Positions 1-28,285 of a stretch of 28,285 nucleotides of DNA are shown here, piece by piece. The notes beneath the pieces are model-generated. The model saw only the letters and a list, made by a program, of their open reading frames with translations, did no database searches and was not told where the DNA came from. Each line of letters opens with the position of its first letter. Within the stretch, counting starts at the first letter, position 1. Made by a program: the position numbers and the translations under genes. This stretch comes from Methanobacteriota archaeon. Its GTDB lineage: Archaea > Halobacteriota > Methanosarcinia > Methanosarcinales > Methanogasteraceae. The stretch is from NCBI GenBank assembly GCA_034658995.1, contig JAYEGG010000347.1, positions 1 through 28,285 of the forward strand. Reading direction: 5' to 3'.

Positions 1-262
1 CATCTATGTTTCCATCCTCAACACTCTGCACCTTCAGGACGTCCGGATTATGGATGAGATTAAACTGCCCGCTGTTCAGACCGTTAACCTCTGTCACATC
101 TATTGTGACCTCGAACGTATCTTCTGACACGTATTCGGGTGCGGTGATGGTGACATTGGCGTCTGCGTCAGGGTCGATCTCAGCCTCATCGCCTGCTGCC
201 GTGCATGTCATGAGCAGGGTTGCGAGTACGATTAATACTATCTTCTTTGCGATATAATTTAT
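1..262 (-). CDS. Secreted cohesin-domain protein, 5' part only (runs off the left edge)
   Basis: Manual minus-strand translation: INYIAKKIVLIVLATLLMTCTAAG-DEAEIDPDADANVTITAPEYVSEDTFEVTIDVTEVNGLNSGQFNLIHNPDVLKVQSVEDGNID. This is a signal peptide followed by a cohesin-like beta pattern (F-x-V-T-I-D-V..L-x-S-G-Q-F-x-L..P-x-V-L-x-V..G). Start uncertain: ATA at 262 after a GAGGT RBS, or GTG at 295. Confidence 0.8.
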   Translation of the reverse strand, partial: MNYIAKKIVLIVLATLLMTCTAAGDEAEIDPDADANVTITAPEYVSEDTFEVTIDVTEVNGLNSGQFNLIHNPDVLKVQSVEDGNID

Positions 263-315
263 TTTGATTACCTCATTAACATAATCTTCATACACACATC
301 CAAACCTTCGTGATT

Positions 316-1266
316 TCACACCGACCCAGCCCCCCAGAGCATCATAATCACAGCGAAATCGCTCACTGCAATTGACAAAAACAACGCAATCGCCACCCTT
401 AGCCCAAGTTTCGAGCCAAAGAATGCGACGTTGTACGGTATCAGCGTGTGGAAGATCTCGAAGAGATTGTATATGAACATCCCGACGATGAGCCCCATGA
501 ATGCATCCGTCAAACCGAGTCCGTTCACGATTAGCTGTTGTGCCATTGAGAAGGCGACAATGATGTTGAACGCGCCTGTGATTGCGATTGGCATCACTTC
601 AGGCTGCAATGGGAAGACCGCTGCTACCGGGCGGAGCAATTGATTTACGTAATCCATCAGATCGCTGTTCACAAGAATGTAGAGCAGAAACACCACTGGA
701 ACAAGGATCTTAAATACTGTTACAGCCATCCCGAGGCTCTCATGGAATGCATCCTTTATTCCCACTCTGAAATTCGTCTTTTCAACGGGGTGTTCGTACC
801 CGGAATCCTTGAAATTCCGGGGGAGTCGTATCATGCTGTAGCCGATACCGATAGTCGTCTGCACGATGCCGATTAATAGCCATACCACAAGGAAATAGAG
901 TCCGTTTCTCACTCCAAAGAGTCCGATTGCGATCGGTCCTGTGAAGAAGAAGACATACCATATCATCACAGGCAGTCCTCCTGCAAGTATCGCGGTTATG
1001 ACCTGCCGGTCACCGCCGAGCATGCCGTTTTTGTAGAATCCGGATAGTGTCGGGAGCGAGGATGTGATGTTGACTGCACACATCAGAAAGTAGAACGAGC
1101 AGCACTTCGGAAGCCTGCACACCTTTGTGAGCGGATCAAAGACGAACCCGAGTCTCAGCACCCACTGCCATCGTGTGGCAGCAGATGCGAGGAATAGCCC
1201 GATGTATGCGAGAAGTGCCACCCAGAATGTGAAGATGGCTCCGTCAACGATTGTTCCCGAATCCAT
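316..1266 (-). CDS. Multi-pass membrane protein, Gate/nucleoside-recognition domain family
   Basis: 316 aa with many hydrophobic segments in two similar halves; GGTGA RBS; overlaps the end of the upstream K-like gene. Family call is by overall resemblance only. Confidence 0.6.
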   Translation of the reverse strand: MDSGTIVDGAIFTFWVALLAYIGLFLASAATRWQWVLRLGFVFDPLTKVCRLPKCCSFYFLMCAVNITSSLPTLSGFYKNGMLGGDRQVITAILAGGLPVMIWYVFFFTGPIAIGLFGVRNGLYFLVVWLLIGIVQTTIGIGYSMIRLPRNFKDSGYEHPVEKTNFRVGIKDAFHESLGMAVTVFKILVPVVFLLYILVNSDLMDYVNQLLRPVAAVFPLQPEVMPIAITGAFNIIVAFSMAQQLIVNGLGLTDAFMGLIVGMFIYNLFEIFHTLIPYNVAFFGSKLGLRVAIALFLSIAVSDFAVIMMLWGAGSV

Positions 1267-2404
1267 ACATCACCAGCCGATCATATATGTCCGAGATCAG
1301 GTTCAGTGTCCCGTTCCCAAGGTATGGTGTAAATGACATCCGGGTAAACGACGGGAACGAGAATACTATTGTGTCATTCCGTATCCATCTCTCGCCGTCA
1401 GTGCCAAAGAGCATCTTGAAATTAATCTCGTTTACCTTATCCCTGAACTCGTTCTGGGACTCCTCAACAAGTGTTGTGCACGGAACGTCAAACTCCTCCA
1501 TGCACATCGATGTTGCGTGGGCAAGCTCAACGTTCATGCCGAGTTCACGCTCAAGGAACTTGCACATCCCGCTGATCCTCGGAAGATCGCCGACAACGCA
1601 GACCGGGACGTCATAAAAGAGCGGGAGATTGCCCCTGTACCTCTTCATCCCGTAATTGACCTGGTCATCGTAATCGACCTTACAGTATTCCCGAACCGTC
1701 TGCATGAACTCATTCCACCCGTGAACTCCGTAGGGGTAATCGACAACGATGTATGGGGTGCCAAACTCTTTTTCCAGCATTTTAGCGAGTTTCACGCCAT
1801 ACCCAAAGACGATGTTAAGGATTGCGTCTCCGACATGCTCCGAATTGTTGTATGAATCAGGAATCACGTTTACATTGCAGGTGGGAAAGATCTTCACAAT
1901 CTCTTCTATGTCCTGGCGTGCACCAGCCACATCTGACTGAAATCCGATGATGTTAACGACATCCTTATCCTTATTGTTTCCTCCGGATCTGTTTTCTGCC
2001 TGAATCGCAACCTCTCCGAGTTTCTCAAGAAACGCCTCCATTCCTTGCCACATAGTGGTCTGAAAACCGCCGCAATCGAGATATATATCGATATCTTCAG
2101 ATTCCACGTCGTCTCCAATGATCGCTGGTGCACAGGACGATAGAACAACTATCTTTTTTCCCACGTGATGCTTTCTTGTTATCGCAATCACGTTCTCAAG
2201 ATTTTCGACGCCTCCGTAGATTATGCACCGTTCCCGCATCACGCTTGCGGTTGCGGCGCTTCGCATGTTATCGCCTGCCACTTCAAGGAAGTTCGGACCG
2301 AAATGGCATCCTGTGGGTCCATGCACCAGGACAACACAATCAGTAAGCGATGTTGCGACCCGGTATGCACCGAGTAACATGCATCCCTGTGATGGTTCGA
2401 TCAT
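1244..2404 (-). CDS. Nitrogenase component-1-like oxidoreductase, beta/K-like subunit (K3)
   Basis: QGCMLLGA, HGPTGC, IIYGG and SSCAPAIIGDD motifs. Start moved from 2473 to ATG 2404, which overlaps the upstream stop (ATGA). Confidence 0.9.
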   Translation of the reverse strand: MIEPSQGCMLLGAYRVATSLTDCVVLVHGPTGCHFGPNFLEVAGDNMRSAATASVMRERCIIYGGVENLENVIAITRKHHVGKKIVVLSSCAPAIIGDDVESEDIDIYLDCGGFQTTMWQGMEAFLEKLGEVAIQAENRSGGNNKDKDVVNIIGFQSDVAGARQDIEEIVKIFPTCNVNVIPDSYNNSEHVGDAILNIVFGYGVKLAKMLEKEFGTPYIVVDYPYGVHGWNEFMQTVREYCKVDYDDQVNYGMKRYRGNLPLFYDVPVCVVGDLPRISGMCKFLERELGMNVELAHATSMCMEEFDVPCTTLVEESQNEFRDKVNEINFKMLFGTDGERWIRNDTIVFSFPSFTRMSFTPYLGNGTLNLISDIYDRLVMYGFGNNR

Positions 2405-3972
2405 TCTTGCCTCCAGACGTCGCTTACAGTCTCTTCCCAGCATTTCCTGCAGTGCAGCGTCTCTGTGAGGCACGGGAAGCGCCAGCCATCGATCGGATAA
2501 TCGTAGAACAGGAGTCGCCTATCAGACCGTCTGCCATTAACTTTCCCTGCAAGCGCCCGTGCAAGCGTTGTGATCATTGAATATGATATCCTGAAGGACG
2601 AGTACCCGTAAAAATCCGGGTTTATCGCCGGTATTCCATTGTGCTCATAAAACATCGCCCGTTCATTGTTATCCGTGAGGGTGCTGATAATCGCAAGGTC
2701 CACACCTTTAGCCGCGTTGACCTCGTCGGGCGCATCCAGATTGATTGCAACCTCACTTATCCCGAGTTCATTCGCACGTTTCGCAAGTTCATCCGCAAGC
2801 TCTGCTGTGTGCTCCTTCTTTGTTCCGAACCGTTCGAGCCATTCGGTATTGATGAATAGCTTCTTGACGGCAACTCCGATGAACTCAAGAATCTTGAGAT
2901 ACTCAATTGAGACCGGCATAGGAACCGCTACGAGAGAGAAGGTCTTGTTAGTAAATGTTCGTCTGATGTCGTCCAGTTCTGTATTCATGGTTTTTTTCGC
3001 ATCCTTTAGCATATCTTCGCACTCACCATCCAGGTTGAACTTCGATGCGATATCCCTGTAGAATTGTTCGATGCCCTCAAGCCCTGAGTACTTTACAGAT
3101 AGCGGATCGAAGAGATAATCGATTCCGTACTTTTCCTGCATGAATTGCGCAGATTTTTCGCTCCTGCGCATGAAATTGAGTTCCGCTGCGCTCATCCTTC
3201 TGATATCGCTCACAGAACAGCCCGGGAAGATGACGTTCACAGTGACGCCCATCCGCCCGAGCAGCACCGTTATCTCGTCGAGTTCCCCTTTCAGGTCCTC
3301 AAAATAGTGAAACCTCCCGAAGGTATCCAGATTTACCGAGTTTTCGATCGTATCCGCATCCTCGGTCAACTGCTCGATTAACGAGTACATCGCATCAAGC
3401 CTACCGCATCGCTCGATTCCGAAGGTGATCTCACCATCCTTCTTCCACGCATTGATCAGGTCTGTTGTAAACTCATCGATACAATCGCACCGGTCATCAT
3501 GCTCAAAGCCTGCCGAGGGTGTTGTGACGACCGCTGCATCCACCCGATCCTTCACACGTGACACCACGTTCTCGATATCATCCCCGATTATTGCGGGAAC
3601 GCACGAATTGACAACAGCGATCAATTCCGGTTTAACGCATCGATCCAGCTCTAAAATCGCTTTCTCGAGGGTCTCTTCTCCGCCGTACACGACATCAGTC
3701 TCGTTTAACTCGGTGCTGTAGACCCGCGGAGGATCTTTTCTGCCGAGCAGTTTCATCCGCAACGCATCGGTCGGAAGAAATCTCGGGAAGTATGCACAGC
3801 CCTCCGGGCTATGAACCAGAGCAACCGCATTCTCAATCTCGCCGACCGTGCATACAGCACCAAACATCTTGCAGTCGATGCTGTACTGGGTTGCCTGACT
3901 CAGCAGATTCGCATAATACATGCCCATAGTGTCAATCTTTGTGTTCATTCTTTCATCCATTCCTGTATTCAT
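2401..3972 (-). CDS. Nitrogenase component-1-like oxidoreductase, alpha/D-like subunit (D3)
   Basis: DCKMFGA, HSPEGC, STELNETDVVYGGE and NSCVPAIIGDD motifs. ATG 3972 follows a GGAGG RBS (ORF track starts at 3999). Confidence 0.9.
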   Translation of the reverse strand: MNTGMDERMNTKIDTMGMYYANLLSQATQYSIDCKMFGAVCTVGEIENAVALVHSPEGCAYFPRFLPTDALRMKLLGRKDPPRVYSTELNETDVVYGGEETLEKAILELDRCVKPELIAVVNSCVPAIIGDDIENVVSRVKDRVDAAVVTTPSAGFEHDDRCDCIDEFTTDLINAWKKDGEITFGIERCGRLDAMYSLIEQLTEDADTIENSVNLDTFGRFHYFEDLKGELDEITVLLGRMGVTVNVIFPGCSVSDIRRMSAAELNFMRRSEKSAQFMQEKYGIDYLFDPLSVKYSGLEGIEQFYRDIASKFNLDGECEDMLKDAKKTMNTELDDIRRTFTNKTFSLVAVPMPVSIEYLKILEFIGVAVKKLFINTEWLERFGTKKEHTAELADELAKRANELGISEVAINLDAPDEVNAAKGVDLAIISTLTDNNERAMFYEHNGIPAINPDFYGYSSFRISYSMITTLARALAGKVNGRRSDRRLLFYDYPIDGWRFPCLTETLHCRKCWEETVSDVWRQE

Positions 3973-4009
3973 TTGTATCAATCCCCTCCCAGGGGACATT
4001 TCTCACTCG

Positions 4010-4051
4010 CAAACTTTTCACCAAACTTTTCACAAAAGTTTGATCAAAAAC
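4010..4051. repeat. Perfect 9-bp hairpin with a 12-bp tandem duplication (REP-like or terminator-like)
   Basis: CAAACTTTT-CAC-AAAAGTTTG at 4022-4042; CAAACTTTTCAC repeated at 4010-4021 and 4022-4033. Confidence 0.6.
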
Positions 4052-4204
4052 TGGTCTCCGACCGGGGGCAGTTTTTACCCGATTTTTTGTGGAAAATAGC
4101 TGATTCTGATGGATTCTGTGGTTTTTTAGAGGATACCAAAAGAAGGGTTTTTTCATTCTTTGCGCCATCGCGTTCCTCTGATATATACGTGACACCGGCA
4201 TAAA

Positions 4205-4483
4205 CTGCGCCCTCGCGCCTTTGCGTTCTCGATTTAACGCGAAGGGGATCATCTCGGCCATCACGTCCTTCATGTTGTGGTCATCCAACCAACCATCAAA
4301 AAAGCTCAATTTGTGGCGGTGCGAAGTATAACGCAAGGTCGCAAAGTCGCAGAGGCGCAAAGACGATAGAGTGACGCCTGCAATCACTACAACGTGATGA
4401 CTACCGATAGCGATCACAGAGGACAATAGAGAGCACAGAGTCTTTAGATCGATCCTCTGTGTCCCTCTGTGCGCCATGTGGTT
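4205..4483. repeat. Cluster of REP-like imperfect palindromes
   Basis: 4205-4227 ctgcgccctcgcgcctttgcgtt is inversely related to 4330-4362 aacgcaaggtcgcaaagtcgcagag. 4415-4440 cacagag..cacagag pairs with 4455-4483 ctctgtg..ctctgtg..gtggtt. Confidence 0.6.
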
Positions 4484-4551
4484 GTATTTCCTAATGACAT
4501 TATTTATGTCAGTCGTGGTGTTGCGCATCCAACTGACCATTACAGAAAAAT

Positions 4552-5268
4552 TCACTTTTTCGCACCTATCAAAAAATAGCCATTACTATCGATATCGCCA
4601 CACATTCTTGAGAGAACGCCGCTTATCCTCTCTTTTATTGAGGTGTCAACATGCATAATCTCGCATCCGCAGTCTTCCAGAACTTCCCTTGCGAAGTCCA
4701 GGTTGATTTTGGGGTTGCCCCCGGTCGTCCCTCGTATCACCTTCCAGGTCTGGGCGTGATCCGCACCATTGAGGCGTTTGATTGCGCTGTATGCACGATA
4801 GATCAGTTTTGTTCGAAGGGCCATCGCATATTTGGTCTGCTTCCGGTCAACCTCGAGTATGGCGATCGTGCCGTCCTTTTTTGTGACTCTCACCATCTCT
4901 CGCATCGCCTCTTCAGGGTCTGGAACCGGCCAGAGCGCAAACTTGCAGAGTGTGCCATCAAAGACCTGATCCTTATACGGAATTTGCCCGCTATCGGCAT
5001 GCACCGCGGAAATATCGTTACCTGATTCCTTCGCCCGCACCTGCACCCGGTCCAGCATCGACCTTGAGAAATCGAGCGAATGGACCCGAAACTGCGTTGA
5101 GAGCGGAAGGGAGATTGATCCGGCGCCGCAGCCAACATCAAGAAGCGTGCCGCCCTCGTTAAAGAGATCCCGCACGGCTGCCACGTAGACATCATCCCGT
5201 ATCCACAACCGTCTCGTGATCTTCTTTGAATCGTAGCTGTCAACGAGAGCGTCCCATGGGGATGTCAT
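4552..5268 (-). CDS. Class I SAM-dependent methyltransferase (UbiE/Methyltransf_11-like)
   Basis: Motif I LLDVGCGAG, LDFS acidic motif, FDGTLC and AMREMVRV; ATGA overlap with the upstream methyltransferase. Confidence 0.9.
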   Translation of the reverse strand: MTSPWDALVDSYDSKKITRRLWIRDDVYVAAVRDLFNEGGTLLDVGCGAGSISLPLSTQFRVHSLDFSRSMLDRVQVRAKESGNDISAVHADSGQIPYKDQVFDGTLCKFALWPVPDPEEAMREMVRVTKKDGTIAILEVDRKQTKYAMALRTKLIYRAYSAIKRLNGADHAQTWKVIRGTTGGNPKINLDFAREVLEDCGCEIMHVDTSIKERISGVLSRMCGDIDSNGYFLIGAKK

Positions 5269-6023
5269 CGCTTTTCACCATTGATAAGGAAGATCAGTTC
5301 GCCGTATCCGGTGATCTTCTGCATGAGTCTTGCAAGTCTTGTTGAGACGCGATCAACGATTGAATAATCAACATCGTCCACCGCAATACCGCAATCTTCG
5401 AGCCAGCCCCTGATCTTCACGGATGAGGTGTCGATTTTATGATACTTTCTCATCTCCTTAAAATGCCGGTTCGGATCTCTTCCGGTTCGGGTCTTGTAGT
5501 AAAATCCCTGAACCCTGTAAAACGGCGTTCCGATGATTTTCTGCCGGAGTGTCGGTTTGTTGCCCTCGTACCAGTCACCTTCGACGATGACGATCTTCTT
5601 CTTTGCAACCCGTACCATCTCCGAAATTCCGTGCTTTGGATTCGGGAGTGGCCAGACCGCATACCGACATATCACGGCATCGAAGCTATCATCCTTAAAC
5701 GGCATATTCTGGGTATCTGCATTGACAATCTCGGGATCCACTTGCATCTCGTGCTTTCGAACCGTCATCTGCTGTAGCATCTTTCCGGAGAAATCAAGAG
5801 ACGTCACATCGAACTCCTTTGATAGCGGGAGCGACAGTGCGCCTGCGCCGCAGCCAACATCAAGAATCTTCTTGCAACCAGCGATTCTTGGTACTATCTC
5901 TTTTGTCCAGGTCTCGGGACTGCTGTGGTACCACTTCCGGTTCTTAAGATCGTACTCGGGTGCGAGCTTGCCCCAGCATTCCGCAATCGTCTTCACATCA
6001 GTCATATCAGTCATAGCAGTCAC
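5265..6023 (-). CDS. Class I SAM-dependent methyltransferase (paralog of 4552-5268)
   Basis: ILDVGCGAG, SLDFS, PFKDDSFDAVIC and ISEMVRV motifs; start may be a nearby downstream ATG such as 6014. Confidence 0.9.
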   Translation of the reverse strand: MTAMTDMTDVKTIAECWGKLAPEYDLKNRKWYHSSPETWTKEIVPRIAGCKKILDVGCGAGALSLPLSKEFDVTSLDFSGKMLQQMTVRKHEMQVDPEIVNADTQNMPFKDDSFDAVICRYAVWPLPNPKHGISEMVRVAKKKIVIVEGDWYEGNKPTLRQKIIGTPFYRVQGFYYKTRTGRDPNRHFKEMRKYHKIDTSSVKIRGWLEDCGIAVDDVDYSIVDRVSTRLARLMQKITGYGELIFLINGEKR

Positions 6024-6030
6024 ATCCTGG

Positions 6031-6924
6031 TCACGCCGGCTCTCCCTCGTGTTTCAGACGGGTTCTCTCCCTGATCTTTTGAGCAAGTTCCGCCAGCTTC
6101 TCATCTGTTAGCGGCGTTGGTGAGACCTGGTCCGTATTGTTGAGGACGTTTCTGGCAAGAGTTCTGAACGATTCTGCCATCTCTGACTCTGGTTCTCTCT
6201 CGATAACGGTCTGTGCATAAATTTCAGACTCAGTAATCGAATAGGAACTCTTAACCGCCCCTATGACCCGTGATCCGATCTCGCCTGCGAATTCTTCCAC
6301 GAGGCTGATATCGTCCAGGAGACCACGCACATTATAGATGATGCCGCCCAGCCGGGTTCCGTTCCGGTCCGAATACCTGTGAATCCCTTTGCAGATGTTG
6401 TTTGCGGCAAATACCGCGAGATAGTCGGAGGAGGTTACGAGTATGACCTGATCTGCAAATCCTTTTCTCAGGTTTATCCCGAAACCACCGCATACGATGT
6501 CGCCGAGGATGTCGTAGAGGATTACGTCAGGCGCAAGATCGTCCACAACAATTCTGTGGATCAGGTCGATTGCAAGCGATACGCCCCGTCCCGCACACCC
6601 GACCCCGGGCTCAGGACCGCCCACCTCGATGCAGGAAATGCCGTTAAAACCTTCTTGCACGATATCTTCAGCTTTGATCTCCTTCCCGTAAACAAATTCG
6701 CCGAGCTCAAGTGGGGCGGACGTCTTTTCTGAAAGTGTCCTGGAAACGGTCGGCATAATAATGTCGCCCCGCAGATTCCGGGTGCAATCTGATTTCGGAT
6801 CACACCCGACAACGAGGACTTTTGCTCCGTCTTCAGCCAGTGCGGACGCGATGTTGGAGACTGTGGTTGACTTTCCTATGCCACCTTTTCCGTAGAATGC
6901 GATCTGTCTGACGTTCTTTTTCAT
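6031..6924 (-). CDS. nifH: NifH/CfbC/BchL-family ATP-dependent reductase (H2)
   Basis: [10 protein letters not shown]-loop, CDPKSD, GGPEPGVGCAGRG and DIVCGGF, so both [4Fe-4S] Cys are present. ATG 6924 follows AGGAG. This is a nifH-like paralog, not a bona fide nitrogenase Fe protein. Confidence 0.93.
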   Translation of the reverse strand: MKKNVRQIAFYGKGGIGKSTTVSNIASALAEDGAKVLVVGCDPKSDCTRNLRGDIIMPTVSRTLSEKTSAPLELGEFVYGKEIKAEDIVQEGFNGISCIEVGGPEPGVGCAGRGVSLAIDLIHRIVVDDLAPDVILYDILGDIVCGGFGINLRKGFADQVILVTSSDYLAVFAANNICKGIHRYSDRNGTRLGGIIYNVRGLLDDISLVEEFAGEIGSRVIGAVKSSYSITESEIYAQTVIEREPESEMAESFRTLARNVLNNTDQVSPTPLTDEKLAELAQKIRERTRLKHEGEPA

Positions 6925-6940
6925 TTTTATCAACTCCTAC

Positions 6941-8203
6941 TCATATATTCATATCCATTAAATTATTCAACACGAGTTCTGTCAGGTTAATAACGCCCCT
7001 GAAACCTGTGATCGGATAATCCGAGATTGTGACCCGATCAATTGTGGGATAGAAGACCTTTGTCAGAGGAATGCGGTTTTCTCTGCAGAATGCACCTTCT
7101 CCGGATGATCCCATCATAAGTTCGATATCCATCGATCCAAGGACTTCATCCAGATACAGCCGATCATCAACCTTCAAAAATTCATCGAAGTAATCCCCAT
7201 CCTGCCTCCTGATAGTCTCGGCATTAATCGATGTAGACGCAAGCAGCTTCACATCAAGACAGAGTTCATCATTTAAGAATCTGGCAAGGTCAAACGCCCT
7301 TCCACTCTCTCCTACAACCGCGGTTTTCAGATTGAAGATCCCCTCCAGAAGTCCGTAAACTCGTGTTATCCGTTCCCTGACGAGATCTTTCTCAGCTTCG
7401 ATGACACGCTCATCCATCTCGCATCCAAGCGAACCCGCAATCGCTTCAAGGAATTCAATTGAACCTCTCATGCCAAATGGATGCGGGACTACAATGTAGG
7501 GGATATCGAAGAGTTCTTCCATCTTCTGTGCAAGCCCGATACCTTCGCCACCGATAACAACGTTTAACTCAGACCCGGGAGCGTTCTTCAGGGATTCAAA
7601 CGTATCGCAGGAAAAAACAGCGTTTACCGTGATTCTCTGATCATTTAACATCCGCTTGATCTCGATCAGGTCGCTTGAAGCATAAGGATCATCGGATTTT
7701 ATCCCGATCAGATTTATTCCGCTCCTGTGCCCATCACCACCATCCACCATATAATCGCATAAGCTCAACAGAGCCATATCATAGCCGAGTGATGCGTTTT
7801 TGACATGATTCGGGCAGGATAATGCGAGAATTGGGATGGGAATCTTCTCGTTCATCTGCATGATCACGCCCTCCACATCATCGCCCATCATCAGAGGAAC
7901 AGATGTCACCAGAATGCTGATTAAGGAGGGCTTGAACTGCTCATAAGTGGCTGCAAGTGAGAGACCAAGCTTGTGATGACCGCCTGTGGATATGTCTCGC
8001 AGCCTCAATCCGCCACCGGTCAGCCGGATATTGCTGTGACCTCCGGTCATCAGCCTGTACAGGAAATTGTCAGAATGACAGCAACTTCGCCCATGAACGA
8101 TCGTCATTGCATCCTTAATACCACCAAAAGCCCTTATGGCTCCGTTGAGCCTCATATCAATCGGTGGTTCGATGGCATAGCTCATTTCGACTTTTTCAGC
8201 CAT
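6941..8203 (-). CDS. Nitrogenase component-1-like beta/K-like subunit (K2)
   Basis: HGRSCCH, MMGDDV, INLIG and P-x-x-G-F-R-G C-terminal motif; ATG 8203 follows GGAGG. Confidence 0.88.
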   Translation of the reverse strand: MAEKVEMSYAIEPPIDMRLNGAIRAFGGIKDAMTIVHGRSCCHSDNFLYRLMTGGHSNIRLTGGGLRLRDISTGGHHKLGLSLAATYEQFKPSLISILVTSVPLMMGDDVEGVIMQMNEKIPIPILALSCPNHVKNASLGYDMALLSLCDYMVDGGDGHRSGINLIGIKSDDPYASSDLIEIKRMLNDQRITVNAVFSCDTFESLKNAPGSELNVVIGGEGIGLAQKMEELFDIPYIVVPHPFGMRGSIEFLEAIAGSLGCEMDERVIEAEKDLVRERITRVYGLLEGIFNLKTAVVGESGRAFDLARFLNDELCLDVKLLASTSINAETIRRQDGDYFDEFLKVDDRLYLDEVLGSMDIELMMGSSGEGAFCRENRIPLTKVFYPTIDRVTISDYPITGFRGVINLTELVLNNLMDMNI

Positions 8204-9671
8204 AGAGACAACCTCCATCGCCGCCCTGTGTGATTGAGCGCCATATAAGCCCCAACCGCTTCCATTCCGGTATCAGGGTGGGCTCGTGAGTGTCCTTCTC
8301 AATCATGCTTGTGAGCGGATACCGCTTGAGACTGGTATTAAGCGCATCAATGATCGATTCAGCCAGAACCCTTGTGGAATCAAAACCGATCACCATGGAC
8401 TGCATGAGAAACGCAGTTCCACTAAAGCCCCTGATGCCTTCCGCATTGTAGCGTGCAATTCCGCCGTTGGATAAGACAAGGTCAACTCCGAGGTCTTTAA
8501 ATATGCGAATCTCCTCTTCAGGAGTTGGTTCTCTCAAGATCTTCGGCTCGCATCCGTATCTTCTGGCTGCCTCGATATCCATCTCGATTAACTGCTCATA
8601 AGCCGCATCGCTCATCCCGTGGCTCTTCATGAAGAACGAACGGTAGCTGATCGCTTCAAGCACCATCCCAAGATCCCGCATCATGATTATGCCAGGTCCA
8701 AGAGATAAACCATCGAGAACTGCAATTTTAATGCCTTTGAGCTTATCTCTTAGTTCCATATTATTTTTCATGGCTTCTTTCTTCTTCGCGTCCACCAGAT
8801 TCACTGCCGAGCTACCTAGATCAAGACGTTTAACGATCTCAAGAAGAAACCTGGCTGCACCTGTGGTTCCGAAAGGATTGCTCAAATCCGGATCCGAACC
8901 AAACGATAGGGCTGCTAAGTAATCGATTCCGAAATGATCCTTCATCCGCTCCACCCATGGCGAGGGGGTATCAACGATGTTCAGTTCAGCTTTCGGCAAT
9001 TCGTAGATATCGGATAGATGCGTGTTCCGGAAACAGACCTGATTTATCACAACGCCCATCTCCTTAAGAACACTGATTATCCCTGTGAACTTGTTCTCGC
9101 TTGCACCTATCGGGAAGTTGATGAGGTTGACCGATCCCTTGATTGTTTTAAACGGCGCCTTTGGCAGCATCAACTGCTCTACAATTGAGACCATAACGTC
9201 GTGATAGCCGATCGGTCGTCCCTGAATCATCTCTCCGGTTGAATAGATCACCTCACAGCCAACCTCTCTCTTCGCATTATCAACAATTCCCGCGAGGTCG
9301 TCACAGATCATGTCGCTGGGGCAGGTCGGGATGACCACAATCAGTGCAGGTTTCAGCCGATTGTACAGATCGATTATGCCACGATGCAGTCTGGTCTCAC
9401 CGCCGAGAACTAGATCGATCTCGGAGAGATCTGTGCACGGGGTACGGGACGCGGGACCTGACGTTGCAAATGAGTTCATCTGGCGCAGGCTGGCGCACCC
9501 GGCTGGTCCGTGAATCAGGGGGATCGCATCCTTAATTCCGCTGACCGCCATCAGTGCGCCGGCATTCTTCGCAGGCATCGATGCTATGCCGTGAACGAGC
9601 ATCGCTGCTGGCTGATACATCCGTGCCCGCACGTTAGAGCGGCAGATCTCGCCAGTTTCGGTTTTATTCAT
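8196..9671 (-). CDS. Nitrogenase component-1-like alpha/D-like subunit (D2)
   Basis: HGPAGC, TPCTDLSEIDLVLGGE and PTCPSDMICDD motifs; AGGAG RBS. Confidence 0.9.
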   Translation of the reverse strand: MNKTETGEICRSNVRARMYQPAAMLVHGIASMPAKNAGALMAVSGIKDAIPLIHGPAGCASLRQMNSFATSGPASRTPCTDLSEIDLVLGGETRLHRGIIDLYNRLKPALIVVIPTCPSDMICDDLAGIVDNAKREVGCEVIYSTGEMIQGRPIGYHDVMVSIVEQLMLPKAPFKTIKGSVNLINFPIGASENKFTGIISVLKEMGVVINQVCFRNTHLSDIYELPKAELNIVDTPSPWVERMKDHFGIDYLAALSFGSDPDLSNPFGTTGAARFLLEIVKRLDLGSSAVNLVDAKKKEAMKNNMELRDKLKGIKIAVLDGLSLGPGIIMMRDLGMVLEAISYRSFFMKSHGMSDAAYEQLIEMDIEAARRYGCEPKILREPTPEEEIRIFKDLGVDLVLSNGGIARYNAEGIRGFSGTAFLMQSMVIGFDSTRVLAESIIDALNTSLKRYPLTSMIEKDTHEPTLIPEWKRLGLIWRSITQGGDGGCLYG

Positions 9672-9702
9672 TTAATTAAGACTCCTATGATATATATACA
9701 TA

Positions 9703-9711
9703 TATTTATAA
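9703..9711 (-). promoter_or_regulatory. Possible TATA box (TTATAAATA) at the MITE junction upstream of D2
   Basis: Minus strand reads TTATAAATA about 30 nt upstream of the ATG at 9671; it spans the element end and the flank. Confidence 0.35.
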
Positions 9712-9941
9712 CTACTCAAGTACCTAAACCACTATCGATGGACTTCGCTATGCCGGAACTACCCGGGACATGGGGCATACTGTAACCAAACACAGGATAT
9801 AACCGCAAAGTACGCAGAGGGGCGCGGAGGGAAAATAAATGGTTAAACGCTCTGTGTTCCTCTACGTCATCCGCGGTTATTTTTCTTGCCAGAAAATACA
9901 GGATCGCAATCATGAGACCGATCAACATACTTGAGTAGTTA
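9709..9941. mobile_element. MITE-like non-autonomous insertion, 233 bp
   Basis: Perfect 14-bp terminal inverted repeats TAACTACTCAAGTA (9709-9722) and TACTTGAGTAGTTA (9928-9941). Flanking direct repeat CATATATTT at 9699-9707 and 9942-9950. No transposase. Confidence 0.75.
9801..9878. repeat. REP-like imperfect palindrome inside the MITE
   Basis: aaccgc..acgcagagg..gcggag (9801-9829) pairs with ctctgtg..cctctacgt..gcggtt (9850-9878). Confidence 0.6.
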
Positions 9942-9951
9942 CATATATTTT

Positions 9952-10971
9952 TCATGTCACTCTAACCTCTCTTACTCCCTTTCGCAATAGGAGATACATG
10001 AGGAACGGGAGACCCATCACTACGGTCACCCCGCCCACCGGTGTGATAAGCGGTGCAATAACTGTTCTTGCCACCAGGTCCGATCCAAGCAGAAGTACCG
10101 CACCAACAAGTCCGGATACCGGAATTACAAACCTGTGATAATCTCCGATGACCCAACGACAGATATGCGGAGCCAGTAGCCCGATGAATCCGATCGTTCC
10201 TGTGAAGCAGACCGTGGTTGCGGTAAGAAGACTCGCAACAACCATTGCATAAGTTCTGGTACGCCTCTCGTCTGCACCGAAGAGTGGTGGCAGGATGATT
10301 GGCAGGAGTAGGAGAATCGCGCAGAGTACAATTGTGCCAGCCATGACTGCCAGTACGGGCCATGATGCCCTGTTGAGGTCGCCTATCATCCAGAAGACTG
10401 CTTCCTTCACAGCCTCTGCCGCACCAAAGTACATGAGGAGTCTCGTCATCACCGGACGGGAGAGGATCACTATTATAATACCTATTAATACAACCCGTTT
10501 AGGGGTTGCCCATCTGCGGCTTGAGATATAGAGGATGAACGATGTGGCGATCAGGGCAGAGACGAAGGCAGCACATAATATCAGATATTTCCCACCAACG
10601 ATGCCGGCACCTGCAAGAATTGCAAGTGAAGCACCAGATCCAGCGCTTGATGAGATTCCAAGTGTGTATGGCGAAGCAAGCGGATTTCTGAGTGCCCACT
10701 GCATGATACCACCTGCAATCCCGAGAGAGATGCCAGCCAGTATGGCAAGGACGATGCGGGGAAGCCGGAGATTCCAGACGCATACGTCTGCAAGCCAGCT
10801 CGACTCATATTGGTCCGGGAAGAACTTGTGCAGGATTGCAGAACAGGCATCATCCATAGTCATGTCCGCACCTCCAGTGGTTACGGAAATGCCCACCAGA
10901 GCAACGATTATGAGCAGGAGGAAGAGCACGAAGAATACTATCTTTCCCGTTGGCGGTTTTGACTGAGACAT
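9952..10971 (-). CDS. FecCD/BtuC-family ABC permease, divergent (shortened coupling loop)
   Basis: LRLPRI, LRNPLASPYTLGISS and GFIGLLAPH motifs; ATG 10971 follows GGAG. Confidence 0.88.
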   Translation of the reverse strand: MSQSKPPTGKIVFFVLFLLLIIVALVGISVTTGGADMTMDDACSAILHKFFPDQYESSWLADVCVWNLRLPRIVLAILAGISLGIAGGIMQWALRNPLASPYTLGISSSAGSGASLAILAGAGIVGGKYLILCAAFVSALIATSFILYISSRRWATPKRVVLIGIIIVILSRPVMTRLLMYFGAAEAVKEAVFWMIGDLNRASWPVLAVMAGTIVLCAILLLLPIILPPLFGADERRTRTYAMVVASLLTATTVCFTGTIGFIGLLAPHICRWVIGDYHRFVIPVSGLVGAVLLLGSDLVARTVIAPLITPVGGVTVVMGLPFLMYLLLRKGVREVRVT

Positions 10972-10987
10972 GATCACAATCTCCAAA

Positions 10988-11755
10988 TCACACCGGTTTC
11001 ACCGGAATGATGTACGGTCGCTCTCCGTCGCTCTTCACAAGCGCCTCCACGCCGTACGCACGCCTGATGTTCTCGGTAGTCAGAACCGATTCGGGATTGC
11101 CCGCGGCAAAGATCCTGCCTCCGTTCATCATCAGTATCCTGGTGGTGTACCTCGCGGCAAGGTTCAGGTCATGAATCGCCATCACAGCAGAGAGCTTCTT
11201 CCTGTGCACGATATTTGTCATGATCTCCATCACCTCAAGCTGATGTCTGATATCGAGGTTGCTTGTGGGCTCATCCAGCAGAAGAATGTCCGCTTCCTGT
11301 GCGAGCGCACGTGCGATCAGGACCTTCTGCTGCTGACCGCCGCTGATCTCGTTAAAGTCCCGCATCGCAAACTCCATGATCCCGAGGAGTTCCAGAATCT
11401 CCAGAACCTTGTCCACATCCTCCTCGCTACTCTTCCAACCGAGATGCGGGCGCCTTCCCATGAGAACCGTGTCAAAGACCGTCGCCGGAAAGACACGTGT
11501 TGTGGTCTGGGGCACATAACCCATCCGCTTTGCAATCTCCATTCTCGTCATATTGCTGATGTCGTTCTCATCCAGGAGTATTGTCCCTCCTCCCGGTGTC
11601 AGGATCCGGTCGATGCACCGGATCAGCGTGGATTTGCCGGCACCGTTCGGACCGACGATTCCGATTATCTCTGAGCTATCCAGATCCATGGATATGCCTT
11701 CGAGAACCAATGTGCTGTTGTAGCCGAATTCTACATTTTTTACTTTTAGTTTCAC
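10988..11755 (-). CDS. ABC ATPase, iron-chelate/cobalamin family (FepC/BtuD-like)
   Basis: Walker A GPNGAGKS, YVPQ Q-loop, ISGGQQQ signature, LLLDEPT Walker B and HDLNLA; GTGA overlap. Confidence 0.95.
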   Translation of the reverse strand: MKLKVKNVEFGYNSTLVLEGISMDLDSSEIIGIVGPNGAGKSTLIRCIDRILTPGGGTILLDENDISNMTRMEIAKRMGYVPQTTTRVFPATVFDTVLMGRRPHLGWKSSEEDVDKVLEILELLGIMEFAMRDFNEISGGQQQKVLIARALAQEADILLLDEPTSNLDIRHQLEVMEIMTNIVHRKKLSAVMAIHDLNLAARYTTRILMMNGGRIFAAGNPESVLTTENIRRAYGVEALVKSDGERPYIIPVKPV

Positions 11756-13122
11756 CAGTATTCCCTCCGCCGCCTCATTATCAGGTACAGGAAGAGTGGA
11801 GCTCCCATAAATGCCGTAACTGCCCCAACAGGTAGGATTATAGGAGCCATGATCCTTCTTGCCACAAGGTCTGCGCTGATGAGAATCACTGCACCCAAGA
11901 GACCTGAAACAGGGAGTACGTACCTGTTGTCGCCCCCGATTGCGAGCCGTGTCATGTGCGGGGCAACAAGCCCGATGAACCCGATTGTGCCTGTGAAACA
12001 GACGATTGTTGCAACCATCACTGTTGAGACAACCATCGTTAGGACCCGGGTGCGCTTCACATTCACACCAAGACTCTTCGCAGTCTCATCTCCTGCGCCC
12101 ATCACGTTTAAGTCCCAGGACTTTGCCATGAGGTATGGGGTGCAGAGAGCGATTGCAACCGACACGATCGTAACAACGGACCATGATGCCCTGTTGAGGT
12201 CGCCTACCATCCAGAAGACCGCTTCCTTGACAGCCTCTGCCTCGCCAAAGTACTGAAGAATCGTTGTCATCGCGCCGAAGAGGTACATCATCGCAATACC
12301 TGCGAGAATCATTGTTTCGGGTGTTGCTCCTTTGCGGCTCGAGAGCCCGAGGATGATGAACGCTACCAGCAGCGCGAATATGAAAGCGTTTCCGATGATA
12401 AGATATTTTCCGCCAACGATTCCTGCGCCTGCGAGAATTGCGAGTGACGCGCCGAAGCCTGCGCCTGACGAGATTCCGAGCGTGTACGGGCTTGCAAGCG
12501 GATTTCTGAGTATCGCCTGCATCACGCACCCCGCAAGTCCAAGACCGAATCCTGCCACGATTCCGAGGAAGATTCGGGGGAGCCTGAGGTTCCAGACGCA
12601 GACATCAGCAAGCCATGTTGCTTTGTGTAGGTGGAGCTCGCCGTTCACCTCTTTTATTTTAAAACCGTCAACTCTGTGACCCGGATCTATATCGCCGCTG
12701 ATTTTCACCTCCATCTTCTCTGTATCCCGGTAATCACGCGCGATTTTAACTTTATTGTCACCAACACCTTTAATGGTGATTGTACCGTCGTCAGATTTGC
12801 TGATCTCTGCGCTTTCCACCCAGCCGATGTCGTATTCAGCTATAAGGTGTTGTTTGAGTTTCTCACTATCGCTTCCTGGAACATTGTCCCATGTAAAGAG
12901 ATACGCTGACTCAAACGTATTCGGAAACGGTTTTCTGAGTATTGATGAATAAGCGTCCCAGACCGAGAGGTCTGCAGATCCGAGCGATGTGGAAACTCCT
13001 GTTATGCCAACGATCAGGACTATGAAGAGGAAGATGAAGAAGATCTTCCGTCCGATGAACTTCTTGTACTGCGTCCTGATCTCGTCCGCGGTTACTGTGG
13101 AACTCTGCTCTTCCATAGTCAT
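11752..13122 (-). CDS. FecCD/BtuC-family ABC permease with a ~96-aa soluble insert
   Basis: LRLPRI, LRNPLASPYTLG, intact DLNVMGAGDETAKSLGVN loop and GFIGLVAPH. Confidence 0.93.
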   Translation of the reverse strand: MTMEEQSSTVTADEIRTQYKKFIGRKIFFIFLFIVLIVGITGVSTSLGSADLSVWDAYSSILRKPFPNTFESAYLFTWDNVPGSDSEKLKQHLIAEYDIGWVESAEISKSDDGTITIKGVGDNKVKIARDYRDTEKMEVKISGDIDPGHRVDGFKIKEVNGELHLHKATWLADVCVWNLRLPRIFLGIVAGFGLGLAGCVMQAILRNPLASPYTLGISSGAGFGASLAILAGAGIVGGKYLIIGNAFIFALLVAFIILGLSSRKGATPETMILAGIAMMYLFGAMTTILQYFGEAEAVKEAVFWMVGDLNRASWSVVTIVSVAIALCTPYLMAKSWDLNVMGAGDETAKSLGVNVKRTRVLTMVVSTVMVATIVCFTGTIGFIGLVAPHMTRLAIGGDNRYVLPVSGLLGAVILISADLVARRIMAPIILPVGAVTAFMGAPLFLYLIMRRRREYW

Positions 13123-13128
13123 AACGCC

Positions 13129-14004
13129 CTAGTATTCTCGCCCGGTCGTCCAGTGAATCAGGGCGTCCTGCGATTTCCATTCGAGATACCGTTCACCGTT
13201 CTCCTCTATTATCCGGTCAGCTACATACTCCTGAATTGCGTCCTTCTGGTCATCAGTCATTTCGGAATCGATCTCGAGATACTCCTTCCACCGGTCATAG
13301 AGGTCGTCCATGCTTGTTATGTGCTTCTTTGCACGGGCGTTTAACATCTCGATATCCGGGTGCAGCCCGATCTCTCGGAGTACCATGTACAGGCAGGAGT
13401 AGTCAGGATATGCGGGCGCAGGTTTTCCGTGTATCCGCGCCCACAACCTCGAATGGTCCTGGGAATTGATGTTGTGAGATCCGCCGGTCAGGAGATGGAC
13501 CGAGCCACCCGAGATGTCATCCATCTTTCTGAGTGAGTGGTGCAGGTCTGTTATATAATACAAAGCGTGTGAGCAGATGACTGCGTCGTACTTCCCGGCA
13601 TTGATCCTGTGTAATTCGTGGGTTGTGACATCCTCCCACCGCTTGTTGATGTACTCGATGTTTGTGAGCCCCTCGTCTTCCGCCTTCTTCCGCAGGATAT
13701 CAAGCATCCCCCGGGAGGGTTCGACTGCAACGACCTTCTCTGCGTTTTTAGCTAACGGTATTGCGAAGACTCCTGTGCCGGCACCTACGTCCACTATGGT
13801 CTTTGGATTATGTTGCAGGATCTTCTCAACGAAGAGCGCACGGTTCGAATGTTTCATGTCGCCTTCGTATTCCGCTGCCTTCTGGTTCCACGCCTCCTCA
13901 ATAGAGCCGTAGTTTATGATGAACTGCCTGGACCATGCGTTCAGTATCCCGTCTTCCCATGTCTTCGCCCAATCAGGCTTTATTTCACAACTCAGTGCAT
14001 TCAT
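13129..14004 (-). CDS. Class I SAM-dependent methyltransferase
   Basis: [14 protein letters not shown] and YDAVICSH motifs; ATGA overlap with nifH-like H1. Confidence 0.9.
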
Positions 14005-14936
14005 TCTCGCACCTCGAGTGCATCCCGTGTCTTCCGTCTTATGCGCTGTGCAAGCCCGGACAGTTCTTCTTTTGTGAGGGGTGTTGGGGACACCCGGTCC
14101 CGGTTCTTGTAGATTTGCATCGCTGCTTCCCTGAAGACTCCAGCAATCTCAGAGTCCGGTTTGTGCTCTATTGCGGTTTTGCCGTAGATCTCGTTCTCCA
14201 TTATCATGGGGTCGCTTGGAATCGCTCCCACGACATTTGTTCCCACGCTATGTGCAAACTCCTCGACAAGCTCGCGATCATCGATTGCACCTCTCACGTT
14301 GTAGATGATGCCGCCCAGTGGGGAACCGCCCCGGTCTGCATGCCGCTGGATCCCCTTGCAGATGTTGTTTGCCGCGTAGACCGCCATATAGTCCGCGGAT
14401 GTCACGACGTAGACATCGTCGGCAAGACCGTTTCGAAGCGGCATCCCGAAGCCGCCGCATACAATGTCCCCGAGAACATCGTAGATGATCACATCGAGAC
14501 CGAGGTCAGAATAGATGCCGAGTCGTTTCAGGAGATCGACGACCACGATTACACCGCGTCCGGCACACCCGACGGCAGGTTCCGGACCTCCAGCCTCGAC
14601 ACAGAGGACTCCTTTAAATCCCTTGTATACAATCTCTTCAAGCTCAATCTGCTTGCCGCCCACAAGTTCGCCTATGCCAAGCTTGGAGACACCTTTCTCT
14701 CGTAGCACATCCAGGACGGTCGGGAGATCAGCATCGCCCCTGAGGTTCCGGGTGCAGTCCGCCTTAGGATCACAGCCGACAACCATCGTTTTAAGACCCA
14801 TATCCGCGTAAGCCGCCGCAATGTTGGACGATATCGTTGACTTGCCGATACCGCCTTTTCCGTAGAACGCGATCTGGCGCAGTCCATTTTCAGTATCCCG
14901 AGTTGATTCGGGAGTTTTCTTATCATTCATTCTCAT
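14001..14936 (-). CDS. nifH: NifH/CfbC/BchL-family ATP-dependent reductase (H1)
   Basis: [28 protein letters not shown] and DIVCGGF motifs; ATGA overlap. A nifH-like paralog. Confidence 0.93.
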
Positions 14937-16258
14937 ACCTCCATATAATTATGTATTATCGGATTTATAATATCCTCAATAAGGTTAATTGTCCCTCTGA
15001 ATCCCGCATAAGGTGAGTTAGAGATCGAAACATCGTCAAGCAACGGATAGAATGTTCTTACAAGGGGAACGTTCAATCCATGAGCCAGTTTCTTCTCCAT
15101 CGTGGAGCCAAAGACCATCCCGACTCCGCACGATCCCACTATTTCGTCCATCCTGAAGCGATCCGGCTCGACTATCAGCAGCTCCCAGTAATCATCATAC
15201 TCGGCTGCCATCTCCTGCGAGAGATGATTCCTCGAGGTTATCACGAGCACCTTCACATTGAAACCCAGCTCATCGCTCAGGAATCTGGCGAGATCAAAAG
15301 CGTGAGCCCCTTCTCCGATCACAGCAACGTCGGAATCATAGATTCCCTGTAAATGAAGGTATATCTTCTCGATCTGATCCTTGATCCACCTGCTCTCATC
15401 GTCGATCGCCTGCCGGTTCAGATCTTGCCCTACCCCGCTGGTCGCAGCCTCCAGAAAATCGGTGCTGCCGCCGACACCATATGGATAGGGCACCACAACA
15501 TACGGCACCTCGAAGCGTTCTTCCATGATTTTTGCGCATTCGAGCCCGTCTCCACCAAGCACAAGATTAAGAGATGCTCTTGGAGCGTTCTTGATCTCTT
15601 TAAAGCTGGAACTCGTGAGAACTGCGTTGATACTGATATTCTGACCGTTCAAAATCCTTCTAATCTCTGAAAGGTCAGGACCCGCCCTGACATCATCCTG
15701 TTTGAAACCGATCAGGTTCACAACCGGGTCCTGGTCCGGCGAGTTATCGGAACCATCGCTCGCAACCATGAACCGTGTGAGTTCGGAGAGGACATCCTCA
15801 TAACCCTTCCATGAGGGTCCTTCGTAGCCCCCTGTATCGAGGGCGATTGTCTCCGGCGGAATCTCAGTTGCAACTGCCGCCGCAGCACCACTCACATCAT
15901 CGCCCATGATCGCAGGAGCACTGCAGTTGAGCGTTGCGATCAATTCCGGCTTGAAATTCCCATAAGACGCACGTATAGTGCTTGCAAGCCGCCCTTCTCC
16001 ACCATATACTATATCCTGCGTCCGAAATCCACTGTTCACGAGCCTGATGTCGTTCTGATTGGAACTCAATGCCCGCAGGAGCAGGACTCCGCAGTGGCAT
16101 CCGGGTCTGGAATGGACGATTGTTACTGAGTCTGTGACTCCGCCAAGCGCTCTTGCCGCTCCGACGAGCTTACAGTCCTGGGTCGGATCATAGATCGATT
16201 CATCTTCTCCAGTAGACCCGCGTTTTGCAAAAATATCTTCCAGTAATGTGTCTTTCAT
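14933..16258 (-). CDS. Nitrogenase component-1-like beta/K-like subunit (K1)
   Basis: [34 protein letters not shown] and PYAGFRG motifs. ATG 16258 follows GGTGA; alternative GTG at 16267. Confidence 0.9.
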
Positions 16259-16263
16259 TGCAA

Positions 16264-17760
16264 TCACCGGTCACCAACCGCTTTACTCCGGATCGTGCCA
16301 AACATCTCTGCGAGCGTTGCCCAGTGCGGAGTCATGCCTGTCCTGTGCGAATCGTATTCAAGCATGCTCAAGAGTGGATTTCTCTTCCCTGGCTTTTTGA
16401 GTGCTTCCCTCATCAGCTGAGCCAGTTCGATTACGCACTCAAAACCGACCCGCTGGTGATGGAGCATGAAACTCACCGGATCGAACGTCCGTAGCCCTTC
16501 CCTGTTGTACCCGTGTGCACTTGCCGATGTTGAAATGACCATATCGGTTCCTGTTCTCTTAATCGTCCGTATCTCCTCCTCAAACGTAGGATTTACGATG
16601 ATCTCCGGATCCGATCCGTACTTGGTCGCCCATCCGCGTGTAATATTCAGAACCTCGTCGAGCGCATCATCGTCCAGGATGGTCTCCAGACCCTCGGTCC
16701 GGTACGTGATCACGCTCGCCTTCATCCCCAGATCACGCAGTAGCAACAGTTCGATTCCGTGGAGACCACCCATGCCGGAACATGCGACCTTCTTACCTGA
16801 TAGATCGGGTATTATCCTTAAAAGCTTCTTCAGCGTATCTTTTTTGCGCTTCTCGATCACTTCATCTGCCTCGCCCTCCAGTCCGAACCTGGATGCAATC
16901 TCGCGAAAGATCCTTGCGCTACCGTCGATGCCGTACGGACAGAGCAGGTCTGAGTCCCCAGTCTCCTTATACCGGTCAAATGAAACGATCTCGTAGTAAT
17001 CGATCCCGAGCCGCTCCTTCATGCGTTTCGTCCAGACCATCGGATAATCGGTTATGGTCAGTTCCGCACAAACGAGGTCACGGAGATCCGAGACAGTTGT
17101 GTGATCGAAGCAGACCTTGTTTATCCCAATACCGATCTCCTCTAAAACCGAACTCATCTCGCCGGTCCTGACCCCTGAGCCATGTATCGGGAAGGTTACG
17201 ATGTTAACTGAGTTATCAGTTCTCTCGACAGCCTCCGCGTCCGTGTTATTGCAGAGCAACTGGTCAGCGATCGCATAGAGTGCGTCCTGGTACCCGACTG
17301 GTCTTGCCCTTTCAACGAAATCGCCTGTCGTGTAGACGAGGTCACAATCCACATCCGCCCCTGCCACCTCCACAACCGACTTGAAATCATCCCCGATGAG
17401 ATCGCTTGCACATGTCGTGATCACTATGATCAGATTTGGGTGATAACGTTCGAATGTTTCCTTGATACCACGTTTCAGTTTCTCCTCGCCCCCATACACA
17501 ATATCCAGGTCATTCATGTCGGTGCACGGGGTTTCATAAAATAGGGAATGCAGCTTGAACGGGTTGAGCTTCCGCTGATATGCGCACCCGATCGGTCCGT
17601 GGATCAGGGGGACCGCGTCCGTAATAGCACCCGCGACCAGAAGCGAACCCGAGATCTTTCCAGGAATCGTGGTCATCCCGTGCAGAGGGAAGGTGCTGTA
17701 TGCATTGACAAGCGGTTTTAAGAATCCAGTTCCGTTTTCATGATTTCTTTCTTCGATCAT
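16264..17760 (-). CDS. Nitrogenase component-1-like alpha/D-like subunit (D1)
   Basis: HGPIGC, TPCTDMNDLDIVYGGEEKL and TTCASDLIGDD motifs. Confidence 0.92.
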   Translation of the reverse strand: MIEERNHENGTGFLKPLVNAYSTFPLHGMTTIPGKISGSLLVAGAITDAVPLIHGPIGCAYQRKLNPFKLHSLFYETPCTDMNDLDIVYGGEEKLKRGIKETFERYHPNLIIVITTCASDLIGDDFKSVVEVAGADVDCDLVYTTGDFVERARPVGYQDALYAIADQLLCNNTDAEAVERTDNSVNIVTFPIHGSGVRTGEMSSVLEEIGIGINKVCFDHTTVSDLRDLVCAELTITDYPMVWTKRMKERLGIDYYEIVSFDRYKETGDSDLLCPYGIDGSARIFREIASRFGLEGEADEVIEKRKKDTLKKLLRIIPDLSGKKVACSGMGGLHGIELLLLRDLGMKASVITYRTEGLETILDDDALDEVLNITRGWATKYGSDPEIIVNPTFEEEIRTIKRTGTDMVISTSASAHGYNREGLRTFDPVSFMLHHQRVGFECVIELAQLMREALKKPGKRNPLLSMLEYDSHRTGMTPHWATLAEMFGTIRSKAVGDR

Positions 17761-17769
17761 CTTGATTTC

Positions 17770-17855
17770 CTATCCTGATAGTCTATCCTCAATTTAGTGT
17801 TACCATATATCTAATATAGGCTACATCACGCATGATTATCAAGGATAGCATATCC
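17770..17855. promoter_or_regulatory. Two candidate operator sites made of GATAG/TATC half-sites
   Basis: cTATCctGATAGtcTATCc (17770-17788) and tTATCaagGATAGcaTATCc (17836-17855). Confidence 0.45.
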
Positions 17856-17857
17856 AA

Positions 17858-17871
17858 ACTTAAAACTTTTT
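17858..17871 (-). promoter_or_regulatory. Archaeal BRE-TATA promoter upstream of D1
   Basis: Minus strand reads AAAAAG-TTTTAAGT about 100 nt upstream of the ATG at 17760. Confidence 0.55.
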
Positions 17872-17902
17872 ATTGAACTAATGACATGTACGGTCACTAT
17901 TC

Positions 17903-18982
17903 TCACCAGTACTCCCTCCTCCGCTTTATTATCAGATACATAAAGAGGGGACCGCCCATGAACGCTGTTATCACGCCAACCGGGAGGGTGGCGGGAGCGA
18001 TAATCGTTCTCGCAACAGTATCCGCGCCAAGCAGAAGTGAGGCACCACAGAGACCCGATGCAGGGATTAAAAACCTGTTATCCCCTCCCATCACCATCCT
18101 GCAGAGGTGAGGTGCGACCAATCCGATGAACCCGATGGTTCCGACGAAACAGACGATCGCAGCGGTCAAGAGTGACGCTGTCATCAGGACAGAGACTCTG
18201 GTTCTCTCGACGTTGACGCCAAGGCTCTTTGCAGTCTCATCGCCTGCACCCATCACATTAAGATCCCACGACTTTCGCATAAGCAGCGGGATGCAACATG
18301 CAAGAACGATCGATGCGGGCAGGAGGTTGTCCCACGACGCCTTCCCAAGAGAGCCAATCGTCCAGAAGACCGCAGCCTTAACAGCTCCCGGATCTGCGAA
18401 ACATTCCACGAGAATCGTTGCGGCGTTAAAGATGTAGAGCATCGCAATACCCGCAAGAATCATCATCTCAGGAGTCGCCTGTCTGTAGCGTGCCAGCCCG
18501 AGAATGACTAATGTTGGAATCAGCGCGAAGAAGAACGCGTTTCCAATGATCAAATACTTCCCGGCGAGGATGCCGGCGCCAAGTGTAATTGCGAGAGCAG
18601 CGCCAAATCCGGCGCCCGCAGAGATTCCCAGGGTGAACGGGCTTGCAAGCGGATTTCTCAGGATTCCCTGCATCACGCATCCCGCAATCGCAAGCCCGGT
18701 GCCTGCAATGATTCCCATCAGGATACGCGGCATTCTTGCGACCCAAACGACCTTATATGCGATATGGTCTGTGTGGAAGTGATCCGGGAAGAACCGCTCG
18801 AGGATTGCGGAATACGATTCGGATATTGTGATATCCGCAGAGCCGACCGATGCAGCTATGCCAACAAGAACAACGATTAAGGCTATGAAGAGAAGGATGC
18901 AAGAGATCTTCCTCCCGACAAACCGATTGTACTCGTCTCGTACGCTCTCTGTTGTTATTGCCGCACCGGCACATGAACTCAT
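17903..18982 (-). CDS. FecCD/BtuC-family ABC permease
   Basis: RMPRI, LRNPLASPFTLG, DLNVMGAGDETAKSLGVN and GFIGLVAPH motifs. Confidence 0.94.
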   Translation of the reverse strand: MSSCAGAAITTESVRDEYNRFVGRKISCILLFIALIVVLVGIAASVGSADITISESYSAILERFFPDHFHTDHIAYKVVWVARMPRILMGIIAGTGLAIAGCVMQGILRNPLASPFTLGISAGAGFGAALAITLGAGILAGKYLIIGNAFFFALIPTLVILGLARYRQATPEMMILAGIAMLYIFNAATILVECFADPGAVKAAVFWTIGSLGKASWDNLLPASIVLACCIPLLMRKSWDLNVMGAGDETAKSLGVNVERTRVSVLMTASLLTAAIVCFVGTIGFIGLVAPHLCRMVMGGDNRFLIPASGLCGASLLLGADTVARTIIAPATLPVGVITAFMGGPLFMYLIIKRRREYW

Positions 18983-18997
18983 ATCACACGTCCCGGT

Positions 18998-20338
18998 CTA
19001 CGGTGCAGGATAGACATACACTCCAGTGTAGTCCAAACCGTGAAACTTCTTGAGCCACTCGCCATGCACCTCTATCGGGTCAATCTCGCTGAACAGATCC
19101 GGCTGGAGGCATTTCGCCATGTAAAGGACGTAGATACTCGAATGAATCCCGCCCGCAGCATTGCAGATCATGTAGACATCACCATTCGTAACTGCGGTCG
19201 TGCTGTCCCAGTCAGTGCTGCTCATGAACATATCCCGCACTGTTTCCATTGAACTTGCGTCCTCGACACCGTAGCCGCACTCAACGAAACCCGCGTAACC
19301 CGGATATACGTCCATCACGAATGCTTCGGGATCGTTTCCGATGATCGCCTCTGTGTCCACCTGCTGGTAGCCCGTAATACTTCCGAATGCGTTGATGCCA
19401 CCGCTTCGCAGGATGCGGTTGTTGCCACTCGTTCCCGCACATGCAACGTAACATGGAGGCGCCTCATCTGAAGCTGCTCTGATGCCTGCTCTCTCTCGCA
19501 CTATGTCCTCTTCCGGCAGAAACGTGCCTGGTGGACATGGGCAGTAAACCCCGTACGCAGTCTTTGGCTTATCATCCTCCGGAATCTCTGATACGATCTC
19601 GTCTATTTTGGCGTACAACTCCTCCTCGAACGTGATAAGCTCAACAGATACCTCCTGCTTATTCACCAGGAGTCCCAGAACCCCGATCTCTGCAGGATAC
19701 TTATCCGGTTCATCCAGATCGGTCATGAGCATCGGTATGTCAGCATCAGCCAGTTGCTCCTCGTACTCAGGATAGTATGAGCGGAAATACGTGGAAGCAA
19801 TGACAACGTCAGGATCCAGACTTATCACCTTCTCAATGTCCATGGAACTTGAGTACTGCCCGATCTCCTCCGTATCCTTGATGAGTTCTGCGATCTCACC
19901 CACCTTCTTTGTGAATCCGTCAACGCCAACGACCGTATCCCCCATTCCAAAGATGCAGAGCGCCTCGCAGGCATAGCAGCTAGCTGTTACCACACGTTCG
20001 ATCGGCATCGCGAGTGTCAGCGGCTCCTCGACGACATCCGGTGGTGTGCCGATATACTGGAATATGGTGATCTCCTTTTCCTTCCCGAGAATGGTAAGTT
20101 CGATCTGCGTTACATCCTGCATGTTGATCTTGCCGTCGTACTTCGCGTCCGATAGTTCTGTCTGGTCACGGTACTCGAGGATGATCAGTTCGGTGTAGGT
20201 GACGTCCTGCATGTTGATTGTGTCATCCTCGTTTGCGTTGCCGAAGACGCCGAGCGTGTAGTCTGATGCTGCTGCCGGCAGTGCAAGCAGAAGCATCATA
20301 GTTACTCCAAATATTATTGTGTTCGTTTTCATGTTCAT
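18998..20338 (-). CDS. Dockerin-fused class III (BtuF/FecB-like) substrate-binding protein SBP1, Cys-rich
   Basis: Signal peptide ending PAAA-S, duplicated dockerin loops, MPIERVV, EKVISLDPDVVI and AVTNGDVY. Start could be 20332, 20338 or 20362. Confidence 0.9.
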   Translation of the reverse strand: MNMKTNTIIFGVTMMLLLALPAAASDYTLGVFGNANEDDTINMQDVTYTELIILEYRDQTELSDAKYDGKINMQDVTQIELTILGKEKEITIFQYIGTPPDVVEEPLTLAMPIERVVTASCYACEALCIFGMGDTVVGVDGFTKKVGEIAELIKDTEEIGQYSSSMDIEKVISLDPDVVIASTYFRSYYPEYEEQLADADIPMLMTDLDEPDKYPAEIGVLGLLVNKQEVSVELITFEEELYAKIDEIVSEIPEDDKPKTAYGVYCPCPPGTFLPEEDIVRERAGIRAASDEAPPCYVACAGTSGNNRILRSGGINAFGSITGYQQVDTEAIIGNDPEAFVMDVYPGYAGFVECGYGVEDASSMETVRDMFMSSTDWDSTTAVTNGDVYMICNAAGGIHSSIYVLYMAKCLQPDLFSEIDPIEVHGEWLKKFHGLDYTGVYVYPAP

Positions 20339-20361
20339 TATCTCCCTTTTATTCATCTTCA

Positions 20362-21615
20362 TCAACTCTCCACAAATGGTGGATACACAAAGACGCCTTT
20401 CTCACCCAGGTCGTAGTCGATGCCGCAGAAATCATCGATATAGGTCTGATGCATCGCCTCCGGATCCAGGTCATCAAATAAGGTGGGGTGTAACCACTTT
20501 GCCATATAGGCAACTCCAATAGAATTGCTTGATCTGTCACAGATGTCGGGACATATCAGGTACACCCTACCATTCTGCACTGCCGAAATACCGTCAAAGC
20601 CGGTGCGGCTCATGATATTGTCTCTCACCGCTTTCATCTCAGTGGAGTCGTCTTCATCGTAGCCATTGGAAACTTTGCTACCTGATACTACCTTTACAAT
20701 AACGTCAGGATTCTGATCGATTATCCATTCAGGGTCAACTCCTGCTATTGTCCCTTCTCCGGGTAAATCCGCACCAATATTTATCCCACCAGCCATCTCG
20801 CACATCGGATGAGTCCCTGAACGGCTGGTGCGAGCTTTGTAGTCGCTGCAGCACTCAATGTACACGCGTGGCTTCTCTTCCTCCGATATCCCTCCTACCA
20901 CCTCTTCTATGGGATCCGTGCAATCGTGGTAAAAGTTGATGAGTTCCTCTGCCTCGTCCGTCTTCCCGATGATGTATCCCTGCTCTCGCAGCTGTACATC
21001 CCTTGTCAAGAGTTTGCAGTTCGAAAAACCACCAACCGCTATACCCAGTATTTCAGGCGTATCTCCGAAGTACTTTGGTTTCAGTGCCGAGGTGTATGCG
21101 AAGACGAGGTCAGGATCAAGACTGAGTACCACTTCCCAGTCCGGATGGAAGGATGATCCGACCGTCGGCAGGAGAGCGATATCCGGGAAGAATACGGTAT
21201 CCTTTGCGAGATACGTTGTCACGCCAACTATCAGCTCCTTTCCTCCGAGGCTCCTCCCAACCTCCGCAGAATCGGTGCTGAGCATGACGATTCTCTCGAT
21301 TGGTTTCTCGACCGTTACTGTTCTTTCGGCGTTGTCGATGAACGTCATCTCCAACTCTCTCCCGAGTATGATCAGTTCGATCTGCGTTACGTCCTGCATG
21401 TTGATCTTGCCGTCGTACTTGCCGTCAGCAAGCTCTGTCTGGTCACGGTACTCGAGGATGATCAGTTCGGTGTAGGTCACATCCTGCATGTTTATCGTGT
21501 CGTCCTCGTTCGCGTTTCCGAAGACGCCGAGCGTGTAGTCGGATGCTGCTGCAGAGAGCGCGAGCAAAAGCAGCATAGTTATTCCAAGTACTATTGTGTT
21601 TGCTTTCATATTCAC
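20362..21615 (-). CDS. Dockerin-fused class III substrate-binding protein SBP2
   Basis: Signal peptide, dockerin, KPIERIV, EVVLSLDPDLV, EWIIDQNPDVIV and AVQNGRVY; ATG 21609 is the likely start. Confidence 0.92.
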   Translation of the reverse strand: MNMKANTIVLGITMLLLLALSAAASDYTLGVFGNANEDDTINMQDVTYTELIILEYRDQTELADGKYDGKINMQDVTQIELIILGRELEMTFIDNAERTVTVEKPIERIVMLSTDSAEVGRSLGGKELIVGVTTYLAKDTVFFPDIALLPTVGSSFHPDWEVVLSLDPDLVFAYTSALKPKYFGDTPEILGIAVGGFSNCKLLTRDVQLREQGYIIGKTDEAEELINFYHDCTDPIEEVVGGISEEEKPRVYIECCSDYKARTSRSGTHPMCEMAGGINIGADLPGEGTIAGVDPEWIIDQNPDVIVKVVSGSKVSNGYDEDDSTEMKAVRDNIMSRTGFDGISAVQNGRVYLICPDICDRSSNSIGVAYMAKWLHPTLFDDLDPEAMHQTYIDDFCGIDYDLGEKGVFVYPPFVES

Positions 21616-21637
21616 TACCTACTTTTTATATATCTCA

Positions 21638-22882
21638 TCAATTCTCCACAAATGGCGGGTATATGAAGACACCACGTTCCTTCACGTCGAAATCCAACCC
21701 CTGAAAGTCCACATCACGCTGGTGTACCTCGGTTGGATCCAGGTCACTGAACCGCTCAGGATGGACGACCTTCATGATGTATGGGATGCCATTAATATAA
21801 CTGTAACCACATGCTATACTGCAGGATATGACGTAAACACGACCGTTCTCCACTGCTTTGACGTTAGACAGCTCAGGACGGTTCATGATCGCATCTCGTG
21901 CAGCCACCATGTCCTGGGAGTCATCAAGCTCATAGCCGCTCTTTCCGGAGGACATCATCTTGATGATGATGTCCGGATTCTGTTCCACCACCCATTCAGG
22001 GTCTACCACCGCACAACGATCCGGTATCGTATCATACGCAACGTTTTTTCCACCGGCGATCTCGCAGATCATGTTGGGGTACGAGGTCACACCACATGCC
22101 TTGTAGTCTTTCATCGCTTCTATGTACACCCTCGGTTTATCCTCTTCAGGAATCTCCGCGGTCATTTCGGTTAGATCGGCGACATTATCATGGAGAACAC
22201 CGGTATATGTGTAAGCATCCTCCACCGCACCAAATATGTATCCCAGTTTCGCAATTTCTTCTTCATTCAGGTCTTCCGGTGTTGGTTTTACAGGCATCGC
22301 AAATGGAATGCCTGCTGCTTCACATGTCTCTGCAAATTTGTCACCCCAGCCACATGTAGGCGAACCTGCTATCACAAGATCGGGATTGAGTGCAAACATC
22401 TTCTCAAAGTCCGGAGGATAGCCACCGATGCTCATGCTTTCATCCAGTTCCGGGAAGAACACTTTGCGATCGATCGCATACTTGCATATTCCAACCAGCG
22501 TATCTCCTGCGTTTATCGCCCGCATCAGGGCATAAGTCGTCGAGGGTCCGATGATGACTCGCTCAAGTGGTTTATTGATCGTCACCGCCTCTTCGCGAAG
22601 GTCGGTAAATGTGAGTTCCTTCTCTTTTCCGAGAATGACAAGCTCGATCTGCGTTACATCCTGCATGTTGATCTTGCCGTCGTACTTTGCGTCCGAGAGT
22701 TCTGTCTTGTCACGGTACTCGAGGATGATCAGCTCGGTGTACGTCACATCCTGCATGTTTATCGTGTCGTCCTCGTTCGCGTTGCCGAAGACGCCGAGCG
22801 TGTAGTCTGATGCTGCTGCCGGCAGTGCAAGCAGAAGCATCATAGTTACTCCAAGTAGTATTGTGTTCGTTTTCATGTTCAT
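21638..22882 (-). CDS. Dockerin-fused class III substrate-binding protein SBP3
   Basis: Signal peptide, dockerin, EKMFALNPDLVI, EWVVEQNPDIII and AVENGRVY; AGGAGG RBS. Confidence 0.92.
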   Translation of the reverse strand: MNMKTNTILLGVTMMLLLALPAAASDYTLGVFGNANEDDTINMQDVTYTELIILEYRDKTELSDAKYDGKINMQDVTQIELVILGKEKELTFTDLREEAVTINKPLERVIIGPSTTYALMRAINAGDTLVGICKYAIDRKVFFPELDESMSIGGYPPDFEKMFALNPDLVIAGSPTCGWGDKFAETCEAAGIPFAMPVKPTPEDLNEEEIAKLGYIFGAVEDAYTYTGVLHDNVADLTEMTAEIPEEDKPRVYIEAMKDYKACGVTSYPNMICEIAGGKNVAYDTIPDRCAVVDPEWVVEQNPDIIIKMMSSGKSGYELDDSQDMVAARDAIMNRPELSNVKAVENGRVYVISCSIACGYSYINGIPYIMKVVHPERFSDLDPTEVHQRDVDFQGLDFDVKERGVFIYPPFVEN

Positions 22883-23000
22883 TCCCTCCTTGTGGTTGTA
22901 TTCTGTGTGCGCTACACTGATTCTCCGCAGACAAGAGAATTGCAGGTCGCGTATTTTTCTGGTTTATCCGACCAGTTTCACAATCGGTATTGTGTTACTC

Positions 23001-24038
23001 CTATTTAACTTGATGCCCGGTGTGGTCGGTGGCAGGGGGATAACAGGTATCAGGAGCAAGATATTCTCCAAATTCTTCGGAGCAATGTTCCCTTAGGTAA
23101 TTCCTCGCCGCATGACAGAGATGACATTCATCATAATATGCGGGGTCAGGTTCAAAACCACGTTCCACAGCAAGCTCTTTCAGCCCCAGGGCTCCTTTTT
23201 CATGGAGTGCGCTGATGATCGGATTCGGGTCGCTGAAATAGCGCGTAAATATCTCGGACATACTCTCTTTGTAAAGATTTCCCAGGGACACCCCAAAGCA
23301 GCCATCGACAAATCCCTGTGGGTCGATTAAAATACTGTCCGGGCATTTTGGGCGTAGTACGCCGATATTAAACTCCCAGCACTTGCGATCCAACCGTTTG
23401 TTGACGCGAAGTTCCTCGGGCATGATGAAATTAGTCCTGCCGTGGGCTCCAGCCACCGTGGAAAAAGCATAGTAGCCCGAATCGTAGATCTTCTGCACGA
23501 TATCCTGGGTTTGCCTGTTAAACTTACAGTCATAACTCTGGTAGCCCAGGTACGTAGCTATCGCATAAGTAGAAAAACTCATTTCGCCCATAGATCGCCC
23601 AACACCGGGAGTTTCCGTTTTCAGTATGTTAAGTACATTTTCCAGGGGAATAGTTTTCTGGTGGAAACTATCTGCACTTACCCCGATGCTGTTGACACCC
23701 AGTTCACGCAGGCGGTCAAGTTTTTGTCGGACCACTTCAACGTCATCAGCCCATGCTCCGTTTGTGGAAATGCTGAAATAGTCGATACCATGTTTCTTGC
23801 ATCGCTTGATACACTCCACAATAACATCATAATGGTAAAATGGCTCTCCACCTGCAAAATGGACTGTACTGAGGTTATGCTGACCGGATATACTTTCCAG
23901 TGCATCATCGATCAAATCCGGATCGATCGGTGCATGGTTGGGGTTGCGTTGAAAATAAAAACAGTGATCACAACTGCAATTGCAGTCCATGGTGACCAGT
24001 ATCACAACAGTCTTCAGGTTACTTAGTGATCCCTTCAT
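23001..24038 (-). CDS. Radical SAM protein with a C-terminal Cys-rich (SPASM/twitch-like) region
   Basis: CNCSCDHC (CxxxCxxC), FAGGEPF, STNG, then C..C..IDPQGFVDGC..ECHLC. ATG 24038 overlaps the upstream stop (ATGA). Confidence 0.9.
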   Translation of the reverse strand: MKGSLSNLKTVVILVTMDCNCSCDHCFYFQRNPNHAPIDPDLIDDALESISGQHNLSTVHFAGGEPFYHYDVIVECIKRCKKHGIDYFSISTNGAWADDVEVVRQKLDRLRELGVNSIGVSADSFHQKTIPLENVLNILKTETPGVGRSMGEMSFSTYAIATYLGYQSYDCKFNRQTQDIVQKIYDSGYYAFSTVAGAHGRTNFIMPEELRVNKRLDRKCWEFNIGVLRPKCPDSILIDPQGFVDGCFGVSLGNLYKESMSEIFTRYFSDPNPIISALHEKGALGLKELAVERGFEPDPAYYDECHLCHAARNYLREHCSEEFGEYLAPDTCYPPATDHTGHQVK

Positions 24039-24859
24039 TTTTCCCACCACATAACCGCACTCTTAGTCGTGCTCTCTCTACAATAAATGCCATCCACAGC
24101 ATTCTTTACGATATAATCCTTGATCATTTTCTTAATCCTCGGCGTAATTTCCGTATAAAGATCAAACAGGTACTCATAATAATCTATAGCGTCATTCACC
24201 GATTTCTCAAAGGTATACGCCGAATCTATGACGTTTACGTTCGCATAGATTCCCATGGTGTACAGGATATTATAGATGTAGATGTAGTCTATCCCAAAAT
24301 TGTACTCCGCATCCATGATCCTGGACCACATCTCGCGATCAAGATCATCTGTAAGTCCTGCGTGAAGAATCACACAACAATAGCGTCTTGATACATCATG
24401 CACTCGCGTCAATTGCTTGCCGATATCATCAAACTGCCACAGGACATTTGACGTAATAACAAGGTCGAAGCTCTCCCTGATTTCGGAATCATCAACCTCC
24501 TGCCATGTCTTATTCACTGTCTCGATATTCGACAGCCCCGCTTCAACCGCACTCTCTTCCAGAACGTTGAGCATTCCCTTTGAGGGGTCCAGTGCAACTA
24601 CTCTGTCAACCAGTTTTGCGAGGGGTATAACGAGCGTTCCAGGACCGCAACCGATATCAAGAACCCTGAAATCAGGTTTTATGATCTCTTTTAGTACGTG
24701 TACCATCTGCTCGCCGTACTTAAAACCCTCCCTCTTTATCGTGTCGCTATATTCCGCTGCCCCTCGATCCCAGAGATCTACTCCGACGTCTTTACGATAT
24801 TTCGCCAGGACAGAGTCCTTTCGTGCATCTATCCAGAGTTGTTCCCAGTTTATTTCCAT
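24035..24859 (-). CDS. Class I SAM-dependent methyltransferase (same subfamily as 13129-14004)
   Basis: VLDIGCGPG, ALDPSKGM, NKTWQEV and FDLVITSN motifs. Confidence 0.92.
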   Translation of the reverse strand: MEINWEQLWIDARKDSVLAKYRKDVGVDLWDRGAAEYSDTIKREGFKYGEQMVHVLKEIIKPDFRVLDIGCGPGTLVIPLAKLVDRVVALDPSKGMLNVLEESAVEAGLSNIETVNKTWQEVDDSEIRESFDLVITSNVLWQFDDIGKQLTRVHDVSRRYCCVILHAGLTDDLDREMWSRIMDAEYNFGIDYIYIYNILYTMGIYANVNVIDSAYTFEKSVNDAIDYYEYLFDLYTEITPRIKKMIKDYIVKNAVDGIYCRESTTKSAVMWWEK

Positions 24860-24909
24860 TTAATATGACCTATTGTTCCTTTGTTTTGTATGTGTTAGCT
24901 GAAATGAAG

Positions 24910-24982
24910 AACCACGAGATTTCACGAGATTAACACAAGACACTGGTAGTTTTTCTTGTGGAAATCCGTGCAATCTCATAGT
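24910..24982. repeat. REP-like imperfect palindrome with ~10-nt periodic arms
   Basis: aaccacgagat-ttcacgagat-taacacaaga ... tcttgtggaaatccgtgcaatctc. Confidence 0.5.
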
Positions 24983-25004
24983 CATCTAAACACGTACCTT
25001 GTTT

Positions 25005-26285
25005 TCAGTCTTCTATTGGCGGATACACAAACACGCCATGCTCATTTAAGTCGTAATCTATCCCCAGAAATTCTGTCAGGTATTCCTGGTGCATTGCCTG
25101 TGGGTCAAGGTCACAAAAGAGCTCTGGATGGAACGTCTTCGCGAAGTATGCGATGCCCAGTGGGTATGGCTGTCCGTAGCTGAAGGTGGTACTGAGCATC
25201 TGCACCTTTTTGTTTTTCACGGCGTTAACCTCCGCTAACGAGGGATGATTCAAAACTTCCTCTCTCTGTGCAATTATTTCAGCCACATCATCCTCAGCAT
25301 AACACTCCCACATACCAGGGTAATAATACCTAACAATAACATCCGGATTCTGCATAATCACCCACTCAAGGTCCACATAATACTCGCCAGACGGCAGCTC
25401 CAGATCCTCTGCCACAAATAGTCCACCGGCTGTTTCGACAGAATAGTGTTGTGTAGAACCTCCCAGAGGGGTGTACCATTCGTTGGTACTTAACTCGCTA
25501 AACGTCCCGTAAAGCACCCGCGGTTTTTCGTCATCCGAGAGTTTGTCTGTTCCAGCTTTGACGATGTCAATAATTCCTTCATACCACTCAATAAACTCCT
25601 TTGCCTCACCTCTACTATCAACAATGTATCCAAGTTTTGTTATCTCTTCGCTCAGGTGATCTGGTGTCGGATAACCAAATTCGAGACGGGGTATTGGTAG
25701 GTCCGAGTCAGCAGACTCAAGTGTATCCAGAACCGCATCATGGTAAGATCCAGTACTTAAAATAACGAGATCTGGGCATAGATTCAACACCACCTCATAA
25801 TCAGGTATATACGGTCCAATGCACGGTAGATCGCAGAGTTCACCGAAGTATTCCTCAGGAGCATTTGTGATATAATCAACCACACCAACCAGCTTATCCG
25901 CCGCATTAAGCGTACGCAGTGGGTCGACGACATAACAGTTGACGGCAATAATACGTTTTACCGGCTTCTCCACAGTAACAATTCTATCCGTGGAATCAAG
26001 AACCGTGATCTCCTTCTCCTTCCCGAGAATGACAAGCTCGATCTGCGTTACGTCCTGCATGTTGATCTTACTGTCATACTTTGCGTCCGATAGTTCTGTC
26101 TGGTCACGGTACTCGAGGATGATCAGTTCGGTGTAGGTCACATCCTGCATGTTTATCGTGTCGTCCTCGTTTGCGTTACCGAAGACGCCAAGCGTGAAGT
26201 CGGATGCTGCTGCCGGGAGTGAGAGCAAGAGCAAGAGCAGCAAACTTATGGTTATCCTAATAACTATACTTGTCTTCATATTCAT
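25005..26285 (-). CDS. Dockerin-fused class III substrate-binding protein SBP4
   Basis: Signal peptide, dockerin, KPVKRII, EWVIMQNPDVIV and AVKNKKV. Confidence 0.92.
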   Translation of the reverse strand: MNMKTSIVIRITISLLLLLLLSLPAAASDFTLGVFGNANEDDTINMQDVTYTELIILEYRDQTELSDAKYDSKINMQDVTQIELVILGKEKEITVLDSTDRIVTVEKPVKRIIAVNCYVVDPLRTLNAADKLVGVVDYITNAPEEYFGELCDLPCIGPYIPDYEVVLNLCPDLVILSTGSYHDAVLDTLESADSDLPIPRLEFGYPTPDHLSEEITKLGYIVDSRGEAKEFIEWYEGIIDIVKAGTDKLSDDEKPRVLYGTFSELSTNEWYTPLGGSTQHYSVETAGGLFVAEDLELPSGEYYVDLEWVIMQNPDVIVRYYYPGMWECYAEDDVAEIIAQREEVLNHPSLAEVNAVKNKKVQMLSTTFSYGQPYPLGIAYFAKTFHPELFCDLDPQAMHQEYLTEFLGIDYDLNEHGVFVYPPIED

Positions 26286-26304
26286 TACCGTCCCTATAAT
26301 TCAG

Positions 26305-27594
26305 TCAGTTCTCCTCAGTCCACGGCGTGGGATACGCATACACACCCTGATACTCTACACCAAGGAACGTCTCAAACCACTCTTTGTGAATTGCAGCAGG
26401 GTCCACATCCTCAAAGAGCGTGGGGTGGAGATACTTAGCCAGGTAGGAGAGCCAGACAGACTGGTGTGTCGACGAGGCATCGGAACTGATAAAGTACACC
26501 CTATCATCCCTGACCGCATCGATATGATCAAAGCCGAAATAATTCATTATGTACTCAGTTCTTACCTCGTCAACCGGACCGGTATCCGTTATATCATATC
26601 CAAGAGCTTCGCCAGTAGCGCTACTCCATGCCATTGCAATGATTACCTCGGGGTTTCGCACGATGATCTCTTCAGCATCCACGCCTACGTATCCATCCAC
26701 ATCAGCGAAGATGTTGGTGCCACCACAGAGTTCGATGTTATTGTGGTGGGCTGTACCGCCGCCTGCGACATGCGTGGGATCGCCGTAATAACTAACACCC
26801 AGACAATAGTACGCTTTAGTCCTCTCTTCGGGCTCCAGGTCCTTCACTCGCTCTTTTATTATGTCGGTGTGATCTTTCTCAAAACTGATAAGCTCTTCAG
26901 CCCGCTCTCTATTCCCCAGCAACCATCCGAGGTTCCGGATCTCGTAAGGGTGCTTCTCAGGCTGGCTGAAATCCGCATGAACCAGCGGAATTCCGGCAGC
27001 GTTCAATTGTTCATCAGTCTCAGGAGAATATGTGTACGAGTAAGTAAGTACGATATCAGGATTCAGTTCCAGGACTTTTTCCATATCAAAGCCGCCGTGG
27101 GTGATATCATGCCCTGTTCCAACCGAAGGCGTGTCTCCTAATAAAGTTCTGGTCTCTCCTCTCATCTTTGACCCCTCGATGACTCCAACGATCTTATCCG
27201 CAGCTTCGAATGCGCAAACTGTTTCAGCAGCGAAATTGCTCAAAACCACCATCCGTTCTACCGGCATAGGCACCGTTACTGGTTTTTCAGTGAGGTCCGG
27301 AGGATATCCCATATACTGAAGCAGCGTTAACTCCTTCTCCTTCCCGAGTATGACAAGCTCTATCTGCGTTACATCCTGCATGTTAATCTTGCCGTCGTAC
27401 TTTGCGTCCGATAGTTCTGTCTGGTCACGGTACTCGAGGATTATCAGCTCGGTGTACGTCACATCCTGCATGTTTATCGTGTCGTCCTCGTTTGCGTTAC
27501 CGAAGACGCCAAGCGTGAAGTCGGATGCTGCTGCCGGCAGTGCAAAGAGCAAGAGAACCGCGACAATTCCAGGCAATATCATGCTTATTCTCAT
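26305..27594 (-). CDS. Dockerin-fused class III substrate-binding protein SBP5
   Basis: Signal peptide, dockerin, MPVERMV, EKVLELNPDIVL and AVRDDRVY. Confidence 0.92.
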   Translation of the reverse strand: MRISMILPGIVAVLLLFALPAAASDFTLGVFGNANEDDTINMQDVTYTELIILEYRDQTELSDAKYDGKINMQDVTQIELVILGKEKELTLLQYMGYPPDLTEKPVTVPMPVERMVVLSNFAAETVCAFEAADKIVGVIEGSKMRGETRTLLGDTPSVGTGHDITHGGFDMEKVLELNPDIVLTYSYTYSPETDEQLNAAGIPLVHADFSQPEKHPYEIRNLGWLLGNRERAEELISFEKDHTDIIKERVKDLEPEERTKAYYCLGVSYYGDPTHVAGGGTAHHNNIELCGGTNIFADVDGYVGVDAEEIIVRNPEVIIAMAWSSATGEALGYDITDTGPVDEVRTEYIMNYFGFDHIDAVRDDRVYFISSDASSTHQSVWLSYLAKYLHPTLFEDVDPAAIHKEWFETFLGVEYQGVYAYPTPWTEEN

Positions 27595-27616
27595 TATATG
27601 TCACCTCAAACGCTGT

Positions 27617-28285
27617 TCAACTTGCAAGCGGGGGGTGCACAAACGCACCCTCCTCTGTTACGTCGAAGTCTATGCCACAGAATCGATCCACGTATTCCTG
27701 CTGGATCACCTGTGGATCCATATCAGCAAATACTTCCGGATGGAACCACTTTGCCAGGTACACAAGACCCGCAGGCATCGCAGGAGTGTACAGGATATCA
27801 TTGTTGATCACGTGTACACGACCGTTCTTTACAGCTCCGGTATTGTCAAATCCCGGAACATCCAATATCTTATCGTATTCTATAACGATCTCACTATCAT
27901 CATCCGCACCCCAGCCACCCTTGCTGACACCTCCGGCTATCACTTCCGGATTCTGCTCCAGAACCCATTCCACACTCACCTTCGGAAATGTGTCAACTCC
28001 GAGATCCGCACCGATGTTACAGCCCCCTACTCTCGCACACTGCTGACCCATTCCGGTTCCTTCAGTGTATGTCTTCATATCGGTGTCTGTTATGCCGTAG
28101 GTGCTGATTAAGAATACTCTGGGTTTGTCATCCTCTGAGATCTGCGAGACCCGGTCGTCTATCTCGTCAACGTATCCGTCGTACCAGTCGAGATATTCGT
28201 CTGCGGCATCTCGATCTCCGAGCAGGTATCCAAGCTTATTCATCTCTTCTCTGAGCGTCTCGGGTTTGTAGAGGTCAAGACGAAC
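27617..28285 (-). CDS. Class III substrate-binding protein SBP6, C-terminal part (5' end outside the window)
   Basis: Frame open to the edge (VRLDLYKPETLREEMNKLGY..); EWVLEQNPEVI, AVKNGRVH and GAFVHPP. Whether it has a dockerin cannot be seen. Confidence 0.9.
   Translation of the reverse strand, partial: VRLDLYKPETLREEMNKLGYLLGDRDAADEYLDWYDGYVDEIDDRVSQISEDDKPRVFLISTYGITDTDMKTYTEGTGMGQQCARVGGCNIGADLGVDTFPKVSVEWVLEQNPEVIAGGVSKGGWGADDDSEIVIEYDKILDVPGFDNTGAVKNGRVHVINNDILYTPAMPAGLVYLAKWFHPEVFADMDPQVIQQEYVDRFCGIDFDVTEEGAFVHPPLAS

Follow-up and report, generated by a model that had tools for sequence, protein, structure and literature searches.

A contig-truncated cohesin gene at an archaeal FecCD-type importer locus and its family of candidate membrane-anchored docking posts for dockerin-tagged SBPs

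The left end of the window, a stretch of 28,285 nt that is the whole of contig C347 of a 2.1-Mb MAG (G000; 452 contigs, about 75% complete), carries the 5' end of a real cohesin gene that is cut off by the contig end. The best explanation of this gene, to which we give a probability of about 60%, is that it encodes a membrane-anchored single-cohesin docking post for dockerin-tagged SBPs, which would be held either directly or via an adaptor. Our analysis establishes the cohesin identity of the gene, the architecture of its family, the conserved neighbourhood of this family and the dockerin nature of the tag found on the SBPs of the locus. On this reading, the cohesin gene belongs with the genes for nitrogenase-like reductases, methyltransferases and FecCD importers of a locus which probably handles a tetrapyrrole or metal chelate.

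The cohesin gene at the contig end and its family

All major genes of the window, the cohesin gene included, lie on the minus strand (Table 1). An open frame runs from GTG 295-293 off the left contig end (window 2-295, 98 codons visible); this GTG and the position at which the family starts (262-260) lie 20 nt and 53 nt, respectively, past the stop codon of the Gate-domain gene. The product consists of a basic and hydrophobic leader, KKIVLIVLATLLMTCTAAG, followed by DEAEIDPDADA and then by NVTITAPEYVSEDTFEVTIDVTEVNGLNSGQFNLIHNPDVLKVQSVEDGNID. The five relatives compared all start with ATG, 6-8 nt past a conserved GAGGTG, and the ATA found at this position in the window is also present in the Logan contigs of three runs of the same study. 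A reading of LLMTC in the leader as a lipobox was ruled out, the Cys being absent in the C74 and L031 orthologues. Elsewhere in the window, a 200-codon ORF (3953-4555, minus strand) separates the methyltransferase genes from the third NifD-like gene, whose start it overlaps.

Table 1. Coordinates of the features of the window discussed in the text
Feature	Position (nt)	Strand	Remarks
Gate-domain membrane protein gene, upstream of the cohesin gene	316..1266	-	stop codon 316-318
Visible cohesin-anchor gene, conserved start position to contig end	2..262	-	87 codons, no stop or frameshift
ATA codon at the family ATG start position	260..262	-	ATG in 5/5 compared relatives
GAGGT, Shine-Dalgarno-like, conserved, upstream of the family start position	270..274	-	
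Alternative in-frame GTG start	293..295	-	20 nt past Gate stop; as a start not conserved in relatives
Signal-peptide-like leader, INYIAKK IVLIVLATLLM TCTAAG	191..262	-	by eye; aligned with leaders of full-length relatives
Acidic spacer DEAEIDPDADA, between leader and cohesin	158..190	-	family-conserved
Cohesin module, first ~54 positions, cut by contig end	5..157	-	PF00963 positions 2-54 of 139
SBP5 dockerin tag	27343..27528	-	
Four other SBP tags	26022-26207, 22628-22813, 21361-21546, 20084-20269	-	
Five complete tagged Peripla_BP_2 SBP genes and one cut by the right contig end	18998..28285	-	

Since the window is a whole contig and no other contig of the assembly overlaps its left end, the gene has been cut by the assembly, and it is this truncation by the contig end that made the ORF track miss it. 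In the probable source run, a Logan contig extends the sequence leftwards by 99 nt, of which 30 nt keep the frame open (10 codons). The extended product, ..NIGDTEILFLTQ, agrees with the relatives through DTEI and diverges after it. At the junction, contig bases 1-3 read cat, whereas the Logan contig continues as ..gtcac/ctatg, a difference that is probably a contig-end artefact.

The visible fragment matches the Pfam Cohesin model PF00963 over nt 5-157 with 24.6 bits (cut-off 24.1; E 3.2e-5), a match limited only by the truncation, which leaves about 40% of the module. The same fragment scores 53.5 bits against a cohesin HMM built from the modules of G000 itself, a genome with at least 35 cohesin modules and at least 44 Dockerin_1 hits. 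It is 60% identical to a full-length paralogue of 306 aa encoded on contig C74, which itself reaches 37 bits against PF00963, and it shares 80-85% identity with the full-length proteins P0018, P0030 and P0031 where they overlap. A search of NCBIfam with the fragment and the C74 paralogue gave no hits. Relatives of 260-310 aa form at least 120 clusters, and close homologues carry the name 'cohesin domain-containing protein [Candidatus Methanogasteraceae archaeon]'.

The full-length relatives are composed, from N to C-terminal, of a signal peptide, an acidic spacer, one cohesin, a linker of about 70-100 residues rich in Thr, Pro, Ser and Ala, and a TM helix. Each full-length member of the clade (C74, L030, L031, L039, P0002-P0035 and others; 260-310 aa) carries exactly one cohesin. 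The AF2 model of the C74 paralogue (67 homologues) shows a β-sandwich at residues 55-198 (pLDDT 82-97) and, after disorder from 213 to 277, ends in a helix at 287-305 (pLDDT around 80). In a Foldseek search with this model, the top 50 hits are all cohesins, archaeal as well as cellulosomal, the best one being the Archaeoglobus fulgidus cohesin 2xdh (E 7.5e-8, TMt 0.73). At the level of the family, the model and these hits fit the complete nine-stranded jelly-roll of the cohesin domain. Because the relatives combine one cohesin with a TM anchor, we regard the family as one of anchors and not of scaffolds; a multi-cohesin, 'scaffoldin' reading is ruled out at the family level. We infer by comparison with these relatives that the missing remainder of the window copy is like theirs, TM anchor included.

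The C-terminal helix of the family has a near-invariant I-Y-S-L-V-G..A..Y pattern and a basic end of one or two residues; the C-termini read ..IPIYSLVGLFALIYAIIQFK and lack a PGF motif. Such a near-invariant IYSLVG helix with a short basic tail (I289-Y300 of P0001) is unusual for a plain membrane anchor, and the same feature is seen on contigs C74 (9239-11059) and C363 of G000. It may represent a sorting signal not yet described, or mediate a specific contact between TM helices.

In a tree of cohesin modules, the window fragment groups with P0030 and P0031 (support 100/97), and this group is nested in a clade of FecCD-linked anchors (support 99/97). The anchor clade stands apart from the PGF-CTERM-anchored cohesins and from the cohesins of dockerin-bearing scaffoldins.

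These results confirm what had been noticed in a preliminary description of the locus, namely a signal peptide and a cohesin-like domain on the strand of the Gate gene, 20-50 nt past its stop, in a gene missed by the ORF track. The frame at 2-295 on the minus strand bears this out, and the cohesin identity holds in the PF00963 search of the fragment and in the Foldseek comparison of the family model. The suggestion to extend the sequence leftwards yielded the ten further codons of the Logan contig and no overlapping contig in the assembly. As for a surface anchor, the full-length relatives provide a C-terminal TM helix, while PGF-CTERM, which had been named as one candidate, is absent from the family.

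Dockerin tags and importer operons

The SBP array at the right side of the window (18998..28285, minus strand) is interspersed with a methyltransferase gene and a radical SAM gene. Among its five complete SBPs, the N-terminal tags share 92-98% identity, while the remaining parts of the proteins share 28-40%. Searches with Pfam Dockerin_1 (PF00404) failed to recognize these tags: the best score among the window SBPs is 10.7 bits (E 0.64), below the cut-off of 22.9, and a genome-wide Dockerin_1 scan gave no match in the window. Despite this failure, the tags are shown to be dockerin homologues at the level of profile and sequence comparison. Each tag holds two repeats, NANEDDTINMQDVTYTELIIL and DAKYDGKINMQDVTQIELVIL, in a duplicated pattern of a Ca-loop plus helix, with segments of ~22 residues, and a tag profile run against the PDB finds dockerins as all of its eight best hits, across both repeats (1daq_A, the best with E 6e-4, 2mte, 2ccl_B and 1ohz_B among them). 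Moreover, the tag (62 aa) shares 63% identity with a dockerin that does reach the Pfam cut-off (36.5 bits) and belongs to the OppA-type SBP of contig C450. An AF2 model of a whole SBP is confident for the SBP domain and uninformative for the tag (residues 11-85, pLDDT below 50). The window SBPs match the PGF-CTERM SBP model TIGR04281 weakly, with 79 bits against a cut-off of 325.

Tag copies are present on at least 23 SBPs of G000 and number 8-52 in several other members of the archaeal family, with the maximum in G016; across the genomes counted, the tag-bearing ORFs are always about 410-450 aa long. The tag is 85-98% identical on the 23 SBPs of G000, where further copies lie on contigs C133, C144, C215, C57, C51, C219, C23, C193 and C168, and it is conserved to the same degree across genera, up to the 52 copies of G016. 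Conservation so far above that of the SBP bodies points to one shared binding partner, and the presence of the tag on 23 SBPs genome-wide means that this partner is not specific to the five SBPs of the window. The identity of the tags on divergent SBP bodies points to very strong constraint or to gene conversion acting on the tag.

The position of the anchor gene is conserved. In about 10 of the 14 loci examined it follows FecCD/ATPase or Gate genes of tetrapyrrole-type importer loci, as in L030, L031, L047, L048, L050, L051, L053 and L054. L047 and L048 share the order scaffoldin (dockerin plus cohesins), tagged SBP, FecCD, ATPase and anchor, past which lie a 2-cohesin TM protein and a DUF11/CARDB-like protein. 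In L053 the order is SBP, ABC, ChlD/I-like, CobN, FecCD, ATPase and, after 58 nt, anchor; in L054 two NifDK-like/NifH-like sets are followed by FecCD, ATPase and, after 60 nt, anchor. In L050 and L051 a Dockerin+NosD/β-helix protein stands between the FecCD genes and the anchor, in L031 (same contig as G003:C63) a second Gate-type gene precedes the anchor, and in L030 the genes FecCD, ATPase and FecCD come first and the anchor lies about 2 kb beyond them. In L049 and L052, the 1-2 kb upstream of the anchor are free of ABC genes.

Several features of these loci deserve mention in their own right. L054 (GCA_030609345.1, JAUWCK010000001.1, 1-9861), from another species, is a compact parallel of the window layout and the closest one. 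At L050:1-2830 and L053:920-6777, the FecCD-ATPase-anchor unit comes directly after chelatase genes of the CobN and ChlD/I types, in agreement with the tetrapyrrole/chelate theme of the nitrogenase-like reductases and methyltransferases of the window. Between the intact SBP gene and FecCD of L047, a 58-codon remnant (5840-6016) encodes the signal peptide of an SBP and the beginning of a tag (..LPAAASDFT..), followed by out-of-family sequence, and looks like a decayed SBP gene.

A sister clade of anchors closes Opp operons (G000:C363, G000:C374, G002:C48, G007:C70 and G012:C225), with the order OppA, OppB, OppC, OppD, OppF, anchor cohesin (273-303 aa, TM tail) and longer cohesin TM protein, and with intergenic gaps of 8-40 nt. 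The OppA proteins present on these contigs carry a C-terminal dockerin of the same INMQD type as the SBP tag. Opp/Nik-type operons ending in a module like that of the FecCD loci, in which a single TM-anchored cohesin is joined by a longer cohesin-bearing TM protein and by one of the DUF11/CARDB-like type, are found at L046:246-6879 (G000:C363), at L044:1-5857 (G000:C374) and in L055, L056 and L057. The cohesin subclades track the transporter class, FecCD-linked or Opp-linked, and the tag subtypes do likewise. Taken together, gene order in these genomes supports a conserved placement of the anchor, distal in dockerin-SBP/ABC loci, that is not the product of chance.

Another class of cohesin genes lies directly upstream of tagged SBP genes, in eight loci of seven genomes. 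These encode dockerin-bearing scaffoldins with 1-6 cohesins (directly upstream of the tagged SBP in G000:C51, G000:C450, L032, L034, L035, L036 and L038). In L032 and L034 the scaffoldin itself comes after a single cohesin with a PGF-CTERM anchor, and in G077 the gene directly before the SBP encodes a PGF-CTERM cohesin. A three-tier order recurs, consisting of a PGF-CTERM single cohesin, a scaffoldin (N-terminal canonical dockerin, 1-6 cohesins) and a tagged SBP, sometimes followed by FecCD and Gate: L032:395-5751, L034:4865-8309, L045 (G000:C226) and L044:6468-8379 (G000:C374). Furthermore, the direct upstream neighbour of the anchor in five loci (C74, L039, L031, L050 and L051) encodes a large protein in which a canonical dockerin at the N-terminus is combined with cohesins and NosD/β-helix repeats. 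The anchor cohesin may bind the dockerins of these NosD-type proteins or of the scaffoldins instead of the SBP tag.

Proposed function and alternative readings

Cells with a single membrane need to retain their SBPs at the surface, and the known solutions are lipid anchors, TM helices and sorting signals. The product of the window gene would be a type I membrane protein of an ANME-2c (Methanogasteraceae) single-cohesin anchor family. Together with one to three longer cohesin TM proteins and a DUF11/CARDB-like TM protein, the anchor gene forms one module; at FecCD-type importer loci, which are linked to tetrapyrrole or metal-chelate enzymes, this module comes directly behind the ATPase, permease or Gate genes. 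The extracellular cohesin is predicted to bind a dockerin in a Ca-dependent manner, and tagged SBPs would in this way be held near their permease, directly or via a dockerin-bearing adaptor scaffoldin. The functional link between the anchor cohesins and the tagged SBPs is drawn mainly from the conserved operon order; we infer the binding itself, and the identity of the partner, from such comparisons.

On a wider scale, we tentatively suggest, at slightly less than even odds, that ANME-2c use a cohesin-dockerin dock in place of lipid or TM anchoring of their importer SBPs. Two unrelated importer classes (FecCD/Peripla_BP_2 and Opp/SBP_bac_5) end in a TM-anchored cohesin module, and the hyper-conserved tag is N-terminal in one class and C-terminal in the other. 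The parallel divergence of anchor subclades and tag subtypes would then reflect class-specific docking, with the window gene as the FecCD-class dock of a tetrapyrrole/chelate salvage locus. If this is true, an operon-encoded cohesin-dockerin dock is a modular, exchangeable way to keep SBPs at the surface; it would explain why dozens of ANME-2c SBPs carry one near-invariant tag, and would give a testable function to many puzzling cohesin and dockerin genes of methane-oxidising archaea.

Whether the window copy still works is a separate question. In loci whose Gate protein is 93-94% identical to that of the window, the Gate-adjacent cohesin gene is dead in three ways. In the orthologue on contig C46 of G002 about 250 nt are inserted, an internal part is deleted, and the gene contains a premature stop besides frameshifts; the orthologue in L018 is frameshifted and truncated; and in L019 and L024 the cohesin gene is lost after about 16 codons. 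G002 nevertheless retains 12 tagged SBPs, and its paralogue on contig C230 is intact. The insertion in G002:C46 (L004:2541-2790) is AT-rich, with the terminal inverted repeats gacattccgc/gcggaatgtc and flanking ttaatc, and by its sequence looks like a MITE with a target-site duplication. Next to more distant Gate orthologues (54-59% identity), the following gene is another Gate gene or a nitrogenase-like gene. Counts by codon position and of synonymous and non-synonymous changes were powerless here, because the intact members of the family show the same near-uniform pattern as the window copy.

The preliminary description had placed the cohesin gene at the distal end of the dockerin-SBP locus, a position which recurs in the eight loci named above, and had taken the SBP modules for dockerins, as the PDB profile hits and the C450 dockerin confirm, though they score below the Pfam cut-off. 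It went on to propose a dedicated, direct cognate scaffold that displays the five SBPs of the locus as a cellulosome-like array. The shared strand and locus of cohesin and SBP genes speak for this proposal, as do the closest full-length relatives, which close compact SBP-FecCD-ATPase operons, and the way in which anchor subclades, like tag subtypes, follow the transporter class. The proposal is not supported, however, and we consider it improbable: the relatives carry one cohesin and not several, the tag is spread over 23 SBPs on many G000 contigs, the genes for multi-cohesin scaffoldins are found in other places, immediately before SBP genes, and the local orthologue is dispensable in close relatives. 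An indirect anchor is less easily dismissed, but still rather unlikely in our estimate. Here the cohesin would bind the canonical N-terminal dockerin of an adaptor whose own cohesins bind the SBP tags, in a two-tier assembly resembling the type I/type II interactions of cellulosomes; the adaptors would be the scaffoldins with 1-6 cohesins or the large cohesin-bearing NosD/β-helix proteins. The occurrence of dockerin-plus-cohesin scaffoldins directly upstream of tagged SBPs, the single operon shared by scaffoldin and anchor in L047, the Dockerin+NosD protein directly before the anchor in C74, L039, L031, L050 and L051, and the separation of scaffoldin, PGF-anchor and window-family cohesins into distinct clades are all in line with such an adaptor. 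Yet the Opp operons of L055-L057 contain a dockerin-OppA and an anchor and no scaffoldin, and no scaffoldin is near the anchor in L053 and L054, which suggests direct docking in both cases; moreover, the scaffoldins could be served by the PGF-CTERM cohesin anchors, which already adjoin them.

A decaying or silent pseudogene, with the C74 paralogue and other anchors supplying the function, if any, is a reading of the window copy that is compatible with the explanations at family level. It is suggested by the ATA in place of ATG at the conserved start, on which the contigs of three runs agree, by the three different inactivations of the Gate-adjacent gene in the nearest relatives, and by the departure from the family past ..DTEI. 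On the other hand, the 87 visible codons contain no stop or frameshift, a Shine-Dalgarno-like motif is retained, an in-frame GTG lies 11 codons upstream, and the codon-position pattern is the one seen between intact family members. We therefore hold a non-functional window copy to be a serious possibility, though the less probable side of the question; the copy is possibly impaired, with the paralogue on C74 as a back-up. Lastly, the family could have nothing to do with transport and serve adhesion, between cells or to a matrix, in ANME-SRB consortia; its adjacency to ABC genes would then be no more than inherited synteny. Adhesion roles for ANME cohesin/dockerin proteins are proposed in retrieved passages of published work (PMC5244752, PMC9012536), the module includes DUF11/CARDB-like proteins, and L049 and L052 have no ABC genes within 1-2 kb upstream of the anchor. 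But the same module closes the operons of two unrelated classes of ABC importers, with gaps of 8-60 nt, and it is exactly the SBPs of these two classes that carry dockerins, so that we regard adhesion as the most doubtful of these readings. The docking post for tagged SBPs, reached directly or through an adaptor, is the reading that we retain.

Relation to known systems

The passages retrieved from Chadwick et al. 2022 (PMC9012536) describe scaffoldin-like proteins of ANME with a dockerin and up to five cohesins, note dockerins on periplasmic SBPs of ANME, and state that the partners need to be determined experimentally. Timmers et al. 2017 (PMC5244752) counted cohesin and dockerin domains and proposed roles in adhesion. 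The general idea is not new, since the concept of dockerin-bearing SBPs on cohesin scaffolds in ANME has already been published (PMC9012536), and the truncated gene of the window belongs to a family that already bears the annotation 'cohesin domain-containing protein'. The gain of the present work is evidence at the operon level and not a new kind of system: the anchor family and its operon-level link do not appear in the retrieved passages on ANME cohesins, those of PMC9012536 included, nor does the retrieved literature state that two transporter classes use an operon-terminal module in parallel.

The non-cellulosomal cohesin of A. fulgidus (2xdh) has the same fold as the model of our family and also comes from a non-cellulolytic archaeon. 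Compared with the archaeal cohesins and with the ANME proteins in the retrieved passages of Chadwick et al., the window family is distinguished by a single cohesin with its own C-terminal TM anchor and by its place at the end of FecCD-type operons. PGF-CTERM cohesins and SBPs (TIGR04281) likewise tether ABC binding proteins to the surface of an S-layer archaeon, and PGF-CTERM cohesin anchors occur in the same genomes, upstream of the scaffoldin and tagged-SBP genes. The window family differs from these anchors in the absence of a PGF motif and in its separate cohesin clade, and the window SBPs carry a dockerin tag in place of the C-terminal sorting signal of PGF-CTERM SBPs. A further parallel is offered by the anchoring scaffoldins of C. 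(Acetivibrio) thermocellum, of the SdbA and OlpA/OlpC type, in which one cohesin is also joined by a linker to a cell-surface anchor; the cohesins of OlpA and OlpC (3ul4, 4dh2) are among the structural hits of the family model, at a sequence identity of 12-22%. The presumed role, fixing dockerin-bearing partners to the cell, would be shared by both. The two types differ in the means of anchoring, a C-terminal TM helix (IYSLVG) in the window family and SLH domains or sortase in thermocellum, and in their cargo, which consists of hydrolases in thermocellum and presumably of transport binding proteins in the family described here.

Follow-up and report, generated by a model that had tools for sequence, protein, structure and literature searches.

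The DNA described here is a window of 28,285 nt, contig JAYEGG010000347.1, from a methane-oxidising archaeon. Every gene in it is on the minus strand. Gene families were assigned with Pfam and NCBIfam profiles, which gives the following features.

316..1266, minus strand: seven-helix membrane protein (about seven hydrophobic segments; PF07670, Gate domain, E 6e-5, below cut-off)
1244..2473, minus strand: NflK3, 409 aa (PF00148, E 4.8e-46)
2401..3999, minus strand: NflD3, third alpha-type subunit, with no H gene to match, 532 aa (PF00148, E 9.5e-51)
3953..4555, minus strand: ORF hyp200, without family match
4552..5268, minus strand: MT2b, UbiE-like class I methyltransferase, 238 aa (Methyltransf_11, E 3e-20)
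5265..6023, minus strand: MT2a, UbiE-like class I methyltransferase, 252 aa (Methyltransf_11, E 9e-19)
6031..6933, minus strand: NflH2, Fe protein, 300 aa (PF00142, E 8.5e-93)
6941..8218, minus strand: NflK2, 425 aa (PF00148, E 1e-64)
8196..9671, minus strand: NflD2, 491 aa (PF00148, E 1.5e-49)
9702..9948, no strand: MITE-like insertion with 21-nt inverted terminal repeats, in the gap between a permease gene and D2
9952..13122, minus strand: importer core, made up of a FecCD permease with an insert, an ABC ATPase and a second FecCD permease (PF01032, PF00005)
13129..14004, minus strand: MT1, cap-domain class I SAM methyltransferase, 291 aa (Methyltransf_25/11, above cut-off)
14001..14936, minus strand: NflH1, ATP-dependent Fe protein, 311 aa (PF00142, E 2e-98)
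14933..16267, minus strand: NflK1, beta-type partner, 444 aa (PF00148, E 4e-72)
16264..17760, minus strand: NflD1, nitrogenase component-1-like alpha-type subunit, 498 aa (PF00148, E 5e-56)
17903..18982, minus strand: third FecCD permease, upstream of D1 (PF01032, E 5.5e-91)
18998..22882, minus strand: three Peripla_BP_2 substrate-binding proteins (PF01497)
23001..24859, minus strand: MT0, an MT0/MT1-family class I methyltransferase (24035-24859), overlapping a 349-aa radical SAM gene
25005..28285, minus strand: three further Peripla_BP_2 binding proteins, the last truncated by the contig end (PF01497)

These genes form two cassettes, D1-K1-H1-MT1 (17760-13129) and D2-K2-H2-MT2a-MT2b (9671-4552), with the importer core between them. 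Each D1/K1/H1/MT1 junction is a 4-nt overlap, as is MT2a/MT2b. Beyond both cassettes the contig has D3-K3 (3999-1244), MT0 with its radical SAM gene (24859-23001), and importer genes. The gene order D-K-H-methyltransferase, which an earlier note on this DNA had described as shared between the cassettes, is borne out by the profile-based gene calls.

Some of the smaller features vary. Loci L008, L013 and L014 have no homologue of hyp200 at the same position, and the region is variable, with a high-copy repeat there in related strains; hyp200 is unlikely to be a conserved gene. In a related strain 9698 is joined directly to 10051, and the MITE-like insertion is missing. Homologues of the seven-helix membrane protein come after MT2b in the same three loci, and there is one in the bacterial locus L016. 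The radical SAM protein beside MT0 is not NifB-like. Contigs from cold-seep RNA libraries, from a 90-95% identical relative, span MT1, MT2b and most of the D, K and H genes, which is not proof of transcription.

The six PF00148 genes are arranged in three adjacent pairs, each NifD-like and NifK-like, and the D and K sequences form separate clades. H1 and H2 are NifH-family Fe proteins, scoring 441 and 387 bits on NF009701 ('nitrogenase reductase-like', cut-off 350). Pairwise identity is 38% for D1/D2, 40% for K1/K2 and 61% for H1/H2.

D1 and D2 have their key residues at the same positions, as had been claimed: C59, C79 and C117 are found in both, while position 34, the column of NifD Cys62, holds no Cys in either (G34 in D1, A34 in D2). 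Both also have C139, and Cys79 and Cys139 are family-specific invariants of D1/D2. K1 has Cys at all three P-cluster ligand columns (C32, C57, C115), and K2 only at C46/C47. D3 fills all three with C43, C68 and C133, and K3 has C31, C56 and C114. Counted as alpha plus beta, with 3+3 as the full set, the tally is 3+3 for D3K3, 2+3 for D1K1 and 2+1 for D2K2.

In alignments to solved chains, D1, D2 and D3 all lack an equivalent of NifD Cys275, the FeMo-co ligand: D1 reads LTITDYP and D3 LNFMRRS there, against LLCHRS in a solved chain. The D1/D2 family has no invariant Cys in this column. The missing ligand rejects a true nitrogenase (Nif/Vnf/Anf). Methylthio-alkane reductase (Group IV-C) was likewise rejected, on the unconserved Cys ligand column and the absence of NifB and sulfur genes from the window; among the homologous clusters, only the bacterial ones have a NifB-like gene. 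So were DPOR, COR and CfbCD, with top scores of 119 bits on BchB (cut-off 490), 52 on CfbD (268) and 338 on CfbC (402). D1-D3 stand nearer to proteins of the NifE/NifD/Mar type than to BchN/B or CfbD, which reduce tetrapyrroles, and the top match of D1 and D2 in both NCBIfam and the PDB is NifE. The host genome has separate CfbC and CfbD on contigs C435 and C250, and a NifB on C285.

Whether built from D, K or H, the tree makes the D1/K1/H1 and D2/K2/H2 clades sisters. Since the trees are congruent, D-K-H was duplicated as a unit. The D1 clade is archaeal only, the D2 clade unites ANME and Desulfobacterales sequences, the D3 clade contains bacterial sequences, and the H2 clade takes in the bacterial first H genes.

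The methyltransferases have a different history. MT0, MT1, MT2a and MT2b all score above the Methyltransf_25/11 cut-off, and the SAM motif DVGxGxG is conserved, making them class I SAM methyltransferases. MT2a and MT2b are 36% identical. MT1 is 25% identical to MT2a over the core only, and 27% to the upstream MT0 over the full length, so their assignment to different subfamilies was correct. The longest branch of the methyltransferase tree separates MT1 from MT2, and orthologues of both co-occur already in homologous Desulfobacterales clusters. Of the earlier idea of a duplicated cassette, the D-K-H part therefore stands, but the methyltransferases were not duplicated along with it. MT2a is an ANME-only duplicate of MT2b; its clade includes the window, L013, L014 and L024.

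The AF2 model of MT1 (pLDDT 89.5) has a class I fold like that of small-molecule methyltransferases, and its structural likenesses include ChlM, histamine methyltransferases, and the thiol S-methyltransferases TmtA and GtmA. The TM score against ChlM is only 0.4-0.6. A BchM/ChlM identity was rejected, as MT1 and MT2 score 28-39 bits on TIGR02021 against a cut-off of 158.9. The MT2 family is very rare: a search of 1.84 billion proteins with MT2b gave, at E<=1e-30, 4 representative clusters. One distant MT2 relative adjoins FeoAB, with no reductase beside it.

The earlier note would have been refuted if most orthologous reductase sets lacked a neighbouring methyltransferase, which is not what is seen. 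Within 3.5 kb there is a class I methyltransferase in 11 of 12 informative D2-clade sets (the twelfth has one at 5.8 kb) and in 12 of 22 informative D1-clade sets (13 with a fusion), and within 10 kb in all eight D3 sets; because the loci are phylogenetically non-independent, these counts overstate the statistics. By chance about 10% of sets would be expected to have one, given a density of one methyltransferase match per 76 kb. The host genome has 28 Methyltransf_25 matches in 2.14 Mb, against four in this 28-kb contig.

The synteny is kept across ANME-1, ANME-2 and Desulfobacterales. MT2b travels with D2K2H2, and MT1 with a D1K1H1 subclade, in archaea as well as bacteria. Next to D2 sets, MT2b orthologues are found both in ANME and in 7 bacterial loci. 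The branching of the MT2b tree matches that of the D2 tree, and the adjacency survives across domains though gene order is rearranged. MT1 orthologues come after H1 in L026, L029, L030 and L035, and also occur in the bacterial loci L011 and L012.

In several relatives the partners are fused. A 597-aa NflH::MT1 protein is found in L024, P0118, P0122, P0125 and P0126, as four sequence variants 6-9 residues apart, from NCBI and Logan assemblies. Compared with the unfused L029, the junction amounts to a 7-nt spacer change. A K::MT1 fusion is found in P0119, one JGI contig. Conserved synteny and these fusions support the view that the methyltransferases are real partners of the reductases.

Coupling of methylation to reduction, which the earlier note imagined as, for example, trapping of a reduced carbon, thiolate or freed chelator, may not be obligatory. 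In the same genome, contig C193 has a paralogous importer locus with MT0/1- and MT2-family genes and ABC exporters but no reductase, so the link may run via a shared substrate. The Methanothrix-type D1 sets have CobN and lack a methyltransferase.

The importer is of the type II ABC class (BtuCDF/Fhu/Hmu), with PF01032 three times, PF00005, and PF01497 six times. The binding proteins at 18998..22882 are 41-49% identical to each other, and binding proteins here are about equally similar to binders of iron/siderophores and of heme. Most homologous loci contain FecCD/Peripla_BP_2 importers. TonB receptors adjoining bacterial clusters score best on either the heme receptor model (240 and 210 bits) or the B12 one (267 and 259 bits), which is above the siderophore model but below the curated cut-offs. 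CobN/ChlI/ChlD genes are present in L002, L003, L010, L044, L045, L050 and L053; CobN is absent from the window, with six paralogues elsewhere in the genome. BchU-like methyltransferases and F420-type PPOX proteins are additional members of the ANME-1 versions.

On balance it is probable, if only just, that three NFL reductases and small-molecule methyltransferases act on an imported compound, itself probably a tetrapyrrole-like metal chelate. The heme/B12-type receptors, the CobN/ChlID chelatases and the BchU-like and F420-type neighbours make it most likely that one and the same small molecule is reduced by the reductases and modified by the methyltransferases. The contig would then be an accessory, horizontally mobile pathway. 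The compound would enter through the co-encoded BtuCDF/Fhu-type importer and its six binding proteins. D1K1 would be served by the Fe protein H1 and D2K2 by H2, while D3K3 presumably borrows an H. MT1, MT2a/MT2b and MT0 may methylate what the ATP-driven reductions consume or yield, MT1 perhaps while docked on the reductase, and the reductase/methyltransferase pairs could be successive or parallel steps on one scaffold. This scaffold would be a tetrapyrrole-type metal-chelating macrocycle, heme- or corrinoid-like. Reduction and methylation may remodel or dismantle it, so that a cofactor or metal is salvaged and by-products are exported.

It is possible, though unlikely, that the cluster is instead biosynthetic. 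From an endogenous precursor the same enzymes would make a modified small molecule, tetrapyrrole-derived or other, as a new cofactor or as a secreted metallophore that ABC exporters release and the FecCD system re-imports metal-loaded. ANME-1 versions do look like natural-product clusters: besides an importer and 2-3 ABC-2 exporters they have 3-5 methyltransferases, BchU-like ones among them, and genes for PPOX, cupin, TPR and radical SAM proteins. C193 combines methyltransferases with importer and ABC exporters, and the known tetrapyrrole reducers DPOR, COR and CfbCD serve biosynthesis (PMC13474568). Yet every cluster lacks a scaffold-forming enzyme, and the window lacks an exporter. Divergent binding proteins in tandem, as many as 8 in one array, together with TonB receptors, suggest scavenging of varied external compounds. 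Nor does the patchy distribution favour biosynthesis: the cluster is found in 8 of 26 genomes of the host family, and in none of 125 in other families of the order.

Cleavage of the Group IV type, as by MAR or ISR, is more doubtful still. A NifB-derived cluster would cut an imported organic compound at a C-S or similar bond, and the methyltransferases would cap the released thiol or other nucleophile. The nearness of D1-D3 to NifE/NifD/Mar-type chains agrees with this, as does the likeness of the MT1 fold to TmtA and GtmA. In 7 bacterial loci a NifB-like gene is translationally adjacent to MT2b, which is in keeping with a complex Fe-S cofactor and with Group IV reactions, C-S cleavage for example, and Group IV systems have been linked to sulfur acquisition (PMC13753814). 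However, the Cys of the catalytic cluster (NifD Cys275, MarD Cys270) is missing from D1, D2 and D3, none of the loci examined has sulfur-assimilation genes, and the importers belong to the chelate class (FecCD) rather than to a sulfonate or thioether one. Others' tests of Group IV-A/D/E/F systems gave no MAR activity.

We give little credence to cofactor maturation, in which a NifB-derived cluster destined for another enzyme would be processed by NifEN-like D-K scaffolds and NifH-like partners, and the methyltransferases would act on that cluster or its organic ligand. NifE as best match of D1 and D2 and the NifB beside bacterial clusters point this way, and L-clusters have been reported in methanogen Mtr and the MCR activation complex (bioRxiv 10.64898/2026.07.03.736320). 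But Desulfobacterales carry the cluster without Mtr and MCR, patchy presence within ANME-2c ill suits an essential maturase, no target enzyme is encoded nearby, and the consistent importer/receptor link is left unexplained.

That the methyltransferases are long-operon passengers, or serve the importer's substrate independently of the reductases, agrees with C193 and the Methanothrix-type sets but is very improbable given the H::MT1 and K::MT1 fusions, the 4-nt H1/MT1 overlap and the MT2b-D2 adjacency kept across domains.

The reading we prefer is that of an imported compound that is both reduced and methylated. Nitrogenase-like reductases that each have their own methyltransferase, kept in sulfate reducers and fused in some relatives, would mark an uncharacterised reduce-and-methylate pathway. 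No paper describing this cluster was found in the literature.

Parts of it are familiar. The uncharacterised Group IV nitrogen-fixation-like NflHDK/NflBHDK systems, which a Chem Rev 2026 article reviews (PMC13474568), also pair an ATP-dependent NifH-like Fe protein with a NifD/NifK-like heterotetramer. They share P-cluster-position Cys, full in D3K3 and partial in D1K1, the missing FeMo-co ligands and, with the bacterial versions of the cluster, a NifB-like gene. The clusters here differ in having FecCD/TonB chelate importers instead of sulfur genes and, in any one cluster, from two to four paralogues of the D-K-H set. Their class I methyltransferases are dedicated and in some cases fused to H or K, and D1/D2 have the invariant Cys79 and Cys139. 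CfbCD (Group IV-B), of coenzyme F430 synthesis, is a nitrogenase-like tetrapyrrole reductase of methanogens and ANME. CfbD is homomeric however, without K subunit, and H1 and H2 score 338 and 316 bits against the CfbC cut-off of 402.

The bacteriochlorophyll pathway uses two successive nitrogenase-like reductases on one macrocycle, DPOR (BchLNB) and COR (BchXYZ), with BchM (class I), BchU (Methyltransf_2), radical SAM enzymes and the CobN-family chelatase BchHID with AAA+/VWA as partners. Homologues of each enzyme class are found in related clusters. D and K here fall well short of the BchN/B/Y/Z cut-offs, the hosts are anaerobes without phototrophy, and the importers and receptors imply an external substrate, unlike in that pathway.

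The systems of anaerobic heme utilisation, the HmuS de-chelatase (PMC12583661) and ChuW-ChuY, also take in a tetrapyrrole, by TonB receptor or type II ABC importer. They too involve a CobN-like protein with AAA+/VWA partners (here in L010), and both SAM-dependent methylation and reduction in O2-free iron release, where radical SAM methylation (ChuW) comes first and reduction follows. A ChuW-type (HemN-like) enzyme is not present here, and the reductases, unlike those of ChuW/ChuY, are ATP-driven nitrogenase-like complexes and not flavoproteins.

On balance, the methyltransferases in this contig are probably pathway partners of the nitrogenase-like reductases, acting on an imported small molecule. 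The window is an entire contig of 28,285 bases (C347), and its substantial genes are all on the minus strand. Gene families were assigned with Pfam and NCBIfam. Below, D and K are nitrogenase component-1-like subunits, H is a NifH-like Fe protein and MT is a SAM methyltransferase.

Features of the window, from high to low coordinates
Highest-coordinate end, minus strand: three Peripla_BP_2 binding proteins
24859-24035 (MT0), minus strand: MT0 and a radical SAM gene overlapping it
Next, minus strand: second trio of Peripla_BP_2 binding proteins
Between that trio and D1, minus strand: FecCD permease
17760-13129, minus strand: D1-K1-H1-MT1
Between MT1 and the MITE-like insertion, minus strand: FecCD permease, ABC ATPase, FecCD permease
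9702-9948: MITE-like insertion with 21-nt inverted ends, before D2
9671-4552, minus strand: D2-K2-H2-MT2a-MT2b
3953-4555, minus strand: doubtful 200-aa ORF between MT2b and D3
3999-1244, minus strand: D3-K3, without an H of its own
After K3, minus strand: seven-helix membrane protein, weak Gate-domain match
Low-coordinate end, minus strand: cohesin gene, start only

Both gene orders described in the earlier note, D1-K1-H1-MT and D2-K2-H2-MT-MT, are found by these gene calls where it placed them. For D1, K1, D2 and K2 the matching family is PF00148 (E 1e-49 to 1e-72). For H1 and H2 it is PF00142, and both also score above the cut-off of NF009701 ('nitrogenase reductase-like'). The three remaining genes, MT1, MT2a and MT2b, code for class I SAM methyltransferases. 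In D1-K1-H1-MT1 every gene junction is a 4-nt overlap, a sign of a coupled operon. Pairwise identity is 38% for D1/D2, 40% for K1/K2, 61% for H1/H2 and 36% for MT2a/MT2b. The residues said to be shared by D1 and D2 are also there: position 34 is the NifD Cys62 column (glycine in D1, alanine in D2), and both proteins have C59, C79 and C117. Both also carry the family-invariant C139, which with C79 is an extra invariant cysteine of D1 and D2.

The source MAG measures 2.1 Mb and is 75% complete; the closest loci in public data are labelled Methanosarcinales. A related strain, seen in a DNA run, joins 9698 directly to 10051 and lacks the MITE-like element. A mud-volcano metagenome relative has an 18-nt in-frame CAC/CAT insertion (a His run) in K2, at window position 7743. 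The 200-aa ORF was considered as a pathway member and rejected: it has no homologues, lies in a strain-variable stretch and is unlikely to be a genuine gene of the pathway. That stretch also holds a very high-copy short repeat near 3999-4060. A FeoB-like permease was likewise rejected as an identity for the Gate-domain protein, as its similarity to real FeoB is not significant.

Related loci, 63 in all, come from exact-protein look-ups of D1 and D2 homologues and a pattern scan of species-representative genomes, with genes labelled by phmmer against seeds of known Pfam content. A tree of 153 D/K proteins contains five D clades. The D2 clade joins ANME and Desulfobacterales, Desulfothermus naphthae among them. 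Its sister, the D1 clade, is purely archaeal (ANME-1, ANME-2, Methanothrix and one Bathyarchaeia bin). The D3 clade again spans ANME and the same Desulfobacterales bacteria as the D2 clade, and two further clades, both archaeal, are named D4 and D5 here. The K and H trees show the same relationships as the D tree. This means that D-K-H was duplicated as a unit, which is the part of the proposed 'duplicated cassette' that stands; according to their own tree, the methyltransferases were not duplicated along with it.

The layout of the window recurs on one 50-kb contig of ANME-1 genome CONS3730B06UFb1 (L030 and L013), as D1-K1-H1-MT1, another K-H-D set and D2-K2-H2-MT2a-MT2b-Gate-D3-K3. ANME-1, ANME-2 and Desulfobacterales have the block D2-K2-H2-MT2-(Gate)-D3-K3 in common (L013, L030; L010, L012, L015, L016), and its D, K, H and MT2b trees agree. 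Such sequence comparison suggests inter-domain transfer of the D2-MT2b-D3 block between lineages sharing seeps. ANME-1 and Methanosarcinales versions have an extra D4-K-H set upstream of the D1 set, as well as BchU-like Methyltransf_2 genes, F420-type PPOX proteins, a cupin, a TPR protein and several ABC-2 exporters (L001, L005, L006, L007, L019, L032, L041, L058, L060).

The methyltransferases do belong to different subfamilies, as had been claimed. MT1 and MT2 fall in separate families both in the tree, where the longest internal branches lie between the MT2 family and the MT0/MT1 family, and by full-length versus core identity: MT1 shares 27% with MT0 over the full length, and 25% with MT2a in the SAM-binding core only. 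MT2b is found in ANME and bacteria, and MT2a is its ANME-only duplicate. The MT1 clade comprises the window, L026, L029, L030, L035, a fusion in L024, and bacterial L011 and L012. Bacterial clusters have the order TonB receptor, NifB-like radical SAM, MT2b, D2, K2, H2, second H, (MT1), D3, K3. Because they hold both families, both must have belonged to a cluster with several reductases before D1 and D2 split in the archaea. The MT2b family is very small, with four clusters at E<=1e-30 among 1.84 billion representative proteins; three of these correspond to cluster-linked genes in the fetched loci.

The earlier note coupled each complete reductase to methyltransferases, and a class I methyltransferase indeed stands beside most orthologous D-K-H sets. 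One lies within 3.5 kb in 11 of 12 informative D2 sets (the twelfth has it at 5.8 kb, beyond a second set), in 12 of 22 informative D1 sets (13 with the fusion counted) and in 8 of 14 informative D4 sets, and within 10 kb in all 8 D3 sets. By chance, about 10% would be expected for a span of 8.5 kb. These counts come from mutually related loci and give no formal probability. Methanothrix-type D1-like sets (L003, L044, L045, L050, L053) have no methyltransferase; their neighbours are full-length CobN (1230-1393 aa), ChlI-like genes and numerous binding proteins. In some ANME-1/Methanosarcinales sets the only nearby methyltransferases are Methyltransf_2 (BchU-like).

The strongest evidence of a direct partnership, as read from sequence, is gene fusion. 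In L024:5745-7538 the NflH Fe protein and MT1 form a single 597-aa ORF. A length-restricted search yielded four distinct 597-aa variants of this fusion from NCBI and Logan assemblies, 6-9 residues apart (L024, also P0118, P0122, P0125, P0126), and close relatives of the fusions' MT1 that are unfused, at 291 aa. Compared at the DNA level with unfused L029, the junction has a 7-nt spacer change, by which the stop codon is lost and the reading frame restored. The same search also turned up P0119 (one JGI protein, 5'-truncated), in which a K1-like C-terminus continues straight into MT1. No fusion of MT2 to reductase parts was found; its close relatives all measure at most ~270 aa. The natural fusions predict a physical reductase-methyltransferase complex.

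In two cold-seep RNA libraries, contigs of a relative 90-95% identical cover K3, D3, MT2b, H2, K2, D2, the ATPase, the permeases, MT1, H1 and D1. RNA-library contigs may include DNA, so this is weak evidence that the cluster is transcribed. In a set of 151 species representatives from the order, D1-type genes turned up in 8 of the 26 genomes that belong to the window's family and in 0 of the 125 others; a D2 orthologue was not seen in any other sampled genome. This makes the cluster accessory, with a patchy distribution.

As to the substrate, FecCD/Peripla_BP_2 importers are present in most fetched loci; a search with binding proteins matched iron/siderophore-type binders with unknown or mixed ligands. 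TonB receptors beside the bacterial clusters score best on heme/hemoglobin (240, 210 bits) or vitamin B12 models (267, 259 bits) and lower on a siderophore model (150-167 bits), all below curated cut-offs. Genes of the CobN, ChlI-like and ChlD-like kinds are found across seven loci, with a full CobN-ChlI-ChlD set in D. naphthae; in the window's genome, other contigs hold six CobN paralogues. Versions from ANME-1 also contain ABC-2 exporters, cupins, F420-type PPOX proteins and BchU-like methyltransferases (TIGR02716, 55 bits). The predicted structure of MT1 (pLDDT 89.5) resembles small-molecule methyltransferases at TM 0.5-0.6, among them ChlM, thiol S-methyltransferases and histamine N-methyltransferase; sequence and structure searches gave only generic small-molecule methyltransferases and no substrate-assigning match. 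These pointers are all indirect. Tetrapyrrole-acting members are known in every one of these protein classes. By analogy, the substrate may, tentatively, be a tetrapyrrole-type macrocycle that is remodelled or dismantled by reduction and methylation.

A bolder reading, less likely than not, is that ANME and neighbouring Desulfobacterales share, through inter-domain transfer, an ATP-driven, oxygen-free 'reduce and methylate' pathway that dismantles or remodels scavenged metallo-tetrapyrroles. The scavenged compound would be heme-, corrinoid- or nickel-porphinoid-like. Nitrogenase-like reductases would saturate the macrocycle and docked SAM methyltransferases would alkylate it during reduction, so that metal is released or a new cofactor is made.

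Alternatively, though this is rather unlikely, the cluster could build a secreted or novel cofactor. [quoted passage not shown] In a 2026 mBio study, no system outside Group IV-C showed MAR activity. Cofactor maturation in the manner of NifEN is less probable still.

Among solved structures, D1 and D3 match best to NifE/NifEN, to NifD/VnfD and to 'nitrogenase' chains of 519-559 aa (E 1e-15 to 1e-21), with BchN/BchB far poorer (E 1e-5 to 1e-3). D1, D2 and D3 have no Cys at the NifD Cys275 column; they are therefore not nitrogenases and do not have the canonical M-/L-type cluster site. P-cluster cysteines are kept in full by D3K3 (all six), as 2+3 by D1K1 and as 2+1 by D2K2. The radical SAM gene of the bacterial clusters is of a NifB-like type, at 274 bits on TIGR01290 and so short of the 344-bit cut-off; this short gene overlaps the MT2b start in L010:8476-9306 and its equivalents in L011, L012 and L015-L018. 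The radical SAM genes of the window and of the ANME-1 type are unrelated to it. NifB was rejected for the window's gene, whose top matches are YydG, tungsten-cofactor maturase and MoaA types. The window's genome has NifB on contig C285, and no nifDK was detected in its assembled part.

Methyltransf_25 has 28 matches in the 2.14-Mb genome, about one per 76 kb, and four in the 28-kb window contig. On contig C193 of the same genome (L065:308-12000), a paralogous binding protein, FecCD permease and ATPase have methyltransferase genes around them, one from the MT0/1 family and four or five from the MT2 family, and two ABC exporter genes come next; the locus lacks a reductase. In L066:458-4137 a distant MT2 relative has another methyltransferase, a DtxR-FeoA fusion and FeoB as neighbours, which ties the rare MT2 family to iron transport outside reductase clusters. 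From these two loci it follows that the methyltransferases are tied to metal-chelate transport at least as tightly as to reductases. That reductases and methyltransferases have no functional link at all is nonetheless very improbable, given the fusions.

Literature searches found no paper on this cluster or on pairing of nitrogenase-like reductases with methyltransferases. In ANME comparative-genomics papers, true nitrogenase and CfbCD are the only nitrogenase-type systems discussed. A report on Group VI predicted tetrapyrrole reduction from radical SAM neighbours and did not mention methyltransferases. Groups IV-D, IV-E and VI count as uncharacterised in a 2026 review, which calls finding the functions of the many such systems one of the field's greatest challenges and notes that gene context has been of little help so far (PMC13474568). 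The context here is unusually rich: it includes specific methyltransferase partners and an importer of its own, with binding proteins that could serve as bait for the substrate. Should that substrate prove to be a tetrapyrrole or metal chelate that is scavenged, the cluster would bear on the Fe, Ni and Co cofactor supply of methane-oxidising consortia in sulfidic sediments, and also on the anaerobic fate of porphyrins. Desulfobacterales versions, like that in the isolate-derived D. naphthae genome, may be more tractable than those of ANME.

Similar combinations of enzymes are known. The bacteriochlorophyll pathway has two nitrogenase-like reductases, the methyltransferases BchM and BchU, and the BchHID chelatase. 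One anaerobic heme route consists of import, SAM-dependent methylation and then reduction (ChuW/ChuY). Another uses import and the CobN-like de-chelatase HmuS (PMC12583661). If the reading with scavenged metallo-tetrapyrroles is true, this cluster would add a third route to the anaerobic ones of HmuS and ChuW, and it would provide the first function for this nitrogenase-like clade.

Follow-up and report, generated by a model that had tools for sequence, protein, structure and literature searches.

The SBPs encoded in an array on contig JAYEGG010000347.1 (GCA_034658995.1) are probably secreted receptors of FecCD-type (type II) ABC importers that are held non-covalently at the cell surface by a dockerin. 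The contig was analyzed over positions 1..28285 (28,285 nucleotides, henceforth the window) and our analysis attributes it to an ANME-1-type methane-oxidising archaeon. Judged from the encoded proteins, each SBP would be exported by means of a Sec signal peptide removed after A-A-A. The mature protein would then start with a type-I-like dockerin dedicated to SBPs, followed by about 10 residues and the Peripla_BP_2 domain. Devoid of a lipid or transmembrane (TM) anchor, the receptor would be retained at the surface by plugging this dockerin into cohesin modules. The features of the window that bear on this reading are listed below.

2..319, minus strand: cohesin gene, 5' part; its GTG start codon and the stop codon of the Gate gene upstream overlap; candidate docking partner
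9952-10986, minus strand: second FecCD gene (part of 9952..13122)
10988-11755, minus strand: ABC ATPase gene, between two FecCD genes
11752-13122, minus strand: FecCD permease with an extracytoplasmic insert of ~96 aa (part of 9952..13122)
17903..18982, minus strand: FecCD-type permease, directly 3' of SBP1
18998..20365, minus strand: SBP1; putative signal peptide ~20267-20332 (other upstream starts up to 20365), dockerin cassette 20063-20266, Peripla_BP_2
20362..21615, minus strand: SBP2; putative signal peptide 21544-21615, dockerin cassette 21340-21543, Peripla_BP_2
21638..22882, minus strand: SBP3; putative signal peptide 22811-22882, dockerin cassette 22607-22810 (the module modeled with AF2), Peripla_BP_2
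23001-24050, minus strand: Radical SAM gene inside the SBP array
24035-24859, minus strand: SAM methyltransferase gene inside the SBP array
25005..26285, minus strand: SBP4; putative signal peptide 26205-26285, dockerin cassette 26001-26204, Peripla_BP_2
26305..27594, minus strand: SBP5; putative signal peptide 27526-27594, dockerin cassette 27322-27525, Peripla_BP_2
27617..28285, minus strand: SBP6; C-terminal 222 aa alone, the N-terminus being cut off by the contig end

Five complete Peripla_BP_2 SBP genes lie between 18998 and 27594, all on the minus strand and with limits that agree with the original prediction. All six SBPs of the window pass the Pfam cut-off for Peripla_BP_2 (PF01497; 38.8-98.8 bits against 27.5) and are accompanied by FecCD permease and ABC ATPase genes, which places them among the FecCD-type (Peripla_BP_2 / class III) SBPs. 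The nearest solved structures to the binding domain are iron/siderophore-type SBPs, and SBP1 carries a Cys-rich insert within this domain. The FecCD permease at 17903..18982 is the likely translocator partner. A search of the ESM Atlas with the FecCD loop insert returned no match. The Radical SAM and SAM methyltransferase genes (23001..24859) encode cytoplasmic proteins that are not part of the docking device.

The module that follows the signal peptide, 63-68 aa in length and containing two loops, is identified by sequence comparison and structure prediction as a divergent dockerin. The cassette shares 62% identity (BLASTP, E 5e-21) with a dockerin located at the N-terminus of an SBP_bac_5 protein from the same genome; this dockerin itself scores 36.4 bits in Pfam Dockerin_1, above the cut-off. 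Likewise, hhalign aligned 24 SBP modules with 10 canonical dockerins of the genome at 97.5% probability (E 6e-12). In a profile search of the PDB with the SBP module, the nine best matches are all dockerins (E 0.011-0.46), while a single-sequence search reached E 0.1-0.5 at best. The Dockerin HMM proposed as a check does give a signal, but one that falls short: a six-frame search with Pfam Dockerin_1 (PF00404) yielded 13.6-16 bits, against a cut-off of 22.9, in alignments that cover positions 5-52 of the 57-position model. No dockerin match was returned by hmmscan (Pfam) on whole SBPs or by NCBIfam on SBP3, whether entire or cut to its first 100 residues.

The AF2 model of the SBP3 module (pLDDT 90.9, pTM 0.79) has helices at residues 19-29 and 49-59, its confidence depending on the inclusion of canonical dockerins in the alignment, as SBP modules alone led to a pLDDT of 47.9. 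When the model was compared with the PDB using Foldseek, each of the top 37 matches was a dockerin, the majority having TM 0.6-0.72 and an rmsd of 1.5-2.5 Å. Alignment and model both display two tandem segments, each consisting of a 12-residue EF-hand-like loop and a helix. Homology (BLASTP, hhalign) and predicted fold (AF2/Foldseek) thus bear out the claim that the N-terminal repeat is a dockerin, the model resembling solved dockerins only.

In the source genome, 19 full-length ORFs and 4 cut ones carry the cassette, as do more than 100 homolog clusters, so its occurrence is not due to chance. Every one of the 21 PF01497 matches of the genome either bears the cassette or is a truncated copy. 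Within the same family, 14 of 24 genomes contain the cassette, the highest copy number being 56; none of 16 genomes from five sister families does. Among paralogs, the cassettes are 90.9% identical and the binding-domain cores 33.3%. Near-invariant cassettes on diverging binding domains agree with the proposed interchangeable receptors that share a single type of partner, although the cohesin of the window is just one candidate for that partner. The various binding pockets would then rely on the same docking cassette and on a small number of permeases. Pure gene conversion was considered as the source of the cassette identity and ruled out, as synonymous codons differ at 31% of the conserved cassette residues; some homogenisation is nevertheless likely, given that codon identity is higher in the cassettes (0.69) than in the cores (0.41). 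In the source genome, the I-N-M-Q-D dockerin type is present only on SBPs (21 Peripla_BP_2 and 2 SBP_bac_5 proteins). The 'SLDALMIL' type occurs on protease, PLD, FG-GAP, PQQ, CARDB and DUF3160 proteins and on scaffoldins.

Potential partners are abundant. The genome has 35 cohesin matches and some 30 canonical dockerins; the cohesin proteins include C450, with a dockerin and five cohesins, as well as C226 and C374, whose tails are of the PGF type. It therefore encodes multi-cohesin scaffoldin, anchored cohesin and dockerin cargo together, as a cellulosome-like system would. For archaeosortase A, just a sub-threshold fragment was found in this 75%-complete genome. Cohesins, membrane-anchored ones among them, are encoded nearby: a cohesin gene and SBP genes share one contig in 4 observed cases against 0.41 expected (P about 3e-4). 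The window cohesin is 64-65% identical to a 279-aa protein of locus L051 in which a signal peptide is followed by a single cohesin, a Pro/Thr linker and, at the C-terminus, a hydrophobic anchor, and both are encoded downstream of transporter genes. The original prediction had proposed binding to the window cohesin as a check. This cohesin stands as a candidate, but a multi-cohesin adaptor is more often the immediate neighbor of such SBP genes. Moreover, the phyletic match is imperfect, genome G010 having the window-type cohesin without the cassette and G016 having 56 cassettes without a close cohesin ortholog. Because this co-occurrence is not clean, we do not name the window-type cohesin as the partner. 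A cohesin-domain tree did not set SBP-adjacent cohesins apart from others at useful resolution, and the long loci L047/48 and L049 of relatives have no cohesin gene within 10 kb.

In locus L053, a PGF-CTERM-like cohesin (sub-threshold), a protein with a dockerin and three cohesins, and a dockerin-SBP are encoded in succession. In L054, a protein with a dockerin and six cohesins precedes a dockerin-SBP, and in L021, a three-cohesin protein and a PGF-CTERM cohesin (26.1 bits, cut-off 24.5) precede at least seven SBPs. This gene order in relatives suggests three tiers. The first would be a cohesin protein fixed by PGF-CTERM or a C-terminal hydrophobic tail, the second an adaptor scaffoldin with 3-6 cohesins and its own dockerin, which belongs to the other ('SLDALMIL') subtype, and the third many interchangeable dockerin-SBPs. 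Tentatively, ANME-1 may thus possess a cellulosome-like 'receptor rack', in which PGF-CTERM- or TM-anchored cohesins hold the scaffoldins and these in turn up to dozens of SBPs, via a dockerin class reserved for transport, with diversified receptors feeding a few type II ABC importers. We regard this complete arrangement as possible and clearly less secure than the tethering itself.

A different destination is conceivable for the same proteins, namely that the dockerin loads the SBP onto the extracellular matrix or onto inter-cell scaffolds, where it would act as a scavenger, a store or a hemophore-like shared good instead of a permease-side receptor. In its favor, the SBP genes adjoin genes for scaffoldins that have 3-6 cohesins and lack a membrane anchor, some genomes have far more SBP copies than permeases (56 cassettes in G016; here 21 SBPs and ~12 FecCD genes), and cohesin-dockerin roles in ANME-SRB contact have been discussed in the literature. 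We nonetheless consider this unlikely. The SBP genes are operonic with those for FecCD permeases and an ABC ATPase; besides, the dockerins of the scaffoldins and the adjoining genes for anchored cohesins place the assembly on the surface of the producer. The original prediction had also raised scaffolds shared within a consortium; no evidence for scaffold sharing between consortium partners was found in this analysis.

At its N-terminus, each complete SBP has a basic n-region, a hydrophobic core of 12-15 residues and L-P/S-A-A-A, followed by S-D. A signal peptide ending in A-A-A-S and without lipobox Cys, as predicted, is thus seen in five of five complete SBPs, and the (-3,-1) A-x-A pattern indicates that it is probably cut after A-A-A. 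Since a Cys at or near this site is absent from the window copies, the SBPs are not lipoproteins; in relatives, a Cys occasionally occurs in the h-region and is not conserved. The N-terminal segment is the sole Kyte-Doolittle window above 1.6, the C-termini are hydrophilic, and inspection of sequence and hydropathy revealed neither a second TM segment nor a PGF-CTERM in the complete SBPs of the window. Assignments as class III (pilin-like) signal, lipobox or C-terminal-anchor proteins were accordingly ruled out from the sequences.

Should the N-terminal hydrophobic segment remain uncleaved, it would itself be a signal anchor, and the dockerin might cluster SBPs or recruit other proteins. Together with its A-rich tail, the hydrophobic stretch spans ~17 residues and its KD19 peaks at 2.0-2.45, which would suit an anchor. 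The h-region itself is short (12-15 residues), however, and is followed by Pro and a conserved small-x-small motif, which is the pattern of a signal peptidase I substrate. In more than 100 homologs, moreover, this motif directly precedes the invariant S-D-Y/F-T-L start of the module, making a signal anchor improbable.

If the cleaved SBPs dock into cohesins as we propose, binding would presumably require calcium, and the loops deserve attention in this respect. Both loop-helix segments contain I-N-M-Q-D, and the five window copies read D-A/G-K-Y-D-G/S in loop 2, in agreement with the symmetry and the atypical D-x-K-Y-D originally noted. Genome-wide, the residue after the loop 2 Lys is Y or H. 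Taking D/N at loop positions 1, 3, 5 and 9 and D at position 12 as canonical calcium ligands, loop 1 is acceptable with N, N, D, N, D, its first ligand being Asn instead of Asp. The corresponding residues of loop 2 are D, K, D, N, D; as ligand position 3 is Lys here, and Phe or Tyr in some relatives, the second calcium site may be defective. The I-N-M-Q-D symmetry, which the original prediction linked to possible dual-mode binding, is lineage-specific, relatives reading I-D-M-R-D / I-N-P-L-D. That the module is a degenerate dockerin which no longer binds cohesin and has a calcium-binding, stabilising or oligomerisation role, the SBPs being confined by the ANME-1 envelope, would suit the sub-threshold Pfam score and these residues (Lys/Phe/Tyr at loop 2 position 3, Asn at loop 1 position 1), but is very improbable in view of its close relation to a canonical dockerin, the extreme purifying selection on the helix faces that touch cohesin in solved complexes, and the adjacency of cohesin genes, which recurs in several genera.

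Dockerin-bearing proteins in ANME commonly include SBPs, TroA type among them, and PF01497/TroA_f proteins are listed beside cohesin genes in S4 Data of the same study (Chadwick et al. 2022, PLoS Biol, PMC9012536). The core finding, dockerin-bearing TroA-type SBPs in ANME, was therefore already known, for the same lineage and the same architecture, and both works are sequence-based. New with respect to that study is that, by sequence, the SBP cassette forms a dockerin subtype of its own, confined to SBPs, and sits on every PF01497 SBP of the genome (some copies being truncated), with no other anchor. The contrast of 91% cassette with 33% core identity and the anchor-adaptor-SBP gene strings in relatives are new as well.

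Like the type I cohesin-dockerin pair of clostridial cellulosomes (PDB 1OHZ, 2CCL, 2VN5), on which the predicted fold superposes at an rmsd of 1.5-2 Å, the SBP dockerin has two duplicated loop-helix segments. The proposed hierarchy of anchor, scaffoldin and cargo, here known from genes alone, is also shared. The cargo, on the other hand, comprises transport receptors instead of glycoside hydrolases, and anchoring would involve PGF-CTERM or a C-terminal TM segment instead of SLH or sortase. Also unlike clostridial type I, the SBP dockerin occupies the mature N-terminus, starts loop 1 with Asn, has Lys at ligand position 3 of loop 2, and scores under the Pfam cut-off.

In NCBIfam, the binding domain matches best the family of haloarchaeal PGF-CTERM-anchored ABC transporter SBPs (TIGR04281), which are of the same SBP class and likewise come from monoderm archaea. 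Membership of this family was rejected (72.8 bits against a cut-off of 325, hydrophilic C-termini, no second hydrophobic window). A PGF-CTERM-type tail is found on some cohesin proteins and not on the SBPs, which suggests that the SBP anchor has been outsourced. In Sulfolobus, the Bas system assembles SBPs that have pilin-like (class III) signal peptides into the bindosome. This, too, is an archaeal surface retention of SBPs in a supramolecular assembly without lipid, but the mechanism is unrelated, no class III motif being present here and cohesin-dockerin pairing being proposed instead. In Gram-positive lipoprotein SBPs and permease-fused domains (OpuA, GlnPQ), the receptor is tied by a covalent lipid or polypeptide. 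The shared trait is a receptor at high local concentration beside the translocator in the absence of an outer membrane, whereas the link proposed here would be non-covalent and exchangeable.

If real, tethering would constitute a third way to keep ABC receptors without an outer membrane, besides lipid/TM anchors and permease fusion. It would provide a modular link, with one constant plug for many binding pockets, and would assign a concrete role to some of the cohesins and dockerins that ANME genomes encode in puzzling excess. This excess has so far been discussed mostly as cell adhesion.

An Rfam search of the window gave zero matches, and no RNA runs containing this DNA were found. Metatranscriptome contigs of relatives map chiefly onto the conserved 5' cassettes; being contigs from RNA libraries, they cannot prove transcription. 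As to presumed ligands, nitrogenase-like reductases, CobN chelatases, methyltransferases and radical SAM enzymes neighbor the SBPs, for which reason the substrates may be tetrapyrrole-like cofactors. Finally, the SBP_bac_5 paralogs represent a natural swap, with C166 ending in a linker and TM tail and C74 ending in a dockerin.

The window corresponds to the whole of contig C347 in a 2.1-Mb assembly that is 75% complete. All of its long open reading frames lie on the minus strand, in the order listed below.

Genes of the window in the direction of transcription (minus strand)
Six Peripla_BP_2 (PF01497) binding proteins, five complete (SBP1 to SBP5, 18998-27594) and one N-terminally cut (SBP6, 27617-28285), with a SAM methyltransferase and a radical SAM gene in between
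FecCD permease, after the SBP array
Nitrogenase-like D/K/H genes with methyltransferases
FecCD permease, ABC ATPase and a second FecCD permease
More nitrogenase-like genes
Gate-domain protein
Cohesin protein (2-319), first 106 codons only, cut at the contig end

Among named organisms, 'ANME-1 cluster archaeon AG-394-G21' has the protein closest to the SBPs (66% identity). The window DNA is near-complete in one brine metagenome and partially present in mud-volcano, cold-seep and marine-sediment metagenomes.

The five complete SBPs all start as originally described, with a short signal ending in A-A-A-S and no lipobox Cys: a basic n-region and a hydrophobic core of 12-15 residues precede L-P/S-A-A-A | S-D, and none of the five carries a Cys at the predicted cleavage site. 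This N-terminal stretch is the sole hydrophobic window per SBP, the C-termini being hydrophilic. It is followed by a 63-residue module (the cassette) consisting of two loop-helix segments, each of which indeed contains the I-N-M-Q-D claimed for both Ca-loops. In canonical dockerin-loop numbering, loop 1 reads N-A-N-E-D-D-T-I-N-M-Q-D, with Asn at position 1, which is usually Asp. Loop 2 reads D-A-K-Y-D-G-K-I-N-M-Q-D; its reportedly atypical D-x-K-Y-D is real and puts Lys at ligand position 3, where relatives have Phe or Tyr. The second Ca site of the SBP dockerin may be altered.

Homology and predicted fold bore out the claim that this repeat is a dockerin, whereas its Pfam score falls short of the threshold and its Ca ligands are not fully conserved. 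Pfam Dockerin_1 gave no match to the SBPs in hmmscan and reached at best 13.6-16 bits (cut-off 22.9) in a six-frame search, covering model positions 5-52 of 57. The module nevertheless shares 62% identity (E 5e-21) with a dockerin that clears Pfam at 36.4 bits, found at the N-terminus of an SBP_bac_5 protein encoded on contig C450 of the same genome. Profile-profile comparison of 24 SBP modules with 10 Pfam-positive dockerins of this genome yielded 97.5% probability (E 6e-12), and in a PDB search with the profile of the 24 modules the nine best matches were all dockerins (E 0.011-0.46). An AF2 model built from an alignment of SBP modules and 25 canonical dockerins (pLDDT 90.9, pTM 0.79) was compared with the PDB by Foldseek: the 37 closest structures are all dockerins, and most superpose with a TM of 0.6-0.72 and an rmsd of 1.5-2.5 A. 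As a shallow SBP-only alignment gave no confident fold (pLDDT 47.9), this outcome depends in part on the canonical dockerins in the alignment. From homology and predicted fold combined, we conclude that the SBP module is a divergent dockerin.

All 21 PF01497 matches of the genome are either cassette-bearing copies or copies cut by contig ends. Among 19 full-length paralogs, cassette identity is 90.9% (minimum 82.5%), whereas binding-domain identity is 33.3% (range 22-48%). Synonymous codons differ at 31% of the conserved cassette residues, which indicates that the 5' cassette is under purifying selection. Given that codon identity is higher in the cassette than in the binding-domain cores (0.69 versus 0.41), some recombinational homogenisation is also likely. 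Of 24 genomes searched in the same family, 14 have the cassette, spanning four genera and up to 56 copies per genome; it was not found in any of the 16 genomes searched in five sister families. Public data contain more than 100 homolog clusters with the cassette, in which the second helix varies by lineage. The 56 matches belong to the relative G016 (2.9 Mb, 87% complete), in which runs of up to nine occur on one contig (C213).

Within the genome of the window, the I-N-M-Q-D dockerin type is found on 21 Peripla_BP_2 and two SBP_bac_5 proteins only. The other type, ending in S-L-D-A-L-M-I-L, is found on papain-like protease, PLD, FG-GAP, PQQ, CARDB and DUF3160 proteins and on scaffoldins (multi-cohesin adaptor proteins). 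Judged from these sequences, one dockerin class is reserved for SBPs. The SBP_bac_5 paralogs differ in their attachment.

Attachment of the three SBP_bac_5 paralogs
C450, 2210-3997: N-terminal I-N-M-Q-D dockerin
C74, 1-1770: C-terminal I-N-M-Q-D dockerin
C166, 644-2497: no dockerin; acidic Thr-rich C-terminal linker and TM tail at the exact place of the C74 dockerin

The natural swap between C166 and C74 is the best indirect support for a dockerin in place of an anchor. The original observation is confirmed, and its interpretation, a dockerin instead of a lipid anchor on the SBPs, is partly supported.

The genome contains 35 cohesin matches. On C450, one protein combines a dockerin with five cohesins; further matches fall in other proteins with several cohesins and in proteins whose single cohesin is accompanied by a C-terminal hydrophobic tail, PGF-type or otherwise. 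Cohesin and cassette-SBP genes share four contigs versus 0.41 expected (P about 3e-4, length-weighted permutation). Over its first 85 residues, the window cohesin is 64-65% identical to a 279-aa protein of the related locus L051, in which a signal peptide and a single cohesin are followed by a Pro/Thr/Ala linker; its C-terminal hydrophobic tail matches no known sorting-signal model, and its gene, too, is located downstream of a FecCD-ATPase pair in an SBP cluster. A multi-cohesin adaptor is a commoner direct neighbour of SBP genes than the window-type cohesin.

Cohesin genes adjoining cassette-SBP or adaptor genes
L053 (G005): three consecutive genes, cohesin with PGF-CTERM-like tail (Pfam 18.2 vs 18.8 bits), adaptor (signal peptide, S-L-D-A-L-M-I-L-type dockerin, three cohesins), cassette-SBP
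L054 (G016, different genus): dockerin and six-cohesin protein, then cassette-SBP
L021 (ANME-1 AG-394-G21): three-cohesin protein and cohesin protein with PGF-CTERM (above NCBIfam cut-off), then at least seven SBP genes
G006:C89, G006:C30, G002:C259, G003:C220, G007:C246: further cohesin/cassette-SBP adjacencies, from match coordinates
C374, C226 (own genome): anchor, then scaffoldin
C450, C51 (own genome): scaffoldin, then SBP

Around two long loci, no cohesin gene lies within 10 kb, and phyletic co-occurrence of the window-type cohesin with the cassette is not clean. Despite several cohesin proteins with PGF-type tails, the only archaeosortase A match found in this genome is a fragment (G000:C307:1719-1988, model positions 2-84, 43 bits, cut-off 75), which may reflect an assembly gap.

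The putative system would display transport receptors in the manner of a cellulosome. SBPs would be exported by Sec and cut after A-A-A, and the dockerin would fold with Ca2+ in loop 1 at least. Gene adjacency suggests that the cassette would plug into cohesins of an adaptor scaffoldin, an anchored single-cohesin protein or both, the scaffoldin's own dockerin in turn binding a PGF-CTERM or TM-anchored cohesin. Tethered SBPs would then hand ligands to FecCD permeases, as expected for the family. With a link of about 10 residues between dockerin and SBP, the long Pro/Thr linkers in the cohesin proteins would have to supply any reach.

As a genomic observation, the core finding is not new. Cohesin and dockerin domains were counted in large numbers in ANME-1 and ANME-2a (Timmers et al. 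2017). SBPs, those of the TroA type among them, have been described as frequent dockerin carriers in ANME (Chadwick et al. 2022; PMC9012536), and PF01497/TroA_f proteins are listed beside cohesin genes in ANME-1 genomes (S4 Data of that paper). No experimental follow-up of ANME dockerin-bearing SBPs was found in the literature. Added here are proof that the sub-threshold cassette is homologous to dockerins, its limitation to SBPs and presence on every SBP of the PF01497 class in the genome, the conservation contrast between cassette and binding domains, the anchor/dockerin swap among SBP_bac_5 paralogs, and the three-gene strings of anchored cohesin, adaptor and cassette-SBP.

Nitrogenase-like D/K/H, SAM methyltransferase and radical SAM genes are repeatedly mixed into cassette-SBP arrays (window 1244-17760; L049, L051, L047), accompanied in L051 by two CobN-type chelatases and one ChlD/VWA protein. 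This interleaving hints at tetrapyrrole-like cofactors or precursors as SBP ligands. One FecCD permease of the window (11752-13122) has a soluble insert of ~96 aa between TM1 and TM2 (12619-12906), making it 456 aa long versus 344-359 aa in its two window paralogs. Being extracytoplasmic by topology, the insert could serve as a receptor-docking site. A Pfam scan of the whole protein gave FecCD only, and the insert had no match in the ESM Atlas. L051 encodes a FecCD of comparable length (452 aa) at the equivalent position.

SBP arrays repeatedly end with a gene for a Gate (nucleoside-recognition) membrane protein (window 316-1266; L047 19424-20395; L053 2716-3714), which in two relatives has a TrmO-like gene as its neighbour. 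In the window, the stop codon of the Gate gene and the GTG start of the cohesin gene (2-319) overlap (GTGA). The spacer that separates SBP4 from the methyltransferase (24860-25004) contains a dispersed repeat (core 24917-24937). Its 21-mer TGTGTTAATCTCGTGAAATCT has 78 exact copies spread over 74 contigs of the genome, commonly at the ends of contigs, with three copies at 118-bp spacing on C183, and explains a depth peak in metatranscriptome contigs.
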